Positions 1 to 64,000 of a stretch of 64,000 nucleotides of DNA are shown piece after piece. Source of the DNA: an uncultured Candidatus Saccharibacteria bacterium (lineage in GTDB: Bacteria > Patescibacteriota > Minisyncoccia > Minisyncoccales > GWA2-38-27); assembly GCA_964609075.1 (NCBI GenBank), contig CAZSQP010000002.1:72235-136234 (forward strand). Direction: 5' to 3'. The position numbers and the translations under genes were made by a program. The notes under the pieces were generated by a model. The model was given only the letters and a program-made list of their open reading frames with translations, made no database searches and was not told the DNA's origin. Position 1 is the stretch's first letter. The number at the start of each line of letters is the position of its first letter.

Positions 1-10
1 TTACGGATTC

Positions 11-2377
11 TTGCCTCAAAACTTAGCTTCTAGAACGTTAAGGATCTTATTGGGCTTTTCTCTAATTTCTCTTTCTTTATCTGTTTCAGTTTGGCTTAAA
101 GGAGCTTTCTTTGAAAAAGAACTTAAAAAGCCAAAAGTTGAAAAACCTCTTTCTGAAGTTGTTTTAGATCCTGACTCTTATAATTTGGCAGATTATTTAA
201 GTTTTGATTCAGCTAAAGCAGCAGACAAAGCTTTGAAGCTGTCTAAAGGGCCTGCTTGTTCCACCCATCTTTTGTATTTTCTCTTAAAAGACAATTCTGA
301 TCTTAAATTTATCTTTTTAAGAGCTTTGCTTGATTTTGAAGATTTCAAAAAAAGCTTAGAAGCAGAAATTAAAAAAATTGAACCTTCGGGTTTAAAAGAA
401 AGCTTCGACAAAACTATTTTAGAAGGGTTGAAAAAAGCTGTTGAAAAGAATCACTTCAGAATAGAAAAAGGAGATCTTCTTTCAGCTTTAGCTTCAACAG
501 ATAAGGTTTTTAAAAGAATCCTGCTTCAGTCAAATATTAAAAAGGAAGATATTGATAATCTAGTTTTATGGAAAGAGTCTTTTGAGGAAAAAGAGAGGTT
601 CTGGGATTATGACAATTTAATGAAAAGAGGGACTCTAGCTAGAGAATGGAGTGCAGGTTATACTGTCAATCTAGATAAGTTTTCCAGGGATCTTACAGAA
701 ATACTGAGAAAAGAAAAACTTGAGAAAACGGGACACAAAAAGGAAATTAAAACAGTAGAAAGAATTCTCTCTAGGAGAGAGATGAATAATGTTCTTTTGA
801 TAGGGGAGCCGGGCTCCGGAAGGAAAAGTATTGTTTACAGCTTGGCAGAAAAGAGTATTTTTGGAGATAGTCTTCCCGATGTATCTTTCAAAAGAGTAGT
901 TGAGCTTGATATGGCTTCTCTGACAGTCCGTATTGATGATCCAGAAGAGGTAGAGTCTGTTTTAGATAAGATATTTCAGGAAGCTGTTTCTGCTGGAAAT
1001 ATTATTTTAGTAATAGACGACTTTCACAATTATGTAGGCCAAAAGGTAAGGCCTGGAGTAGTTGATCTTTCGGGCATAATAGCTAAGTACCTTCATCTTC
1101 CTCAGTTTCAGATTATAGCTTTAACAGATTATCAAGGTCTTCATAGAAACATTGAGAAAAACAGCTCTATTTTATCTTTATTTGAAAAGGTGGAAGTTCC
1201 AGAGCTTTCTAAGGAGAAGACTCTTTTACTTTTAGAAAAGACAGCTCCTTTTTTAGAAAAGAAATATAACCTCTTTATCTCTTATCCTGCTATGAGAGAG
1301 GTTATATCTTTATCTGACAGGTATTTTACTTCTCCTTTTCCTGAAAAGGCTTTGGATCTTTTAGACGAGGTAGCTATCTTTGTAAACTCTAGAAAAGAAA
1401 AGGTGGTATTGCCTGAGCATGTGGCTAAAATTGTAACAGAGAAAACAGAGGTTCCTGTAGGAGAACTAAAAGCAGGAGAAAAAGAGACCCTTCTTGATTT
1501 AGAAGAGCTGATACATAGGAGAATTATAAATCAATCAGAAGCTGTAGAAGAAGTTTCCACTGCTTTAAGAAGAGCCAGGTCCGAGGTGACAGTGAGAGAA
1601 GGTCCCATGGGAGCTTTCCTTTTTATGGGTCCTACTGGAGTAGGGAAGACAGAGACGTCCAAAGCTTTAGCTGAAGTATATTTTGGTTCTGAAAAAAGAA
1701 TGATAAGACTAGACATGTCAGAATTTCAAAACACTGACGATATTCCTCGTTTAATAGGTTCTCCCTCTATAGAAGGACTTCTTACTACAGCTGTCAGAGA
1801 AGATCCTTTCTCTCTTGTTCTATTAGATGAGGTTGAAAAAGCCCATCCCAATATCTTAAATCTATTTTTACAGGTTTTAGATGAAGGTCATCTGACAGAC
1901 GGCTTGGGTAGAAAGGTTGATTTTAGAAGTACTATTATTATAGCTACTAGTAATGCGGGGTATAAGGTTATACTAAAAGCTATAAAAGAAAAATCAAAAT
2001 GGGAGACAGTAAAAAAGAAACTTTTGGATCATCTTTTTGAAAAGAATATTTTTAGGCCGGAATTTGTCAATCGTTTTGATGCAGTAGTAGTTTTTGGTCC
2101 CTTAAGTAAGCAGAACCTTTTAGATATATCAGAATTGATGCTTAGAAATTTAAAAGGTAATATGGAGGAGAAAGGTATTGATTTTGAGATAACAGAAACT
2201 CTAAAAGAGAAGATAGTTGATTTGGGATATGATCCTAAATTTGGAGCTAGGGAGATGAGAAGGGTTATTCAGAATAAAGTGGAAAATAGTTTAGCTTCAG
2301 CTCTTTTGTCTGGAGAATTAAAAAGAGGAGACAGGGTAAAGGTCAACCCTGCTAACTTCAAAATCATAATAAATTAA
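11..2377 (+). CDS. ClpC/ClpB-family AAA+ ATPase with two nucleotide-binding modules. The frame is open to the window edge, so the 5' end may be truncated.
   Basis: NBD2 is canonical (Walker A GPTGVGKTE, Walker B LVLLDEVEKAH, sensor GAREMRR). NBD1 aligns to Clp D1 (LIGEPGSGRKS, ILVIDDFHNYVG). There is no stop between nt 2 and 11, and the ORF-track start is TTG. Confidence 0.8.
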   Translation: MPQNLASRTLRILLGFSLISLSLSVSVWLKGAFFEKELKKPKVEKPLSEVVLDPDSYNLADYLSFDSAKAADKALKLSKGPACSTHLLYFLLKDNSDLKFIFLRALLDFEDFKKSLEAEIKKIEPSGLKESFDKTILEGLKKAVEKNHFRIEKGDLLSALASTDKVFKRILLQSNIKKEDIDNLVLWKESFEEKERFWDYDNLMKRGTLAREWSAGYTVNLDKFSRDLTEILRKEKLEKTGHKKEIKTVERILSRREMNNVLLIGEPGSGRKSIVYSLAEKSIFGDSLPDVSFKRVVELDMASLTVRIDDPEEVESVLDKIFQEAVSAGNIILVIDDFHNYVGQKVRPGVVDLSGIIAKYLHLPQFQIIALTDYQGLHRNIEKNSSILSLFEKVEVPELSKEKTLLLLEKTAPFLEKKYNLFISYPAMREVISLSDRYFTSPFPEKALDLLDEVAIFVNSRKEKVVLPEHVAKIVTEKTEVPVGELKAGEKETLLDLEELIHRRIINQSEAVEEVSTALRRARSEVTVREGPMGAFLFMGPTGVGKTETSKALAEVYFGSEKRMIRLDMSEFQNTDDIPRLIGSPSIEGLLTTAVREDPFSLVLLDEVEKAHPNILNLFLQVLDEGHLTDGLGRKVDFRSTIIIATSNAGYKVILKAIKEKSKWETVKKKLLDHLFEKNIFRPEFVNRFDAVVVFGPLSKQNLLDISELMLRNLKGNMEEKGIDFEITETLKEKIVDLGYDPKFGAREMRRVIQNKVENSLASALLSGELKRGDRVKVNPANFKIIIN

Positions 2378-2390
2378 AAAATTTAAACCT

Positions 2391-3371
2391 ATGAATAAAA
2401 TAGATTCTCAGTTTCCAAGATTTGGAAGTCCGGGATATCGTTTTCAAAAAGGGGCAGCTTTAGTGGCTGTTATTGTAGCTATAATCGTTCTTGCCGTTGT
2501 AGGGACTGGTGTTTCTTTAGCTACCAGAGTCTGGGATCCTTTGTGGAGTCCTTTCAGGCCAGAGCCAAAAGAAGTTGTTGATAAAACGATCTCTAAGATG
2601 GCAGAGCTTGATACCCTTGAAATGGATATTGAACTTTCTATAGAAAAAGGGGAAGAGAAAGTTCTTCTTGGGCTTGACGTTGCAGCTGACAACAAAGAGG
2701 AGAAATTTAAAGGCAGCTATAATTTTTCTGCAACCGGGAAGGAAGAGGCATCTGGAGATATTGAAACTTTAAGTATAGGGAAAGAACTCTACATTAAAAT
2801 GAACAGTATTAATCTTCCTGATTCTTTCCCATTAGGAGATATGAGTAGCTTTGAAGGAGAATGGATAAAATTTCCTTCTGCTGAAGAGGGCTCTTCTCAG
2901 TGGAGCGTTCAAGACAATATAGGAGATATTAAGGATATTTACTCCATTAGAAAAGAATTGAAGGATGAAAAGATAGATGGTTTTAATTCTTATCACTATA
3001 TTCTTGTTCTAGAAAAAGAAGGATTAAGAGATTTGATTAAAGACTCTATAAAAGAAGAAGGTTCTAATCCTTTAGTAGGATCAATGGAAGAGCAGATAGA
3101 CGAAACAGTAGAGGCATTAGGAAATTTAGAGATTGGTGTTTGGATAGACAAAAAGGAAAATCTTCTTAAAAAAATAGAGATAGAGGAAACTTTCACCTTA
3201 GAAGGAGAAGAAGCTGTTCTTAAAGTTGTTTCTCAATTTTCTCAATTTAATCAGCTTGTAACAGTAGAAGCTCCAGAAGAATCTGTTAATTTTGAAGAGG
3301 TTATATTTCAACTTCTTATGGGAGGAAATCTTATTCAGATGCCTTCCCAAAACGTTATTCCTAATTATTAA
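2391..3371 (+). CDS. hypothetical membrane-anchored protein
   Basis: 326-aa ORF with an N-terminal hydrophobic anchor (QKGAALVAVIVAIIVLAVVG) and an acidic, Lys-rich soluble part. It starts 14 nt after the clp stop and a terminator follows. I recognise no family. Confidence 0.6.
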   Translation: MNKIDSQFPRFGSPGYRFQKGAALVAVIVAIIVLAVVGTGVSLATRVWDPLWSPFRPEPKEVVDKTISKMAELDTLEMDIELSIEKGEEKVLLGLDVAADNKEEKFKGSYNFSATGKEEASGDIETLSIGKELYIKMNSINLPDSFPLGDMSSFEGEWIKFPSAEEGSSQWSVQDNIGDIKDIYSIRKELKDEKIDGFNSYHYILVLEKEGLRDLIKDSIKEEGSNPLVGSMEEQIDETVEALGNLEIGVWIDKKENLLKKIEIEETFTLEGEEAVLKVVSQFSQFNQLVTVEAPEESVNFEEVIFQLLMGGNLIQMPSQNVIPNY

Positions 3372-3388
3372 ATCTTAATAAATTAGGT

Positions 3389-3420
3389 AAAAGCAGCCCT
3401 TTTTAAAGGGCTGCTTTTAT
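3389..3420 (+). terminator. rho-independent terminator
   Basis: aaaagcagccct / agggctgctttt form a perfect 12-bp stem (3389-3400 with 3407-3418) followed by ttttat. Confidence 0.8.
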
Positions 3421-3437
3421 TTCCTCCTGTGAATTCA

Positions 3438-3545
3438 TTGTGGAAAAACTCCTTATTTAAGTTCATTTTGAGGGGTGGTTTAGATGGGTTGACGAGGTAT
3501 GCTAAAGTGGGGTATAAAGGAAATAGAGTGGTAGATTGTGGAAAA
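3438..3545 (+). promoter_or_regulatory. candidate MraZ operator boxes / dcw promoter region
   Basis: GTGG/TGGG motifs at 3440, 3475, 3485, 3507, 3528 and 3538. Spacings are about 10 or 21 nt (helical phasing), directly upstream of mraZ. Confidence 0.35.
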
Positions 3546-3580
3546 CTATGGGAAAACCGCTCAGATCAGTGGATAACTTT

Positions 3581-4012
3581 ATGATTATAGGAGAATACAA
3601 ACATACAATAGACACAAAAAAAAGGCTGGCTCTGCCTGCCAAGTTTAGAAAAGAATTAGGTAAGAGGGTAGTAATAACCAAGGGAGTTGATAAGTGTTTA
3701 GTTGTTTATCCAGAGAAAGAATGGAGAGTAATGTCAGACAAACTTAAGAACCTTCCTATAAGCAGGAAGGAGGCCAGAAACTTTGCCAGGATTATGCTAG
3801 CAGGGGCTGTCTCAGCTAACATAGATAGATTGGGTAGAGTACTGATACCAGATTATTTGAAAGAATATGCAGGATTAAAAAAGAATACTGTGATTTGTGG
3901 TCTTTCTAACAGGCTGGAGATTTGGGATGAAAACAAGTGGAGTAAGTTTAAAGATAAGGTTGAACCCAAGGTAGACGATATGGCGTCCAATTTGGAAGAA
4001 CTGGGAATATAG
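3581..4012 (+). CDS. mraZ: transcriptional regulator MraZ
   Basis: MIIGEYKHTIDTKKRLALPAKFR and a second half GRVLIPDYLKEY give the duplicated MraZ half-domains. It is the first gene of the mraZ-rsmH-ftsL-ftsI order. I prefer ATG 3581 to the ORF-track start 3536. Confidence 0.85.
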   Translation: MIIGEYKHTIDTKKRLALPAKFRKELGKRVVITKGVDKCLVVYPEKEWRVMSDKLKNLPISRKEARNFARIMLAGAVSANIDRLGRVLIPDYLKEYAGLKKNTVICGLSNRLEIWDENKWSKFKDKVEPKVDDMASNLEELGI

Positions 4013-4849
4013 ATGATCCATAAACCTGTTCTTAAAAAAGAAATACTGGAGTATCTGGAAGTAGAGAGTAATAAAAACTTTATTGACGCTACAGCAGGAG
4101 AAGGGGGTCATACCAAACTGATTCTTGATCACAACGGACCAGAGGGGAAAGTAATAGCTGTTGAGAGAGATCCAGTTTTATCCCAGAAATTAAAAGAGAG
4201 GAATCTAGATAGAGTTGTTGTAGTTAATAAGAGTTATTCTGATATTGAAGAGTTTGACAGAGTTGACGGAATACTTCTTGACCTCGGTCTTTCCAGCTGG
4301 CACCTTGAAGAATCTGGTAGGGGATTCTCTTTTCAAAAAGAAGAACCTCTGGATATGAGATTTAATCCAGAGAAGAATTCTTTGACAGCTTATGAGATAG
4401 TAAACAAGTGGCCAGAGAAAGAGATAGCTAGGATTTTAGAAGAATACGGAGAGGAAAGGTTTTCTAAAAGGATATCAAGAAGGATTGTTAAAGAAAGAGT
4501 TATTAAGACAACAAAAGAGCTAAGAGAAATAATTGAAAAAACTGTTCCTTCGAAAGGCAGGATTCATCCTGCTACCAGAACCTTTCAGGCATTAAGAATA
4601 GAAGTCAATAAAGAACTGAATCATTTAGAAAGAGCGCTTCCTCGTCTTTTTGAAATTTTATCTCCTAAAGGAAGATTAGTTATTATCTCCTTTCATTCTT
4701 TAGAAGATAGAATTGCAAAACAATTCTTAAAAAACCAAAAAGGTCTTAAAATAATTACAAAAAAACCCGTAAAGGCTAGTTTAGAAGAAATAAGAAATAA
4801 CCCCCGAGCAAGAAGCTGTAAGCTTCGAGCAGGAGAAAAAAATGATTAA
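4013..4849 (+). CDS. rsmH: 16S rRNA (cytosine1402-N4)-methyltransferase RsmH
   Basis: Motifs DATAGEGGHT, LLDLGLSSWHLE..GRGFSF and ISFHSLEDR. Position immediately after mraZ. Confidence 0.9.
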   Translation: MIHKPVLKKEILEYLEVESNKNFIDATAGEGGHTKLILDHNGPEGKVIAVERDPVLSQKLKERNLDRVVVVNKSYSDIEEFDRVDGILLDLGLSSWHLEESGRGFSFQKEEPLDMRFNPEKNSLTAYEIVNKWPEKEIARILEEYGEERFSKRISRRIVKERVIKTTKELREIIEKTVPSKGRIHPATRTFQALRIEVNKELNHLERALPRLFEILSPKGRLVIISFHSLEDRIAKQFLKNQKGLKIITKKPVKASLEEIRNNPRARSCKLRAGEKND

Positions 4850-5186
4850 ATCAATCGCTCTAAATCTACCTTTCGTTTCAAGGAAAAGCTCTTTTAGCTT
4901 TGGATCTGTCTTGAGAATTTCTCAGTTCTTAGTTTTGGTAATAGCTCTAGCTTTTTTCTTTCTATATGTTTTCCAGGTCAATTACTATATTGCAGAAAGA
5001 TATTCTCTTCGTAATTCCCAAAAAGAGCTTAACAGTTTAGCCTCAGAAAGCAAGTCTTTAGAAATTAATTCTTTGGAGGCTAATTCTTTGAATAAGGTAA
5101 CAACCTTTTTAGAGGGGTTGGATTTGGAAAGAGTCAATAAGACTCATTATATTAGAGTCTTAGATGCAAAAGTGGTAACAAAGTAG
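4842..5186 (+). CDS. ftsL: FtsL-like cell-division protein (single-pass membrane)
   Basis: 114 aa with one TM (FLVLVIALAFFFLYVF) and a short extracytoplasmic tail. It sits in the canonical slot between rsmH and ftsI and overlaps rsmH by 8 nt. The call rests on position and topology only. Confidence 0.5.
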   Translation: MIKSIALNLPFVSRKSSFSFGSVLRISQFLVLVIALAFFFLYVFQVNYYIAERYSLRNSQKELNSLASESKSLEINSLEANSLNKVTTFLEGLDLERVNKTHYIRVLDAKVVTK

Positions 5187-5192
5187 TTCTTA

Positions 5193-6845
5193 ATGAGAAA
5201 CTGGAGGATTAATATTGTACTATCTTTTATTGTCCTCTTGGGTCTTGGTTTGACAGGTCAGTTAATAAATCTTCAAATACTAAAACATGATCTTTATCAA
5301 GCTTTAGCCCAGGGTCAACATAAAATGTATAAGCCCGCCCAAGGAGAGAGAGGGCGGATTTTTTTTAACAATGGCGAAGCTTTAGCTATCAATGTTAAAG
5401 GAAATTATGTTTTTGTTTCTCCAGAAAAAATAGAAGATAAAGAAAAAACAGCTCAGGTTTTAGCCGATATTCTCAATAAAAAAAAGGAAGAAGTTATAGG
5501 ATTGATAGAACAGGGAGTTGTTTTTCAGGAGATAGAAAAAGATTTAACAGAGGAAGAAGAAAAAAAGATAAAAGAGAACAATTTAAAGGGTGTCTATTTA
5601 AACGAAACTCTTCTTAGAAAGTATCCTCAGGGGGAAACAGCTTCTCAGGTAGTAGGATTTTTAGGAGGCGATAAAATGGGCCAGTATGGATTGGAGGGTT
5701 TTTACAATAGTGTCTTAAAAGGGAAAGAGGTATTTCCAGAAGACGAAATATTGGTAGATGAAAGTATAAACGGATCAGATCTTTTATTAACCTTAGACTA
5801 TAATATTCAGTTTATGGCAGAAAAGCTTTTAAAGAGGGCAGAAGAAGATTTAAAAATAGAGGGGGGAGAAATAATAGTTATAGAACCTCAAACAGGAAAG
5901 ATTCTTGCTCTAGCAAACCATCCAGTTTTTAATCCAAATGAGTATTCTGAGGTTGAAGACTTTGATATCTTTCAAAACGGAGCTGTTCAGAAGATTTATG
6001 AACCGGGTTCTGTCTTTAAGCCGATTACTATGGCTTCAGCTATAAATGAAGAGGTTATTACTCCCAACACCACTTACATAGATCAGGGAGTTATTAAGAT
6101 AGGAGGGTATAAGATATATAATTACGGAGAAAGGGTTTGGGGTGAAAAGTCTATGACAGAAGTCTTAGAGAAGTCAATAAATACCGGAGCTGTATTTGCA
6201 GAAAGACAATTAGGTCATAATAAGTTTCTGGAGTATCTTGAGAAGTTTGGTTTTTTTGAACCTACTGGCATTGATCTTCAAGCAGAGATATTTTCTGAAA
6301 ATAAAGAGTTTAAGAAAGGGTACGAGATAAATTATGCCACAGCTTCTTTCGGACAAGGCATAGAAATCACTCCTATTCAGATGGCTAGAGCTTTTTGCGC
6401 TATAGCTAATGGGGGAAATCTTGTCAAACCCTTTATAGTGGAAGAAATATCAAAAAAAGGGAAAAAGACTAAGAAAGAACCTGAGATATTAAGAGAGAAT
6501 ATCATTTCCCAAGAAACCTCTTCTAAACTAACAGCTATGCTAATTTCTGTGACAGAAAACGGTTATGCCAAAGAAGCCAGGATACCGGGTTATTATGTTG
6601 CTGGAAAGACAGGAACTTCCCAGATTCCCTGGTCTTCGCTAGGAGTGAATAAAAAGGGTTATTCTGACAAGACTTGGCAGAGCTTTATAGGTTTTGCCCC
6701 AGCTTTTAATCCAAAATTCCTTGTCTTAATCAAGCTTAATAGTCCAGAAGCTAAAACAGCTGAATATTCTGCAGTTCCTATATTCGCAGAGCTTGGAAAA
6801 TATATTGTAGATTATCTTCAGATACCGCCTGACTATCAGGAGTAA
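5193..6845 (+). CDS. ftsI: class B penicillin-binding protein / peptidoglycan D,D-transpeptidase FtsI
   Basis: N-terminal TM, SxxK (GSVFKP), SxN (KSINTG) and KTG (GKTGTS) motifs, in dcw context. Confidence 0.9.
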   Translation: MRNWRINIVLSFIVLLGLGLTGQLINLQILKHDLYQALAQGQHKMYKPAQGERGRIFFNNGEALAINVKGNYVFVSPEKIEDKEKTAQVLADILNKKKEEVIGLIEQGVVFQEIEKDLTEEEEKKIKENNLKGVYLNETLLRKYPQGETASQVVGFLGGDKMGQYGLEGFYNSVLKGKEVFPEDEILVDESINGSDLLLTLDYNIQFMAEKLLKRAEEDLKIEGGEIIVIEPQTGKILALANHPVFNPNEYSEVEDFDIFQNGAVQKIYEPGSVFKPITMASAINEEVITPNTTYIDQGVIKIGGYKIYNYGERVWGEKSMTEVLEKSINTGAVFAERQLGHNKFLEYLEKFGFFEPTGIDLQAEIFSENKEFKKGYEINYATASFGQGIEITPIQMARAFCAIANGGNLVKPFIVEEISKKGKKTKKEPEILRENIISQETSSKLTAMLISVTENGYAKEARIPGYYVAGKTGTSQIPWSSLGVNKKGYSDKTWQSFIGFAPAFNPKFLVLIKLNSPEAKTAEYSAVPIFAELGKYIVDYLQIPPDYQE

Positions 6846-6846
6846 T

Positions 6847-7518
6847 ATGATAAACTTTTTTAAAAAACTACTTTTCTTTCTTCAGAGACCTTCTTTTGTT
6901 TTAATTACAGGCAAAGAAGCAGAAAAAACATCTAAAATTATTTCTGAAATCTTAAAGTCTTCGTTTAAGATTAAAGTAATGTCTAATGGAGATCTCCCTT
7001 GGGCCTTAGATAGAGAGGAAGTTATTGTTTTTAAGGCAGAAAAGATAAAGCCCAAACTCTTAAATGAACTTAAGTTTTTTCTCAGAAGATCCAGTAATCC
7101 TATTTTAATGGTTACTTATCTAGGAAAGGTTCCGAAGAGCAAGTACTTTTTTTCAGGAAGGAAGAAAGATTCTTTCTGCGCCAGGAAGATAGCAGAAATA
7201 ATGCCTACCAGGGGTTTTTGTATTTTAAATTTTGATGATAAGGCGGTAAAAGAAATTGAAAATGAAACAGTAGCTCAGGTTATAACATATGGTTTTCAGA
7301 AAAAGTCAGATATTCAAGCTACAGACCTCAAAGCGTCTAAAGGTTTAAATTTTAAGATAAATTATGAGGGGTATATTATTCCTTTCTGGCTTAAAAAGGT
7401 TTCAGGAAAATCTTATGTCTATAATGCTTTAGCTTCTGTGGGAGCAGCTTTGGCTTTTGATATTAATCTAGTAGAAGTTTCCCAAGCTTTAAAAGAGATT
7501 GACTTTATCGACAAATAG
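6847..7518 (+). CDS. truncated, P-loop-degenerate Mur-ligase-like protein (in the murE/murF slot)
   Basis: It aligns to the start of a Mur ligase central domain: VLITGKEAEKTS in place of GxTGTNGKT, then ILNFDD, ITYG, YNALASVGAALAFDI. It ends after 223 aa, before the C-terminal domain. Confidence 0.5.
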   Translation: MINFFKKLLFFLQRPSFVLITGKEAEKTSKIISEILKSSFKIKVMSNGDLPWALDREEVIVFKAEKIKPKLLNELKFFLRRSSNPILMVTYLGKVPKSKYFFSGRKKDSFCARKIAEIMPTRGFCILNFDDKAVKEIENETVAQVITYGFQKKSDIQATDLKASKGLNFKINYEGYIIPFWLKKVSGKSYVYNALASVGAALAFDINLVEVSQALKEIDFIDK

Positions 7519-7545
7519 CCTATTTTATGATAAATTATAGAATAC

Positions 7546-7618
7546 GGCCCCATCGTCTAGTGGCCTAGGACGCCTGCTTCTCAAGCAAGTAACAGGGGTT
7601 CGACTCCCCTTGGGGCCG
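7546..7618 (+). tRNA. tRNA-Glu (anticodon CTC)
   Basis: Hand-folded cloverleaf: acceptor GGCCCCA/TGGGGCC, D arm GTCT..GGAC, anticodon arm CCTGC-TTCTCAA-GCAAG (one C-A mismatch), T arm AGGGG-TTCGACT-CCCCT. CCA is not encoded. Confidence 0.85.
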
Positions 7619-7623
7619 CTATT

Positions 7624-8100
7624 ATGAAAAAAGCAATTACGAGAGGTTTAAGTTTTGGTCTTACTTCGGGTATTATTACTACTTTGGGTTTGATTGTTGG
7701 TTTAAATTCTGGAACTCACTCTGATAAAATTGTTATTAGTGGTATTCTTGTTATAGCTATAGCAGATTCTCTTTCTGATGCTCTAGGAATCCATATCTCA
7801 GAAGAATCTAACGACGATTCTTTAGATAAGCAAATTTGGGGTTCTACTATAGCTACTTTTTTGTCTAAACTTGTTTTTGCTTTGACTTTTATCATTCCTG
7901 TACTTCTTTTTCCTTTGTCTATTGCGATTCCTATAAGTATTGCTTGGGGACTTCTTTTAATAGCTTTGTTTAGTTTTTATATCGCTAAAAAAAGAGGGAC
8001 TAAACCTTACAAAGCAGTACTGGAGCATCTTTTTATTGCTATATTAGTAATAGCTGCTACTCAGTACATAGGAGACTCAGTCGGTAATTTGATGGGATAG
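7624..8100 (+). CDS. VIT1/CCC1-like small integral membrane protein (possible Fe/Mn transporter)
   Basis: 158 aa with about 5 TM segments. GLSFGLTSGIITTLGLIVG and IADSLSDALGIHISEES resemble VIT-family motifs as I recall them. Confidence 0.5.
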   Translation: MKKAITRGLSFGLTSGIITTLGLIVGLNSGTHSDKIVISGILVIAIADSLSDALGIHISEESNDDSLDKQIWGSTIATFLSKLVFALTFIIPVLLFPLSIAIPISIAWGLLLIALFSFYIAKKRGTKPYKAVLEHLFIAILVIAATQYIGDSVGNLMG

Positions 8101-8140
8101 TTTCTCTTTTAGTTTATTCTCTTTTTGCTACAATGGAGTA

Positions 8141-10777
8141 ATGCTTTGGCATAATACAGATAAAGAAAAGGTTCTCAAAAAGTTAAAGTCTGATTCTGAT
8201 CAGGGCTTGTTTTTAGATGAGGTAAAAAAGAGACAAAAGGTCTATGGAAAGAATGTTTTAGCTAAAGAAAAGCCTCTTTCTAAGATTAAGCTTATTTTAA
8301 ACCAGTTTAAGAGTCCTTTAATATACGTTCTTGTTATGGCAGGAATAGTAGTTTTGTTTTTTAAAGAGTTTACAGATGCCATCGTTATTTTTGGAGCTGT
8401 GATTTTAAATACTATAGTGGGCTTTATCCAAGAAAACAAGGCTAACAAATCTTTAAGAGAGCTGAGAAAGGCGGTGGAGATAAAATGTAAAGTTGTAAGA
8501 GAGGGACATACTAGAGTTTTGAACTATGAGAATCTTGTTCCAGGAGATATTGTTCTTCTTGAGGCTGGAGATAAGGTTCCAGCTGACGGTAGGATTTTAA
8601 AAGAGGATGAATTAAAGATAAATGAAATGACCTTGACAGGAGAATGGATTCCGGCCTCTAAAAAAGTGAGAACCCTTAAGAAGGATACTCCTCTTCCAGA
8701 CAGAGACAATATGGTCTATATGGGTACTATTGTAGAGTCGGGAAGAGGGAAATTTATTGTAACAGATACGGGTTCCAAGACAGAGACAGGCAGAGTGGCT
8801 CAGATGGTAAAAGAGGCAGAAGAAGAAATGACACCCCTTCAGAAAAAGATAGCTAGGTTTGCCAAGATAGTAGGGGGGGTTATAGTTGTTGTAGCTTTCT
8901 TAATATTGATAGAAGGTATGATTACAGGAAATTCCTTTATTGAGATGTTTACTACAGCCGTAGCTGTAGCTGTAGCAGCTATCCCTGAGGGGCTTCCTGT
9001 TGCTGTAACAGTTATTCTCGCTATTGGCATGAGAAGGATTTTAAAGAAAAAGGGATTGGTCAGAAAACTTCTGGCAGCAGAGACTTTAGGAGGAACTTCT
9101 GTTATCTGTACAGACAAGACCCTGAGCTTAACGGAAGGTAAAATGAGAGTTGCAGAAGTTTTCACAGAGAAAAAAGGTAACCTTCTCGCTTTGAAAATAG
9201 CAAGCTTTGCCAACGAGGCTTTTATTGAAAATCCAGAAGACTCTATTAAAAAATGGATAGTTCGGGGAAGGCCTACAGATAAAGGGCTTCTTTTAGCTGG
9301 TATTGAGTCAGGTTTGAATAAGACAGAAATGGATTTAGAGACTCCCCAAATAGCAGATCTTCCTTTTAAGTCTGAGAATAAATTTATAGCTTCTTTAAAT
9401 AAGGAAAGCGATAGAAAAGAAGTTCTTTATATCTCAGGAGCTCCAGAGAATATTATTAAGATTTCCAAATTCTTTGCTTTTGGAAAGAAGAAAAAGAAAT
9501 TAAGCAAGACTCAAAAGAAAAAGATTGAAAAGAAATTGGATGAGATGACAGAAAAAGGATTGAGAGTAGTTGCTGTGGGGTATAAAAAGACAAGAGGGGA
9601 GAGGAAAAAGATTGAAGGCCTAGAGCCCAAAAAGAAAAATAAGGAGCTTCAATCTTTATGTAAAGATATTGTTTTTGTAGGATTAATAGGGTTGAAGGAT
9701 CCTTTAAGGAAAGGAGTGAAGAGAGCGATAAAAAAAGTCAGAAGTGCTGGTATGAGACCTGTTATTGTGACAGGAGATCATAAGCTGACAGCCGTAGCTG
9801 TAGGAAAAGAAATAGGGATAAAAGCGAGAAAAGAAAATGTTATAGAAGGTTCTGAACTTGATAAGCTTTCAGATAAAGAGTTTGAAAAGAAACTTTCTCA
9901 GATAGAGATATATGCTAGGGTAGAACCTAAACATAAAATGAGGATTGTTCAGGCTTGGCAGAGTAAGGGAGAGGTTGTTGCTATGACAGGAGATGGGGTA
10001 AATGACGCACCAGCTTTGAAAAAAGCAGATATTGGGGTGGCCTTGGGATCTGGTACTGGTGTAGCCAAGGAGGTTTCAGATCTTATTATTTTGAATAATA
10101 ACTTTAATGTTATAGTTTCAGCCATAGAAGAGGGAAGAAGGATATTGGATAATATTAGAAAGGTAATTACCTATTTGCTGTCCGATTCTTTTACAGAGAC
10201 TATTTTAATAGGAGGAAGCCTTTTGGTTGGTTTTCCTCTTCCTGTTACAGCTGTTCAAATATTATGGGTTAATATTATAGAGGATGGGCTTCCAGATATA
10301 GCTTTAGCCTTCGAACCCAAAGAAAAGGACTTGATGGAAAGAAAACCGCAAGGAAACAAAGAACCTCTCTTAAACAGAGAGATGAAAGCTATAATCTTTA
10401 TTATAGGACTTTTGACAGATATAGTTCTCTTAGGTTTGTTTTTCTGGCTCTGGAATAAAAACCATGATTTAGCTTATGTCCAGACTATGATCTTTGGAGC
10501 CTTAAGTATAGATTCCTTGTTTTATGTTTTCTCCTGTAAGAGTTTAAGGAGAAACTTATGGCATTTCAACCCTTTTTCAAATCGGTTATTGATTCTGTCG
10601 TGGATAGTGGGAATAATTCTTTTGGTAGGAGCTGTTTATTTAGGTCCTCTTCAGAAGCTTTTGGGAACAGTCCCTCTGGGCTTAAAGGATTTGTTCTTTA
10701 TTCTCGGTTTAGGGGCTGCAAAATTAGTTCTAATTGAGTTTACTAAATGGATTTTTATTGTAAGACATAGAACATGA
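8141..10777 (+). CDS. P-type (type II, Ca2+/cation) ATPase with a variant phosphorylation motif
   Basis: LTGEW (TGE), IPEGLP, ICTDKTLSLTEGKM (where DKTGTLT is expected), TGDHKLTA, GDGVNDAPALKKADIGVA, and about 10 TM segments. Confidence 0.9.
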   Translation: MLWHNTDKEKVLKKLKSDSDQGLFLDEVKKRQKVYGKNVLAKEKPLSKIKLILNQFKSPLIYVLVMAGIVVLFFKEFTDAIVIFGAVILNTIVGFIQENKANKSLRELRKAVEIKCKVVREGHTRVLNYENLVPGDIVLLEAGDKVPADGRILKEDELKINEMTLTGEWIPASKKVRTLKKDTPLPDRDNMVYMGTIVESGRGKFIVTDTGSKTETGRVAQMVKEAEEEMTPLQKKIARFAKIVGGVIVVVAFLILIEGMITGNSFIEMFTTAVAVAVAAIPEGLPVAVTVILAIGMRRILKKKGLVRKLLAAETLGGTSVICTDKTLSLTEGKMRVAEVFTEKKGNLLALKIASFANEAFIENPEDSIKKWIVRGRPTDKGLLLAGIESGLNKTEMDLETPQIADLPFKSENKFIASLNKESDRKEVLYISGAPENIIKISKFFAFGKKKKKLSKTQKKKIEKKLDEMTEKGLRVVAVGYKKTRGERKKIEGLEPKKKNKELQSLCKDIVFVGLIGLKDPLRKGVKRAIKKVRSAGMRPVIVTGDHKLTAVAVGKEIGIKARKENVIEGSELDKLSDKEFEKKLSQIEIYARVEPKHKMRIVQAWQSKGEVVAMTGDGVNDAPALKKADIGVALGSGTGVAKEVSDLIILNNNFNVIVSAIEEGRRILDNIRKVITYLLSDSFTETILIGGSLLVGFPLPVTAVQILWVNIIEDGLPDIALAFEPKEKDLMERKPQGNKEPLLNREMKAIIFIIGLLTDIVLLGLFFWLWNKNHDLAYVQTMIFGALSIDSLFYVFSCKSLRRNLWHFNPFSNRLLILSWIVGIILLVGAVYLGPLQKLLGTVPLGLKDLFFILGLGAAKLVLIEFTKWIFIVRHRT

Positions 10778-11730
10778 TATTTATACACATTCTAATTTTT
10801 ATAGCGTCTGTAGTAATTCTTTTCTGGTCAGGTCCCAAATTAGTTAAAGCTTTAATGAGAATGGCTAGGTTTTTAGGCTGGCGAGAATTTGTAGTTGCCT
10901 TTTTTGTAATGGCTATTGCTGGAGCTATTCCTAATCTTTTTGTTGGTATTAGTTCTGTTTTGGAAGGAATACCGGAGCTTTCTTTTGGAGATATTGTCGG
11001 AGGGAATGTAATAGATCTTACCTTGGCCGTAGCTTTAGCTATTTTAATCGGGGGCTCAGCTTTACCCGCTAGAAGCAAAATGGTCCAGAGTAGCGCTATT
11101 TTTACTGTAATAGTAGCAGTTTTTCCTCTTTTACTTATTCTTGATGGAAAGCTGGGAAGAATAGATGGAGCAGTTTTAGTTTCAGCTTTTATCTTTTATG
11201 TAATATGGCTTTTTTCTAAAGAAGAAAGATTTAGAAAAACCTATAACCAAAAAAAGAGGAAAAAGGGAAGGTTTAAAGGATTTTTAAAAGATATAGGGAA
11301 AGTATTTTTCTTTCTTTTTCTTCTTTTAATAGCAGCTCAAGGAATAGTTTCTTCTGCTGAAGCTTTTTCTAAAACTCTGAATATATCTTTGCCTGTAGTT
11401 GGTATTCTTATTGTGGGAGCGGGGAATGCTCTTCCTGAGATTTACTTTGCAGTTGTTTCTGCCAGAAGAAGACAGAACTGGCTTATACTAGGAGACTTAA
11501 TGGGCTCTGTAGCTGTTTGCGCTACTTTAATTTTAGGCATTGTGGCTCTTCTTTCTCCTATTGTAGTTCCTGACTTTTCTCCTTTTGCCATAGCCAGATT
11601 CTTTTTGGTTATTTCAGCTGTTTTCTTTTTTGTAATAGTTAAAACAGACGAAAAGATAAGCAGAAAAGAAGGGGTTGTTCTTCTCTTAATATATATTCTC
11701 TTTTTGGTAGCTGAAATTATGATCAGGTAG
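10774..11730 (+). CDS. CaCA-family Na+/Ca2+ exchanger-like membrane protein
   Basis: Two alpha-repeat-like motifs (GDIVGGNVIDLTLAVAL and GAGNALPEIYFAVVSA) separated by a basic loop. It overlaps the ATPase stop by 4 nt. Confidence 0.8.
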   Translation: MIFIHILIFIASVVILFWSGPKLVKALMRMARFLGWREFVVAFFVMAIAGAIPNLFVGISSVLEGIPELSFGDIVGGNVIDLTLAVALAILIGGSALPARSKMVQSSAIFTVIVAVFPLLLILDGKLGRIDGAVLVSAFIFYVIWLFSKEERFRKTYNQKKRKKGRFKGFLKDIGKVFFFLFLLLIAAQGIVSSAEAFSKTLNISLPVVGILIVGAGNALPEIYFAVVSARRRQNWLILGDLMGSVAVCATLILGIVALLSPIVVPDFSPFAIARFFLVISAVFFFVIVKTDEKISRKEGVVLLLIYILFLVAEIMIR

Positions 11731-11789
11731 CTTTACTTTGTTTTTAAAAAGAGAGATAATAGAGTATATAAGGTTAATAAGTAATTATT

Positions 11790-12284
11790 ATGACAAAGGG
11801 AATATCAACATTTTTCGCTATCTTAGTTGTAGGCATTATAGCTGTAATAGGCTTTACTATTCTTTATTCTTATCAGTATATTTGGTATCCGGAGGAAGTA
11901 ACCACTACTAACCAATTTAAAGTTAAAAGTCCCCAACAGACAGTCCTCGACTTTTACAAATGTTATATCAAAGGAAGAGAGGAAATGAAGGGGATTAAGG
12001 GAGCTTTAGAAGATTGTAATGGCTTAGAAAAGTCTTTTAAAGAAGATATCATAGCTCATACAGAAGGAGAAATTCAGTTTAAAGGCTATGATCCGATACT
12101 TTTTGCTCAAGACTCTCCTGGTCTAGAAAGTGTTCAGGCAGAGCAAATATCACCGGAAAATGGCAAGATTATAGTAATAGTTACTTTTAATCCTAGCTGG
12201 CCTGATCATAAGGTCAAGACTTATCTTCAGAGGTTAGGCAGCAAATGGAAAATTACTGGCATGGAGGATATAACTGAAGAGTAG
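11790..12284 (+). CDS. hypothetical membrane-anchored protein, member 1 of the KGISTFFAILVVGIIA N-terminus family
   Basis: 164 aa. The N-terminus MTKGISTFFAILVVGIIAVIGFTILYSYQYIW is shared with the ORFs at 50131 and 51222. The C-terminal domain is unrelated to theirs. Confidence 0.6.
   Translation: MTKGISTFFAILVVGIIAVIGFTILYSYQYIWYPEEVTTTNQFKVKSPQQTVLDFYKCYIKGREEMKGIKGALEDCNGLEKSFKEDIIAHTEGEIQFKGYDPILFAQDSPGLESVQAEQISPENGKIIVIVTFNPSWPDHKVKTYLQRLGSKWKITGMEDITEE
11805..11885 (+). repeat. 81-nt conserved block, copy 1 (encodes the N-terminal anchor)
   Basis: tcaacatttttcgctatcttagttgtaggcattatagctgtaataggctttac.attctttattcttatcagtatatttgg. It shows 1 mismatch to 51243-51323 and about 6 to 50152-50232. 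Confidence 0.9.
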
Positions 12285-12291
12285 TTTTTAG

Positions 12292-12323
12292 AAAATCAAC
12301 TCTTTTTAGGGTTGATTTTTTAT
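12292..12323 (+). terminator. rho-independent terminator
   Basis: aatcaac (12294-12300) pairs with gttgatt (12311-12317), followed by ttttatt. Confidence 0.7.
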
Positions 12324-12348
12324 TGGAAAAGTTATAGGATAGATTAAT

Positions 12349-13377
12349 ATGGATTTTGTAATACCTCTTTTGATTTTAATAATTATAGGTTTGGCAGCGG
12401 TTATCTTTCTCCTATTAAAGAGGAGGTCCGGAAAAGATCAGTCTCTTTTGATGATGCAGCAGCAGCTTAATCATTTGAGCGATGTAATGGAAAACAAGCT
12501 TTCAGAATCGACTAAGGCTATGCAGGATCAATCCCACCAGACTTCAAAGATTGTAAGGGATGTTACAGAAAAATTAACCAAGCTGGATGAGACTAACAAG
12601 CAGGTTATAGGATTTGCTGAGCAGCTTCAATCATTAGAGAATATACTTAAAAATCCAAAACAGAGAGGCGTTTTAGGAGAATACTATTTAGAGGAGTTAT
12701 TAAAGAATGTTTTCAGTCCTACTCAGTATCAGCTTCAGTATCAGTTTAAAGATGGAGAAACGGTTGATGCTGTAATATTTTTAGGAAAAGACAAGATAAT
12801 TCCTATTGATTCTAAATTCTCTCTGGAAAACTACAATAGAATAATAGGAGAAAAAGATCCTCAAAGAAGAGAAGAATTAGCCAAGAAAGTAAGGAATGAT
12901 CTTAAAAACAGAATTGATGAGACTTCAAAGTATATAAGGCCTAACGAGAAAACATTAGAATTTGCTTTTATGTTTATACCGGCTGAAGCTGTCTATTATG
13001 ATTTATTAATTAATAAGGTAGGAGCCATAAAAAGCAATACCAGAAACCTTGTAGATTACGCTATTAGAGAGAAACATGTTCATATTGTCTCTCCAACCTC
13101 TTTTTACGCTTATCTTCAGACAATATTACAGGGCTTAAGAGCTTTACAGATAGAGAAATCAGCTAAAGAGATAAGGAAAAGAGTTGAAGTTCTAGGTCGT
13201 CACATTTCAAATTATGAAGAATATTTAAAAAAAATAGGTAAGAATTTGGGAGCTACTGTCAACAGCTATAATTCAGCTTACAAATCCTTTGGAAGAATAG
13301 ACAAGGATGTAATGAAAATTACAGATAAAAAAGGAAAGGTAAAGGTAAAAGAGCTGGACAGGCCCCAAACAGAATAA
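12349..13377 (+). CDS. rmuC: DNA recombination protein RmuC
   Basis: N-terminal TM, a long coiled-coil, then an RmuC-type core (QRGVLGEYYLEELL, VDAVIFL..IPIDSKF, MFIPAEAVY). Confidence 0.8.
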   Translation: MDFVIPLLILIIIGLAAVIFLLLKRRSGKDQSLLMMQQQLNHLSDVMENKLSESTKAMQDQSHQTSKIVRDVTEKLTKLDETNKQVIGFAEQLQSLENILKNPKQRGVLGEYYLEELLKNVFSPTQYQLQYQFKDGETVDAVIFLGKDKIIPIDSKFSLENYNRIIGEKDPQRREELAKKVRNDLKNRIDETSKYIRPNEKTLEFAFMFIPAEAVYYDLLINKVGAIKSNTRNLVDYAIREKHVHIVSPTSFYAYLQTILQGLRALQIEKSAKEIRKRVEVLGRHISNYEEYLKKIGKNLGATVNSYNSAYKSFGRIDKDVMKITDKKGKVKVKELDRPQTE

Positions 13378-13378
13378 T

Positions 13379-13690
13379 ATGTTAGCTGTAATAAAGACGG
13401 GAGGAAAGCAATATCTGGTTTCCCCCGGAGACAAAATTAAAATAGAGAAGATAGAAGGTAAAGAGGGTAAAGAAATTACCTTTAAAGAGGTTTTACTTTT
13501 AGAGAAGAATAAAAAGCTTGAGATAGGGGAGCCTAAAGTAAAGGGAGCCAAGGTAACAGGAGAGATTCTAAAGCAAGGTAAAAGGAATAAGGTAACAGTT
13601 TATAAATACAAGCCTAAGAAGCGTCAGAAGACAAAAAAGGGTCACAGGCAGCCCTTTACAGAGGTTGAGATCAAAAAGATGGAGATGTAA
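13379..13690 (+). CDS. rplU: 50S ribosomal protein L21
   Basis: MLAVIKTGGKQYLVSPGDKIKIEK... and a basic C-terminus (KPKKRQKTKKGHRQPFTEV). Confidence 0.9.
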   Translation: MLAVIKTGGKQYLVSPGDKIKIEKIEGKEGKEITFKEVLLLEKNKKLEIGEPKVKGAKVTGEILKQGKRNKVTVYKYKPKKRQKTKKGHRQPFTEVEIKKMEM

Positions 13691-13693
13691 AAT

Positions 13694-13720
13694 AAAGCCC
13701 CTAACGTTTAGGGGCTTTTT
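13694..13720. terminator. bidirectional rho-independent terminator
   Basis: gcccctaa (13697-13704) pairs with ttaggggc (13708-13715). A-run upstream and T-run downstream. It serves rplU (+) and the minus-strand small-gene pair. Confidence 0.8.
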
Positions 13721-13916
13721 GGGTGCTTGAATATCGAAGGGCCAAAGCCCATACGATATCCAGCACGAGAGCGATAGCTAGACCTCCGAAAGAGACCCAG
13801 CTGTCCTCTACAGGCTCTGGAGCTGTTCCTTGGAATAGGGGAATCCCTACGATGGTCATCCCCATAATAGCTCCAAAGAAAAGAATCCAGAAAAGACACT
13901 TCTCGTCCCTGTCCAT
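13701..13916 (-). CDS. small two-TM membrane protein (G+C-rich cassette)
   Basis: 71 aa, MDRDEKCLFWILFFGAIMGMTIVGIPLF...GGLAIALVLDIVWALAL. SD aaaggag lies 6-7 nt upstream and the stop sits inside the terminator hairpin. Confidence 0.55.
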   Translation of the reverse strand: MDRDEKCLFWILFFGAIMGMTIVGIPLFQGTAPEPVEDSWVSFGGLAIALVLDIVWALALRYSSTQKAPKR

Positions 13917-13958
13917 TCTTCGTCTCCTTTCTTTCCGTTGGCAGCGGGCAGAAAGGAT

Positions 13959-14114
13959 TTAGACAAAAGCTACAGCGATGGCTGCTCCCAGCAGAAGAGA
14001 GAGGCCGGTAATGATCCACCAGGCCATTCTCTTACTATAACTGGTAGCATGTCCCCTGTGCTTTCTTCGGGGACCTTGGTTCATCACATCTACTGCTTGT
14101 GCTTGGCTACGCAT
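13959..14114 (-). CDS. small basic protein with a C-terminal TM (51 aa; below the ORF-track cutoff)
   Basis: My translation is MRSQAQAVDVMNQGPRRKHRGHATSYSKRMAWWIITGLSLLLGAAIAVAFV. SD ggagg lies 5 nt upstream and a perfect sigma70-type promoter sits at 14149-14177. Confidence 0.45.
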   Translation of the reverse strand: MRSQAQAVDVMNQGPRRKHRGHATSYSKRMAWWIITGLSLLLGAAIAVAFV

Positions 14115-14148
14115 GACAACCTCCTTTATTAAAGTGCTTTTGATTACT

Positions 14149-14177
14149 ATTATACTATATTATTTTAGCTATGTCAA
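14149..14177 (-). promoter_or_regulatory. consensus sigma70-type promoter (minus strand)
   Basis: The minus strand reads TTGACA (14177-14172), a 17-nt spacer, then TATAAT (14154-14149). Confidence 0.7.
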
Positions 14178-14182
14178 TAGCA

Positions 14183-14211
14183 TTGCTGGAGATTTCTAAA
14201 AAAGGTATACT
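14183..14211 (+). promoter_or_regulatory. sigma70-type promoter for the triple-HTH gene
   Basis: TTGCTG (14183-14188), 17 nt, TATACT (14206-14211). It lies inside the ORF-track N-terminus, which supports the ATG 14252 start. Confidence 0.6.
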
Positions 14212-14251
14212 GTTTAAAAGAACCTTTAAAACAGAAGAAAGGGGAATAGCA

Positions 14252-15310
14252 ATGAGAGGATTTGAAACTCTCGATTCTCTGCTTCATTACGCTCGGCTTT
14301 TCGAGAAAGCTATTAAAAACTATCAGGAAAGCAACAATGGAAGACTGCCTACCCAGCAAGAACTGGTAGAAATTTTAAGTATAGAGAGGACCAAAATTTC
14401 AAGGATGATTCCTGCGATTAACAGGGCAGATTTGGGGATAATTATTAGGACTTTTAGATCTGGTCAGAAGAAAGCGACTTCTGTTAGCGATCAAGAGATT
14501 CGTGAAACTTACAACGGGTTTCTCAATGAGAGTTCTGTTTTGCCAACCCAAAAAGAGCTGGCCGATTCCCTCGGCATAGCTCTCTCTGTCTTGTCTAGAA
14601 GAATTAGAAGGCTGAACCGGGACAAGAGTTTGCCGCCTGTTATTACAAAAGGAATGGGCAGAGCAGACAACAGGAAGCGAAAGAGGGATAACTTTTGCTT
14701 TTCCAGGTTGGTAGATACGGTTCAAGAATATAGAAGGGGACATCAGAAACAGCTACCCAACCAGGATGAACTGGCTGGAATATTAGGTGTTTCCCAGCAT
14801 GCTGTTTCTTATCAGCTCAAGAAAGTAAATATAGAAAGGCTGTCCCAAGGGAGAATTTTCATTCGAACCCGGGGAAGCAGAGAATTTACCAAGCTCCAAG
14901 AAAGCAAAAAGGTTGGAAGTTCTGCTGCCGCCTTTTCAGAATTAAGGGGAGCGGTAAGAATTCTCTTTGGCTGGCTAAACAGCGTCCTTAAAGACAGAGA
15001 TCTGCTGAAGGATTTAAACGGGGGGCATCTCAGCTCAGTCGTTTTGATAAGGGATTTTTTTATTGCTTGTAAAAAGGCCCTAAAGATATTTTTACAAAGA
15101 GAAGCATTTTTTGTTTTCCCTTTGGCAGAAGAAAACCGAGGATATTGTAGTGGAGATAAGCTTTATCTTTGCGAGTGTTTTGTGGAACCGAAGAAAAAGA
15201 GATACCAAGGAACTCGCTTTCTAGCCGAGATTCTTTTTTACACCCTTATCTCTTCTCTTTTTTCTTCCCAGAGTTTGATAGAAAAGATGATGGAAAAGGT
15301 AATAAAATAA
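14252..15310 (+). CDS. protein with three tandem HTH modules (putative DNA-binding regulator)
   Basis: Three repeats: LPTQQELVEILSIERTKISRMIPAINR / LPTQKELADSLGIALSVLSRRIRRLNR / LPNQDELAGILGVSQHAVSYQLKKVNI. SD aaagggg precedes ATG 14252 (the ORF-track start is 14171). Confidence 0.65.
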   Translation: MRGFETLDSLLHYARLFEKAIKNYQESNNGRLPTQQELVEILSIERTKISRMIPAINRADLGIIIRTFRSGQKKATSVSDQEIRETYNGFLNESSVLPTQKELADSLGIALSVLSRRIRRLNRDKSLPPVITKGMGRADNRKRKRDNFCFSRLVDTVQEYRRGHQKQLPNQDELAGILGVSQHAVSYQLKKVNIERLSQGRIFIRTRGSREFTKLQESKKVGSSAAAFSELRGAVRILFGWLNSVLKDRDLLKDLNGGHLSSVVLIRDFFIACKKALKIFLQREAFFVFPLAEENRGYCSGDKLYLCECFVEPKKKRYQGTRFLAEILFYTLISSLFSSQSLIEKMMEKVIK

Positions 15311-15348
15311 AAGCCTGCCGAAGATAAGTTTGGCGGGCTCTTTGTTTT
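15311..15348. terminator. bidirectional terminator
   Basis: agcctgcc (15312-15319) pairs with ggcgggct (15332-15339), followed by ctttgtttt. It lies between convergent genes. Confidence 0.7.
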
Positions 15349-15967
15349 ACTTTCTTCCTTCAAAGGCGTCCTCTAAGGTCTGTTCGTCAGCATACTCTAA
15401 TTCTCCTCCTGTGGGAAGACCTCTTCCTAAACGAGTTATTTTAATATCTAAATCTTTTAGTTTTCTCTCTAACAGAAGAGCTGTAGTTTCTCCTTCTGTT
15501 GTGGGATTGGTAGCTATTATTATTTCTTTAAAATCAGCTTTCAGCCCAAATTTCTCAGGATTTTTTATTCTTTCTTTTAATTCTTCCAATCTTATCTTCT
15601 CAATATCTTCTTTTTTTAAATTAGAAACAGTTCCTCCCAAAATAAAATAATATCCTTTGTATTTCTTGGTTTTTTCTATTGAAGTTAGATCAGTTTCTTT
15701 CTCTACTATGCAAAGAAGGTTTTTATCTCTTGATTTATTTTGGCAAATAGGGCAGAGGTCTTCTTTGTTTGAGGGCTCAAAAGAATTAAAACAGAAAGAA
15801 CATACTTTAATGTTCCCTTTTAAATTATTTAGAGCTTCAATTAACTCTTTAAAGTCTTTTTGAGGAAGATGAATAAGATAATATATAAATCGAGAGGCTG
15901 TTCTCGGTCCTACAGTAGGGAATTTAGAAAAAAGATCTATCAGCTTTTTAATAGAAGAAGGATGCAT
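15347..15967 (-). CDS. recR: recombination protein RecR
   Basis: PTVGPRTASRFIYYL (HhH), a Cys4 zinc finger (CSFCFN...CPICQN) and a Toprim segment (LCIVEKETD...ATNPTTEGE). Confidence 0.9.
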   Translation of the reverse strand: MHPSSIKKLIDLFSKFPTVGPRTASRFIYYLIHLPQKDFKELIEALNNLKGNIKVCSFCFNSFEPSNKEDLCPICQNKSRDKNLLCIVEKETDLTSIEKTKKYKGYYFILGGTVSNLKKEDIEKIRLEELKERIKNPEKFGLKADFKEIIIATNPTTEGETTALLLERKLKDLDIKITRLGRGLPTGGELEYADEQTLEDAFEGRK

Positions 15968-17331
15968 TATTTTTGGTCTGTAAGATATTCTTCTTTTTCT
16001 AGATTTCTGAAAGTAGCCCTCTGTTCGTCAAAATAGAGTTCAGCTTTTCCAATCGGCCCGTTTCTATGCTTAGCTATAATAATATCAGCTATGTTCTTTC
16101 TTGTTGTGTCTTCTCTGTATCTGTCTTCTCTATAAATAAACATTACTGCATCCGCATCCTGTTCAAGACTTCCACTGTCACGAAGGTCGGCTAATTTAGG
16201 AATTTGAGGAGTTCTATGTTCAACTAATCTTGAAAGTTGTGAGAGAGCCAGAACAGGGATATTCAGTTCTCTTGCTAGACCTTTTAGAGACCTAGAGATT
16301 TCTGTTACCTGCTGGACGATGCTGGCTGCAGAATCTCTGGGGGATACTAATTGAAGATAATCTATAATTATTAATCCCAGTCCATGTTGAGCTTGAAGTC
16401 TTCTGGCCATAGCTCTCATCTGGAGAACATTGGCTGTGGCAGCGTCATCAACATAAATAGGGGCCTCGGAGAGCGTTCCCATAGCGTGCTGTATTCTGGT
16501 AAAGTCGTTGTTTTCGCCTTCACTTTTAAGTTTTCCAGTTCTTAACTTCCAAAGATCTACGTTGGATAAACTGGCTATTAATCTGTCAGCCAGCTGATCT
16601 TTTGACATTTCTAAGCTAAAGATACCTACGGGCGTTTTGGTATCTACAGCGACATTAGTTGCAATATTTAAAGCTAAGCTTGTTTTTCCCATTGAGGGTC
16701 TTGAGGCTAAAATGACAAGGTCTGACTTCTGGAGACCGGCTAACATATTATCTAAGCTTTTAAATCCTGTAGGAAGGCCTCTTAGTCCTCCTTTTTCTTT
16801 TGAAAGTCTGTCCATTCTTTCAAAAGCCTCTTCTAGGGTTGATTTTATAGGGGTGAATTTTTGGGTTAAGCCCTGCTGAGCTATACTGAATATTCTCTGT
16901 TCCGCTTTATCTAAAAGAACCTCAATGTCTTCTTCTTCACTGTATCCCAAAGAATTTATCTCCTGGCTTGATTCTATTAAATCTCTTAAGACTCTCTTTC
17001 TTTGAACTGTCTTAGCATAATCTATTATATGGGCTGCTGTTGGCACCTTGTTTACTAATTCTGTAAGATAGCTATTTCCTCCTATTTCTTTTAGAAGTTT
17101 TTTCTCTTTTAATCTATTGGTTAAAGATAGAAGATCTACAGCTTCTCCTTTTTCAAAAAGTTCTGTTACCGTTTTATATATTTCCTGATGACTCTTTTTA
17201 TAGAAGTCTTTTGGGGTTAAAAAGTCTGCTATTTTAGTTATAGCATTCTTGTCTATTAAAAGGCATCCTAGAACCGATTGTTCAGTCTCAATATTTTGTG
17301 GGGGCAATTGTGATTTTTTTCCTGCCATCAT
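15967..17331 (-). CDS. dnaB: replicative DNA helicase DnaB
   Basis: PPQNIETEQSVLGCLL N-terminal domain, Walker A SRPSMGKTSLALN, IIDYLQL, SQLSR and the Arg finger region. Confidence 0.92.
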   Translation of the reverse strand: MMAGKKSQLPPQNIETEQSVLGCLLIDKNAITKIADFLTPKDFYKKSHQEIYKTVTELFEKGEAVDLLSLTNRLKEKKLLKEIGGNSYLTELVNKVPTAAHIIDYAKTVQRKRVLRDLIESSQEINSLGYSEEEDIEVLLDKAEQRIFSIAQQGLTQKFTPIKSTLEEAFERMDRLSKEKGGLRGLPTGFKSLDNMLAGLQKSDLVILASRPSMGKTSLALNIATNVAVDTKTPVGIFSLEMSKDQLADRLIASLSNVDLWKLRTGKLKSEGENNDFTRIQHAMGTLSEAPIYVDDAATANVLQMRAMARRLQAQHGLGLIIIDYLQLVSPRDSAASIVQQVTEISRSLKGLARELNIPVLALSQLSRLVEHRTPQIPKLADLRDSGSLEQDADAVMFIYREDRYREDTTRKNIADIIIAKHRNGPIGKAELYFDEQRATFRNLEKEEYLTDQK

Positions 17332-17346
17332 TTTCTTTATAGCAGA

Positions 17347-18726
17347 TTATTTTTTATCTGCAATGTTTTTCTTTATAACTGGTCCTTCTTTTGTGTCTTC
17401 TATGCTATATCCTTTCTTATTTATTTCTCTTCTTGTTTTATCAGCTTTTTTCCATCTATTTTCTTTTCTTTGTTTTTCTCTCTTTTTGACTAATTCTTTT
17501 ACTTCTTTTGGTATTTTAACGGGCTTTATTTCTTTTAAATTAAAGCCGAATATCTTATCAAACTCTAAAAGAGTTTCCTTTTTATTTTTAGCTTTTTTGT
17601 CTTTTATTAAATTCCACATCAGAGCCAAAGCCTTGGGAGCGTTTAAATCATCTGAGATAAACTGATTGAATTTCTTTTGGTATCCTTTGTTTATCTTAGA
17701 ACCACCTTTCATTTCAGAAAACTTTTGATAGAGATTTTCTAAGGCGTTTTGAGCTCCTTTTAGTGTTTCCCAACTAAAGGTAAGCTTTTTCCTGTAATGA
17801 GTTCCTAAACATAAATAGCGATAGGCTAAAGGATAGATTCCTTTTTCTGTTAAGTCGTTTAATGTAATAATATTTCCTTCTGATTTTCCCATTCTTCCTT
17901 CTTTTAGAGTAAGGAATTCTCCATGAAGCCAGTAATTAGCAAGATTCTTGTTGTATAAAGCTTCTGCCTGGGCTATTTCATTAGTGTGGTGGATAGGAAT
18001 GTGGTCTATTCCTCCACAGTGAATGTCAAAAGGTATTCCCAAGTGTTTTATTGCCATAACAACGCATTCTGTGTGCCAACCAGGAAAGCCTTTTCCCCAG
18101 GGAGAATCCCATTCCATCTGCCTTTTTACTTTTTTAGGAGTTAATTTCCAAAGAGCAAAGTCTGTAGGATTATTTTTTCCTTTTACTTTAGCTACTCTTG
18201 CTCCTTCTTTTAGGTTTCTTTTTTTACTTCCGGTTAGTTTTCCGTAGTCTTTTATTTTTGAAGTGTCAAAATATACCCCATCTTCTATTTTGTAAGTATA
18301 TCCTTTCTTTTCTAATTCTTTTATCAGTTCTATCTGTTCTTTTATAGTTTCTGTTGCTTTGGGGAGAATATCTGCCTTTTTAATATTCAACCTTTTAATA
18401 TCTTCTTTAAAAGCTTTAGTATAGAAATCAGCTATTTGTTGAGCTGTCTTTTTTTCTCTTTTAGCTCCTTTTTCCATCTTATCTTCTCCTGTGTCAGAAT
18501 CTGAAGTAAGGTGTCCTACGTCCGTAATATTCATTACATGTTTTACTTTGTAATTGTTGTATTCTAAAGTCCTTTTAAGAATATCCTCAAAAATGTAAGT
18601 TCTTAAGTTTCCTATATGGGCGTACCAATAAACAGTAGGACCGCAGGTGTATAATCTTACCTGTTTCTTTTTTATGGGTTTAAAGTTTTCCTTTTTTCTG
18701 GTTAGGGTATTGTAGAGCTTTATCAT
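17347..18726 (-). CDS. cysS: cysteine--tRNA ligase
   Basis: Class I signatures [15 protein letters not shown] (HIGH-type) and GRMGKSEGN (KMSKS-type), plus the CysRS zinc ligand region HTECVVM. Confidence 0.92.
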
Positions 18727-18878
18727 AATAGTTTATTCTAGCAGAATTGGTTTGAAATATCTATTTTTCAGTTGACACAATATAATTAATATGATAAAAG
18801 GTAATCAGCAAGACAGGGAACGGTTCCTTGTCGTTTAAAACTGGAATATGGCGAAAACCTGAGAAAGGAGAAAACGCC

Positions 18879-19511
18879 ATGTCCGAAGGAAAAGGTTATC
18901 ACAACCAGACAGCGAAGTTTCTGGCAGTTGTAGGGGAGAATATGCCTTCGATGTCAAGGGAGGTAATGCAGAAATGGATTGATAATCCACTTCTGCTCCA
19001 AAGTGCCCTGAGCTTTTTAGCAAATCCTCCTAAAGAAGTCTTTTCTGTTTGGAAAAGAATCAAGCTGGGCACTGGCCTCAAAACCAAAGAGGACTTTCTC
19101 AGTGCCTTCGAACTAGGAGGCTACCGGGTCAGCAATTGGGCAAAGAACATTCTTTCCCAGCCTGCTTTCAAGGCAGCTGATAAAGAAATCGAGATTGACC
19201 TGGTTATAGCAACAATAAAAGACCTCGGTTTCCAAGAATCGACTCCCAGAAGTCGGATCTACAAGAGAGCCCAAGAAATAGGCCTGGAACTCTGTCCTGC
19301 TGAGGTAGGCCCTCAGCTCAGGATCCAGTATCCAGACCAGACCAAAGGAGAATGGCTCCTAGTAGCAATGGAGCCTATTACCGATTCTGACGGAGATCTG
19401 AGCGTGTTCGAGGTCAAGCACGGTTTCGGCGGCCGGTGGCTCGGCGGTAACGGCGGCGACCCTGACTGTGTCTGGAGTCCCGGGAATCGCTGGGTGTTCT
19501 GCCGCAAGTAG
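18879..19511 (+). CDS. hypothetical protein (G+C-rich cassette)
   Basis: 211 aa counted from ATG 18879, with SD aaaggag 7 nt upstream (the ORF-track start is 18828). The C-terminus is Gly/Trp-rich (GGRWLGGNGGDPDCVWSPGNRWVFCRK). I recognise no family. Confidence 0.6.
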   Translation: MSEGKGYHNQTAKFLAVVGENMPSMSREVMQKWIDNPLLLQSALSFLANPPKEVFSVWKRIKLGTGLKTKEDFLSAFELGGYRVSNWAKNILSQPAFKAADKEIEIDLVIATIKDLGFQESTPRSRIYKRAQEIGLELCPAEVGPQLRIQYPDQTKGEWLLVAMEPITDSDGDLSVFEVKHGFGGRWLGGNGGDPDCVWSPGNRWVFCRK

Positions 19512-19517
19512 CAAAGT

Positions 19518-19569
19518 CCTTGGACTCTTGGATCCTTAGCTCTTGCTTTGGACCCCTGGACCCTTGGAC
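19518..19569 (+). repeat. tandem array of a degenerate 8-nt unit YCYTGGAC in the 3' UTR
   Basis: ccttggac tcttggat ccttagct (cttg) ctttggac ccctggac ccttggac. It starts 7 nt after the stop codon and ends at the terminator. Confidence 0.8.
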
Positions 19570-19571
19570 AA

Positions 19572-19603
19572 AACCCTTTGTCGTTTACGGCAAGGGGTTT
19601 TTT
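19572..19603 (+). terminator. rho-independent terminator
   Basis: aaccctttgtcg ttta cggcaaggggtt forms a stem followed by ttttta. Confidence 0.75.
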
Positions 19604-19665
19604 ATCTTGATTAAAGTTTTTTAAAAAGTTAAGATAGAGTAATAATAAGTTAAACTATTTTAAAA

Positions 19666-20319
19666 ATGAAAAAGACAGATTATATCTTTCCTTTAGTTAT
19701 AGGCGAAGCAATAGCTTTAATATTTTTAGCGGTATCCAGGTTGGGGATAGCTAGAGCCTTAAGTTTGCCTGAAGCCGTAGATCAGTTTGCTCTATACCTA
19801 CCTCTTATCCTTCCTATACTTTCTTTAATAGGAACTATTATAGCTTACGGGGTAGGGAAGGTTTTTCCTATTTTGTTTCAGTTAGCAAAGTTTGTTTTAG
19901 TAGGAGCTTTAAACACTTTTGTTGATTTGGGAGTCTTGAATATATTAATGCTTGTTTTCGGGATATCTGCCGGCTGGCTTTATTCTTTATTTAAAGCTTT
20001 ATCTTTTTCAGCTTCTGTAGTAAATTCTTATTTTTGGAATAAGTTTTGGACTTACGAGCACAAAGAAACCAAAGTAGGAGGAAAGGAGTTTGGAAAGTTC
20101 TATTTAGTAGCCGGAATAGGTTTTCTTTTGAATGTGGGAGTGGCTTCTTTTGTGGTTAACGTTATAGGGCCTCAGTTCGGGGTTTCTCCTGAATTATGGG
20201 CTAATATAGGGGCTTTTGTGGCCATTATAACTGTCTTTATGTGGAACTTCTTGGGATACAAGTTTATAGTCTTTAAAAAGAAAGACAAAGAGGTTCCTAT
20301 TACTCCTCCTGTGGAATAA
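19666..20319 (+). CDS. GtrA-family membrane protein with an N-terminal extension
   Basis: FVLVGALNTFVDLGVLNILM, VVNSYFWNKFWTYE and MWNFLGYKFIVFKK are typical GtrA-like segments. Confidence 0.75.
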   Translation: MKKTDYIFPLVIGEAIALIFLAVSRLGIARALSLPEAVDQFALYLPLILPILSLIGTIIAYGVGKVFPILFQLAKFVLVGALNTFVDLGVLNILMLVFGISAGWLYSLFKALSFSASVVNSYFWNKFWTYEHKETKVGGKEFGKFYLVAGIGFLLNVGVASFVVNVIGPQFGVSPELWANIGAFVAIITVFMWNFLGYKFIVFKKKDKEVPITPPVE

Positions 20320-20320
20320 T

Positions 20321-21433
20321 ATGTCTAATTTGGTACTTTATCGAAAATACAGACCTCAGACCTTTTCTGAGATAGTAGGGCAAGAGCACGTTGTCAAGAC
20401 TTTAAAAAACGCTATAGCCTCAGATACGATTTCCCATGCTTATCTTTTTTCAGGCCCCAGGGGTTCTGGAAAGACAACTATTGCCAGGTTGTTAGCTAAG
20501 GCTGTAAATTGCCACGACAGAAAAAAAGGGGAGTCAGAGCCCTGTAATGAATGTTCTTCCTGTCAAGAGGTAAGAGAAGGAAGATCTTTGGATATTATTG
20601 AGATTGATGCTGCTTCTCAGGGAGGAATAGAAGGAATAAGAGAGCTGAGGGAAGGAATCAAGTTTTCTCCCAATAAAGAAAAATATAAAGTCTTTATTAT
20701 AGACGAATCCCACCAGCTGACCAAAGACGCAGCTAACGCTTTATTAAAAACCCTTGAGGAGCCTCCTCCTCACGCTATTTTTATTTTAGCTACAACAGAG
20801 ATTCACAAAATGATACCTACTATTATTTCAAGATCTCAAAGGTTTGATTTTAGAAAGCTTACTCTTGATGAGATTGTAAAAAGGCTTAAACATATCTCAA
20901 AAGAAGAAAAAGCTGATGTTGACGATTCTGTCTTAAGGCTTATAGCCCTAAACTCCGGAGGTTCCATCAGGGACGCAGAAAGCCTTCTTGACCAGGTTTT
21001 AGCCTTTAGAGGAGTTTTGAAAAAAGAAGCTACGGTAAAAGAAGTTCAAGATCTTTTAGGGATAGCAGACAACGCTGTCTTGGCTAAATTTGTTTCTTTT
21101 CTTTCTGAGAAAAAAGGGAAAGAGGCCATTAACTTTCTCCAGGAGGTTTTTGACAAAGGGTATGATCCCCAGCAGTTCTCCAAAGCTTTAATAGATTATT
21201 TAAGAAAGATACTTATCTTTAAGATTGATCCTGACTCCCTGGATTCTTTAATTGTAGGGCTTACCAAAGAAGAACAAGGGACACTCAAAGAGCTTTCAGG
21301 AAAGCTTGAAGGAAAGGATCTTAATAAATTGCTGGAATTATTTTTAGAAGCTGAAAACAAGATGAAATACGCTTCCATACCCCAGCTTCCTTTAGAGCTG
21401 GCTATAGTTGAGATAACCAAAAAAGAGGAATAG
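20321..21433 (+). CDS. dnaX: DNA polymerase III subunit gamma/tau (short form)
   Basis: YRPQTFSEIVGQEH, GPRGSGKTT, zinc module CNECSSCQE, Walker B VFIIDESHQLT, and SRSQRF. Confidence 0.9.
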   Translation: MSNLVLYRKYRPQTFSEIVGQEHVVKTLKNAIASDTISHAYLFSGPRGSGKTTIARLLAKAVNCHDRKKGESEPCNECSSCQEVREGRSLDIIEIDAASQGGIEGIRELREGIKFSPNKEKYKVFIIDESHQLTKDAANALLKTLEEPPPHAIFILATTEIHKMIPTIISRSQRFDFRKLTLDEIVKRLKHISKEEKADVDDSVLRLIALNSGGSIRDAESLLDQVLAFRGVLKKEATVKEVQDLLGIADNAVLAKFVSFLSEKKGKEAINFLQEVFDKGYDPQQFSKALIDYLRKILIFKIDPDSLDSLIVGLTKEEQGTLKELSGKLEGKDLNKLLELFLEAENKMKYASIPQLPLELAIVEITKKEE

Positions 21434-21436
21434 ATA

Positions 21437-21487
21437 TTGAAATTTTTGAACCAAGGCATTATAATGGAGAAATAAGAACCTTGGTTC
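21437..21487 (+). promoter_or_regulatory. sigma70-type promoter embraced by a 9-bp perfect inverted repeat (candidate operator)
   Basis: TTGAAA (21437-21442), 17 nt, TATAAT (21460-21465). GAACCAAGG (21448-21456) and CCTTGGTTC (21479-21487) flank the -10 element and end 1 nt before the ATG. Confidence 0.6.
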
Positions 21488-21488
21488 T

Positions 21489-22166
21489 ATGGCAAAGATA
21501 AAAGAAAAAGAAAAAGCAATAAAATTAAGGAGAAAAGGGCTTTCTTACAGAGAAATTTTAGAAGAAATTTCTGTATCTAAGTCGACGCTATCTTTATGGT
21601 TAAGAAGTGTTGGCTTAAGCAAAAAACAAAAGCAAAGATTAACGGAAAAGAAATTAGCAGCAGCAAAAAGAGGATGGGAAGCTTGCCGACAAAAAAGAAT
21701 TTTAATTACTAAGCAAATTAAAAATAAAGCTCGAGGAGAGATCGGAAAAATTAATAAAAAAGAGCTATGGTTAATAGGGGTTGCCCTTTATTGGGCTGAA
21801 GGAGATAAGGAGAGGAACGGAAGTTGCTTAGTAGGTTTAGGTAATTCAGACCCTTATTTAATACAGGTATTTTTAAAATGGCTTAGAGAAATATGCGAAA
21901 TTTCTGATGACGATATTTTTTTTAGAATATTCCTCCACGACAATAATAAAAGAAGACTAAAAGAAGTAAAAAAATATTGGTCACAAATTACGGGCTTTCC
22001 AATTACTGAATTTGATAGAATAACTTGGAAGAAGAATAAAATCAAAACTAAAAGAAAGAATATTGGTAAAAATTACTACGGATTGTTAAAGGTGTTTGTA
22101 AGAAAAAGCAGTAACTTTAATCGGAGGATTGAAGGATGGAAAGAAGGTATTTATAATGCCGGGTAG
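21489..22166 (+). CDS. HTH + LAGLIDADG-like (homing-endonuclease-type) protein
   Basis: N-terminal resolvase-type HTH (KGLSYREILEEISVSKSTLSLWLR), then LWLIGVALYWAEGDK and YLIQVFLKWL resembling a LAGLIDADG core. The last 10 nt overlap tRNA-Gln. Confidence 0.5.
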   Translation: MAKIKEKEKAIKLRRKGLSYREILEEISVSKSTLSLWLRSVGLSKKQKQRLTEKKLAAAKRGWEACRQKRILITKQIKNKARGEIGKINKKELWLIGVALYWAEGDKERNGSCLVGLGNSDPYLIQVFLKWLREICEISDDDIFFRIFLHDNNKRRLKEVKKYWSQITGFPITEFDRITWKKNKIKTKRKNIGKNYYGLLKVFVRKSSNFNRRIEGWKEGIYNAG

Positions 22167-22230
22167 TGTAATGGTAACACCCTAGATTTTGGCTCTAGTG
22201 ATCCTGGTTCGAGTCCAGGCCCGGCAGCCA
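22157..22230 (+). tRNA. tRNA-Gln (anticodon TTG), CCA encoded
   Basis: Hand-folded: acceptor TGCCGGG/CCCGGCA (U1-A72, typical of bacterial tRNA-Gln), D arm GTGT..ACAC, anticodon arm CTAGA-TTTTGGC-TCTAG, T arm CCTGG-TTCGAGT-CCAGG, discriminator G, CCA. Confidence 0.9.
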
Positions 22231-23865
22231 TCGTGCACGAATAGAGGCAATAGCCTCTATTTTTGCTTTATTTTGGGGCATTTTGGCTGGTTCTAACCCT
22301 ATGTATTCTTTTTCAAGAGCAGGATAGCCATTTCCTACCTCTGCAAACCACTCATTCGGTTCAATAGAGAGCTTTCCGTCTTTTATTATTGGCACTTTCC
22401 CTAATGCCATTGAAATTTCTTTCTTTAGTTCTAACCCACCCATCAAAAAGGCTTTTCTGGCGTAGGTGGCGAAGTTAAAGGTTCTTTCCGTTAGTTCCAG
22501 CCATCTTTCGGCTCGTGCTTCGGTTTCTCGCAGTTTTCCTTTCAACTGGCTAATTTTGGCTTGAAGGTCGTTTTTCTCTTTGATAAAAGTTTCGTCATCA
22601 ATCAACTGGCGGTATCTCATCTTGGTAAGTTCATCAAGTTCTTTTTGAGTTTCTACCAAAGTTTTGTGTTGCATTTCATAAACTTTAGTCCTGTCTTCAA
22701 TCTCTGTATCATTTTTCTTGTTTAGCCCTTCTAAAGCCCAGTTTAGAAATTCGGGGAGAATTGTGTATTTTTCAAGCTCTTTTTCAACCTGTAATTCCAG
22801 ATTGTCTTCTCTGACTACTTTTCTTTGCGTGCAATTTACTCGTCTTGTCCTTCTGGTGCAGTGATAATAGGTATATTCTTTAATTTCTTTCGTGCTTTTG
22901 ATAAGTTTCTTTTTTGTTTCGGCGGTATAAAGACAGCCGCACTCACCACACCTGATAAATCCAGTAAAAGCAAATTTGTGCGTTTTGGGTCTCGGTCTCC
23001 CTTTTCTGCCGAGAATTGTTTGCACTCGGTCATATTCCTCAAGAGTAATCATCGGCTCGTGCTTGCCTTCGTATTGCGTGCCGTAGTATTCAATAATCCC
23101 AGCATAAAAAACATTAGTGAAAATCTTGTAAATTCCGCTTCGGGATAGGGGCTTATCGCCATATCCCTTTTTCCTGAATTTTCTTGTTTTGAAACCCCAC
23201 TCATTATTGGCAATATCTAAAATCTTGGGCGGGGTGTAGTTGCCCGTAAGCATTAAATCCCACATTTTGCGGATAAGATTAAACCGCTCTGGGTCTTTGA
23301 TGATTGTTTTCTCTGCTTTGTCGTTTAGATAGCCGAGCGGGGCAAGATTGGGTTTCCATCCTTTTTGCAGTTTGCTTTCCGTGCCTCTTTTGACATTTTT
23401 TCTTAAATCCAAAATATACTGGTTAGCCATTCCGCTTTCAACATTAAAAAGTAGAACATTATCATCGGGAAGATACTGGCGGTCTATGGTTTGGATTGAC
23501 TTGAGTATTCCTTGCTGTAATAGCCAGCTTAACTTGCCGCTATCAATGGGGTTTCGGGTTAGTCGGTTTATTTGCCAGCATAAAATTCCGTCAGCCTCGC
23601 CGTCTTCAATCCGTTTTATCATTTCATCAAACAAAGGACGATTGTTTGGTTTCTTGGCTGTCTTTGCCTCTGTATAGGTTTTTTTAATATCCAAATTCAA
23701 ATCAGTGGCAAGCTGTTTTAGGCGATTGACTTGGTCGTCAATGGATTGCACTTGTCGGTCTTCGCTTTCCGATGATTTTCTGGCGTAAAGGAAGTATTTA
23801 ATTTTATTTACTTCTTGTCTCATATAACTCAAAGGGGCGGTCTGGTAGCCCAGTTGCTTTTCCAC
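22195..23865 (-). CDS. large serine recombinase (integrase)
   Basis: Resolvase-type N-terminus YARKSSESEDRQVQSIDDQ ... GILCWQINRLTRN, a recombinase domain, a zinc ribbon (CGECGCLYTAE...YYHC) and a coiled-coil. The ORF-track start is GTG; ATG 23823 (MRQEVNKIKYFLYARKSS) is an alternative. The last 11 codons are antisense tRNA-Gln sequence. Confidence 0.85.
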   Translation of the reverse strand: MEKQLGYQTAPLSYMRQEVNKIKYFLYARKSSESEDRQVQSIDDQVNRLKQLATDLNLDIKKTYTEAKTAKKPNNRPLFDEMIKRIEDGEADGILCWQINRLTRNPIDSGKLSWLLQQGILKSIQTIDRQYLPDDNVLLFNVESGMANQYILDLRKNVKRGTESKLQKGWKPNLAPLGYLNDKAEKTIIKDPERFNLIRKMWDLMLTGNYTPPKILDIANNEWGFKTRKFRKKGYGDKPLSRSGIYKIFTNVFYAGIIEYYGTQYEGKHEPMITLEEYDRVQTILGRKGRPRPKTHKFAFTGFIRCGECGCLYTAETKKKLIKSTKEIKEYTYYHCTRRTRRVNCTQRKVVREDNLELQVEKELEKYTILPEFLNWALEGLNKKNDTEIEDRTKVYEMQHKTLVETQKELDELTKMRYRQLIDDETFIKEKNDLQAKISQLKGKLRETEARAERWLELTERTFNFATYARKAFLMGGLELKKEISMALGKVPIIKDGKLSIEPNEWFAEVGNGYPALEKEYIGLEPAKMPQNKAKIEAIASIRARWLPGLDSNQDH

Positions 23866-23953
23866 GAGGGATTGGCTTCTGGCAAACCGCCCCTTAAAGG
23901 ACAGAAGCCGATAAAAAACTCGTGGATTTGTTGCAACTTTGGGCTACATCTAC

Positions 23954-23981
23954 ATTATAACGCTGTCTAAATTTTAAGCAA
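23954..23981 (-). promoter_or_regulatory. sigma70-type promoter for the recombinase gene
   Basis: The minus strand reads TTGCTT (23981-23976), 16 nt, TATAAT (23959-23954). Confidence 0.55.
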
Positions 23982-23998
23982 GCTCAATAAGGGGACAA

Positions 23999-24592
23999 CT
24001 ATTTTCCTAACATCATAACCATTTTTACCAAATCGTTATTTAATTTTTCATTCATTCTAATGACCCGTCTGTATTTTCTGGTCATTCTCCCATTATAGTA
24101 TTTTCTTTTTACTTCTTGTTCTGCTTTTTCTATGTCTGGGTAAGAAACTGAACAGCCTCTGAATTTACCACCTCTCAACTGGTCGGTGTAGCAAATATCG
24201 CCGCAGTGTCGGCAACCGAACCATTTGCCAATGCTGTAAATTACGCCAACCCGCCTGCCGCAGTATTGCCCATTCTTGGACAAAGGACATATAAACCAGT
24301 ATCTAACACCGCCGTAATTACAGGGAGTAGTCGTGAGGCTGACCTTATAATCCAAACTTTCTTTTTTACCGCTCCATTTGTCAGTGTGCGTGTATTGCAA
24401 TCTGATGTAATCGCCTTCGTCTCCGCCTATATTTACATTAAAGCCAATACTGCTTTCGTTGCCGCTTAATCCGTAAGTCCACTTGATACCGCCATATCTC
24501 CAACCACTCTCAAGATAGCCGTGCTTTTTGAGCCAAAAAATACTTAATCTATTGCTCCATTCTGCTTCTTGTTTTGCCATAATTTTTTTCAA
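23999..24592 (-). CDS. hypothetical Cys-rich (zinc-ribbon-like) protein
   Basis: 197 aa with CPLSKNGQYCGRRV...FGCRHCGDICY. The ORF-track start is TTG; ATG 24580 (MAKQEAEW) is an alternative. I cannot name a family. Confidence 0.6.
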   Translation of the reverse strand: MKKIMAKQEAEWSNRLSIFWLKKHGYLESGWRYGGIKWTYGLSGNESSIGFNVNIGGDEGDYIRLQYTHTDKWSGKKESLDYKVSLTTTPCNYGGVRYWFICPLSKNGQYCGRRVGVIYSIGKWFGCRHCGDICYTDQLRGGKFRGCSVSYPDIEKAEQEVKRKYYNGRMTRKYRRVIRMNEKLNNDLVKMVMMLGK

Positions 24593-24736
24593 AAACCCGC
24601 CGAAATCATTAGAGATTGTTAGAGGTTATTTTTGAAGTTGGGGATTAAATTTCCGCTTAAATAAAGGCAAATTTCTTATTTTATTGACCTTGAATAAAAC
24701 TCCATTTAATTCATTATTTTTGCGAAACGAACCCAG

Positions 24737-25273
24737 CTATTCTTTAACCCCAGAAACATCAACATCAATAGCCAGTGGAGCTGGTGGTTTTTCTCCCGCA
24801 CGGGCGGCTTGTATCCGTTGTAATTCGTGAAGGGCTTTATAAATACTTCTTTCAATAGATGTTTCATAGCGGAGTAATTTTTCCATATCATCATTAACAA
24901 TCATCGCTTTAATTTTCTTTTTCTTCTTTTGACTTTCTGGTTCTTCGTCTAAACCAAAACTAATTTCTTTATAATTTTTCCGCCACTCCATTGCGTTCTT
25001 TTCAACCTCTAAAGTCCTTCTAAGACGCCAGAAATTAGCGACAATTCTGTCAGCAAGCAACATTTCAAGCTCTCCTACTGGTTTCATTTCATTTCTTAGT
25101 CGTTTTCCAAGTTCAACAAGGCTCTGTTCGTCCTCTTTTTCCAATAATACCTCTTTACTCAACAGCCCGTGTTTTAAGGCATTGTATTTGCTTATTTCTT
25201 TGCCTTTATCTGTTTTTACCCCGCCGAGTTTGGCATTTTGGCGGTTAGCTTCTATTTGTTGTTGTGTCGTCAT
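24737..25273 (-). CDS. hypothetical protein
   Basis: 178 aa with N-terminal ANRQNAKLGGVKTDKGKEISKYNALKHGLLSK. It overlaps the upstream primase gene by 4 nt, so they form an operon. Confidence 0.6.
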   Translation of the reverse strand: MTTQQQIEANRQNAKLGGVKTDKGKEISKYNALKHGLLSKEVLLEKEDEQSLVELGKRLRNEMKPVGELEMLLADRIVANFWRLRRTLEVEKNAMEWRKNYKEISFGLDEEPESQKKKKKIKAMIVNDDMEKLLRYETSIERSIYKALHELQRIQAARAGEKPPAPLAIDVDVSGVKE

Positions 25274-27450
25274 AAGTTTGTATTATTTACCCCACCCCTC
25301 AACTCACTATTGTTTTTCTCTTTAGAGATAGTGAGCGAGGCGGTAGGATAGATTAACATTTTTCTTTTATCGCTTGGGTCTTGCTCTTGCATTATCAAGC
25401 CAGCAGTTTCCAGCATTGGAATGATTTGTTGCCGCAACTGCCAATCAGCGATAAATCGTCCATAAACCTGATAATGCTTTTGGATTATATCTTGACGGCT
25501 CAATCCCAACTCCCCAGTGATTTCTTCAAATCCTTCAGCCCTGTTTTTGTTTTTATCATCCCAAGCAGTTAAAATAACTTCCTGATAGAGATGGTAAATA
25601 TAGGGCGGCAGGTTAAGTTCTTGGCTTTCAGAGATTGCATTCCAAATTTTGAACGCTTCTTCAATGTCCTCATCGCTTGCCACAATAACCAAGCCGTCGT
25701 TTTTTCTGAACCACAGATTTAACAAAGCAAAAGATTTTATCAAAGAGATAAGCCGCCCGATGTCTCTTGAATGTCTGGGCTTGAGCATTTTGTTTTTCTT
25801 GAAAAATCTTTCTTCAATTTTCTCTGGCGAGCCGATTTTAATTTCTTTGACATTTTCTTGCTTAATTGCTCGTATCCTTTCTTTCAATAGTTTCCTTTCG
25901 GGGTTATCGTCCAGCCACTTTTGATAGGTGTCAGCGTCAGTTTCCTTTTTGATTTTCTCGTGGATTGCTTCCCTGATTTTTTCTTGGTTTGTCTCTGGGC
26001 TAAGCAATAAAAACCTTGTTGCTTCCTGTTCGTCAATTTTTAACCCAGCAGTGCAGAAAATTACTGACGGATAACCCCTTAACAAGACATTTTTAGTCTT
26101 TAATCCGAATTTCTGCGTTTTATCAGTGATTTTCAGTGATATTTCTTTTTTGTCGTGAGAAAGCAGAGGTCTTAGCCGTTCCAAGAGTTGAGTGTGCGGC
26201 TGGTCAAGAAAAATTAAAACCTTTCTGGACAAATCAACCAAATATCCTTTTTTCTCTTTTTGGTATTCTCCTATGTCGTGAAAAAAGGCGGTGGGAGAAC
26301 AATAGCCAATTTCAATAATGTCTTCTTCGGGGAACAGCCGAGCGATTTCGGTGGGGATATAAGACTTGCCAGTTGATGACGGAGCGTTGAAGCTGATATT
26401 AAACTGGGAGTTTTCTGTATAAGCAGAGAGTTCACATAAAAAAGTTATCAATTTATTTTCCTCGTCTTTTTTGATGGTCAGACCCAGTGTTTTGATGAGC
26501 TCTGATGAGGAGAGTGATTTGAATTGCGAGGTATCAATTTTTTCTGGATACTCTTTTGCGTATTTACCAAATAAATCATCGGGATTGCCGTTGAGTTTTA
26601 CAAAGTAATCGGTTATGTCGCCGCCTTCGCCGACTTCCTCTGGCAGTGTGATGATGTAGGTCTCATTTCCACCATTTTCCACCATTTTTGCCACTCGTTC
26701 AGCTCCTTTCTTGCCCGCCTCGTCATTGTCAAAGCAAATATAGATTTTGCTAACATTTGCTAACCTTTTGCACCACTCTTGCTTAAAGGTCATTGCTCCG
26801 TGCGTGGAAGTGATGGCTGGTATTCCTTTTGATAATAAAATCAATCTATCAAACTCGCCTTCGCAGGTTATAATTTTATTAGTGGCGGTTTTGAGCGTTT
26901 CCCAGCCATAGATTTGAGCTTCAATTCCTCTGGGGTAGGTTATTTTTTCATCGCCTTCATTCGGGTCTTGTCTTAGCTTAAAAAACACAAAATTCCCACC
27001 AATATCTTGAATGGGAATAGTAATCCACCATTTGCCGTAAAACTTGCCCCAACCGAGCTTAAAATCGCTTACAAGGGCGTCCGTAATGCCTCTGGCGTGC
27101 AGATATTGGCGAATATGGTCTGGAATGGCTTGATGACAGGTTTCTACCAGAGAAGTGTCAAATTTCGGATATTTTCGGATATTTTTCGTGGATTTTCGTG
27201 GATTTAGAGCAATGTCGTCTATGCTGTCGCCAAGATGTTCGGCAAGCGTTATGATGTTGCCTTTCTCCCCGCATTTCTTGCAATCGTATTGTCCAGTTTC
27301 AGTATCAAAGTAAAGATGTTTTTCATCGCTTCTGCTGTCGTCATCGCAGTTGTTAAATAGGCAACGGGTTATCAGTTCTCCATTTTGTTCTTTGAAAGGA
27401 ATGCCTTTGCGGGTTAGGTATTCTTTAATTGTAATGGTTTGTAATTCCAT
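25270..27450 (-). CDS. primase (zinc finger + TOPRIM) fused to a P-loop ATPase and a C-terminal winged-helix
   Basis: Cys cluster RCLFNNCDD...YDCKKCGEKG, TOPRIM ITCEGEFDRL / CFDNDEAGKKG, Walker A NAPSSTGKSY, Walker-B-like VLIFLDQPH, and a C-terminal wHTH-like region (LETAGLIMQEQDPSDKRKMLIYPT). Confidence 0.8.
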   Translation of the reverse strand: MELQTITIKEYLTRKGIPFKEQNGELITRCLFNNCDDDSRSDEKHLYFDTETGQYDCKKCGEKGNIITLAEHLGDSIDDIALNPRKSTKNIRKYPKFDTSLVETCHQAIPDHIRQYLHARGITDALVSDFKLGWGKFYGKWWITIPIQDIGGNFVFFKLRQDPNEGDEKITYPRGIEAQIYGWETLKTATNKIITCEGEFDRLILLSKGIPAITSTHGAMTFKQEWCKRLANVSKIYICFDNDEAGKKGAERVAKMVENGGNETYIITLPEEVGEGGDITDYFVKLNGNPDDLFGKYAKEYPEKIDTSQFKSLSSSELIKTLGLTIKKDEENKLITFLCELSAYTENSQFNISFNAPSSTGKSYIPTEIARLFPEEDIIEIGYCSPTAFFHDIGEYQKEKKGYLVDLSRKVLIFLDQPHTQLLERLRPLLSHDKKEISLKITDKTQKFGLKTKNVLLRGYPSVIFCTAGLKIDEQEATRFLLLSPETNQEKIREAIHEKIKKETDADTYQKWLDDNPERKLLKERIRAIKQENVKEIKIGSPEKIEERFFKKNKMLKPRHSRDIGRLISLIKSFALLNLWFRKNDGLVIVASDEDIEEAFKIWNAISESQELNLPPYIYHLYQEVILTAWDDKNKNRAEGFEEITGELGLSRQDIIQKHYQVYGRFIADWQLRQQIIPMLETAGLIMQEQDPSDKRKMLIYPTASLTISKEKNNSELRGGVNNTNL

Positions 27451-27472
27451 AGTTTTGTAATGTTAGGTTTTG

Positions 27473-27670
27473 TTAGGTTTTTAAGTCGCCAGTTTGTCGG
27501 CGGCGTTCCTGTAATTTTTGGTATTCGGCTTCGGTCATTGGTTTGTAAATCAACTCAACAAGTCGGATGAGTTTTGCACCCTGCTCATACGCTTCCTCTC
27601 GGCTTATTTCTTTGCCGAAGCGATTTTTGTAAAGCGTTTGGTATTTTTTTATTTGCTCATCCGACAACAT
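27473..27670 (-). CDS. hypothetical small protein
   Basis: 65-aa helical ORF, 22 nt upstream of the primase start, in the same operon. Confidence 0.5.
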   Translation of the reverse strand: MLSDEQIKKYQTLYKNRFGKEISREEAYEQGAKLIRLVELIYKPMTEAEYQKLQERRRQTGDLKT

Positions 27671-27674
27671 AGTT

Positions 27675-27968
27675 TTATTCGGAGTAAATTCGGTTCTTCA
27701 ACATTTTCACATTGTCAAAGAACGCCCGTGCTTTAACTTCCAAGCGGTCTGCCCAGTAGTCATCAACGACCTTTTCAATGCCGATTGCTCGGCGAAAGAT
27801 GAACTGGACTTTTCGGGGGTTGGCTTTGTCTAATGAGACAAGCTCAAAACCCGCACTTATCAATGCGGCTGAACACCCCAAATCAAAGGTGTAAAAATAG
27901 TTTGTTTGGTCATCTAAAGGAATGTATTGATATTCCTCTGGCTGACCCTTTTTTAATGGTTTGGTCAT
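27675..27968 (-). CDS. hypothetical protein (resembles the family I recall as DUF5659)
   Basis: 97 aa. TFDLGCSAALISAGFELVSLDKANPRKVQFIFRR ... KMLKNRIY. The family assignment is from memory only. Confidence 0.5.
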   Translation of the reverse strand: MTKPLKKGQPEEYQYIPLDDQTNYFYTFDLGCSAALISAGFELVSLDKANPRKVQFIFRRAIGIEKVVDDYWADRLEVKARAFFDNVKMLKNRIYSE

Positions 27969-28043
27969 ATAATTTTTGGTTAAGTTAATAATTAGTTTGC
28001 GACCCTCTACTAATAGATGGCGAATTTCACGCTTTGTCGTAGG

Positions 28044-28078
28044 AAAACAAAAAACTCCCCATTTTGTGAGGAGTTTTC
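28044..28078 (-). terminator. rho-independent terminator of the 696-aa gene
   Basis: The minus strand reads aaaactcctc acaaaat ggggagtttt followed by ttgtttt. Confidence 0.7.
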
Positions 28079-28114
28079 CGTAGGAGATTTATTAAAAGTT
28101 AAAGGTTAATTTCG

Positions 28115-30205
28115 CTACTGGTATTCGTCGTAGACTTCTGGGGTTTGTCTTTTATATTCTTCTTCTATTCCTAAATCATCTTTGTCTTTATTGGCATTAG
28201 CTTTTTCTTTTTTGTCTGGCGGCGGTATCAGAGTAATTTTAATTTTATAAGAATTGCCGCTTTTTTCTGTTGATGAGTGATATGGGTAAAAGGGGTCATA
28301 ATCAAGTAAGAAGTAGTTTTGAAGTGCTTTTGCCAGCAATTCTTTTTGTTTTTTATATTTATCTCTTGCTTGTGCGTCTTTGATTGTCAATTCACCATTG
28401 ACCTGTGCCAGCACTTTCATAAATGTCCACGCTTCGCTTGGATTTGGGTTTTTACCTCGCCCGACCATTCCCATTTCTTTGTAGTCAGCATTATGTTTGA
28501 ATTGTTTTACTTGGATAAAAACATTTTCGTCATCCTCAAATTTAATAGTGAAATTTTCCCATTTCGTTCCTGCTGGCAATTTATAAGGAAATTGATTTTT
28601 TCTTTCCTTTTTTTTGGTTTGAGCGATTGCTTTTAGTCCGTCTTGCAATCCTTCTACTTCCATTCTGCCGCCAACGATTTGGATTTTTTGTATCCGTTCG
28701 TGAGTATGGGATATTTTTGGGTCATATTCCCCAAGTAGTTTTTCGGTAGCTAATTTTTTAAGTGCGGGTATTTTAGATTTGACGAGCTTCGCTTTTATAA
28801 AAACATTGTCTTTGTCTGTCCATTCTTGTTTATCGTTGCTTAGCTCTTTTATGGTAAAAAATCCCTCTTTCTCTAATGCCAGCATTGTCCTTAAAACATT
28901 GATATTCGGGTCTCGTATCTCGTTAAATTTGATAACCAGTATTTCGTTTTCAAATTGATTGTAAAGGTTTGCGATATAGTTGAGCAATACTTCCCTTTGC
29001 TTTTTGTAGGCATAATAATTATGAGAGACGCCTCGCAAATAAGAGGGTGTCTCAAGGTGTTTGGTATCGGGATAAAATTCTTTTACCGCCTCAATCTTTT
29101 CTGCGTTGACTTTATTGGCGATAAATTCACTGATTTCTTCGTCAACATCTTTTTTTAATCTTTTTTCATCCAATATCTCAATATCAAAACCATCATCAGC
29201 TTCTACCTTATGCGGATTATTATCTAAATCTCTGATTAAGTTCCAATTAAAGGCAATTTCTTGATGAAAGCGAGGGTCGGTTTCAATTAAAATATCCTCT
29301 GGGGTAGTATTAGCACCGAAGAAAATAATATCGGTAATAAATAAATCCCAAAGAGAATAACAAATTTGTTCTATTGTGTTGTTGTTAAATGATAATTCGG
29401 TTATTGGGTGAGGTAGGTCGTCTCTCCAAGTTTCAACTAAAATTTTCTTTTTTAGATACAAATCTAAATCATTGTTTTGCCCAACCTCTTTACTTATTTT
29501 TTTGACTTTGTAATTTTTTAGAGTAAAGCCATCATATTTTAATAACTTATTAAATTTGTCTTCGTATGTTTTGGCGATTTCCTCGTTTCCATTGTGCATT
29601 AAAGGATGGCTTGCTTCTTCAATAATCTTAAAGAGGATTTCTTGATTTTTTGGATTTGGCGAGGTGGCAAGTGCTATAAAGACATCATAGACCATCCGCC
29701 ATTTTGTTTGAGGATATTCAATGAGTTTTTTATCAACTCCACAATCGGTTAAAAAATTTATAAGATTTGTTCCTGTTTCTAAATTACCGATTTCTCTGGC
29801 AATAAGTTCCAGAGACTTCGGCTTTATAACTGATTGTGAAATTTTGGTTTCTGGAACAGCATTTTTATTTTCCGAGTAGCTACTCCCGCTTTCGTAGAGA
29901 CGATAAAGTTCATCAAATTTGGATTGGCGAATTGCTAAGAGATACGCCGTTGGCGGTGCAAATAAATTATCATCCACAAAAAATCCAGTTGGTTCTAAGT
30001 CCAAAGCCTTCCATTCTTTTAATTTATTGAGTAGTTTCCTTTGAGCTTCAGCCGACGGCAAGTTATCATCGGTCTTTCTTGAGTATTTCGGTGGTTTTCT
30101 TAAAGTAAACTCTACCTTTTCTCCTTTAGGGGTGGAGAGCTGTTCTTTTCTTATTTCTTGCAAAATCCACCAAATCTCTTGATTAAATTTTTCCTCTGGG
30201 GTCAT
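28115..30205 (-). CDS. large orphan protein (696 aa), function unknown
   Basis: A long uninterrupted ORF with its own terminator. I could find no catalytic or nucleotide-binding motif by eye. The C-terminal tail is Lys- and acid-rich. Confidence 0.7.
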   Translation of the reverse strand: MTPEEKFNQEIWWILQEIRKEQLSTPKGEKVEFTLRKPPKYSRKTDDNLPSAEAQRKLLNKLKEWKALDLEPTGFFVDDNLFAPPTAYLLAIRQSKFDELYRLYESGSSYSENKNAVPETKISQSVIKPKSLELIAREIGNLETGTNLINFLTDCGVDKKLIEYPQTKWRMVYDVFIALATSPNPKNQEILFKIIEEASHPLMHNGNEEIAKTYEDKFNKLLKYDGFTLKNYKVKKISKEVGQNNDLDLYLKKKILVETWRDDLPHPITELSFNNNTIEQICYSLWDLFITDIIFFGANTTPEDILIETDPRFHQEIAFNWNLIRDLDNNPHKVEADDGFDIEILDEKRLKKDVDEEISEFIANKVNAEKIEAVKEFYPDTKHLETPSYLRGVSHNYYAYKKQREVLLNYIANLYNQFENEILVIKFNEIRDPNINVLRTMLALEKEGFFTIKELSNDKQEWTDKDNVFIKAKLVKSKIPALKKLATEKLLGEYDPKISHTHERIQKIQIVGGRMEVEGLQDGLKAIAQTKKKERKNQFPYKLPAGTKWENFTIKFEDDENVFIQVKQFKHNADYKEMGMVGRGKNPNPSEAWTFMKVLAQVNGELTIKDAQARDKYKKQKELLAKALQNYFLLDYDPFYPYHSSTEKSGNSYKIKITLIPPPDKKEKANANKDKDDLGIEEEYKRQTPEVYDEYQ

Positions 30206-30234
30206 AGTAATTTTTGGTAATAATCATTTAATGT

Positions 30235-30263
30235 TGCAGATATTCTTTCTCTGCTGTATAATA
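30235..30263 (+). promoter_or_regulatory. sigma70-type promoter for the HTH gene (near-leaderless transcript)
   Basis: TTGCAG (30235-30240), 17 nt, TATAAT (30258-30263). The ATG at 30274 lies only 10 nt after the -10 element. Confidence 0.6.
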
Positions 30264-30273
30264 ATGGTATCAA

Positions 30274-30495
30274 ATGTTAAGTAAAAAATCAATGACAGAA
30301 ACAGCGAAAAACAAAGAAGAAATACCAGAATTGCTCACCCTTCAAGAAGCGTGTGATATTTTGAAGTGCCACCCTAACACTTTACGCCAGTGGGACAGGA
30401 AAGGCATTTTGGTTGCTGTTCGTTTTGGCGAAAGAAAAGACAGGCGTTATCGCAAAGAGGATATTTTGAAGTTATTAAACCAAAAGAAAAGATGA
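30274..30495 (+). CDS. excisionase/MerR-type HTH DNA-binding protein (candidate recombination directionality factor or regulator)
   Basis: LLTLQEACDILKCHPNTLRQWDRKGILVAVRFGERKDRRYRKEDI matches the HTH_17/excisionase pattern. Confidence 0.7.
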   Translation: MLSKKSMTETAKNKEEIPELLTLQEACDILKCHPNTLRQWDRKGILVAVRFGERKDRRYRKEDILKLLNQKKR

Positions 30496-30517
30496 TATAA
30501 ACCATTAACAATTTAAT

Positions 30518-30699
30518 TGCCTAACCCTCGTTGAGGTATGGCATTAAAAAACCTACCACAGGATAGAGAGCTCGTCGTCAGAGCACCTGTGGTAGGTCAT
30601 ATCCCGAAAGGGGTATGGGTGGAGCAATCCATCGCTGGCGGCGAGCTTTGTGGTTTTACCGCCAGAGGCATAAATTAAATAACAAAACCTACCACAGGT
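30518..30699 (+). promoter_or_regulatory. hairpin-dense structured leader upstream of mod (candidate RNA switch, or ori/iteron region)
   Basis: Perfect 12-bp hairpin acctaccacagg (30551-30562) / cctgtggtaggt (30586-30597). GAAA-loop hairpin at 30598-30617, GCAA-loop hairpin at 30618-30633, and ctggcgg/ccgccag at 30635-30665. A second direct copy of aaaacctaccacagg lies at 30684-30698, ending 1 nt before the ATG. Confidence 0.55.
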
Positions 30700-32562
30700 A
30701 TGCCAAAAAAATTACAATTACAATCAATTGAAAAAGCCAAAGGCAGACCAATGCTTCAATGGGCAGGTAAAAAGCCTTTGGACAAAATAGAATACTATCC
30801 AGCCCAAGAAAAAGAAGTTTATGGCGACAAAAACTCCAAAGATTTTAATAAACTTTTCTGGGGCGACAACCTTCAAGTTTTAGCCCATCTCTTAAAAGAA
30901 TATAGGGGCGAGATTGATTTAATTTATATTGACCCGCCTTTTGATAGCAAAGCCGAGTATGTGAAAAAAGTAAAAATCAGGGGTGAAAAAATAGAAGGCG
31001 AACAGCATAGTTTGTTAGAAGAAAAACAATATACTGACATCTGGGAGAAAGATGAGTATTTGCAGTTTATGTATGAGCGGCTTTTAATTATGCGTGAACT
31101 TCTTGCTGATACGGGGAGTATTTATTTACATTGCGATTGGCACAGGGGGGCGTTTTTAAGGATGATAATGGATGAAGTTTTTGGCGAGGGAAATTTCAAA
31201 AATGAAATTGTTTGGCATTATATGACTTATCAGGGGCAGGTTGAAAAATACTTCCCTCGTAAGCACGACCATATTCTTTTTTATACCAAAACTAAAGAGT
31301 ATGACTTTAAGTTGTTAAAAGATAAGGAATTTGAAAAGAATATAGACTATAAACGCTGGCATAGATATTTGATAAATGGAAATGAAATCAGGGGTAATAA
31401 CTATCCAAAAGATGACACTCGTTTTGATGTATTTATAAATAAATGGCGTGAAAAAAATAAAAGAGAGCCGACTAAAGATGATGTAATTTATCGTCTGGAA
31501 GGATACACAATTGATAGTGTCTGGAACATAAAAGCCGAAGACCCCAAAAGTTTAACAAGAACGGGCTATCCAACCCAAAAGCCAGCAGAGCTTATAGAAA
31601 GAATTATTGAAGCGTCATCAAAAGAGGGCGATATTGTAGCTGATTTTTTTGTTGGCTCTGGCACTACTCCAGCCGTTGCTCAAAAACTCGGCAGACGCTG
31701 GATTGCCTGCGATATTAACTTGGGAGCAATACAAACTACCGCCAAACGGCTTAATCAAATCATTCAAAAGCAATCAAAAGAAAAAGCTAAAGATTTTAAG
31801 GGCATACACGCTTTCAAAATCTACAATGTCAACGATTACGATATTTTCAAAAATGAACTGGAAGCAAAAGAAATCGTAATGGAGATGTATGGTGTAGAGC
31901 CGATAAAGCGAAGTTATTTTGACGGCGTTCTGGATAACAACTTTGTAAAAGTAATGCCGATGAACCGAGTATTGAATAAGTTGGATATTAAGACGGCGTT
32001 GAAAAATGTTGAAGACAAGATTGACACTTTCTCGGTTAAGAAAAAATCAAAATCTGGCGAGCCAGTTTATGAGGAAGGCGTTTTGATTATTTGTTCTGGA
32101 ATGGAGCTTGATGTGTCAGATTATTTGAAGAAAGAAAACAAAACAGGCGTGAAAGTAGAAATCCGAGATATTTTAACTGACAAGAAAAACCTCATTTTCA
32201 AAAAGAAGCCCGAAGCGAAGATTGAAGTGAAAGCTAAAGACAAGAAGCTGTCAGTTGAACTCAAAGAGTTTTATTCACCAATTTTGATGAGAAAGTTAGA
32301 AATTGAAAACGCCAGAACACTTAAAAAAGAGTATCAAGCCAAAGTAAAAGATTTTAAGCAAATCATAGATAGCGTGGCTATTGATATTGATTATGACGGC
32401 AAACTCTTTAATGCCGAAATTACTGATTTGCCGAGTAAAAAAGAAATAATCAAAGGCAAATACGATTGGGATTACAAGCAAAAGGGCAAATATGCCGTAG
32501 CTGTAAAAATCGTTGATGTGCTTGGTGAGGAATACTTTGAAACCTTTGAGGTATCAGCATAA
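30700..32562 (+). CDS. mod: type III restriction-modification Mod subunit (beta-class N6-A/N4-C DNA methyltransferase)
   Basis: Motif IV DLIYIDPPFDS lies N-terminal to motif I DIVADFFVGSGTTPAVAQKLGRRWIACDIN (beta-class order). A Res-type helicase-nuclease gene follows immediately. Confidence 0.85.
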   Translation: MPKKLQLQSIEKAKGRPMLQWAGKKPLDKIEYYPAQEKEVYGDKNSKDFNKLFWGDNLQVLAHLLKEYRGEIDLIYIDPPFDSKAEYVKKVKIRGEKIEGEQHSLLEEKQYTDIWEKDEYLQFMYERLLIMRELLADTGSIYLHCDWHRGAFLRMIMDEVFGEGNFKNEIVWHYMTYQGQVEKYFPRKHDHILFYTKTKEYDFKLLKDKEFEKNIDYKRWHRYLINGNEIRGNNYPKDDTRFDVFINKWREKNKREPTKDDVIYRLEGYTIDSVWNIKAEDPKSLTRTGYPTQKPAELIERIIEASSKEGDIVADFFVGSGTTPAVAQKLGRRWIACDINLGAIQTTAKRLNQIIQKQSKEKAKDFKGIHAFKIYNVNDYDIFKNELEAKEIVMEMYGVEPIKRSYFDGVLDNNFVKVMPMNRVLNKLDIKTALKNVEDKIDTFSVKKKSKSGEPVYEEGVLIICSGMELDVSDYLKKENKTGVKVEIRDILTDKKNLIFKKKPEAKIEVKAKDKKLSVELKEFYSPILMRKLEIENARTLKKEYQAKVKDFKQIIDSVAIDIDYDGKLFNAEITDLPSKKEIIKGKYDWDYKQKGKYAVAVKIVDVLGEEYFETFEVSA

Positions 32563-32566
32563 CTTT

Positions 32567-35098
32567 ATGGAAAATCCTTTTTTACAACATATCCAGCAGA
32601 AAGTCGCTCTCTGGCGAGACGGCAATTATAAGGGTGCAGAAAAAGAAACGCTGAATATCTTGACCCACATCAAACGAGTGGGCTTTTTGCATAAACCACA
32701 GGTAGAAGCTCTGGAAACTTATATTTACTTAAAAGAGGTTGTCGGCAACAAGTCGTCTTTGGAAGTGTTTAGGTCGCTTTTTGAAAATAAAAAAGATATG
32801 CTTCTTGGTTTAGGCATTTCTAAAGAACAAGCATTTGATTTAATGGACAACGAAGAAAAGATTGCCGAATTGATGGAAGACCGCTTTGGCGTTTCCGATT
32901 ACCCTAATCAAGTTTACGCTCTCACAATGGGAGCGGGCAAAACGATTTTAATGGCAGTGATGATGTTGTATGATTTTGTCCTTTCGTTTTATCACCCAGA
33001 AGACAAGCGATTTGCTAAAAACGCTTTGGTGTTTGCTCCCGACACGACAATTATTGAGAGCTTGAAAGAAATAAAAACCTTTGATTATACACGGGTAATC
33101 CCGAAAGAATATCAAAACATTCTTTTGAACATTAAATATCATTATCTTGAAGATGTCGCCACGCCTTTGTCGCCAATCGGCAATTACAATGTTATTATTT
33201 CAAACTCCCAGAAAATCATCTTAAAGACCCAGCGAAATCACAATAATACTCAACGATTATTTTCCGATTGGCAGTATATGACAAAGCGAGAGATAGAAAA
33301 CAGGCGTTTGCAAGCCATAAGGCAATTAACAGATTTGGTCGTTTTTGTAGATGAAGCCCATCATTCTTACGGCAAGACGCTGGAAGGCACGCTAAAGAAA
33401 ACCCGCCAGACCATTAACTATATCCATCAAGAGGGCAAGACGCCTGTCGTTGGCGTGATAAATCTTACTGGCACGCCGTATGTAAATAATAAAATGATTG
33501 CTGATGTTGTTTGTCATTTTGGATTAAAACAGGGCATTGAAAAAGGCATTTTGAAGCAGGTAAGATTTTTTGAATATAGCAAAGTGAGAACAGAAAAGTT
33601 TATTGAAGATGTGGTAGATAAGTTCTGGAGTGAATACGGAGAAAATCGGCTTGAAGGACGCTTGCCAAAGATAGCTTTTTACTCTGCCAGCATTGATGAT
33701 TTACAGAAGGATTTGAGACCAAAACTGGAAAAGATTTTAGCCCAGCGAAAAATCGCTCTTGATAAGATTTTAGAATATCACACCGAAGCCGAAGAAAATA
33801 AAGATGAGTTTATTGTCGTAGACACAATTGATAGCAGGAAGCAGTTTATTCTGCTCGTTGGTAAAGGAACAGAGGGTTGGAATTGTCGGTCGCTTGTTGC
33901 CTGTGCTTTATACAGGAGACCGAGAAGTGCTATTTTTGTTTTGCAATCTTCAACTCGTTGTTTGCGGAGCATTGGCGACAATTCAACGCTGGCTTCAATT
34001 TTCCTTTCCGAAGAAAACTATCGCATTTTAGACAAAGAACTTAGAAATAACTTTGCCACTGATATTGAAGAATTGTCAGCCCAAGACCAGAAATCTATTG
34101 AGCACACTCTTAAAATAGAAAAAAAGAAGAAATTAAAAATCAGAAAGACCCTAAAGGAAATCTTGGCGGTTCAAAATCAAGATTTAGATAAAATTAAAAT
34201 TGATTTCAAAACATTCAATCCAGAGAATTATTTATCTTTTATTGCCGAAGGCGGGATATTTTTGGATGAAAGCAAAGAAGCTGGCTATAAAGAAGCGAGA
34301 ATAAAGAAAGAAGTGAGAGAGATGGGCGATTTTACTTTTTACGAGATTATTGAAATTATCAACCGCTATACTCATTTGTCTTGTTTGGCTATTGAGCAGA
34401 TTTTGGAAAACAATGAATTATCAAAAGAAAACATAATCAAAAGAGTGAATAAAAATCCAGCATTTTTATTGTTTATTACGCAGAACATTTTAGCTGGGGC
34501 TTATCAATATCAGGAGAAGACCGAAACCATTGAAGAAGAACTGGAGCTGGCGAAACTATATCCCTTCAAAATCAGCATTGAACAGGGCAGAAATATCCTC
34601 GTGATTTACAAAGAGCAAATGGAGAAGGCATACGGCAAGAGCCGTTTAGGATTTCACATTAACCCTTATAATTTTGATAGCTCTGACGAAAAAGACCTGT
34701 TTAAGTATTTGCGGGATGTGTTGGATAAAGACGAGGCAATTGTTGATGTTTATTTTACAGGGGGAGCAACCGACCCTACCCACAATGATTTCTATTTTGA
34801 GTATTACAGCCCAGAGAATAAACGGATTGCCAGATATTTCCCAGATTTTTTGGTTGAGACGACAAAAGGCAGGTTTTTAGTTGTTGAGGTGAAGTCCAAC
34901 CGAGAAAAAGAGGGCTACGAGAAAAACAAGCAGGAATACAATGGCAAAGTAGAAAACCTTTTTAATGAGGTTTTTGCCAAAGAAATCGGTTTTAAGGAGT
35001 TCCAGCGAGCAAACAAAAATTTTGAGTATCGCATTATCTTTGACGCCTCACTTCAAAAACGCCAGCAGGAATTATTGGAAAGTATAAGAAAAATTTGA
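32567..35098 (+). CDS. res: type III restriction-modification Res subunit (SF2 helicase + PD-(D/E)xK nuclease)
   Basis: Walker A ALTMGAGKTILMA, DEAH box VVFVDEAHHSYG, motif III LTGTP, and C-terminal nuclease PDFLVET...FLVVEVKS. I prefer ATG 32567 (MENPFLQH), 5 nt after the mod stop, to the ORF-track start 32513. Confidence 0.85.
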   Translation: MENPFLQHIQQKVALWRDGNYKGAEKETLNILTHIKRVGFLHKPQVEALETYIYLKEVVGNKSSLEVFRSLFENKKDMLLGLGISKEQAFDLMDNEEKIAELMEDRFGVSDYPNQVYALTMGAGKTILMAVMMLYDFVLSFYHPEDKRFAKNALVFAPDTTIIESLKEIKTFDYTRVIPKEYQNILLNIKYHYLEDVATPLSPIGNYNVIISNSQKIILKTQRNHNNTQRLFSDWQYMTKREIENRRLQAIRQLTDLVVFVDEAHHSYGKTLEGTLKKTRQTINYIHQEGKTPVVGVINLTGTPYVNNKMIADVVCHFGLKQGIEKGILKQVRFFEYSKVRTEKFIEDVVDKFWSEYGENRLEGRLPKIAFYSASIDDLQKDLRPKLEKILAQRKIALDKILEYHTEAEENKDEFIVVDTIDSRKQFILLVGKGTEGWNCRSLVACALYRRPRSAIFVLQSSTRCLRSIGDNSTLASIFLSEENYRILDKELRNNFATDIEELSAQDQKSIEHTLKIEKKKKLKIRKTLKEILAVQNQDLDKIKIDFKTFNPENYLSFIAEGGIFLDESKEAGYKEARIKKEVREMGDFTFYEIIEIINRYTHLSCLAIEQILENNELSKENIIKRVNKNPAFLLFITQNILAGAYQYQEKTETIEEELELAKLYPFKISIEQGRNILVIYKEQMEKAYGKSRLGFHINPYNFDSSDEKDLFKYLRDVLDKDEAIVDVYFTGGATDPTHNDFYFEYYSPENKRIARYFPDFLVETTKGRFLVVEVKSNREKEGYEKNKQEYNGKVENLFNEVFAKEIGFKEFQRANKNFEYRIIFDASLQKRQQELLESIRKI

Positions 35099-35110
35099 TA
35101 TAATTTTATT

Positions 35111-35262
35111 GGAGTAGTGAGAGTTGGTGTTCATCGGCTTTTGCCGATGACAAGATTGTGTAATAAGTCCGCCATCCGCCTTGTGCGGTGAATTTGCCCG
35201 AAAGGGTGAAGGGTGCGGTGAAAAGCAATAGTGGCTCACGGGCATACCAAGAGTGCTACTCC
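35111..35262 (+). ncRNA. 152-nt closed multi-helix RNA-like element in the res 3' UTR (class unknown; RNase P RNA-like helix order)
   Basis: Terminal helix ggagtag (35111-17) / ctactcc (35256-62). Second helix ttggtgt (35124-30) / ataccaa (35244-50). Hairpin tcatcggc-tttt-gccgatga (35131-50). GAAA-loop hairpin at 35196-35207. Possible long-range gtccg (35167-71) / cgggc (35239-43). A terminator follows directly. Confidence 0.5.
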
Positions 35263-35268
35263 AACAAA

Positions 35269-35294
35269 AAGCTCCCGTTTCTGGGAGTTTTTTG
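35269..35294 (+). terminator. rho-independent terminator of the mod-res unit
   Basis: agctccc gtttct gggagtt followed by ttttg. Confidence 0.7.
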
Positions 35295-35439
35295 TTATAA
35301 TAAATAGTGAGTAGCAGGGTAGGGTAAGTTTATGCGTTAGTATGCATTAGCGTATCCTTTCAAATCTGGGATGTAAATATACTCATTTTGTCGCTGGATA
35401 ATGGTTCTAACATTGTCCACGATGGTCAGCAAAAAAGAT

Positions 35440-35474
35440 TAGAAACAAAAAGAGCGGTCCTTTAAGGCCGCTCT
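35440..35474 (-). terminator. rho-independent terminator of the protease gene
   Basis: The minus strand reads agagcggcc ttaaa ggaccgctct followed by ttttgtttct. Confidence 0.7.
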
Positions 35475-36634
35475 TCTAGAATTATGGTTACTTTTTCTGC
35501 TTTTCTTTCCTCTTCTCTTCTCTTTCTCGCTTCCTCTTCTTTGTAGGTTCTGAAGCAGTAGTTCCAGGCGATTATCAAGGCAAGAGCAACAAGCCAAATA
35601 GACGAGACTGCGTTTCCTTTGAGAATCCCCATTTGGGATTTTATTATCGGGTCTCCTATAAATCCGAATACTAGAAAAACGAAAGCTGAGATGATAAAGA
35701 AGGGCAGTGCTTCGTTCTTGTCATGGCTTATGCTGTTGGATATAGTAATTGCTATAAAAACAATCAAGGCAGTAGCAATCAGAGAGATTGTTCTCCCGGA
35801 CTCTATCTTTTGAAAACAAGGGTCAACTTCAGAAAGTGTCCCTTCAAAATCAAGTATGCCGGCTCCGAGCTGTTCTCTGTGGAAAAAACCATCTTTTAGA
35901 GGGGCTGCTTTTTCTTTCATGGTAGCAATTATTTCTTCTGGAGTAAGATCTGATCTCTGTCTTATAAGGTAAGCCAGAAGACCTGTTACTCTTGGAGCCG
36001 AAAAAGAAGTTCCTGCTTTTATCAAATAATGAATCGTTGTCTTTTCTATGGGTCCTTCTCTTTCTTTTTCTCTTTTGAGTATCTCTTTCTTTCCAAAACC
36101 TGAAACTGTAATATCGATATGTTCTCCGTAGTTGGAATAGTCTGTTTTACTGTCCTTAGTGCTTGCTGCTACGGCAATAGTCTCTCTGTATCCTGCTGGA
36201 TATTGTTTTGAAGAGGTATCGTCGTTGCCTGCCGCAGCTACTATTACGACTCCTTCTTGATGAAGGATTTTGATCAGGGCATACTCAAGAGGATCAGGAC
36301 TATAACTTCCAAAACTAATATTAATAAGATACTTCTTCTCAGGGTTAATTTTAATTTCTTTAGCTATCTCAGTCAGTCTTTTAAGGTATTCTTCTCTCTT
36401 AACAGATGATCTTCCAGCAAGAGATATTTTTACTTCGCACTTACCAAAAGAAGCCTTTCTTATTATATCGGAGACCATTTTTCCGTGACTGTCTTTTTCT
36501 TGGCTAAAGCTATCCAAGACATAAACAACTACATCATCTTTTCCCGTCGTTGAATTAAGTTCGCGATTTACCAGAATTGTTGAAACTAAAGCCACCAATA
36601 AGATCAAGAAGGTAATTTTCGTCGGGTGTTTCAT
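35462..36634 (-). CDS. S8 (subtilisin-like) serine peptidase with a C-terminal multi-TM anchor
   Basis: Signal/anchor N-terminus, Asp region VVYVLDSF, His region DSHGKMVSD, AAAGNDD, Ser motif GTSFSAPRVTGLLA, and three C-terminal TM helices. Confidence 0.8.
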   Translation of the reverse strand: MKHPTKITFLILLVALVSTILVNRELNSTTGKDDVVVYVLDSFSQEKDSHGKMVSDIIRKASFGKCEVKISLAGRSSVKREEYLKRLTEIAKEIKINPEKKYLINISFGSYSPDPLEYALIKILHQEGVVIVAAAGNDDTSSKQYPAGYRETIAVAASTKDSKTDYSNYGEHIDITVSGFGKKEILKREKEREGPIEKTTIHYLIKAGTSFSAPRVTGLLAYLIRQRSDLTPEEIIATMKEKAAPLKDGFFHREQLGAGILDFEGTLSEVDPCFQKIESGRTISLIATALIVFIAITISNSISHDKNEALPFFIISAFVFLVFGFIGDPIIKSQMGILKGNAVSSIWLVALALIIAWNYCFRTYKEEEARKRREEERKAEKVTIILEERP

Positions 36635-36767
36635 CCCTTCCTCCTTTTGTTAAAGAACTCTTGGATTAAGTTTAACAATATTTTCTTTTTTGTAAAGTGT
36701 CTTTACAGAGATGCTAATTAATGTTAATTTTATATCACCTAGTTCCTTAAAAAAAGGAGAGAAGAAG

Positions 36768-37721
36768 ATGAAAATCGACCCTCATGTTCATTGTAGAGAC
36801 GGAAAACAGGATTACAAAGAGACGATTGCTCATGTTCTTGATGTAGCAGAGGAGGCGGGTATTGGCATTGTTTTTGACATGCCCAACACAGATCCTCCTA
36901 TTACTAGTTGGGACAGAGTCAGGAGTAGGATCAGTCTAGTTCCCAGAGATAAAAAAGACAGATATTTTCTATACATGGGTCTTACTTCAGATCCAAATCA
37001 GATAAGGCATGCTGCAAAATGTTGTGAAGATTATCCTCAGGTTATAGGTTTAAAACTTTATGCGGGAAAATCAACAGGAAACTTAGCTGTTATAGATGTT
37101 GAGAGTCAACAGTTAGTTTATAGGACTTTAGCTCAAGCAGGGTATGAAGGGGTGTTGGCGGTTCATTGCGAAAAAGAAGAGTATTTAAAGCCCCATCTTT
37201 GGAACCCGAGGCGTCCTATTACACATGATTACGCAAGGCCGATTGAAGCGGAAGTTCATTCTGTAAAAGACCAGATAGCTTTTGCTCTGGAGGCAGGATT
37301 TAAAGGCCATCTTCATGTTTGCCATGTTACCTGTTCAGAGGTAGTCAGAATTATCAAAGAAGTAAGAAGTAATTTAAGAATAAGTTGCGGGGTAACTCCT
37401 CACCATCTTCTTTTTTCTTGCGATGTAAATCAGCAGAATATTCTGTTTGGTAATTTCTTCAAAGTTAATCCTCCTCTCAGAATAGAAGTTCAAAGAGAAC
37501 TTCTGGTACTATCATTAAAAAAAGGTTTGATTGATTGGATAGAAACAGATCATGCTCCTCATTCATTAGGAGAGAAGTTTTCTCTTCCTTATTCTTCAGG
37601 AATTCCTTCTTTGTATTTCTATAGATACCTTGTTGAAGACTTCTTGCCTTCAATAGGAGTTTCTGGGGAGTTGATCGAAAGAATGACTTGCCATAATATT
37701 TCTGCTGTTTTCTGGCCCTAA
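36768..37721 (+). CDS. pyrC: dihydroorotase-like cyclic amidohydrolase
   Basis: KIDPHVHCRDG, HLHVCHVT and ETDHAPH metal-ligand motifs. SD aaggagag precedes ATG 36768 (the ORF-track start is 36711). Confidence 0.7.
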   Translation: MKIDPHVHCRDGKQDYKETIAHVLDVAEEAGIGIVFDMPNTDPPITSWDRVRSRISLVPRDKKDRYFLYMGLTSDPNQIRHAAKCCEDYPQVIGLKLYAGKSTGNLAVIDVESQQLVYRTLAQAGYEGVLAVHCEKEEYLKPHLWNPRRPITHDYARPIEAEVHSVKDQIAFALEAGFKGHLHVCHVTCSEVVRIIKEVRSNLRISCGVTPHHLLFSCDVNQQNILFGNFFKVNPPLRIEVQRELLVLSLKKGLIDWIETDHAPHSLGEKFSLPYSSGIPSLYFYRYLVEDFLPSIGVSGELIERMTCHNISAVFWP

Positions 37722-37787
37722 AAGAGAGAACCCGGGATATTTCTCGGGTTTTTTTATTACTTAATTTTAGGATATAATGTAGGATAT

Positions 37788-38159
37788 ATGGAAAAAGAGA
37801 AATTTGAGAAAATTGTAGAAGAAGCTCTAAAAAGCATTCCTAAAAGATTTTTAAATAAGCTTGATAATGTAGATATAGTTATTCAGGAAAGGCCTACTTC
37901 TTATCAATTAAGGAAAATAAAGAAAGGAAATAATATTCTCCTTTTCGGTCTTTATGAAGGTGTTCCCCAAACCAAAAGAAGGCATTATGGTCAAGTTCTT
38001 CCAGATAAAATTACTATCTTTAAAGAATCTATTAAGAAAGTAGCCAGAACAGAAGAAGAGATAAAAGAAAAAGTAAGAAAGGTGGTCTGGCATGAGATAG
38101 CTCATCATTTTGGAATGTCAGAAGAGAGAGTAAGAAGGGCTGAGAAGAGAAAGTCTTGA
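37788..38159 (+). CDS. small zincin-type metallopeptidase-family protein
   Basis: LDNVDIVIQERP ... GLYEG ... WHEIAHHFGMSEE (HExxH), 123 aa. Confidence 0.7.
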   Translation: MEKEKFEKIVEEALKSIPKRFLNKLDNVDIVIQERPTSYQLRKIKKGNNILLFGLYEGVPQTKRRHYGQVLPDKITIFKESIKKVARTEEEIKEKVRKVVWHEIAHHFGMSEERVRRAEKRKS

Positions 38160-38184
38160 CTTCTTCTTTAAAATAGAGTAAGAT
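38156..38184 (+). promoter_or_regulatory. sigma70-type promoter
   Basis: TTGACT (38156-38161), 17 nt, TAAGAT (38179-38184). Confidence 0.55.
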
Positions 38185-38237
38185 ATTAAATCTGTAACAA
38201 TGATGTTGCAGATTTGTTCTTTAAGAAAGGAGTTTCT

Positions 38238-38408
38238 ATGAGAGAGAAAATTCACTTTTTAATGGGCAAGGGGCTTTTTCCTGTGGAGATCCTTCTCTAT
38301 CTAGACCATGAAGGTCTGGATATAGGAGCTGATCGTCAAATTATAGATCAGCTTCCTCCTCTGGTGAGAGAAAGCCTTTTAATCTCCGCTCTTAAAAAGC
38401 TGAGTTGA
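38238..38408 (+). CDS. hypothetical small protein (56 aa)
   Basis: SD aaaggag lies 6 nt before ATG 38238. A promoter sits upstream and a hairpin downstream. No family. Confidence 0.4.
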   Translation: MREKIHFLMGKGLFPVEILLYLDHEGLDIGADRQIIDQLPPLVRESLLISALKKLS

Positions 38409-38450
38409 ACTTCTTTCAGAGCCCGGGATTTATTCTTGGGCTTTTATTTT

Positions 38451-38478
38451 TTGACAAATTTTCAAAAAAAGTTAAAAT
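38451..38478 (+). promoter_or_regulatory. sigma70-type promoter
   Basis: TTGACA (38451-38456), 16 nt, TAAAAT (38473-38478). Confidence 0.6.
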
Positions 38479-38507
38479 CCTGGTAGAACCTTTTAAAGGA
38501 GAAAATA

Positions 38508-38783
38508 ATGGCAGACCAAGAAACCCTAACTCGGACTGTTTCAGAATTAGAAGCTGATCAATCTGTAGTGATTTGCTTGGTAGACGGTAAAAGAGTAGAT
38601 GGGATTATTGAGAAAAAAAGAAACCCTAATGGATGGGTTCTTTCTGTTAATTTTAGAAGAGGTAATATCTATTTCGATAGAGTTGCTCGAGAATGGAAAT
38701 ATTATGAAGGGAATTGTCTGGCAGTATCTATATCTTCGATCTCTGCTCCTTTTCAGCCTCGTCTCACAATCAAAAAGCCCTAA
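38508..38783 (+). CDS. hypothetical protein (91 aa)
   Basis: SD aaaggag lies upstream of ATG 38508, with its own promoter. No family recognised. Confidence 0.5.
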   Translation: MADQETLTRTVSELEADQSVVICLVDGKRVDGIIEKKRNPNGWVLSVNFRRGNIYFDRVAREWKYYEGNCLAVSISSISAPFQPRLTIKKP

Positions 38784-38787
38784 TTCT

Positions 38788-39360
38788 CTAGGGCTTTTTT
38801 TCTATTCTTCTAACATATTCTCTTTTTTCTGTATTTACTTCTATAATGTCTCCCTGATTTACAAAAAGAGGAACGTTTATCTCAAAGCCTGTTTCCAGAA
38901 TTACGGTTTTGGTACCTCCTTCTGCGGTATTTCCTTTTACTCCCGGAGGAGCTTCTTTTATCTTAAGATGGACTTTTATGGGCAACACGATATTAATAAT
39001 TTCATCTTGGAAGATTATGCCTTGAACCTCTAGTTCCTCTTTAAGAAAATTTACAGAAGAGCCTAGTTTTTCTTTGGTAAAAGAGAATCTTTTTGAGGGA
39101 TCTTCTTTTTTACAAAAAACATATTCTCCTCTATGAGAATATATAAATTGAAGATTTATTTTTGTTATCTCAGCTTCTTTAAAAGAATCTGAAGGATGAA
39201 TTGTTTTAGATACTATTTCTCCTGTCTTAAGATTCTTTAGTTTTGTCTGTAAAACAGAATGACCTCTTCCTTTAAACATAGAAGATGCCTCTATTATTTC
39301 ATAGGGGTCTTTTTCTATAATTATTCTATCTCCTTTTTCTAATTGAGAATAAGATATCAT
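38788..39360 (-). CDS. efp: elongation factor P (Arg at the position of the modified Lys34)
   Basis: Collinear with E. coli EF-P. PYEIIEASSMFKGRGHSVLQTKLKNLKTG aligns without gaps to [29 protein letters not shown]. Confidence 0.92.
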   Translation of the reverse strand: MISYSQLEKGDRIIIEKDPYEIIEASSMFKGRGHSVLQTKLKNLKTGEIVSKTIHPSDSFKEAEITKINLQFIYSHRGEYVFCKKEDPSKRFSFTKEKLGSSVNFLKEELEVQGIIFQDEIINIVLPIKVHLKIKEAPPGVKGNTAEGGTKTVILETGFEINVPLFVNQGDIIEVNTEKREYVRRIEKKP

Positions 39361-40280
39361 TTTAGTACTTTTCCTATAATACCAGAGTTTCCTTTGAGAA
39401 ATTCTTTTGAATCCATAGGTTTTTTTCCTTCTTTTTGAATTCTTTTAACAATTAAAGCGTTTTTTCCGCATTTTACAGCTAAACTGTTATTTAAAAGAAA
39501 AGTCTCTCCCGGTTTTAGTACTTCTTTTTCTATTACTTCAGCTTCTAATATCTTTAACCTTATCCCTTTATCTCCTTTTTCCCAAAAAGTAAAAGTTGAA
39601 GGCCAAGGGCAGAAGGCTCTTATCTTTCTCTCTATTTCTTCTGCTTTATTATTCCAATTAATACGTCCTTCCTCTTTTTTAATGGTTTTTGCGTAGCTTG
39701 ATTTACCTTTCTGTTCTTTAGAGTTTAATTCTCCTTTGATCCATTTGGGAATTGTTTCTATTAAAAGATCAGCTCCCATTTCAGCTAATCTCTTTTTTAA
39801 CAGAAGACAATTTTCTTTTTTCATTGTATATTTTCTTTGAGCTATTATCTTTCCCTGGTCTATTTTCTCTGTCATTAAAAAAATGGTAACCCCTGTTTCT
39901 TTGTCTCCGTTGAGAATAGCTGATTGGATAGGGGAGCAGCCTCTGTATTTTGGAAGAAGGGAAGGATGGATATTCAAGCTTTTGTATTTAGGAAGTTCTA
40001 ATATTTCTTTTGTCATTATTTGAGAACAGTCAGCTGAAATTAAAAGGTCAGGCTTTATCTCTTTTAACTTTAACAATATTTCAGAGTTTTTTTCTGTTTC
40101 AAAAACAGGAATACTTAGTTTTTTAGCTGTTCTTTTGACAGGAGTAGGAGTAAGATTGTTTTTTCTTCCTGCTTTTTTGTCAGGGGAGGTTATAGCTAAA
40201 GAAAGCTTGTATTCTTCTGCAAGTTTTTTTAGTATTATAGATCCAAACTCGGCGTTTCCTATAAAGGCTATATTTGGCAT
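39357..40280 (-). CDS. fmt: methionyl-tRNA formyltransferase
   Basis: IAFIGNAEFG, SLNIHPSLLPKYRGCSPIQ and the C-terminal Fmt domain. It overlaps efp by 4 nt. Confidence 0.9.
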   Translation of the reverse strand: MPNIAFIGNAEFGSIILKKLAEEYKLSLAITSPDKKAGRKNNLTPTPVKRTAKKLSIPVFETEKNSEILLKLKEIKPDLLISADCSQIMTKEILELPKYKSLNIHPSLLPKYRGCSPIQSAILNGDKETGVTIFLMTEKIDQGKIIAQRKYTMKKENCLLLKKRLAEMGADLLIETIPKWIKGELNSKEQKGKSSYAKTIKKEEGRINWNNKAEEIERKIRAFCPWPSTFTFWEKGDKGIRLKILEAEVIEKEVLKPGETFLLNNSLAVKCGKNALIVKRIQKEGKKPMDSKEFLKGNSGIIGKVLK

Positions 40281-40331
40281 TAGGTTTTTTTTGTGTTAGT
40301 CTTATTAAGAGTTCTTTGAAAGGAGAAGAGA

Positions 40332-40568
40332 ATGAATCCCTCAAAATCTATTTTAACAGAGAATTTTTACAGGACTCTCAAGAATATGCTGAAAGATAAT
40401 TACGAATATATTTTTGTAGTATCTTTAATAGCGTCTATAATAACCGTTATCATCTGTTGCTCTAAAGATCTCAATTTTGTTACTTGGGGTTTGATAGCTT
40501 TCTTTCTAACTTTTGTTTTTTCCTGTTTTGTTCTCGCCCTTATCTTAGTCTGGGCTTGGAAGGGATAA
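40332..40568 (+). CDS. small two-TM membrane protein
   Basis: 78 aa with SD aaaggag upstream and two hydrophobic helices. A terminator follows immediately. Confidence 0.5.
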   Translation: MNPSKSILTENFYRTLKNMLKDNYEYIFVVSLIASIITVIICCSKDLNFVTWGLIAFFLTFVFSCFVLALILVWAWKG

Positions 40569-40596
40569 GGTCTTGGTGAAACCGAGACCTTTTTAT
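40569..40596 (+). terminator. rho-independent terminator
   Basis: ggtcttgg tgaaa ccgagacc followed by tttttatt. Confidence 0.8.
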
Positions 40597-40636
40597 TACA
40601 AGATTATATGCTTTACATTAACGAATCAAGCTCTGC

Positions 40637-41302
40637 TTATTTTTCCATTTTCCACTCTATATCTTCTTTCTTTCCAACAAATTCCAACCAGGTTCCGTCT
40701 TTATCTATTACATACCATTTCTTTTTAGATTCTGACCAGATCATAGGATCTTCTCTATAATAGGGTTTTTTTACTATTTCTTTAGGTTTTAATCTATCTA
40801 ATTCCAGCCATTTTTTAAAAACGGTTTCAATAGTATAGTCAAGATCTCTTGATTTTGCCCAGTCAGCTACTTTGTCTATTGCTTTTTTAGCTTTTTCAAT
40901 GGATCCTGCTAGCTCTAGAAGCTGTTTAGCAGGTTTTGTGTATCTGGAATAAATTATTTTTCTTTTTTTAGCGCTTCTTTTAACTTCGTTTAAGCTCAAC
41001 CCTTTTGTTTTAAAATAATAGGTTACAATCTGCCTTACAGCTGTTTCTTCTTTTAATTCTTGATAATATTTTATCTTTCCTTTTTTTAAATATTCCTCTA
41101 TTTTTTTAGCTATACTTTTTCCTATTCCGTCTATTTTTTCTAATCCCTTTATTCCTTCTTTTTCATATATATCTTTTACATTTTCTTTAAGCTTTTCTAA
41201 AGCTCTAGCTGCTTTTCTGTAGGCTTTGGGCTTGAAAGCTGTTCCTTTAATGTTAAGGTATTCTTCTATCTCATATAATATTTTAGCTATTTTCTTGTTC
41301 AT
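40637..41302 (-). CDS. helix-hairpin-helix DNA-binding protein resembling the N-terminal (8-kDa + HhH) part of family-X polymerases
   Basis: IAKILYEIEEYLNIKG..FKPKAYRKAARALE ... LEKIDGIGKSIAKKIEEYL. No polymerase catalytic domain follows. Confidence 0.6.
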   Translation of the reverse strand: MNKKIAKILYEIEEYLNIKGTAFKPKAYRKAARALEKLKENVKDIYEKEGIKGLEKIDGIGKSIAKKIEEYLKKGKIKYYQELKEETAVRQIVTYYFKTKGLSLNEVKRSAKKRKIIYSRYTKPAKQLLELAGSIEKAKKAIDKVADWAKSRDLDYTIETVFKKWLELDRLKPKEIVKKPYYREDPMIWSESKKKWYVIDKDGTWLEFVGKKEDIEWKMEK

Positions 41303-41580
41303 CTTAGAATGTCTTTTATTCTCTGAGCTTCTTTTTCAACGATGTCTGAATCATATTCTCCACTATGGGCTGTTGTTTTATTGTAAACGGGTCTTTTTTG
41401 GTCTAAATGAAGATTGAATATTATGTTATTTTCATTTTCTTTTAGATAGATATGGAATCTTGGAAAATCGTTTCTGTCTAGAGGACGATAAAAAGAAGAA
41501 TTAGGCCCTCTTTTAAAGTGATAACCTATCTTTCTCATCATATTGGCTGTATTATATTTTTTTTCTATAGAAAACTTCAT
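41299..41580 (-). CDS. hypothetical protein (93 aa)
   Basis: The ORF overlaps the downstream gene by 4 nt. No family recognised. Confidence 0.5.
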   Translation of the reverse strand: MKFSIEKKYNTANMMRKIGYHFKRGPNSSFYRPLDRNDFPRFHIYLKENENNIIFNLHLDQKRPVYNKTTAHSGEYDSDIVEKEAQRIKDILR

Positions 41581-41634
41581 TATCTTATTCTATCATTTTT
41601 AGTTAAAAGAAAAAGGCCCGATTTCTCAGGCCTT

Positions 41635-42219
41635 TTAGAGGTTCTCCAAAGCCTGTATTAGAAACTTAAGAGAATATTTTTCGTTATTAATATGGAGGCG
41701 CAGAATAAGCTGAAGGATGATTTTTTCCAGCTCCTTTTTAACAGCAGCAAGAGGACCTCGGATGGATCCGTCAGTTTCTATAACAGAAGTTATCTGGTCT
41801 CTTGAGGCGAACACGGACCTCTTAAATCCTATTCTGACATCATATTTTTCTCCGATGCCTTTTCTTTTAATTAATCCCCAGCAAGTTTTAGCAGGCTTTC
41901 CCTGTTTTGGGCTAACTACCACCAGCATATTCCTGGGAAGATCTTCTGGCTCCTCTTTTCTCGGAAGGAAATTTTCAATAATCCAGGCCAGGAGCTGAAG
42001 ATTGTCTATATCCCCAGGCTTTTCTGCTTCGGTTCTGAAAAGAGGGATAACTTTTCTATCCGGTACATAGGTAATATCAGCCTGACCCCTTCCGGTTCTA
42101 ATCTTCAAAAAATTATCTTCTAAGACCTTTTCTATAATTCCTTTTTGAGTCTTTTCATTTCCCTTATGGGGAAGAACAATCACGAAAGTTCCTTCTTTCA
42201 TATCTAGTATATTCATCAC
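41635..42219 (-). CDS. hypothetical protein (194 aa)
   Basis: SD aaaggagg lies upstream. A TTGATT-16-TAAGAT promoter lies in 42220-42297 (minus strand) and a bidirectional hairpin at 41611-41637. Confidence 0.55.
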   Translation of the reverse strand: MMNILDMKEGTFVIVLPHKGNEKTQKGIIEKVLEDNFLKIRTGRGQADITYVPDRKVIPLFRTEAEKPGDIDNLQLLAWIIENFLPRKEEPEDLPRNMLVVVSPKQGKPAKTCWGLIKRKGIGEKYDVRIGFKRSVFASRDQITSVIETDGSIRGPLAAVKKELEKIILQLILRLHINNEKYSLKFLIQALENL

Positions 42220-42315
42220 AATCCTCCTTTTTTAAGGTTCTTTTTTTATCTTACATTTTTTTATAGAATAATCAAACATTGTTAAAAGATTTTTCTTTTG
42301 ATAAAATCTATTAAT

Positions 42316-42870
42316 ATGCCTAGAAGAATATTTATAGCTTTAAATCTTCCTTCTTCTGTAAAAAAGAGCTTGACTTCTATCCAAGAGGAGCTTGGTTCTT
42401 TATTTGAATCTAAACGGATTATAAGGTGGATAAAACCTGACAACCTTCATGTTACCTTGGTTTTTGTAGGATCTTCAGGAGATGAAGATTTAGTTGAGAT
42501 AAGCTATAAAGTGAAAGAGACAGCTTTAAGCCATAATCCTTTTTCTTTAAAGCTTGAGAAAATAGATTACGGTCCTCCAGGCAAAATACCTCCCAGAATG
42601 GTTTGGGCTAAAGGAGAGAATACAGAAAAATTAGATTTGCTTCAAAAAGAGCTTCAAGGAAAAATAATGGGAGAGGATAGGAGATTTACCTTCCATGTTA
42701 CTCTAGGAAGAGTTAGAAAATGGCAGTGGAAAAGAATAGAACCGGAAGAGAGGCCTGAGATAAAGAGGAATATTAGCTTGGAGTTTCCTGTAAAATCAAT
42801 TGATATTATGGAAAGCAATCTTAAAAGGGGAGGATCTGAATATACATTATTAGAATCTCATTCTTTATGA
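42316..42870 (+). CDS. thpR: RNA 2',3'-cyclic phosphodiesterase (2H family, ThpR/LigT)
   Basis: Two HxT/S motifs (LHVTLVFVG and FHVTLGR). I prefer ATG 42316 (MPRRIFIALNLP). Confidence 0.8.
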   Translation: MPRRIFIALNLPSSVKKSLTSIQEELGSLFESKRIIRWIKPDNLHVTLVFVGSSGDEDLVEISYKVKETALSHNPFSLKLEKIDYGPPGKIPPRMVWAKGENTEKLDLLQKELQGKIMGEDRRFTFHVTLGRVRKWQWKRIEPEERPEIKRNISLEFPVKSIDIMESNLKRGGSEYTLLESHSL

Positions 42871-44183
42871 ATATATATTTTATAGGTATAGGGGGAATAG
42901 GGACTTCGGCTTTAGCTCAGTATTATCTTTCCCAGGGCCATAAAGTTTATGGCTCTGATTTGGTTTCTTCTGAAATAATAGAGCTTTTAGAGAGAAAAAG
43001 GATAAAGGTTTTTATAGGTTCTCATAAAGCAGAGAATATTCCAGAAAAGGTTGATCTTTTAATCTACAGTCCAGCTGTTAAAGAGGGGAACCCTGAGCTT
43101 AAAGAGGCAAAGAAGAGGGGTATTGAGATAAAGAGCTATCCTGAGGCCTTAGGGGAGATAACAAAAGACTATTATACTATTGCAGTTTCTGGCACTCATG
43201 GAAAGAGTACTGTTTGCGCTATGCTTTCTTTAGTATTAGAGGAAGCGGGCTTTGATCCTACAGTAATAATAGGGACAAGATTAAAAGAATTTGAGGGGAG
43301 CAACTTTAGGGCAGGGGAGAGCAATTATCTTGTAATTGAAGCTGATGAATGGCAAGCTTCTTTTTTAAATTACCATCCTGATATAGTTATTTTAAATAAT
43401 ATCGAGATGGAGCATATAGACTATTATAAAGATATGGAGGATATTATGAATACCTATTTGAAATACGTTTCCAATCTTAAAGAAGGGGGCTTTCTAGTTT
43501 TGAACGGAGACGATGAAAATATATCAAAGCTTAAAGGAAATCTTTCAGGAGTGAATAAAGAGGAGTTTAGCATAAAACAAAAAGAGTCAGAGAGAATGAA
43601 AGACTGCTTAAAGATTCCAGGAGAGCATAATGTCTACAACGCTTTAGCTGTTTTAAGGACGGCAAGGATACTTAAGATTCCTGATGAGACGACCTTTAGT
43701 TCTTTATCAGAGTATAGGGGGAGCTGGAGGAGATTTGAAATTTCAGAGGGATTTATAGGAGAAAAGAAATTTACCTTAATAGCAGATTACGCTCATCATC
43801 CTACAGAAATAGCTTCAACTCTTAAAGCTGCTAGAGAGAAATACCCCAATGCTAAAATCTGGTGCATTTTCCAGCCTCATCAGTATCAGAGAACATATTA
43901 TCTTTTTAAAGATTTTGTTAAAGAATTTTCCGAAGCCCCCATTGACGAAATAATAATTACAGATATTTATGATGTTGCCGGTAGGGAAGAAAAAGAGATA
44001 AAAGAGAAAATAAGCGCTAAAAAGCTGGCAGACAACATTCAAAAAGAAGCTGTTTTTTATCTTTCCAAGAACGAATTGGAGCAATATTTAAAGGATAATC
44101 TAAAAGGAGGAGAGGTTCTTATCATAATGGGTGCTGGGGATATTTACAGACTGGCTGAAAAGTTTTCCACACAAGGAGTTTGA
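42867..44183 (+). CDS. murC: UDP-N-acetylmuramate--L-alanine ligase
   Basis: IYFIGIGGIGTSALAQ, AVSGTHGKST and DYAHHP. Confidence 0.9.
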   Translation: MNIYFIGIGGIGTSALAQYYLSQGHKVYGSDLVSSEIIELLERKRIKVFIGSHKAENIPEKVDLLIYSPAVKEGNPELKEAKKRGIEIKSYPEALGEITKDYYTIAVSGTHGKSTVCAMLSLVLEEAGFDPTVIIGTRLKEFEGSNFRAGESNYLVIEADEWQASFLNYHPDIVILNNIEMEHIDYYKDMEDIMNTYLKYVSNLKEGGFLVLNGDDENISKLKGNLSGVNKEEFSIKQKESERMKDCLKIPGEHNVYNALAVLRTARILKIPDETTFSSLSEYRGSWRRFEISEGFIGEKKFTLIADYAHHPTEIASTLKAAREKYPNAKIWCIFQPHQYQRTYYLFKDFVKEFSEAPIDEIIITDIYDVAGREEKEIKEKISAKKLADNIQKEAVFYLSKNELEQYLKDNLKGGEVLIIMGAGDIYRLAEKFSTQGV

Positions 44184-44265
44184 CAAAAAAGGGTTAAAAG
44201 AGAGAGAATAGTATAAAGAGAGTAAAAAACAAGGTCGGTTAAAAACTGTTAATTAATCAGAAATT

Positions 44266-44415
44266 ATGTCAACAGTTATTTGGATAATAGTAGCCGTTGT
44301 AGTTATTGGATTAATAATATACCTTCTTACAAAGAAAAAAGGAGGAGGAGAAGGAGAAGGCGGACCTACCCCTCCAGAAGGTCCTCCAGCACCGCCACAG
44401 CAGCCAACTCAGTAG
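44266..44415 (+). CDS. small membrane protein with a Gly/Pro-rich tail (49 aa; below the ORF-track cutoff)
   Basis: My translation is MSTVIWIIVAVVVIGLIIYLLTKKKGGGEGEGGPTPPEGPPAPPQQPTQ. A terminator follows directly. Confidence 0.45.
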   Translation: MSTVIWIIVAVVVIGLIIYLLTKKKGGGEGEGGPTPPEGPPAPPQQPTQ

Positions 44416-44425
44416 TTGAGATTTC

Positions 44426-44455
44426 GGCGCTATCTTTTAAAGGTAGCGCCTTTTA
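44426..44455 (+). terminator. rho-independent terminator
   Basis: ggcgcta (44426-32) pairs with tagcgcc (44444-50), followed by tttt. Confidence 0.75.
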
Positions 44456-44458
44456 GTT

Positions 44459-44488
44459 AAAAAAAAGAGCGCGGTAGTTTCCGCGCTC
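44459..44488 (-). terminator. rho-independent terminator of the minus-strand micro-operon
   Basis: The minus strand reads gagcgcgg aaacta ccgcgctc followed by ttttttt. Confidence 0.8.
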
Positions 44489-44571
44489 AGAACTTCAGCA
44501 GAGAGCCAAATAGGCTCCCAGTGCTATAAGCCAGAGTTTCCAGCTCATAGCTTTCTCCTTTGCAGGGGAGG

Positions 44572-44682
44572 TCAAAAGATGGACCGCCAGAGGGTAATGA
44601 AGAGGTGGTAGAAGATAACCACCACTGTACCGATGAGAGATCCGAGGAAAAATCCTTTCAGAAACTTCCATATCTTAATCAT
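44572..44682 (-). CDS. 36-aa hydrophobic peptide (micro-operon gene 2)
   Basis: My translation is MIKIWKFLKGFFLGSLIGTVVVIFYHLFITLWRSIF. Its ATG overlaps the upstream stop (ATGA). Confidence 0.4.
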   Translation of the reverse strand: MIKIWKFLKGFFLGSLIGTVVVIFYHLFITLWRSIF

Positions 44683-44852
44683 GATATAAAGCTTCCTTTC
44701 CTATTAGAACCAGGGACAGTTCCTCTTCTCGTTGTTTTTCTTTGTTTGCTCGTTCTTTCTCTGCACTTACGGCAGAAGTGATGAGGGGGCTCTACTTCAT
44801 TTTGGCAGTAACTGCCGTCCGGAAGACGTCCCAAACATCTATTTTTTTTCAT
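44679..44852 (-). CDS. 57-aa basic Cys-containing protein (micro-operon gene 1)
   Basis: My translation is MKKNRCLGRLPDGSYCQNEVEPPHHFCRKCRERTSKQRKTTRRGTVPGSNRKGSFIS (C-x9-C ... C-x2-C). SD gggagg lies 5 nt upstream, behind a consensus promoter. Confidence 0.45.
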   Translation of the reverse strand: MKKNRCLGRLPDGSYCQNEVEPPHHFCRKCRERTSKQRKTTRRGTVPGSNRKGSFIS

Positions 44853-44890
44853 TTTTCCTCCCTTAGCTGGTTTTCAATGAACAATAAACT

Positions 44891-44919
44891 ATTTTAATAC
44901 TATATCCCTTTTTTGTCAA
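44891..44919 (-). promoter_or_regulatory. consensus sigma70-type promoter (minus strand)
   Basis: The minus strand reads TTGACA (44919-44914), 17 nt, TAAAAT (44896-44891). Confidence 0.65.
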
Positions 44920-44961
44920 CAGGTATTTTCAAAACTAAAATAATTTGTAATAATAGATTTA

Positions 44962-46359
44962 ATGGAAAGAATATATACAAAAGAAACTTTAAATAAAGAA
45001 GAAAAAAAGGTTAAGGTTGCAGGATGGGTTAAAACGGTAAGATTTCATGGAAAAATAATCTTTATTGACTTAAGGGACTTTAAAGGCGTTCTTCAGCTTG
45101 TAGTAGGACCTAAAAGCAAATCTTACAAAACAGCTAAGAAGATAAGACCGGAATGGGTAATAGAAGTTGAAGGAAAGATATCGAAAAGACCTCCTAAAAT
45201 GACTAATCCTGATTTAGAAACAGGAAAGATAGAAATGGCCGTAGACGAGATAGAGGTTTTGTCTGAAGCTGAAACTCCTCCTTTTTCTATAGAAGGAGAA
45301 GGTTATGAGATATCAGAGGAGAAGAGGATGAAATATCGCTATCTGGATCTAAGAAGAGAGAGAATGAAGAATAATCTTTTATCTAGACAGAGGGTAATAA
45401 AGTTTATGAGAGACTTCTTAGTTAAGGAAGGGTTTGTAGAGATAGAAACTCCTATTCTAGGAAAATCTACTCCTGAAGGGGCCAGAGACTTTGTAGTTCC
45501 TTCCAGACTTCATCCTGGTGATTTTTATGCTTTACCTCAATCTCCCCAGCAGTACAAACAACTCTTACAGGTTGCAGGAATAGAAAAATACTTTCAGATA
45601 GCTAGATGCTTTAGAGATGAAGACCCCAGAGCAGACAGACAGGCAGAGTTTACTCAGTTGGATATGGAGATGTCTTTTATGGGACAAGAAGAAATTCTAA
45701 ACCTGACAGAAAAACTCTATACAGATTTGATTAAAAAGCTTTTTCCTCAAAAAAAGATTTTAAAAACGCCTTTTCCTCGCTTAAGTTATAAAGAGGCAAT
45801 GGAAAAATACAATACAGACAGGCCTGATTTGAGAAAGAATAAGAAGAATAAAGACGAATTGGCCTTTGCTTTTGTAGTTGACTTTCCTATGTTTGAATGG
45901 AAAAAAGAAGAGAAGAGATGGGGGGCTATGCATCATCCCTTTACCCGTCCTCAGACAGAAGATATTAAAAAGATAAAGGAAAACCCTTCTAATATTTTAG
46001 CTTATCAATATGATTTGGTTCTAAACGGCCACGAAATAGGAGGAGGAAGTTTAAGATCTTACAAGCCGGAAATTCTGGAAGCCGTTTTTGAAGTTTTAGG
46101 TCATACTAAAAAAGATATACAAGAGAAATTCGGCCATCTCTTTGAAGCCTTCAAATACGGAGTGCCTCCTCATGGAGGAAATGCCCCCGGTATAGACCGT
46201 TTTATGGCTATTTTGCAAGGGGAGAGCAGTATTAGAGAAGTTATCGCCTTTCCTAAAACGGGAGATGGAAGAGCCCTTATGATGGAAGCTCCCTCTTCTG
46301 TCTCTAAAGATCAATTAAAAGAGCTTCATATTAAAGTAGTAAAACCCAAAAAGAAATGA
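44962..46359 (+). CDS. aspS: aspartate--tRNA ligase (short form without the large bacterial insertion)
   Basis: OB-fold N-terminus, motif 2 FRDEDPRADRQAEFTQLD, GGGSLR, and motif 3 GNAPGIDR. Confidence 0.92.
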   Translation: MERIYTKETLNKEEKKVKVAGWVKTVRFHGKIIFIDLRDFKGVLQLVVGPKSKSYKTAKKIRPEWVIEVEGKISKRPPKMTNPDLETGKIEMAVDEIEVLSEAETPPFSIEGEGYEISEEKRMKYRYLDLRRERMKNNLLSRQRVIKFMRDFLVKEGFVEIETPILGKSTPEGARDFVVPSRLHPGDFYALPQSPQQYKQLLQVAGIEKYFQIARCFRDEDPRADRQAEFTQLDMEMSFMGQEEILNLTEKLYTDLIKKLFPQKKILKTPFPRLSYKEAMEKYNTDRPDLRKNKKNKDELAFAFVVDFPMFEWKKEEKRWGAMHHPFTRPQTEDIKKIKENPSNILAYQYDLVLNGHEIGGGSLRSYKPEILEAVFEVLGHTKKDIQEKFGHLFEAFKYGVPPHGGNAPGIDRFMAILQGESSIREVIAFPKTGDGRALMMEAPSSVSKDQLKELHIKVVKPKKK

Positions 46360-47288
46360 AGAAAAGATTAATTGTTCTATTTCTTTCTATTATTTTGAGC
46401 TTGCCTTTTTGGTTTTTGACCAACCTGAGCCAGTTTCATTTTGAGAACCTTTTAGCAAAGGAAATGGGAGCTGACAACGTTATTCTGACAGCTAAAGCAG
46501 TGGAGTTTATGCCAAAAGATATTGATGTTGAAGCAGATTCTGCTTTATCAGCTGAGTTAACAGAAAAAGGAATCAAAGTTCTTTATTCTAAAAATTCTTC
46601 TCAGAAAATGCCCATAGCCTCTTTAACTAAGCTTATGACCTCTTTGGTTGTTTTAGATTTGAAAGGAAGCTATGATATTTCTCAAGAGATACCGATTTCT
46701 CAAGAAGCTGTAAACAGGGATGGAGAGTCTAATCTAGTAAGGGGAGATATTTTAAATGTAGATAATCTTTTACACATGGCTTTAATGGAGTCTAGCAATG
46801 ATGCAGCTTACGCTCTAACTAATCCTTTAGGGAAAGAAGCCTTTGTTGATTTGATGAATCTTTATACAGAAGATATCGGTTTAAAGAATACTTACTTTTT
46901 TAATCCTACAGGCTTAGAACCTGATAATCCAGAAGATCCTTTAAATTTTTCTACAGCAGAAGATATGGTTTTTTTATCAGAATATATTTTAAAAGAACAT
47001 CCTGAAATATTCTATATCACAAAAAAGACTTCCTTTGAGGTAAAAAGAAAAGGAGGTATAATCCACCACTTTATACCAGAAAATACAAACCAGCTTTTAA
47101 AAGAACTTCCTCAGATAGTGGGAGGCAAGACAGGATGGACTCCTAAGGCTAAAGGTTGCCTTTTAGTTTTAATAGAAGATGAAAAAAAAGATAAGCTTTT
47201 TATAAATATTGTCTTAGGTTCTCAAGATAGATTTTCTGATATGAGAAAGATAATAAAAGAGGTAAATAGAATAAAATGGGAGAACTGA
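46356..47288 (+). CDS. D-alanyl-D-alanine carboxypeptidase (S11 family)
   Basis: SxxK (ASLTKLMT), SxN (ESSNDAA) and KTG (GKTGWT), with an N-terminal anchor. Confidence 0.85.
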   Translation: MKKRLIVLFLSIILSLPFWFLTNLSQFHFENLLAKEMGADNVILTAKAVEFMPKDIDVEADSALSAELTEKGIKVLYSKNSSQKMPIASLTKLMTSLVVLDLKGSYDISQEIPISQEAVNRDGESNLVRGDILNVDNLLHMALMESSNDAAYALTNPLGKEAFVDLMNLYTEDIGLKNTYFFNPTGLEPDNPEDPLNFSTAEDMVFLSEYILKEHPEIFYITKKTSFEVKRKGGIIHHFIPENTNQLLKELPQIVGGKTGWTPKAKGCLLVLIEDEKKDKLFINIVLGSQDRFSDMRKIIKEVNRIKWEN

Positions 47289-48337
47289 CAGTCAATGTTT
47301 TAAAAATATTTATTCTTGGAACCTCCTCTTTTGTTATTTCCTTTTTCCTAACTCCTCCTTTAACCAATATTCTCTATAAATACCGCCTCTGGAAAAAAGA
47401 GGCAAGGGGGAGGTCAATTGACGGAAGAGAAGTACCTGTTTTTAGAAAATACCATACAGAAAAAGAGAAAAAGGTTCCCAGATTCGGGGGGCTTTTAATT
47501 TGGATTTCTACTTTGTTTTTAGCTCTTTTATTCTGGCTTTTAAGTCTTTTTACTGATAATTGGTGGGTAAACAAGCTAAGCTTTTTTAGCAGAAGCCAGA
47601 CTTGGCTTCCTTTCTTTGCTTTAGTTTCAGCTTCTTTAGTTGGATTTTTAGATGATATTCTAGTAGTCTTTGGAAAAGGAAAATATGTTGGAGGAGGGCT
47701 TAAGTTGAGATACAGACTTATTCTGGTAGCTTTAATAGGTTTAATAGGAGGCTGGTGGTTCTATTCCAAACTTGGATACAACACTATTCATATTCCAGGA
47801 AATGGAGACATATTCTTTGGTTTCTGGTATATTCCACTCTTTCTTTTTGTAATGATGGCAACTTACAGTGGGGGAGTAATAGACGGTCTGGACGGACTCT
47901 CTGGAGGGGTTTTTGCTGTAATATTCGGAGCTTTTGCCGGAATAGCACTTTTCAGAGGACAGGTTGATTTGGCAGCTTTTTGCACTGTTCTATCAGGAGC
48001 TATTCTAGCCTTTTTATGGTTTAATATACCCCCAGCTCGCTTCTATATGGGAGAAACAGGCATGATGGGACTTTGCTGCGCTTTGACTGTGGTAGCTTTT
48101 CTTACAGATTCTATTTTAGTTCTTCCTGTGATAGCCTTCCTTTTAGTATTAGAATCAGCCTCTGTAATTATTCAGTTAATATCCAAGAAGTTTTTTAAAA
48201 GAAAAGTCTTTTTAGCAGCTCCTATCCATCATCATTTTGAAGCTAAAGGGTGGCCTCACTACAAGATAACAATGAGATTCTGGGTTATAGGGATTGTGGT
48301 GGCTATTGTGGGCTTGGCTATTAGGTTGTTAGGGTAA
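47276..48337 (+). CDS. mraY: phospho-N-acetylmuramoyl-pentapeptide transferase
   Basis: GFLDD, IDGLDGLSGG, APIHHHFE and a polytopic membrane profile. Confidence 0.9.
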   Translation: MGELTVNVLKIFILGTSSFVISFFLTPPLTNILYKYRLWKKEARGRSIDGREVPVFRKYHTEKEKKVPRFGGLLIWISTLFLALLFWLLSLFTDNWWVNKLSFFSRSQTWLPFFALVSASLVGFLDDILVVFGKGKYVGGGLKLRYRLILVALIGLIGGWWFYSKLGYNTIHIPGNGDIFFGFWYIPLFLFVMMATYSGGVIDGLDGLSGGVFAVIFGAFAGIALFRGQVDLAAFCTVLSGAILAFLWFNIPPARFYMGETGMMGLCCALTVVAFLTDSILVLPVIAFLLVLESASVIIQLISKKFFKRKVFLAAPIHHHFEAKGWPHYKITMRFWVIGIVVAIVGLAIRLLG

Positions 48338-48463
48338 ATCAATTGTTTTTTGCCTTAAAATGCCTTAAGATGTATTAATAAAGTTTCACCTCCAGTTTTA
48401 AGAAAAAAAAGTCAATTACAAGTTTAAAATAATAATTTATTATAAATTTAAACCTATAAAACC

Positions 48464-49975
48464 ATGAAAAAATATTTTAAATCTTTTTCTATTATTCTTT
48501 CTGTAATATTATTTTCCTTTCTATTTTTAGGGTCAGTTTTTTTCTTGACGTCTAAAGCTAATGCATTTTCTTTAGAATCAATGACATTAGAAGAATTGCA
48601 GTCTTTGCTTACCAGAATTAGATCTCAAATAGAAGGGATTCAGCGGGGAGAGGGAGAATGGTGTCATGATTTTAACGTTAATTTAAGATACGGAATGAAC
48701 GGATCAGAAGTGAGAGCTCTACAAGAAGCTTTAAAAAAAGAAGGTTTTTATAACAGATCAGTTACTGGCTATTTCAATCAGTATACTGCTTCAGCAGTAG
48801 TTGGTTTCCAGGAAAAATATGCTTCAGAAGTCTTGGTTCTTTGGGGTTTAAATCATGGAACGGGTTATGTCGGTTCTACTACTATAGCTAAGTTAAACAA
48901 TCTTTTTGGATGTGAAGAGGAATCAGAAACATGTCACACCTCAGATTTGTGGTCCTGGGAATACTGTACCCCAGATTGTAAGTGTAATGCGGGAGAAGGG
49001 GACTGTGACAAGGATAGTGATTGTAATACAGGCCATTGTGCTTATAACGTAGGAGAAGATTACGGTCAAAGCAGTAAGATGGATGTTTGTGAGGAAGAAA
49101 ATTATTCCATAAATGTAAATTCTCCAAAAGAAGACGAAGAATGGAAGATAGGGGAAGAACATGAAATCAGCTGGAGATCTAATTATGATGGAAAAGTTAA
49201 TATTATACTTTTAGATGCTCGTGCTGGCTTGTCTTACTATGTAATTGCTAGGAATATTGATGAAGATGACTGGGAGTATAATTGGGAATTTCCTCAAGAA
49301 GCAGAAGAATGGTCATTACCCGGTAATCATGTTTTTAAGGTTTGGATTGGTAGTTATGATCCTCCGTCTAAAAGCGGAGACTGGGAGCCGCTAAAAGATG
49401 AAGCTAATTCAAAAATACATGGAGAAAGCGAATACTTCACTATTTCTTCTTCTGGAGAAAAGTCCATCACAGTTATTTCTCCCAATGGGGGAGAAGAATG
49501 GGAAAAGGGAGAGACGTATGTTATTGATTGGGAATCAATAGGAGTTGATGATATAGAAGTTATATCTTTAATTGACTACAGTAATTCTTCAAATCCAATG
49601 GGATATCATCTTACTTACCATCACTCTACAGAGATTTTGTATTCTTGGACGATTTCCGATTCTTTTGAAGTGGGAGATAAATATAAGATTGAGATTACTG
49701 CTTCTGAGGGTGATGAAATTGTTTCTGATGAAAGCAATAGCTATTTCAGTATTGTTGAGAGCTTGGAGTGTAATGATGCTGATATTTCATCAGGAGAAAC
49801 ATCTGGGGTTTCTGATGGGGTAGTAAATATTTATGATTTGTTGAAAGTTAGGCAATGTGTTGGTGAGGATGCTTCCGGGGATTGCGAAGTTGCTGATATA
49901 AATAATGATGGAGTGATTAATGAAGATGATGCAGATATTGTTAGAAGTTTTTACTTACAAGAATGTATTGAATAA
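48464..49975 (+). CDS. secreted protein with a peptidoglycan-binding domain, a Cys-rich module, two SPxxxEEW beta-domains and a C-terminal dockerin-like module
   Basis: Signal peptide ...TSKANA. PG_binding_1-like GSEVRALQEALKKEGFY..TGYFNQYTASAVVGFQ. Repeats SPKEDEEWKIGEEHEISW and SPNGGEEWEKGETYVIDW. C-terminal SDGVVNIYDLLKV ... DINNDGVINEDDADIV. Confidence 0.7.
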   Translation: MKKYFKSFSIILSVILFSFLFLGSVFFLTSKANAFSLESMTLEELQSLLTRIRSQIEGIQRGEGEWCHDFNVNLRYGMNGSEVRALQEALKKEGFYNRSVTGYFNQYTASAVVGFQEKYASEVLVLWGLNHGTGYVGSTTIAKLNNLFGCEEESETCHTSDLWSWEYCTPDCKCNAGEGDCDKDSDCNTGHCAYNVGEDYGQSSKMDVCEEENYSINVNSPKEDEEWKIGEEHEISWRSNYDGKVNIILLDARAGLSYYVIARNIDEDDWEYNWEFPQEAEEWSLPGNHVFKVWIGSYDPPSKSGDWEPLKDEANSKIHGESEYFTISSSGEKSITVISPNGGEEWEKGETYVIDWESIGVDDIEVISLIDYSNSSNPMGYHLTYHHSTEILYSWTISDSFEVGDKYKIEITASEGDEIVSDESNSYFSIVESLECNDADISSGETSGVSDGVVNIYDLLKVRQCVGEDASGDCEVADINNDGVINEDDADIVRSFYLQECIE

Positions 49976-50130
49976 GAGAAATCCATTTTATAGAAGAAGA
50001 AAAAGAAAACTTTGGACCAGAAGAACCTGGGTGTAATGTGCTGCTATAGAGTAAGAGTCAATTAAATATAAGGAGACAGATTTAAAGGGGCTTTCGATGA
50101 CAGAATCTTACTGAATCTAAATAAAGTAAT

Positions 50131-50727
50131 ATGAAAACACAAAAAGGAATCTCAACGTTTTTCGCTATCTTAGTTGTAGGCATTATAGCTATAATGGGCT
50201 TTAGCATCCTTTATTCTTATCAGTATATATGGACCTCAGAAGAAGAAATAAATATATCTAAAACATCAAGAGATGAAACTGCTGATTGGGAAATATATAG
50301 AAATGAAGAATATGGATTTGAGGTAAAATATCCCTCTAATTTTACTAGAGAAATCGTTTCTTGTCATCAGAATGCACACATAGGCACTATTAAAGATGAA
50401 AAAGCAGTTAGAATTAAAAATGAAAGTCAGGGTATATATATCTTGATTTGTAACTTCGACGTTAAGTACGAAGAATTCCAAAGTGGCGATGTGACACAAT
50501 TGAGTAAATTTAAAAATATAAAAATTGATGACCACGACGTCTTGGTCGATGAATATATAATAAGGGGAGGAGGAAGAGCAAATTATTATGTTGATAAGAC
50601 AGATAATTCCTCGGTTTATATAGATAGTTTTTGGGCTTATCCTGAAGGTAGTTTTTCAGACGAAGATCTAAAACCTAAAGAGAGCGTTGTAAAGAGTATT
50701 ATCTCTACTTTCAAATTTACTGATTAA
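50131..50727 (+). CDS. hypothetical membrane-anchored protein, member 2 of the KGISTFFAILVVGIIA family
   Basis: MKTQKGISTFFAILVVGIIAIMGFSILYSYQYIW, then a domain bounded by WEIYRNEEYGFEVKYP and ISTFKFTD. Confidence 0.6.
   Translation: MKTQKGISTFFAILVVGIIAIMGFSILYSYQYIWTSEEEINISKTSRDETADWEIYRNEEYGFEVKYPSNFTREIVSCHQNAHIGTIKDEKAVRIKNESQGIYILICNFDVKYEEFQSGDVTQLSKFKNIKIDDHDVLVDEYIIRGGGRANYYVDKTDNSSVYIDSFWAYPEGSFSDEDLKPKESVVKSIISTFKFTD
50152..50232 (+). repeat. 81-nt conserved block, copy 2
   Basis: About 6 mismatches to the copies at 11805 and 51243. Sequence diverges completely after ...tatcagtatatatgg. Confidence 0.85.
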
Positions 50728-50762
50728 ATTGACATAAAAGAGTAGTTTGGTAAAATAAAGGT

Positions 50763-51008
50763 ATGAACAAAGCAATTCGCTACAACGTTATTTTCCGCCC
50801 AGAGCCAGAAGGAGGTTTTACTGTAATTGTTCCCAGTCTGCCTGGATGCGTCAGCTACGGCAAAGATCTAAAAGAAGCTAAAAAAATGGCAGTAGATGCC
50901 ATTAAGGCATACATTTCTTCTTTGAAAAAGCACAAAGAGCCCGTTCCTACAGATGAAGAGAATTTCTTCACTTCTGTAGAGGTTAAGAAAATTCCTTTGC
51001 ATGGCTAA
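50763..51008 (+). CDS. hicB: HicB-family antitoxin
   Basis: YNVIFRPEPEGGFTVIVPSLPGCVSYGKDLKEAKKMAVDAIKAYI. It overlaps the hicA start by 8 nt. Confidence 0.8.
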   Translation: MNKAIRYNVIFRPEPEGGFTVIVPSLPGCVSYGKDLKEAKKMAVDAIKAYISSLKKHKEPVPTDEENFFTSVEVKKIPLHG

Positions 51009-51225
51009 GCTGCCGAATATTACTTCTAAAGAACTTGTAAAAATACTAAAATCTCTTGGCTTTCAGCTAGATCATTCTACTGGAAGCCATTTTGTTTTCT
51101 ATAATCCTAAGAACAAGAGAAGAGTTGTTGTTCCTTATCATAAAAAAGACTTGCCCAAAGGAACGTTAATGAGCATTATAAGAGAAGCGGGGATTAATAA
51201 AGAAGAATTAAATAATAAGTTATGA
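51001..51225 (+). CDS. hicA: HicA-family mRNA interferase toxin
   Basis: ITSKELVKILKSLGFQLDHSTGSHFVFYNP...VVVPYHKKDLPKGTLMSIIREAGI. Confidence 0.85.
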   Translation: MAKLPNITSKELVKILKSLGFQLDHSTGSHFVFYNPKNKRRVVVPYHKKDLPKGTLMSIIREAGINKEELNNKL

Positions 51226-51497
51226 AAACACAAAAAGGAATCTCAACATTTTTCGCTATCTTAGTTGTAGGCATTATAGCTGTAATAGGCTTTACCATTC
51301 TTTATTCTTATCAGTATATTTGGACGGAAGAAGAAGTTGTTCCTAAAACAGAGATACCAGAAAAAGAAACTTCTGTGCCAGATGATTGGAAGACTTATAG
51401 AAATGAAGGGTATATGATTGAATTCCAATATCCTGATAATTGGGAAGTGTGCAGTTTAGAAGAGGTTTGTCTTAAAAGAATTAATCTTTTTAAATAG
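51222..51497 (+). CDS. member 3 of the KGISTFFAILVVGIIA family, N-terminal part (likely split gene)
   Basis: MKTQKGISTFFAILVVGIIAVIGFTILYSYQYIW ... WKTYRNEGYMIEFQYP, then a premature TAG. Its ATG overlaps the hicA stop (ATGA). Confidence 0.5.
   Translation: MKTQKGISTFFAILVVGIIAVIGFTILYSYQYIWTEEEVVPKTEIPEKETSVPDDWKTYRNEGYMIEFQYPDNWEVCSLEEVCLKRINLFK
51243..51323 (+). repeat. 81-nt conserved block, copy 3
   Basis: 1 mismatch to 11805-11885, which lies 39 kb away. Confidence 0.9.
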
Positions 51498-51526
51498 CGC
51501 CTTCAAAAGATGATCCTTATCTGTGC

Positions 51527-52117
51527 ATGTATGGAAGCTTTGAATTAAATGTTTTTACAGAAGGTTTTGCAAATCCTAAAGAGCTTAAAAAATACTATCA
51601 AGATCTTCTAGCTCAAGAAGAGAATTTAGTAATTGAAAATACGACCTTTCATAATTTGCCTGCTGTTAAAATTAGTTATTCTTCAGTAAGTGGATTGTAC
51701 GCAAGTGAAATTATAGCTTTTATAACCGAGGATTATACTTATGAAATAGAATATAATGCATTAATGAAAACAGAAAATAAGGAAGATCTAAATAAAATCC
51801 TTTCCAGTTTTGAATTTACTAACAGAGAGATTATCAATATATCTATTTGGCCTGAGGTTAATAGTTTTGATATAAGTGAAAAAAGCTTTGAAGGGAAAAT
51901 TTGGAACGACAAAGATAAAATAGAAATAATAACTACTGAGTCTACAATTTTTTACAGATCTTCCGGTCCTGATTTCGAACGAATTTATCTGACATTCTCT
52001 GAACTTTATTCAATACTCAATAATTGGGAGGGACCTCCTTGGCCCTTTAAAGTAAAAGGTTTTTTAAAAGAGGAGGGAATAATAAAAGCTACTGAAGTTT
52101 TCTATATTACCCAGTAG
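51527..52117 (+). CDS. C-terminal continuation of family member 3 (different frame) plus an extra domain
   Basis: It contains LNKILSSFEFTN, the counterpart of ISTFKFTD that ends the 50131 protein. The frame is open back to 51494. Confidence 0.5.
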   Translation: MYGSFELNVFTEGFANPKELKKYYQDLLAQEENLVIENTTFHNLPAVKISYSSVSGLYASEIIAFITEDYTYEIEYNALMKTENKEDLNKILSSFEFTNREIINISIWPEVNSFDISEKSFEGKIWNDKDKIEIITTESTIFYRSSGPDFERIYLTFSELYSILNNWEGPPWPFKVKGFLKEEGIIKATEVFYITQ

Positions 52118-52176
52118 AAAAAACTATCTAGATTAATTTTTAGTAGAAAACATATTTTACATATTTTGTTTTGCTA

Positions 52177-52205
52177 TTGACAAAACTGTAATAATTTGTT
52201 ATGAT
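52177..52205 (+). promoter_or_regulatory. consensus sigma70-type promoter for the PEP-CTERM gene
   Basis: TTGACA (52177-52182), 17 nt, TATGAT (52200-52205). A purine-rich leader of about 120 nt follows. Confidence 0.65.
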
Positions 52206-52330
52206 AGTGAAACGAGCACACTAAAAAACAAGAGACAAAAGACAGAAAGGAGGCAGAACGGAAACAGCCCTAAGAAGGTAGAAAAGAGTGATCAAACACA
52301 AGGGAGAGGGGTAAGAAAAGGAGAGATGTT

Positions 52331-52987
52331 ATGAAGCAGCTTACGATGGTTCTGGTGATGGTTCTTCTGGCGAGCCCGGTCTTCGCTGCAGGGGGGATTT
52401 GCGAGCCCTACCTGAGCGACCACACGGTTCTTCCCGGTCTGGAAGTGGACTGGTATACGACCAGCTACGACAACGGGACCACAGCAACGATCTCAGTCTG
52501 GCTCCGCCTTAAGGATCATCGATTGGATTCTTCTCAATGGTGGTTTACCGCCGATCAAGAAGATCCCAGTCGGTGGAAAGGTGCTTTTCACGCAAGCGGT
52601 GAACTGATGGACGGCGAAGAGGTTATCTTTTTCGAAGAAAGGAGTAACCGTAGCCTTATCGAAAGAAATTCGGTGAGGATGTGGAAATACCTTTCTGCGG
52701 GAAAAGGGGGAACCTCTTCGGATCCCTTCCAGAGCTTGCATGGAGACCTCGGCTTGGAGCCGGCTCGTATCACTTGGGCTAACTTCAAGTATCGGGAGGA
52801 GCCGGCCTGGTACGATGAATCGAAGACGGCGTGGAATGTCGATTTACTCTTTGATGGAATCTTTGTGGCCGACACCCACAAAGAAGCTCAGGCTCTAGGG
52901 AGTCAATTCATTACTCCTGAGCCGGCTACTTTCTGTCTCTTGGGTCTGGGTGTTGCCGGAGTTCTGTTCCGGCGGCGCAAGACCTGA
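52331..52987 (+). CDS. secreted PEP-CTERM-domain protein (G+C-rich cassette)
   Basis: Signal peptide MKQLTMVLVMVLLASPVFAAGG. C-terminus TPEPATFCLLGLGVAGVLFRRRKT has the PEP motif, a TM and a basic tail. SD aaaggagag. 38/60 G+C at 52381-52440. Confidence 0.75.
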   Translation: MKQLTMVLVMVLLASPVFAAGGICEPYLSDHTVLPGLEVDWYTTSYDNGTTATISVWLRLKDHRLDSSQWWFTADQEDPSRWKGAFHASGELMDGEEVIFFEERSNRSLIERNSVRMWKYLSAGKGGTSSDPFQSLHGDLGLEPARITWANFKYREEPAWYDESKTAWNVDLLFDGIFVADTHKEAQALGSQFITPEPATFCLLGLGVAGVLFRRRKT

Positions 52988-52993
52988 AAACTC

Positions 52994-53026
52994 AAGCCCT
53001 TCGGTTTCGACCGAGGGGCTTTTTAT
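52994..53026 (+). terminator. rho-independent terminator
   Basis: aagcccttcgg tttcga ccgaggggctt (11 bp including G-U) followed by ttttat. Confidence 0.8.
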
Positions 53027-53065
53027 ACTTAATTTTAGCTTTTAATTCTGCTATACTTAAAGTAT

Positions 53066-53833
53066 ATGATAGGAGTGTTTGATTCTGGAATAGGAGGTTT
53101 AACCGTTGTTTCTGAAATAAAAAAGCTTCTTCCAGAAGAGAAAATAATATACTTTGGTGATACAGCTCATCTCCCTTACGGTACAAAGGGAGAAAAGTTT
53201 GTTAAAGAGAGTTCTGAGAAGATAACTAAATGGCTTTTAGATAAAGGGGCTGATGTCATTGTAATAGCTTGTAATACTTCTTCTGCTTGGGCTTCTGAAT
53301 ATCTTAAAGATAAGTTTCCCAAAACTTCTTTTTTTGAAATGGTAAATCCTGTATCCAAAGATCTTTCTTCTTTTAAAAAAATAGGGGTTATTGGAACACC
53401 GGGAACAGTTGCGAGTCAGTGCTACAACAAAAAGCTTTTAGTTTCAGGAATTGATGTTTTCTCTGTCTCCTGTCCCTTATTCGTTCCTTTAGCAGAAGAG
53501 GGATGGTTGGAAGGAAAGGTGACAGAAGAGATAGCAGAAAGATATTTGAAGCCTTTAAAAGACAAAAAGATTGAATCCTTGGTTCTAGCCTGCACTCATT
53601 ATCCTTTACTGGAAAAAGCTATTAGGAAGTCTTTAGGAAGTAAGATTAAAGTAATAAACCCAGCAGAAAGCTTGGCTAGAGAACTTTCCTCTTTTTTGAA
53701 AAAGAATCCTAATCTTTCCTCTAAAAAAGGGGAAAGCAGATACTATTTTACAGACAAACCTTACAATTTTGAAAAGATAAGCAGGCTTTGTCTGGGAGAG
53801 AAAATAAAGCCTGTTTTAATAAAGCCTTTATGA
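53066..53833 (+). CDS. murI: glutamate racemase
   Basis: IGVFDSGIGGLTV, IACNTSS and LACTHYPLL. Confidence 0.9.
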   Translation: MIGVFDSGIGGLTVVSEIKKLLPEEKIIYFGDTAHLPYGTKGEKFVKESSEKITKWLLDKGADVIVIACNTSSAWASEYLKDKFPKTSFFEMVNPVSKDLSSFKKIGVIGTPGTVASQCYNKKLLVSGIDVFSVSCPLFVPLAEEGWLEGKVTEEIAERYLKPLKDKKIESLVLACTHYPLLEKAIRKSLGSKIKVINPAESLARELSSFLKKNPNLSSKKGESRYYFTDKPYNFEKISRLCLGEKIKPVLIKPL

Positions 53834-55176
53834 AACAATTTAAAGGAAAAAAAGTAGTCATCATGGGATTAGGTCTTCATGGCGGGGGAGTAGGAGCTGC
53901 TAAATTCTTTTGTAAGTCTGGAGCTGAAGTCTTGGTTACAGATTTAAAGACAAAAGAAGAACTTAAAGATTCTTTAAAAAGACTAAAAGATTTTAATATT
54001 AATTTTATTTTAGGAGAGCATAGAGAAAAAGATTTTGTTAAAGCTGACCTTGTAATTAAAAACCCTGATGTTCCAAAAAATTCTCCTTTTTTAAAAAAGG
54101 CTAAAGAGAATAATGTTTCTGTTAAAACAGATATTGAGATTTTCTTTAATCTTTTTGAGGGAGATATTATAGGGATAACAGGGACCAAAGGAAAGTCTAC
54201 TGTAGCTTCTCTTTTATCTCTTTTTTTAAAGAAAAAATATCCCAGAACGCTTTTGGGAGGGAATATAGGTATATCCCCTTTGGAGCTTCTTTTAAGGCCT
54301 AAAAAGGGAAATATAGCCGTTTTAGAGCTCTCCAGTTTCGAACTTGAAGACTTAGGCAAAAGCCCTAAAACAGCTGTTATAACAAATATTTTAAAGGATC
54401 ACTTAAAAAGACATGGGGGGTTTGATAATTATTTAAAAGCTAAAAAAGAGATCTTTTTGCATCAAAGAAAAGAAGATAATTTGGTCTTAAATTATGATGA
54501 TAAAAAGGTAAAGGATTTTTCTTCAGAAGCTGTTTCTAAGGTCTTTTACTTTTCTAAAGAAGATTCTGTCGATGGTTCTTTTTTAAAAGATAATGATATA
54601 TATTTTAAAGAAGAGAAGGTCTGTTCTCTTAATGATCTAAAAATCAAAGGAGAACATAATCTTTTAAATGTTTTAGCGGCTGTTACAGCAGCTAAAATAT
54701 ATGGTATAGATTCTAAAGATATTAGAGAAGTTATAAGATCTTTTGAGGGAATTCCTTTCCGCCAGCAGCTTATATCAGAAATAGAGGGCAAGAAGTATTA
54801 TAACGATACCACAGCCACCATACCGGAAGCTGTCATAGAAGCCTTAAATAGATTTTCAGGTGATATTATTCTCATATCAGGAGGAGTTGATAAAGGATCA
54901 GAGTATAAGGGGCTGGCTGAGAAGATAAAAGAAAGAGTTTCTTCTCTTATTCTTCTTCCTGGAACAGGAACAGATAAATTAAAAGAAGAGCTTGACAGAT
55001 TAGATTTTAAAGATGTGTATTTTGTTAAAGATATGAAAGAAGCTGTTCAAAAGAGTTCTCCTTTAAAAGGAGATATTGTTCTTCTTTCTCCCGGAGGTTC
55101 AAGCTTTAACCTTTTTAAGAATGAATTTGATAGGGGAGAGAAATTTAACCAAGAAGTTAAAGAACTGGAAAAATGA
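53830..55176 (+). CDS. murD: UDP-N-acetylmuramoylalanine--D-glutamate ligase
   Basis: VVIMGLGLHGGGVGAAKFF and GITGTKGKST. ATG 53830 overlaps the murI stop (ATGA); the ORF-track start is 53788. Confidence 0.9.
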   Translation: MKQFKGKKVVIMGLGLHGGGVGAAKFFCKSGAEVLVTDLKTKEELKDSLKRLKDFNINFILGEHREKDFVKADLVIKNPDVPKNSPFLKKAKENNVSVKTDIEIFFNLFEGDIIGITGTKGKSTVASLLSLFLKKKYPRTLLGGNIGISPLELLLRPKKGNIAVLELSSFELEDLGKSPKTAVITNILKDHLKRHGGFDNYLKAKKEIFLHQRKEDNLVLNYDDKKVKDFSSEAVSKVFYFSKEDSVDGSFLKDNDIYFKEEKVCSLNDLKIKGEHNLLNVLAAVTAAKIYGIDSKDIREVIRSFEGIPFRQQLISEIEGKKYYNDTTATIPEAVIEALNRFSGDIILISGGVDKGSEYKGLAEKIKERVSSLILLPGTGTDKLKEELDRLDFKDVYFVKDMKEAVQKSSPLKGDIVLLSPGGSSFNLFKNEFDRGEKFNQEVKELEK

Positions 55177-56276
55177 AAGCTAAAAAGATAGATCGTCTTT
55201 TTTTAGGCATTACTACATTTTTAATTCTGACGGGTATTGGTATTTTAGCCAGTGTTTCAGCTATAATTTCTCAAGAGAGAACGGGAGAACCTACTTATTA
55301 CCTTTTTCATCAGTTGATATGGGGGTTTTTAATAGGAGTCATTTTAGGATTTATAGTTTACAGAGTAGGTCTTGATTTTTTTAAAAGAAAGAGCTTAATC
55401 TTTGTTTTGGTAATTTTGGCTTTTATGGCTCTAGTCTTTATACCTCAGTTAAGCATTAAAGCCGGAGGAGCTCCCAGATGGGTTAATCTGGGTTTTGTTA
55501 CTTTTCAGCCTTCTGAATTTTTAAAACTTGCCTTTATTATCTATCTTGCTGCATGGCTAGAAAAGAGGACAGAGTCTAAAAGAAAGAAAAACTGGAAGTT
55601 TACTTTAATGCCTTTTCTGGTTATTCTAGGTCTTCTTACTTTTCTTTTGATTATGCAGTCAGATCTTAGTACTTTAGGTGTAATCTTTATTGTAGCTCTA
55701 CTGATGTATTTTTCCTCAGGTACTCCTCTCTGGCACAGTATCTTAATATTTCTTTTGGGAGCCGGTGCTTCTTTTATAGCTGTGAAACTTGTTCCTTACA
55801 GAATGAGAAGAGTACTTGTTTTTTTAAACCCTAACCTAGATCCTATGGGAATGGGATATCAGATAAAGCAGGCTCTTATAGCTGTGGGTTCTGGAGGTAT
55901 TTTCGGAGTAGGTCTGGGTATGTCTCTTCAAAAAATGGGTTATTTGCCTCAAGCTATGTCAGACTCTATTTTTGCTATCTTTGCAGAGGAAGCAGGTTTA
56001 ATAGGGTCTGCTTTTTTAATCTTTTTGTTTCTTATTTTCTTATGGCGCGGGCTTAAGATAGCCAAAAAATGCGAGGACAAGTTTCCAAAGCTAGCTGTTC
56101 TAGGAATTGTATCCTGGATATGCATTCAGGCCTTTATTAATATTGGGGCTATGATAGGAGTTTTCCCTCTTACCGGTATTCCTCTTCCTTTTGTAAGTTA
56201 TGGGGGATCTCATATCGTAGCAGAGCTCATAGGTATAGGTATTATTCTTAATGTTTCTAGAAATAATAAAAAGTGA
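55173..56276 (+). CDS. ftsW: SEDS-family peptidoglycan polymerase / lipid II flippase FtsW
   Basis: A 10-TM profile with FQPSEFLK, DLSTLGV and GIPLPFVSYGGS. Confidence 0.9.
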   Translation: MKAKKIDRLFLGITTFLILTGIGILASVSAIISQERTGEPTYYLFHQLIWGFLIGVILGFIVYRVGLDFFKRKSLIFVLVILAFMALVFIPQLSIKAGGAPRWVNLGFVTFQPSEFLKLAFIIYLAAWLEKRTESKRKKNWKFTLMPFLVILGLLTFLLIMQSDLSTLGVIFIVALLMYFSSGTPLWHSILIFLLGAGASFIAVKLVPYRMRRVLVFLNPNLDPMGMGYQIKQALIAVGSGGIFGVGLGMSLQKMGYLPQAMSDSIFAIFAEEAGLIGSAFLIFLFLIFLWRGLKIAKKCEDKFPKLAVLGIVSWICIQAFINIGAMIGVFPLTGIPLPFVSYGGSHIVAELIGIGIILNVSRNNKK

Positions 56277-56290
56277 TAGAATGAGATAAT

Positions 56291-57412
56291 ATGAAGATTG
56301 TTTTAACAGGAGGAGGTACTGCAGGCCATATTATTCCTCTGGTTTCTGTAGTTAGAGAAATTAAAAAAAACCATCCTCAAAAAAGAATTGATTTTTATTA
56401 TATAGGTCCCAAGGACGATTTTGCTTTGAGCCTTCTTTCCAAAGAAGGGGTTGAGATAAAGACTGTTTTTGCCGGGAAGATAAGGAGATACTTTTCTTTC
56501 AAGAATATAGTTGATATTCTCTTTAAGCTTCCCATAGGCGTTCTTCAATCCTTCTTCCATATCTTTATAATTTCCCCAGACCTTATCTTTAGTAAGGGAG
56601 GATATGGATCCATTCCGATTGTTTTAACAGGCAAGATTCTTTTGACTCCCATATTCTTGCATGAGTCTGATGTAGTTCCCGGTTTGGCGAACAGAATTGC
56701 GGGTAGACTTTCTTTAGAAATATTTACAGCTTTTCCTGCAGAAAAGACAAGTGATTTTCCTGCAAAAAAAATGCTTTCTGTAGGAAACCCTATCAGAAAA
56801 GAACTCTTGGAAAAGTGTAGCAAAGACACAGCAAAGAGAGTATTCCAGCTTACAGGAGAAAAGCCCGTTATACTTGTCTTGGGGGGTTCTCAAGGAGCTC
56901 AGAGAATAAATGACAAGATATTGATTGTTCTCTCAGAGCTTTTAAAGGATTTTGAAGTAATTCATCAAACAGGAGATAATAATTTTGAACAAGTTAAAGC
57001 TGAATCAGAAGTAGTTACAAGAGAAAAGATCAGGAAATACTATCACCCCTTTCCTTTTTTAAGCGAGAAGGAATTATCATGCGCTTATCATAATTCAGAT
57101 CTTGTTATTTCCAGAGCCGGAGCTGGAACTATTTTTGAGTTAGCAGCTCTTAGAAAACCAAGTATCCTGGTTCCTCTTGAGGGTTCTGCTCAAAATCATC
57201 AAGTAAGGAATGCTTATGCTTTTTCAGAAAATGGAGCTGCAATCGTTATAGAAGAAGAGAATTTTACACCCCACTTCCTTTTAGAGAAAGTAAAGAATCT
57301 CTTTTCTTCAGAAAAGAAACTGCAAGATATGTCTAAAAAAGCTGGAGATGCTTCAAAACCTGACGCAGCTACTATAATAGCAGAGTATATAGTTAGTTAT
57401 TTAACTCAATAA
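56291..57412 (+). CDS. murG: undecaprenyldiphospho-muramoylpentapeptide beta-N-acetylglucosaminyltransferase
   Basis: LTGGGTAGHIIPL, GGSQGAQ and ISRAGAGTIFELA. Confidence 0.9.
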   Translation: MKIVLTGGGTAGHIIPLVSVVREIKKNHPQKRIDFYYIGPKDDFALSLLSKEGVEIKTVFAGKIRRYFSFKNIVDILFKLPIGVLQSFFHIFIISPDLIFSKGGYGSIPIVLTGKILLTPIFLHESDVVPGLANRIAGRLSLEIFTAFPAEKTSDFPAKKMLSVGNPIRKELLEKCSKDTAKRVFQLTGEKPVILVLGGSQGAQRINDKILIVLSELLKDFEVIHQTGDNNFEQVKAESEVVTREKIRKYYHPFPFLSEKELSCAYHNSDLVISRAGAGTIFELAALRKPSILVPLEGSAQNHQVRNAYAFSENGAAIVIEEENFTPHFLLEKVKNLFSSEKKLQDMSKKAGDASKPDAATIIAEYIVSYLTQ

Positions 57413-57476
57413 GATATTGCTTTATTTTGAAAAGAAGGTATAAAAGAAATTGGTTCTTTAGAAAAAGGAGATACCA

Positions 57477-57914
57477 ATGACCCAAGAAAAGAAAGACTTG
57501 TGGGAGGAGCTTCTTTTGACTTCCCCGACAAACGATGAACTTTGCCGTATTATAATATCAGTTCCAGATTTAGTGGAGGAAGCTTGGAGTAAGTTGCTTG
57601 TCCAGAGACCAAGAACAGAAGACCTTCTTTTTATTATGGATCATGCTGGTCCAGATTTTACTGAAAGGGCATGGAGATTTTTCCGCCGAAAGATCATAGC
57701 TAGGCTTGTTGATCATTCGGCTTTAAGGCGTATTACGACCTTTCCTCCTGCTCATAGAGCCGAGGTTGCCGCTTTAATTCTTAAAGATAATCCCAATTCT
57801 GATGACTTGCAGGTTATTGAAAATTGTTTTCCTGATCTTAGAGAAGAAGCTAAGAAACATCGGGCTAAAAGAGGGAAAGCTAGCAAGATTATCTCCGAGA
57901 TGCTAAAAAGATAG
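57477..57914 (+). CDS. hypothetical protein built from three repeats of about 35 aa
   Basis: LLLTSPTNDELCRIIISVPDLVEEAWSKLL / LLVQRPRTEDLLFIMDHAGPDFTERAWRFF / LILKDNPNSDDLQVIENCFPDLREEAKKHR. SD aaaggag. A terminator follows. Confidence 0.55.
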   Translation: MTQEKKDLWEELLLTSPTNDELCRIIISVPDLVEEAWSKLLVQRPRTEDLLFIMDHAGPDFTERAWRFFRRKIIARLVDHSALRRITTFPPAHRAEVAALILKDNPNSDDLQVIENCFPDLREEAKKHRAKRGKASKIISEMLKR

Positions 57915-57915
57915 A

Positions 57916-57950
57916 AAAATGCCTGTCCTCTAATTTGGACAGGTTTTTAT
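57916..57950 (+). terminator. rho-independent terminator
   Basis: cctgtcc (57922-28) pairs with ggacagg (57937-43), followed by tttttatttt. Confidence 0.8.
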
Positions 57951-57968
57951 TTTAATGTAAGATATGAT

Positions 57969-58931
57969 ATGAGATATATTTTAATTTTTATCGCTTTTTT
58001 GGTTTTAGGTTTTTTTATCCTAAACTTTTTGCCTTCAAGAGATTTTACTGTAGAAAATCCTCCAACTGATTTTTTAAAAGAAAAAGAAATAAAACTCTTT
58101 TTTGTCGGAGATCTAATGTTAGATAGGGGAGTGGAGCTGAAAGTTAAAAGAGAGGCAGGTGGAGATTTTAAGTTTGTTTTTTCTAAAATAGAAAAAGAGT
58201 TAAAAAAAGCAGATCTTCTTTTTGGTAATTTAGAAAGTATTATTTCAGATAAAGGGACTAATGTAGGAAGCAAGTATTCTTTCAGGTCAGATCCAGAATC
58301 AATGGAAGCTTTGACTTATGCCGGTTTTAATATTATTTCTTTAGCTCATAACCATGCTTTAGATTATACTAATAAAGCTTTAGAAGATTGTATGGAAAGG
58401 TTGAAAGAAGCTGGTATTGATTATGTGGGAGCAGGAAATAAAGAGGAGGCTTTCTCTTTAAAGATAAAAGAAGTAGATGATTTAAGGATAGGCTTTTTAG
58501 CTTTTACCGACCTAGGCACAGAATATTGGAAAGCAGGAGAGGAGAGTGTAGGTATTGCCTGGGTAAAGGAAGCCCCAAGAGAAATTATTTCTAAAGCTAA
58601 AGAAAAAGTAGATATTCTAGTAGTTTCTTTTCATTCAGGCAAAGAATACATTATAGAACCAGAATCCTCTAAAATCTCTCTTTTTAAAGAAATTATAGAA
58701 AGCGGAGCAGATTTAGTTGTAGGTCATCATCCTCATGTAGTTCAGCCTATTGAGAAATACAAGCAGGGATGGATAGCTTATAGTCTAGGAAACTTTGTTT
58801 TTGATCAAAACTTTTCTGAAGAGACAATGGAAGGTCTTTTACTGGAGGTTTTAATAAAAGGAAAAGTGATTAAAGAGGTTAATCCTAGAGAAATAGAAAT
58901 ATCAGATTCTTTTCAGCCCTATTTTGAGTAA
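57969..58931 (+). CDS. CapA/PgsA-family metallophosphoesterase-like protein
   Basis: FFVGDLMLDRGV, GNLESIISDKG, SLAHNHALDY and VGHHPHVVQP. Confidence 0.8.
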   Translation: MRYILIFIAFLVLGFFILNFLPSRDFTVENPPTDFLKEKEIKLFFVGDLMLDRGVELKVKREAGGDFKFVFSKIEKELKKADLLFGNLESIISDKGTNVGSKYSFRSDPESMEALTYAGFNIISLAHNHALDYTNKALEDCMERLKEAGIDYVGAGNKEEAFSLKIKEVDDLRIGFLAFTDLGTEYWKAGEESVGIAWVKEAPREIISKAKEKVDILVVSFHSGKEYIIEPESSKISLFKEIIESGADLVVGHHPHVVQPIEKYKQGWIAYSLGNFVFDQNFSEETMEGLLLEVLIKGKVIKEVNPREIEISDSFQPYFE

Positions 58932-58966
58932 AAAAAGGGCGCGGTCTGATTTTTCAAACCGCGCCG
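58930..58966 (-). terminator. rho-independent terminator (minus-strand gene; also closes capA-like)
   Basis: ggcgcggt (58938-45) pairs with accgcgcc (58958-65). The minus-strand reading is followed by cttttttt. Confidence 0.8.
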
Positions 58967-58987
58967 GTTTGGTGCAGAACGAAGGTG

Positions 58988-59665
58988 TTACCAACCTCCG
59001 TCATCGAAGAAGTCGTCCAGGGCTTCGCCCGGACCTCTGCTTCGACCCCAACTACTTCGACCCCAGGAACCTCCTCGTGAATGACGGGAATGTGAGCGAC
59101 GGGGTTGACACCCGTTGCTCCAGGCACCGTCAAAGTATTGATCGAGGGCCTCCCCAGCGGTCCTGCCTTGATAGCGGACTCTTCGGGGTTGGGGAGCGTG
59201 TTGGGGTGGGCCACCTCCTTGCTGTACCACGATCACCTTGTTCTGGTGATTGTGGTAGACCAGGACTTTGTTTTCCGTCCTGGAGGGAATGGCAGTCCTC
59301 AACTCGTCTCTTTCAGGCCTTGCAGACGGTTCGGAAACGGGGGCTGGCTCCGGAAGAGGAGTCCTTTCGGGCTCTTCCTTTTTGAATCTGTACCGAAGCT
59401 TAAGCTCCGCGTGCGTGGTGGCGGTAGTGCCTTCTGGCACTTCCACCGTGCCGCCGTTTTCCAGTTCGATCGAAGAAGGAATCTCCTTCTCGATCTTACT
59501 GACACCTTCCAGGACGACTTCTTCGTCGTCCAGGGTGGCGTACACTGGAGTCCTTGTCTTCGTTTCCACCTTCTGAGGTTCGTTCTGCTTTCCCCAGTTG
59601 AGGGCGACGATCAATCCGATCAACGCCACAACCGCTAATGCCAGACCGATCTTCCTGATGTCCAT
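58988..59665 (-). CDS. G+C-rich membrane-anchored protein with a Pro/Glu-rich linker and an RG/RS-rich tail
   Basis: N-terminal anchor MDIRKIGLALAVVALIGLIVAL. The tail has two GEALDxxFD motifs and SHSRHSRGGSWGRSSWGRSRG. SD aaggag. A consensus promoter lies upstream. 34/60 G+C at 59041-59100. Confidence 0.6.
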   Translation of the reverse strand: MDIRKIGLALAVVALIGLIVALNWGKQNEPQKVETKTRTPVYATLDDEEVVLEGVSKIEKEIPSSIELENGGTVEVPEGTTATTHAELKLRYRFKKEEPERTPLPEPAPVSEPSARPERDELRTAIPSRTENKVLVYHNHQNKVIVVQQGGGPPQHAPQPRRVRYQGRTAGEALDQYFDGAWSNGCQPRRSHSRHSRGGSWGRSSWGRSRGPGEALDDFFDDGGW

Positions 59666-59720
59666 GTCTTACTCCTTGTTTTGATACTGCACCTTGTTTG
59701 TGAAGAGCTACTATACTAAC

Positions 59721-59749
59721 ATTGTATCATATAAGATTACTTTTGTCAA
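59721..59749 (-). promoter_or_regulatory. consensus sigma70-type promoter (minus strand)
   Basis: The minus strand reads TTGACA (59749-59744), 17 nt, TACAAT (59726-59721). Confidence 0.65.
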
Positions 59750-59795
59750 GGATTTTATTGTCTTCTTTTGCAAAATAGGATAAAATAGAAAAATC

Positions 59796-61262
59796 ATGGC
59801 TACAATAGATCAAATAAGGGAAAATAGAATTAAAAAGGTAAAAGCTATTAAAGCTGCCGGTCTTTCTGTTTATCCTTCAGAGACGAAGAGAACTTATAAT
59901 ATAGGAGAAGCTCTCGATAATTTTAGTAAGCTCTCTAAATCAGAGAAAGAGGTTGTTTTAGCAGGAAGAATGATGTCTTTAAGAGAACATGGAGCTTTAA
60001 CTTTTTCCAACTTGAGAGATAAAGAGGGAAGTATCCAGTTAATGTTCAGGGAGAACAGAATGGGAGAGAAGGGGTACAAGTTCTTTTTGGATAATTTTGA
60101 TATTGGAGATTTTATTGAGGTTAAAGGAGTTTTAATGAAAACTAAAAAGGGAGAGAAAACTCTTTTAGTCTCAGATTACAAGATGCTGGCAAAATCTCTT
60201 CTTCCTTTGCCTGAAAAGTGGCATGGGATAAAAGATATCGAGGAAAGATACAGAAAAAGGTATTTAGATCTTTTATTCAATGAAGATATTAAAGAAAACT
60301 TTAAGAAAAGATCTGAGATAATAAAGAGCTTGAGAGAGTTTTTAGAAAAGGAAGATTTTATGGAAGTAGAGACTCCTGTGTTACAGCCTGTTTACGGAGG
60401 AGCAGAAGCCAAACCCTTTAAAACTCATTTGAATGCTCAGAATCTTGATTTGTATTTAAGAATAGCTCCAGAACTCTATTTAAAGAGATTGTTGGCAGGA
60501 GGATTTGAAAAAGTTTATGAGATAGGGAAGTGTTTTAGGAACGAAGGAATAGACAAGTCCCACAACCCAGACTTTACCATGTTGGAACTTTATTGGGCCT
60601 ATGCCAATTATAAGGATATGGCAGAATTTACAGAAAAGATGTTCTCTTACATTCTAAAGAAAGTCTTTAAAAAACAAGAGATAGAATATGAAGGAAAAAA
60701 GATAAATTTCAAAACTCCCTGGAAGAGAATCGACTATTTTGATCTGTTCAAAAAAGAAACAGGAATCAATTTGGAAGATATTTCAGGAGAAGCTCTCAAA
60801 AAAGAAGCTGAGAAAATGGGGATAAAGACAGAAAAAGGAGATCAGAAACCCCAAGTAGCAGACAAAATATTCAAAGAGAAGTGTCGTCCTAAAATATGGC
60901 AGCCTACTATAGTTCTTCATTATCCTAAAGGTTCTTTTCCTTTGTCTAAAAACTATGAGAAAAATGAAAAGAAACTGGCCTGTTTCCAGTTAATAGTAGC
61001 TGGATGGGAATTAGTTAAAGTTTTTACAGAGCTTAATGATCCCCTAGAGCAAAAAGAAAGGTTTAAAGAGCAAGAAAAATACTTTAAAAAGGGGTTAGAG
61101 GAAGCCCAGAGAATGGACAAAGACTTTTTAACAGCTTTAGAATACGGCGTTCCGCCTGCTGCCGGTTTTGGCATGGGAATAGACAGACTGACTGCTTTAT
61201 TAACAAATTCCCATAGTTTAAGGGAGATAATATTATTTCCTACAATGAAGCCTAAAGAATAA
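59796..61262 (+). CDS. lysS: lysine--tRNA ligase (class II)
   Basis: OB-fold N-terminus, motif 2 FRNEGIDKSHNPDFTMLE, and motif 3 GFGMGIDRL. Confidence 0.92.
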   Translation: MATIDQIRENRIKKVKAIKAAGLSVYPSETKRTYNIGEALDNFSKLSKSEKEVVLAGRMMSLREHGALTFSNLRDKEGSIQLMFRENRMGEKGYKFFLDNFDIGDFIEVKGVLMKTKKGEKTLLVSDYKMLAKSLLPLPEKWHGIKDIEERYRKRYLDLLFNEDIKENFKKRSEIIKSLREFLEKEDFMEVETPVLQPVYGGAEAKPFKTHLNAQNLDLYLRIAPELYLKRLLAGGFEKVYEIGKCFRNEGIDKSHNPDFTMLELYWAYANYKDMAEFTEKMFSYILKKVFKKQEIEYEGKKINFKTPWKRIDYFDLFKKETGINLEDISGEALKKEAEKMGIKTEKGDQKPQVADKIFKEKCRPKIWQPTIVLHYPKGSFPLSKNYEKNEKKLACFQLIVAGWELVKVFTELNDPLEQKERFKEQEKYFKKGLEEAQRMDKDFLTALEYGVPPAAGFGMGIDRLTALLTNSHSLREIILFPTMKPKE

Positions 61263-61264
61263 TT

Positions 61265-62515
61265 ATGTTGGATATAGAATATATTAGAGAAAATCCAAAA
61301 GAAATAGAAAAAGGAGCTAAAGACAAAAGCGTTAAAATAGATGTTAACAAGCTTTTGGATATAGATAAAAAGAGGAGAAAAAACCTGACTCAGTTAGAAG
61401 AATTAAGAGCTGAAAAAAACAAAGCTAACAAAGAAATAGCTAAAGCTAAAAACAAAAAGAAACTTATCTCAGAGATGAAAAAGGTGGATAAGAAAGCAGA
61501 TAAGCTTGAAAAGAAGCAGAAAGAGTTAAACAAGGAATTTGAAGACTTAATGTATAAAGTGCCCAATATTCCTTTTGAAGACGTTCCTATAGGAAAAGAT
61601 GATTCAGAAAACGTAGTTTTGAGAAAAGAAGGAGAGAAAACAAAGTTTGATTTTGAAAACAAAGATTATTTAGAGATAGCCAAAAAGCTTGATTTGGTGG
61701 ATATAAGGAGAGCAGCTAAGATTTCCGGAAGCAGGTTTGGATATCTTAAAAGAGAAGCTGTTTTATTGGAGTTTGCTTTAGTTAATCTTGCTTTTGATAC
61801 TTTAAGGAAAGAGGGATTTGTTCCTGTTATCCCTCCTGTTTTGGTAAAGCCTGAGATAATGAGAGGAATGGGATATATCGATACCAAAGAGGATGCAAAT
61901 GAAACCTATTATTTAGAAGAAGATGATCTTTTCCTTGTAGGAACTTCAGAACAGTCAATAGGGCCTATGCATAAGGATGAGGTTCTAGAAAAATTTCCTA
62001 AAAGATATGTTGCTTTCTCAACCTGTTTTAGAGAAGAAGCAGGTTCTTATGGAAAAGATACCAAAGGGATACTAAGAGTTCATCAGTTCGACAAATTAGA
62101 AATGTTCAGCTTTGTAAAGCCAGAAGATTCTAAAAAAGAGCATCAATTTCTCTTATCTTTAGAAGAAAAACTTATGAAGCTTTTAGGCCTTCCTTATCAG
62201 GTAATAAATATTTGTACTGGTGACTTGGGAAGACCGGCAGCTGCTAAATACGATATTGAAGCCTGGATACCTTCAGAAGGGAGATATAGAGAAACTCATT
62301 CTACTTCCAACTGCACTGACTTTCAATCAAGAAGGTTGAATATTAAATACAGAAACAAGGAGAATAAATTAGAATATGTTCATACCCTAAATGGGACAGC
62401 TTTTGCCATAGGAAGGATTATTATAGCTATAATAGAGAATTATCAGCAAAAAGACGGAAGCATAAAGGTCCCAGAAGCTCTTCATAAATATTTAGATTTT
62501 AAAGAGATAAAATAA
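61265..62515 (+). CDS. serS: serine--tRNA ligase
   Basis: N-terminal coiled-coil arm, FREEAGSYGKDTKGILRVHQFDKLE, TGDLG..AAKYDIEAW and SNCTDFQSRRL. Confidence 0.92.
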   Translation: MLDIEYIRENPKEIEKGAKDKSVKIDVNKLLDIDKKRRKNLTQLEELRAEKNKANKEIAKAKNKKKLISEMKKVDKKADKLEKKQKELNKEFEDLMYKVPNIPFEDVPIGKDDSENVVLRKEGEKTKFDFENKDYLEIAKKLDLVDIRRAAKISGSRFGYLKREAVLLEFALVNLAFDTLRKEGFVPVIPPVLVKPEIMRGMGYIDTKEDANETYYLEEDDLFLVGTSEQSIGPMHKDEVLEKFPKRYVAFSTCFREEAGSYGKDTKGILRVHQFDKLEMFSFVKPEDSKKEHQFLLSLEEKLMKLLGLPYQVINICTGDLGRPAAAKYDIEAWIPSEGRYRETHSTSNCTDFQSRRLNIKYRNKENKLEYVHTLNGTAFAIGRIIIAIIENYQQKDGSIKVPEALHKYLDFKEIK

Positions 62516-62631
62516 TGGAAGTTATTATAGCTATTATAGTTTTAGTAGTGATTGCTCTGGGTTTAGGGTGGATTGTAACTAATGAGGTATCTTTTGAGGC
62601 AAATTCTATGCGTGTCTTAGAATCCAGATAA
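62515..62631 (+). CDS. possible 38-aa single-TM peptide (below the ORF-track cutoff)
   Basis: My translation is MEVIIAIIVLVVIALGLGWIVTNEVSFEANSMRVLESR. Its ATG overlaps the serS stop (TAATG), and it exactly fills the gap to the next gene. Confidence 0.35.
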   Translation: MEVIIAIIVLVVIALGLGWIVTNEVSFEANSMRVLESR

Positions 62632-62632
62632 T

Positions 62633-63403
62633 ATGGAAGAAAAAGTTACTATTAAAGGAGTTGAATCCAATTGTAGAATAAAGGGGGAGGGAAGACCTCT
62701 TTTAATTTTACACGGTTGGGGGCTTGGTTCCTCCAACTCCTGGTTTAAAGTCCAAAAAATGCTTTCTTTGCAGGGTTTTAAAGTAATAGCTCCTGATTTT
62801 CCAGGGTTTGGAAAAAGCTCCAAACCTCCTTTCCCTTGGACTGTTTCAGATTATGCTGATTGGCTTAGAGGGCTTGTAGACTATTTTAAATTGGAAAAGT
62901 TTTCTGTAATAGCTCATTCTTTTGGAGGAAGAGTTATTGTAAAATACATTGCAGAAGATGGAGACAAGATAGAGAAACTTATTCTTTGTTCTCCTGCTGG
63001 GGTAAAGCCTAAAAAAAACATTGAAGCTAAATTAGCTTTTTGGATGAGCAGAATAGGAAATGTTATTTTTAATATTAAGTATTTGAAAAAATTTAGAGAG
63101 ACAATAAAAAGTATATTCTATCTTTTTTTAAGAAAGACAGACTATGTTAAATCCCAAGGCGTAATGAGAGAGACTATTAAAAAGGTTTTGGAAGAAGATT
63201 TGACTCCTTATCTTTCAGGAATTAAAATAAACACTCTTCTTGTTTGGGGAAAGAGAGATAAGATAGTTCCTCTAAAATACGCCTCTATTTTTAAAAGAGA
63301 GATTGAAAATTCAGAATTGAAGACAATTCCCAAGGCAGCTCATAGTCCTCATCTTGATAACCCAGAAAAGCTTTTAGAAATAATAATTCCTTTTTTAAGA
63401 TAA
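62633..63403 (+). CDS. alpha/beta-fold hydrolase
   Basis: LILHGWGLGS, nucleophile elbow AHSFGG, and a C-terminal His region AAHSPH. Confidence 0.8.
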   Translation: MEEKVTIKGVESNCRIKGEGRPLLILHGWGLGSSNSWFKVQKMLSLQGFKVIAPDFPGFGKSSKPPFPWTVSDYADWLRGLVDYFKLEKFSVIAHSFGGRVIVKYIAEDGDKIEKLILCSPAGVKPKKNIEAKLAFWMSRIGNVIFNIKYLKKFRETIKSIFYLFLRKTDYVKSQGVMRETIKKVLEEDLTPYLSGIKINTLLVWGKRDKIVPLKYASIFKREIENSELKTIPKAAHSPHLDNPEKLLEIIIPFLR

Positions 63404-63404
63404 T

Positions 63405-64000
63405 ATGTCGTTTATTCTATCTTTATTCTGGTTTTTAAGGACTGTCAAGACAGCTCTCTTCTACTTTTATCTATGGCAGCTTAAAGAATACCAGGTAAGA
63501 AGATTCATAGACCATTTCAGAACTTATAAAGGAAGAAGTCTTTTTTTAAACAACCTCTATTTTCTGAAAATATTCCTTTTAATTCTCTTTGGATTATTCT
63601 TTCTTTTAAGAAACTCTTTCCAGGAAGGAGTTTTTGGAACCTTTCTTTTTCTTTTCTCTCTAGCTCTAATCTTAATCTATCTTACAGAAATATTATTTGC
63701 TATTAAAAGAAATTTTAAAAGGCCTGTCTTTACTAAAAAGACAATTTTAGTTTTATCGTTAGGAGTCCTTCTAGAAATTGTTTTCATATCATTCTTTTTC
63801 AGAAATTCTCTTTTACCTCTAGCCCTTTTAGCTTTTGATTTTCTCTCTCCTTTGATTTTTTCTCTGATTGTTTTAATAATTCAACCTTTAGCTGTTTTAA
63901 TAAAACTCTACTATATTAAAAAAGCAAAAGAGAAGATAAGAAAACAGAACAATCTTTTAGTAATAGGAATCACTGGAAGTTATGGCAAAAGTTCTACTAA
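63405..64000 (+). CDS. murF: MurF-like Mur ligase with a long polytopic N-terminal membrane extension (3' partial; runs off the window)
   Basis: My translation from ATG 63405 gives about 185 aa of hydrophobic segments (SLFWFLRTVKTALFYFYLW ... LIVLIIQPLAVLIKLYYI), then LLVIGITGSYGKSST (the Mur ligase P-loop) at the window edge. Confidence 0.7.
   Translation, partial: MSFILSLFWFLRTVKTALFYFYLWQLKEYQVRRFIDHFRTYKGRSLFLNNLYFLKIFLLILFGLFFLLRNSFQEGVFGTFLFLFSLALILIYLTEILFAIKRNFKRPVFTKKTILVLSLGVLLEIVFISFFFRNSLLPLALLAFDFLSPLIFSLIVLIIQPLAVLIKLYYIKKAKEKIRKQNNLLVIGITGSYGKSST

What the first reader, a model, noticed from the sequence alone, without database searches (positions are those of the whole stretch)
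35111..35294. 152-nt closed multi-helix element in the res 3' UTR with RNase P RNA-like helix order and sequence blocks
A segment that folds into a closed structure lies directly after the res stop codon and before the terminator (35269-35294). Its helices are: the terminal helix ggagtag/ctactcc (35111-17 / 35256-62); a second helix ttggtgt/ataccaa (35124-30 / 35244-50); the hairpin tcatcggc-tttt-gccgatga (35131-50); a GAAA-tetraloop hairpin (35196-35207); and a possible long-range pairing gtccg/cgggc (35167-71 / 35239-43) that abuts the 3' strand of the second helix. The order is P1, P2, a P3 hairpin, then the 5' strand containing AAGUCCG, and finally a 3' strand immediately preceding the 3' strand of P2. 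This mirrors the P1-P4 core topology of bacterial RNase P RNA. The block agggtgaagggtgcggtga (35204-35222) is nearly identical to the E. coli M1 RNA segment as I recall it (AGGGUGAAAGGGUGCGGUAAG), including a GUGCG...CUCAC helix that parallels GUGCG...CGCAC. At 152 nt it is far too small to be a normal rnpB, and it lacks a P15-like region. It could therefore be an RNase P-derived fragment or mimic, a new structured RNA carried by the element, or a 3' UTR stabiliser. It also shares short blocks (cccgaaaggg, gggtg, agcaat, tggc, in the same order) with the 5' leader element at 30603-30640, so related motifs bracket the R-M operon.
Basis: partly seen in the sequence, partly recalled or inferred. 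Interest (0 to 1): 0.75.

Follow-up and report, generated by a model that had tools for sequence, protein, structure and literature searches.

The report
New structured small RNA of Patescibacteria
The folded segment after the restriction gene is real, but it is a separate small RNA gene with its own promoter and terminator. It belongs to a widespread, previously uncatalogued family in candidate-phyla-radiation bacteria, and it is not an RNase P relic or a 3' UTR.

Summary
Window 35111-35294 (+) is a self-contained small-RNA gene. It has an extended -10 promoter (TGATATAAT, 35096-35104), a 152-nt multi-helix core and an intrinsic terminator.

All but one of the hits are homologues. Two genome loci, from Uhrbacteria and Paceibacterota MAGs, also carry it.

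The proposed gtccg/cgggc and GUGCG/CUCAC pairings fail, as does an RNase P P4-like pairing.

No Rfam 15 family matches, RNase P included. The 23/26 match to real E. coli M1 RNA is genuine in this copy. It uses a variable helix strand and fades in other family members.

The gene is not tied to res. Seventeen of 19 homologous R-M loci lack it, and in other loci it sits directly beside tRNA genes. Here a roughly 13-kb serine-recombinase/R-M island lies between tRNA-Gln and the RNA.

Function is unknown. The most likely reading is a stable, trans-acting structured RNA. It is a new RNA family of moderately high interest.

The parts
35075..35104 (+). Promoter of the RNA gene: -35-like TTGGAA, an 18-nt spacer, and the extended -10 TGATATAAT, whose TGA is the res stop codon.
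   Evidence: The consensus scan scores it 10/12 with TG present. Across the family, TG sits at -15/-14 and TATAAT at -12..-7 relative to the first G of P1 in 93 of 101 distinct upstream sequences.
35111..35294 (+). Predicted transcript of the small RNA: 152-nt structured core plus intrinsic terminator.
   Evidence: Fold z = -7.0. Covariance model R1 scores it 154 bits. More than 100 homologues were found.
35111..35118 (+). P1, 5' strand (GGAGUAGU). It pairs with 35255-35262.
   Evidence: Eight pairs are 88-97% paired in 78 sequences, with GC 37 <-> AU 26 at one pair and GC 61 <-> AU 6 at another.
35255..35262 (+). P1, 3' strand (GCUACUCC).
35119..35123 (+). GA-rich internal loop, 5' side (GAGAG), lying opposite GAG 35251-35253.
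   Evidence: The nucleotides are nearly invariant. That this is a purine-purine (loop-E-like) motif is my inference.
35124..35130 (+). P2, 5' strand (UUGGUGU). It pairs with 35244-35250.
   Evidence: Four of 7 pairs show changes on both sides and 95.9% of cells are paired. RNAalifold recovers it independently.
35244..35250 (+). P2, 3' strand (AUACCAA).
35131..35150 (+). P3 hairpin (UCAUCGGC-UUUU-GCCGAUGA).
   Evidence: Seven of 8 pairs show changes on both sides.
35155..35159 (+). Helix a, 5' strand (AUUGU). It pairs with 35225-35229 (GCAAU).
   Evidence: UA<->CG 52/35 and GC<->AU 44/16. It is among the top mutual-information pairs and RNAalifold recovers it.
35225..35229 (+). Helix a, 3' strand.
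35169..35172 (+). Helix b, 5' strand (CCGC). It pairs with GCGG 35215-35218. This helix is tentative.
   Evidence: 97.8% of cells are paired. There is only one double-compensatory case, CGGU/GCCG in L027 and its near-identical relative L036, where I read the same pair by eye. RNAalifold does not predict it.
35174..35193 (+). P5 hairpin (AUCCGCC-UUGUGC-GGUGAAU). Its register is ambiguous.
   Evidence: It is invariant because it was the search pattern, so covariation cannot test it. RNAalifold prefers a CCGC/GCGG register.
35196..35207 (+). P6 hairpin with a GAAA tetraloop.
   Evidence: CG<->UA 46/23 and CG<->AU 63/9.
35234..35243 (+). P7 hairpin: GGCU-CACG-GGC in the window, GGYU-UACG-GRY in the family.
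Evidence: CG<->UA 59/32 with no exceptions, the top mutual-information pair.
35263..35296 (+). Intrinsic terminator: A-tract, CUCCC/GGGAG stem, U-tract.
   Evidence: Read from the sequence. It is conserved after P1 in the full-length homologues. The scan lists the stem on the - strand.

Best explanation
**What it is (shown)**

Window 35111-35294 (+) is an autonomous gene for a highly structured small RNA of about 185 nt. It belongs to a family found in Patescibacteria/CPR (Parcubacteria-type) bacteria that is absent from Rfam 15.

Transcription starts at the first G of P1, from an extended -10 promoter that overlaps the res stop codon. It ends at an intrinsic terminator.

**Fold**
- An 8-bp closing helix, P1.
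- A GA-rich internal loop.
- P2.
- A four-way junction that carries:
  - hairpin P3;
  - a composite arm made of helix a, a conserved A-rich internal loop, tentative helix b, and the two hairpins P5 and P6 (P6 has a GNRA loop);
  - a UNCG-like hairpin, P7.

Other family members insert one or two extra modules between P2 and the 3' strand of P1, giving size classes of about 186, 225, 250 and 280 nt.

**Why it sits next to res (shown and inferred)**

The adjacency is positional, not functional. The gene recurs beside tRNA genes and at recombination hot spots. In this window a roughly 13-kb island lies between tRNA-Gln and the RNA. The island carries a serine recombinase, a primase, LOOT and a type III R-M system.

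**How it probably works (inferred)**

It acts in trans as a stable RNA whose conserved three-dimensional shape is recognised by a conserved partner, either a protein or tRNA. It would then serve as an RNP scaffold or possibly a catalyst. It is unlikely to be a cis-regulatory or 3' UTR element.
For: **Family and structure**
- Model R1 scores them at about 125-165 bits where the RNA is intact and not cut by a contig end, with one full copy in every locus searched and a second, cut copy in L085.
- On 91 sequences, 92.9% of cells are paired against 86.6% in shuffles. There are 296 double-sided changes against 108 expected (0 of 500 shuffles reach this). All slid registers score far lower.
- RNAalifold independently recovers P2, P3, helix a, P6 and P7. 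P1 covaries.
- Abundant G-U pairs fit only the + strand.

**Independent transcription unit**
- The promoter is positionally conserved.
- The terminator is conserved.

**Not a known family**
- No Rfam hit at E <= 10 on the window copy or at E <= 1 on nine loci carrying longer family members.

**Independent of res**
- Only 3 of 20 sources with this R-M family carry the RNA.
- L002 has the res stop followed directly by the downstream motif, with no RNA.
- The genes upstream and downstream are variable.

**tRNA and hot-spot context**
- L061: tRNA-Asp, 32 nt, then the RNA, then two genes of which the second is a NUDIX gene.
- L034: tRNA-Met and tRNA-Asp, 1.3 kb, then the RNA and NUDIX.
- L096: tRNA-Met and tRNA-Asp, a 10.6-kb island, then an RNA of the same subclade.
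- L029, L064 and L113: the RNA followed by tRNA-Phe and tRNA-Arg.
- L081 and L091: tRNA-Ser followed by the RNA.
- Homologous islands sit at tRNA-Gln, -Asn, -Ser and -Asp.
- The window's flanks are ordinary chromosome: ClpB, PBP, DnaB and DnaX on one side, fmt and aminoacyl-tRNA synthetases on the other.
- There were no hits in 2.9 million viral contigs.
Against: - No expression data exist. The promoter and terminator are consensus matches plus conservation.
- The partner and the activity are unknown. 'Trans-acting RNP or ribozyme' rests on analogy with other complex, modular RNAs.
- About one fifth of the nearest upstream genes are R-M components.
- In one subclade the RNA abuts the stop codon of different cargo genes by 5-8 nt. 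It is followed there by a conserved 28-nt motif and a further conserved stretch of sequence after it. A functional link to islands or R-M systems is therefore not excluded.
- All metagenome homologues were recruited with one 20-nt pattern. P5 cannot be tested as a result, and the family's breadth and genome-wide copy number are unknown.
Confidence: 0.62

Rival explanations
1. The RNA is a functional component of the mobile island or the R-M cargo module. For example, it could be an RNA that regulates the R-M operon, island maintenance or integration, kept at the cargo end next to the island's right boundary.
For: - In five loci the same architecture recurs: tRNA, serine recombinase, primase, c17, c11, then LOOT with R-M cargo, then the RNA.
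- R-M families head the list of nearest upstream proteins: ResIII 7, Methylase_S 6, N6_Mtase 5, N6_N4_Mtase 5 and Eco57I 5 of 143.
- The RNA promoter overlaps the stop codon of res or hsdS at 5-8 nt.
- A conserved 28-nt motif, and in several loci a further conserved stretch after it, follow the RNA or precede its promoter.
- In L075, L120 and L065 a serine recombinase gene lies just downstream.
Against: - The RNA occurs directly beside tRNA genes with no island (L061, L091, L081, L115, L029, L064).
- The L061 / L034 / L096 series shows insertions of 0, 1.3 and 10.6 kb between the same tRNA-Asp and the same RNA subclade.
- Seventeen of 19 homologous R-M loci lack it, and L002 lacks it at the identical junction.
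- There is no complementarity to LOOT or to the target tRNAs.
- It is absent from viral contigs.
Confidence: 0.15
2. The RNA is a cis-acting element: a 3' UTR stabiliser or terminator module of the upstream operon, or a riboswitch-like leader whose terminator controls the downstream gene.
For: - No terminator separates res from the element, so res transcripts must run into it.
- The structure ends in an intrinsic terminator.
- In many loci a same-strand gene starts 8-77 nt downstream.
Against: - It has its own positionally conserved promoter.
- The upstream gene is on the opposite strand or is a tRNA in roughly 40% of loci, and the downstream gene is not conserved and is often convergent, as it is here.
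- A 150-300-nt conserved multi-junction fold is far more than a stabiliser needs.
Confidence: 0.08
3. The RNA is an RNase P RNA derivative, a miniaturised RNase P, or a mimic.
For: - The order is P1, P2, then a hairpin, and AAGUCCG follows P3.
- There is a 23/26 match to E. coli M1 173-197.
- GGCUUA lies before the 3' strand of P2.
- The gene often sits among tRNA genes.
Against: - No RNase P model scores at E <= 10.
- The P4-like pairing AAGUC/GGCUU competes with hairpin P7, which covaries perfectly, and has 10-20 non-pairs at two of its positions.
- The M1-like block sits in a different structural context. Its GCGG pairs upstream, and GUGCG/CUCAC is 0-2% paired at three of five positions.
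- The block's similarity to M1 drops to z 0.3-2.4 in other members.
- There is no P15/L15 and no S-domain.
Confidence: 0.04
4. It is not an RNA at all. It could be a short protein-coding ORF (for example 35072-35245 on the - strand) or a DNA-level site such as an att site or a single-stranded DNA structure.
For: - A 57-aa ORF overlaps it on the - strand.
- Seventy-five of 91 homologues keep a stop-free stretch of at least 45 codons in some frame.
- It lies at recombination-prone junctions.
Against: - Homologues differ by 1-2-nt indels at several places (lengths 146-151). These would shift any reading frame.
- Substitutions are compensatory within helices and rich in G-U pairs on the + strand only.
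- A promoter and a terminator frame it.
Confidence: 0.03

Closest known systems
Orphan complex-fold bacterial ncRNAs found by comparative genomics (for example the raiA RNA motif, ROOL and other Weinberg/Breaker-type motifs; recalled from my own knowledge)
   Same: It is a stand-alone gene of 150-300 nt. It has a multi-junction fold with strong covariation in the helices, near-invariant junction nucleotides and optional peripheral modules. Its function is unknown.
   Different: There is no sequence or structure match to any of the 4227 Rfam 15 families. Its distribution is in Patescibacteria/CPR metagenomes. It recurs beside tRNA genes and at island junctions.
Bacterial RNase P RNA (Rfam RF00010 / RF00011)
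   Same: A closing helix, a second helix and a hairpin occur in the same order. Short sequence blocks are shared (AAGUCCG; AAGGGUGAAGGGUGCGGU in this copy). The gene lies close to tRNA genes.
   Different: No covariance-model score. No P4 supported by covariation. No P15/L15 and no S-domain. The M1-like block sits in a different structural context and is not conserved across the family.
tRNA and tmRNA genes as landmarks for genomic-island integration (established knowledge)
   Same: It is a small stable-RNA gene found at the edge of integrated islands that encode a site-specific recombinase. Tandem or neighbouring islands occur, as do chimeras and truncated copies.
   Different: Here the islands appear to use the neighbouring tRNA gene. 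Whether the RNA gene itself is ever the attachment site is not shown. It has no tRNA-like T arm, and neither ARAGORN nor Rfam calls it a tRNA.
LOOT RNA (Rfam RF03000), found at 30518-30633 in this window
   Same: It lies in the same R-M module. Both contain a GAAA hairpin followed by GGGUG.
   Different: The architecture is different and the element gets no LOOT score. The similarity is seen in only 4 of 7 loci, and there is no complementarity. LOOT travels with the R-M cargo, whereas this RNA does not.

Membership tests
Bacterial RNase P RNA (RF00010/RF00011 and other RNase P models) | A significant score to an RNase P covariance model. | tested here: not met
   cmscan of 35000-35400 lists no RNase P family at E <= 10. 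None appears at E <= 1 in nine loci carrying longer family members.
Bacterial RNase P RNA (RF00010/RF00011 and other RNase P models) | A P4 long-range helix (AAGUCC... with ...GGCUU) maintained by covariation. | tested here: not met
   The 3' partner nucleotides form the local hairpin P7, with CG<->UA 59/32 and no exceptions. The P4-like pairing changes only GC->GU and has 20 and 7 non-pairs at two positions. L027 breaks it while compensating helix b.
Bacterial RNase P RNA (RF00010/RF00011 and other RNase P models) | The CR-II/III block in its J11/12-P12 context (a GUGCG/CGCAC helix). | tested here: not met
   The sequence block matches M1 173-197 at 23/26 in the window. The proposed GUGCG/CUCAC helix is 0-2% paired at three of five positions. 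The similarity to M1 is z 0.3-2.4 in other members.
Bacterial RNase P RNA (RF00010/RF00011 and other RNase P models) | A specificity domain and a P15/L15 CCA-binding loop; length of at least about 270 nt in bacteria. | tested here: not met
   The core is 152 nt and every helix is accounted for. Nothing corresponds to P7-P14 or P15. The extra modules of the long forms sit between P2 and the 3' strand of P1.
Bacterial RNase P RNA (RF00010/RF00011 and other RNase P models) | Cleavage of pre-tRNA 5' leaders. | not testable with these tools
   This needs a biochemical assay.
Any Rfam 15 family | A score at or near a family's gathering threshold. | tested here: not met
   The best matches on the region are terminator-driven (STnc230 at 26 bits against 50; rimP at 25 bits against 47). 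None covers the core.
LOOT RNA (RF03000) | A match to the LOOT covariance model. | tested here: not met
   LOOT is found at 30518-30633 with 85.7 bits. It is not found at 35111-35294.
Independent bacterial sRNA gene (own promoter and intrinsic terminator) | A promoter conserved at a fixed distance from the 5' end of the structure. | tested here: met
   TG sits at -15/-14 (78-79%) and TATAAT at -12..-7 (61-91% per position). Ninety-three of 101 distinct upstream sequences have a -10 box and 61 have the TG extension. The window site scores 10/12.
Independent bacterial sRNA gene (own promoter and intrinsic terminator) | An intrinsic terminator directly after the structure. | tested here: met
   A GC stem plus a U-tract is conserved after P1 in the short and long forms. 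In the window it is at 35263-35296.
Independent bacterial sRNA gene (own promoter and intrinsic terminator) | A discrete transcript in vivo. | not testable with these tools
   No transcriptome data were available.
3' UTR element of the res / R-M operon | Constant association with the upstream gene and no promoter of its own. | tested here: not met
   Seventeen of 19 homologous res loci lack it. L002 lacks it at the same junction. Upstream neighbours are variable and roughly 40% are on the opposite strand or are tRNAs. It has its own promoter.
tRNA / tRNA-like gene | A cloverleaf with a T arm, recognised by ARAGORN or Rfam tRNA. | tested here: not met
   ARAGORN and Rfam call only tRNA-Glu and tRNA-Gln in the window. 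The 5' end resembles a tRNA acceptor and D-loop sequence, and chimeras with tRNAs exist (L030, L071). No T arm is present.

The most novel reading that the evidence does not exclude
The RNA could be a Patescibacteria-specific housekeeping RNA of a new class, a ribozyme or RNP core that acts on or binds tRNA.

The hints are its position among tRNA genes, transcription that starts exactly at P1, and a near-invariant U-N-A-A-A-A stretch that I read as T-loop-like together with an unpaired UGG next to P7. None of these hints has been tested. If true, it would fill a gap in the reduced RNA-processing machinery of CPR bacteria.
Probability: 0.1. Interest if true: 0.9.

Novelty: categorically new. 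Interest (0 to 1): 0.62.

Why it matters
CPR/Patescibacteria make up a large share of bacterial diversity. They have tiny genomes, and very little is known about their RNA biology.

A conserved, complex-fold RNA with many covarying helices, near-invariant junctions and modular size variants is the signature of an RNA whose three-dimensional shape does work. This one was found in more than 100 loci, drawn from dozens of groundwater, sediment and peat assemblies by their record names.

It gives a ready-made alignment and model for a new RNA class. It also marks a recombination hot spot where restriction-modification islands accumulate next to tRNA genes.

Finally, it corrects an attractive but wrong RNase P reading.

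Tried and rejected
1. **RNase P homology.** No covariance-model hit. The P4-like and GUGCG/CUCAC pairings fail on covariation. The M1 similarity is specific to this copy.
2. **rRNA mimicry.** By eye I saw 16S 685-700-like GUAGCGGUGAAA and 23S 5'-like CGGUGGAUGCCC and GAGGCGAACC. Local alignments to real E. coli 16S, 23S and 5S are at chance, z -0.4 to 3.3.
3. **SRP Alu or domain IV, 6S, tmRNA, 5S, T-box, Y RNA.** None has Rfam support. I also judged the architecture incompatible, from memory of those families.
4. **Guide RNA for the island's recombinase.** The RNA shares no identical or complementary stretch of 9 nt or more with the adjacent tRNA in any of four islands, apart from one 9-nt identity in L119 that lies in the sequence after the tRNA.
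5. **Antisense partner of LOOT.** No complementarity.
6. **Direct repeats marking island ends in the window.** None convincing.
7. **Close DNA relatives in phage, plasmid or E. coli collections.** Only chance fragments, or nothing. No hits in viral contigs.
8. **Literature.** No paper in the held library describes this RNA or an unusual RNase P RNA in Patescibacteria. The supplement of the paper that defined LOOT is not held.
9. **Coding potential.** Stop-free stretches are common, but frame-shifting indels rule out an ORF.
Full report
**1. The observation**

- The + strand of 35105-35300 folds to -80.5 kcal/mol, against -52.2 +/- 4.1 for 200 dinucleotide shuffles (z = -7.0).
- The - strand folds less well, at -63.6 kcal/mol.
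- Upstream lie a 73-aa HTH_17/MerR protein (30274-30495), a LOOT RNA (RF03000, 85.7 bits, 30518-30633), a type III mod gene (30700-32562) and res (32567-35098).
- Downstream a subtilase gene converges on the element.

**2. Homologues**

Searches of phage and plasmid collections gave only chance fragments. A search of the E. coli collection with part of the element found nothing.

The res protein has thousands of relatives in Parcubacteria-type CPR bacteria, the closest at 65-93% identity. I fetched 19 genome loci around res homologues. BLASTN found the element in only two, a Uhrbacteria MAG (L007) and a Paceibacterota MAG (L019). In both it lies after two or three extra genes, not directly after res.

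The three copies share the block CATCCGCC-N2-3-GTGCGGTGRATT.
- That pattern found nothing in 2.9 million viral contigs.
- All but one hit (L023) align over the whole element.
- The record names point to several dozen separate assemblies, many of them groundwater, sediment and peat by name. This is my count and my reading of the names.

A covariance model built from 91 distinct cores (R1) scores most intact members at about 125-165 bits. It finds one full copy in every locus searched, with a second, cut copy in L085.

**3. Structure**

On the 91-sequence alignment A2 I tested a model of seven helices.
- 92.9% of cells are paired, against 86.6% in shuffles.
- There are 296 double-sided changes against 108 expected, and no shuffle out of 500 reaches this.
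- Every slid register collapses to 36-49% paired.

Individual helices:

| Helix | Window coordinates | Key evidence |
|---|---|---|
| P2 | 35124-30 / 35244-50 | UA<->CG 70/20; AU<->GC 52/38 |
| P3 hairpin | 35131-50 | 7 of 8 pairs change on both sides |
| Helix a | 35155-59 / 35225-29 | UA<->CG 52/35 |
| P6 GNRA hairpin | 35196-207 | CG<->UA 46/23 |
| P7 hairpin | 35234-43 | CG<->UA 59/32 with no exception; top mutual-information pair |

RNAalifold, run without my structure, recovers P2, P3, helix a, P6 and P7.

P1 (35111-18 / 35255-62) was tested separately on 78 full-length sequences. Its eight pairs are 88-97% paired, with GC<->AU 37/26 at one position.

Two parts are tentative.
- P5 is invariant because it was my search pattern, and its register is ambiguous.
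- Helix b (CCGC/GCGG) rests on a single double-compensatory lineage (L027/L036).

G-U pairs are frequent and fit only the + strand.

Longer relatives carry one or two extra modules between P2 and the 3' strand of P1, giving size classes of about 186, 225, 250 and 280 nt. By eye the module stems also show compensatory changes. One junction has the GAA/AGUA signature of a loop-E or sarcin-ricin motif. That last point is my inference.

**4. It is a gene, not a 3' UTR**

Aligned on the first G of P1, 101 distinct upstream sequences show TG at -15/-14 (78-79%) and TATAAT at -12..-7.
- Ninety-three have a -10 box and 61 have the TG extension.
- In the window this is TTGGAA-18-TATAAT with TG. The TGA of the res stop codon forms part of the extended -10.
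- A GC stem plus U-tract follows P1 throughout the family.

**5. Known families**

Rfam 15 gives nothing for the core at E <= 10. The weak hits are terminator look-alikes. It also gives nothing at E <= 1 for nine loci carrying longer family members.

The RNase P reading fails each defining test.
- No model scores.
- GUGCG/CUCAC is 0-2% paired at three of its five positions.

I fetched the real E. coli rnpB. Half of that block is the variable 3' strand of P6. Other family members score z 0.3-2.4, and the mean score of the 91 members is 21.8 against a null of 17.4.

Similarities I noticed to 16S, 23S and 5S rRNA are at chance.

**6. Context**

The flanking genes are highly variable. R-M families head the list among the two nearest upstream ORFs.

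Five loci, including the window, share one architecture: a tRNA, then leftward serine recombinase, c39/c100, primase, c17 and c11, then a rightward LOOT and R-M cargo, then the RNA. The tRNA differs between loci:
- Gln in the window;
- Asn in L090;
- Ser in L119;
- Asp in L096.

The RNA also sits directly beside tRNA genes where there is no island.
- L061: tRNA-Asp, 32 nt, then the RNA, then two genes of which the second is a NUDIX gene.
- L081 and L091: tRNA-Ser, then the RNA.
- L115: tRNA-Arg, -Arg and -Pro, then the RNA.
- L029, L064 and L113: the RNA, then tRNA-Phe and tRNA-Arg.

Within one RNA subclade, the gap between tRNA-Asp and the RNA is 32 nt (L061), 1.3 kb (L034) or a 10.6-kb island (L096). 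This series is the strongest evidence that islands insert next to a pre-existing RNA gene.

Conversely, L002 carries an 81% identical res. It runs from the res stop straight into the same downstream 28-nt motif and the conserved sequence after it, with no RNA. The RNA gene is therefore a discrete presence/absence unit.

The window's outer flanks are ordinary chromosome: ClpB, PBP, DnaB and DnaX before tRNA-Gln, and fmt and aminoacyl-tRNA synthetases after.

**7. Tests of specific mechanisms**

- There is no complementarity between the RNA and the adjacent tRNAs or LOOT.
- Coding is excluded by frame-shifting indels, despite frequent stop-free stretches.
- Literature searches found no description of this RNA.

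**8. Verdict**

The finding is a genuine, new family of structured small RNAs.

Function remains unknown. I commit to a stable, trans-acting RNA recognised through its tertiary fold, at about 0.6. An island or R-M-linked role is the main rival, at about 0.15.

What limits confidence:
- there are no expression data;
- homologues were recruited with a single pattern;
- I could not scan whole genomes for copy number or for co-occurrence with canonical rnpB.

Noticed in passing
window 30518-30633 (LOOT) and 30543-30562 / 30679-30698: A LOOT RNA (RF03000) sits between the HTH gene and mod, and it recurs upstream of the R-M cargo in many related loci. The 5' strand of its long hairpin (AAAACCUACCACAGG) is repeated immediately before the mod AUG. 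The hairpin's 3' strand could therefore pair instead with the translation start region, which looks like a cis-regulatory switch.
   Followed up: partly
window 22157-35098: A roughly 13-kb island lies between tRNA-Gln and the RNA. It carries a large serine recombinase (22195-23865, -, whose ORF end overlaps the tRNA 3' end), a Toprim primase (25270-27450, -), c17, a 696-aa protein with no Pfam hit (28115-30205, -), HTH, LOOT, mod and res. Homologous islands sit at tRNA-Asn, -Ser and -Asp in L090, L119 and L096.
   Followed up: partly
window 35301-35330; also L007, L021, L024, L035, L056, L066, L068, L069, L101, L105, L113, L123, L136 and others: A 28-nt motif, AAYAATAGTGAGTAGCGGGGTGGGGTAA, always has the same orientation as the RNA. 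It lies either about 10 nt after the RNA's terminator or fused to its promoter. Some loci have two copies flanking a short cassette, and in L123 they flank the RNA itself. The motif resembles the RNA's own 5' end (GAGUAGCG..GG.GGUA). In the window it is preceded by a second TGTTATAAT box at 35293-35301.
   Followed up: partly
window 35360-35424; L002 6524-6635, L004 9021-9101, L018 8272-8340, L090, L113 11147-11214, L114, L075, L068, L069: A conserved non-coding stretch of about 65-110 nt (AAATCWGGGATGTAAATATACTCATTTTGTC...ATGGTTCTAACATTGTCCAC) follows the motif. It recurs at island and cassette ends, including R-M loci that lack the RNA, and directly after tRNA-Arg in L113. It could be an attachment site, a promoter region or another RNA.
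   Followed up: partly
L071 297-510 (-), L030 1540-1733 (+), L115 1200-1266: There are chimeras between tRNA genes and the RNA. In L071 a full tRNA-Arg replaces the promoter and the 5' strand of P1. In L030 a tRNA 5' half is joined at the shared AGUUGGUA. In L115 a tRNA-Arg 3' fragment sits just upstream of the RNA promoter.
   Followed up: no
L040/L131, L047/L050, L117: These are truncated or internally deleted copies of the RNA. The 5' part and promoter are kept and the rest is replaced by unrelated sequence. They look like decayed copies broken at different points.
   Followed up: no
L075, L120, L065: A serine recombinase gene on the opposite strand lies just downstream of the RNA, in the position it occupies next to tRNA genes elsewhere. 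This could reflect tandem islands, or use of the RNA locus as an integration site.
   Followed up: no
L009 8019-8205 (-), L013 7804-8011 (-): Group I introns (RF00028, 67-76 bits) lie downstream of res homologues in two MAGs labelled as Gammaproteobacteria.
   Followed up: no
A2 alignment, window positions 35163 and 35214: Core positions 57 and 108 covary as AU 46 / UA 27. They cross helix b. This is either a tertiary pair or a signal of shared descent between two clades.
   Followed up: no
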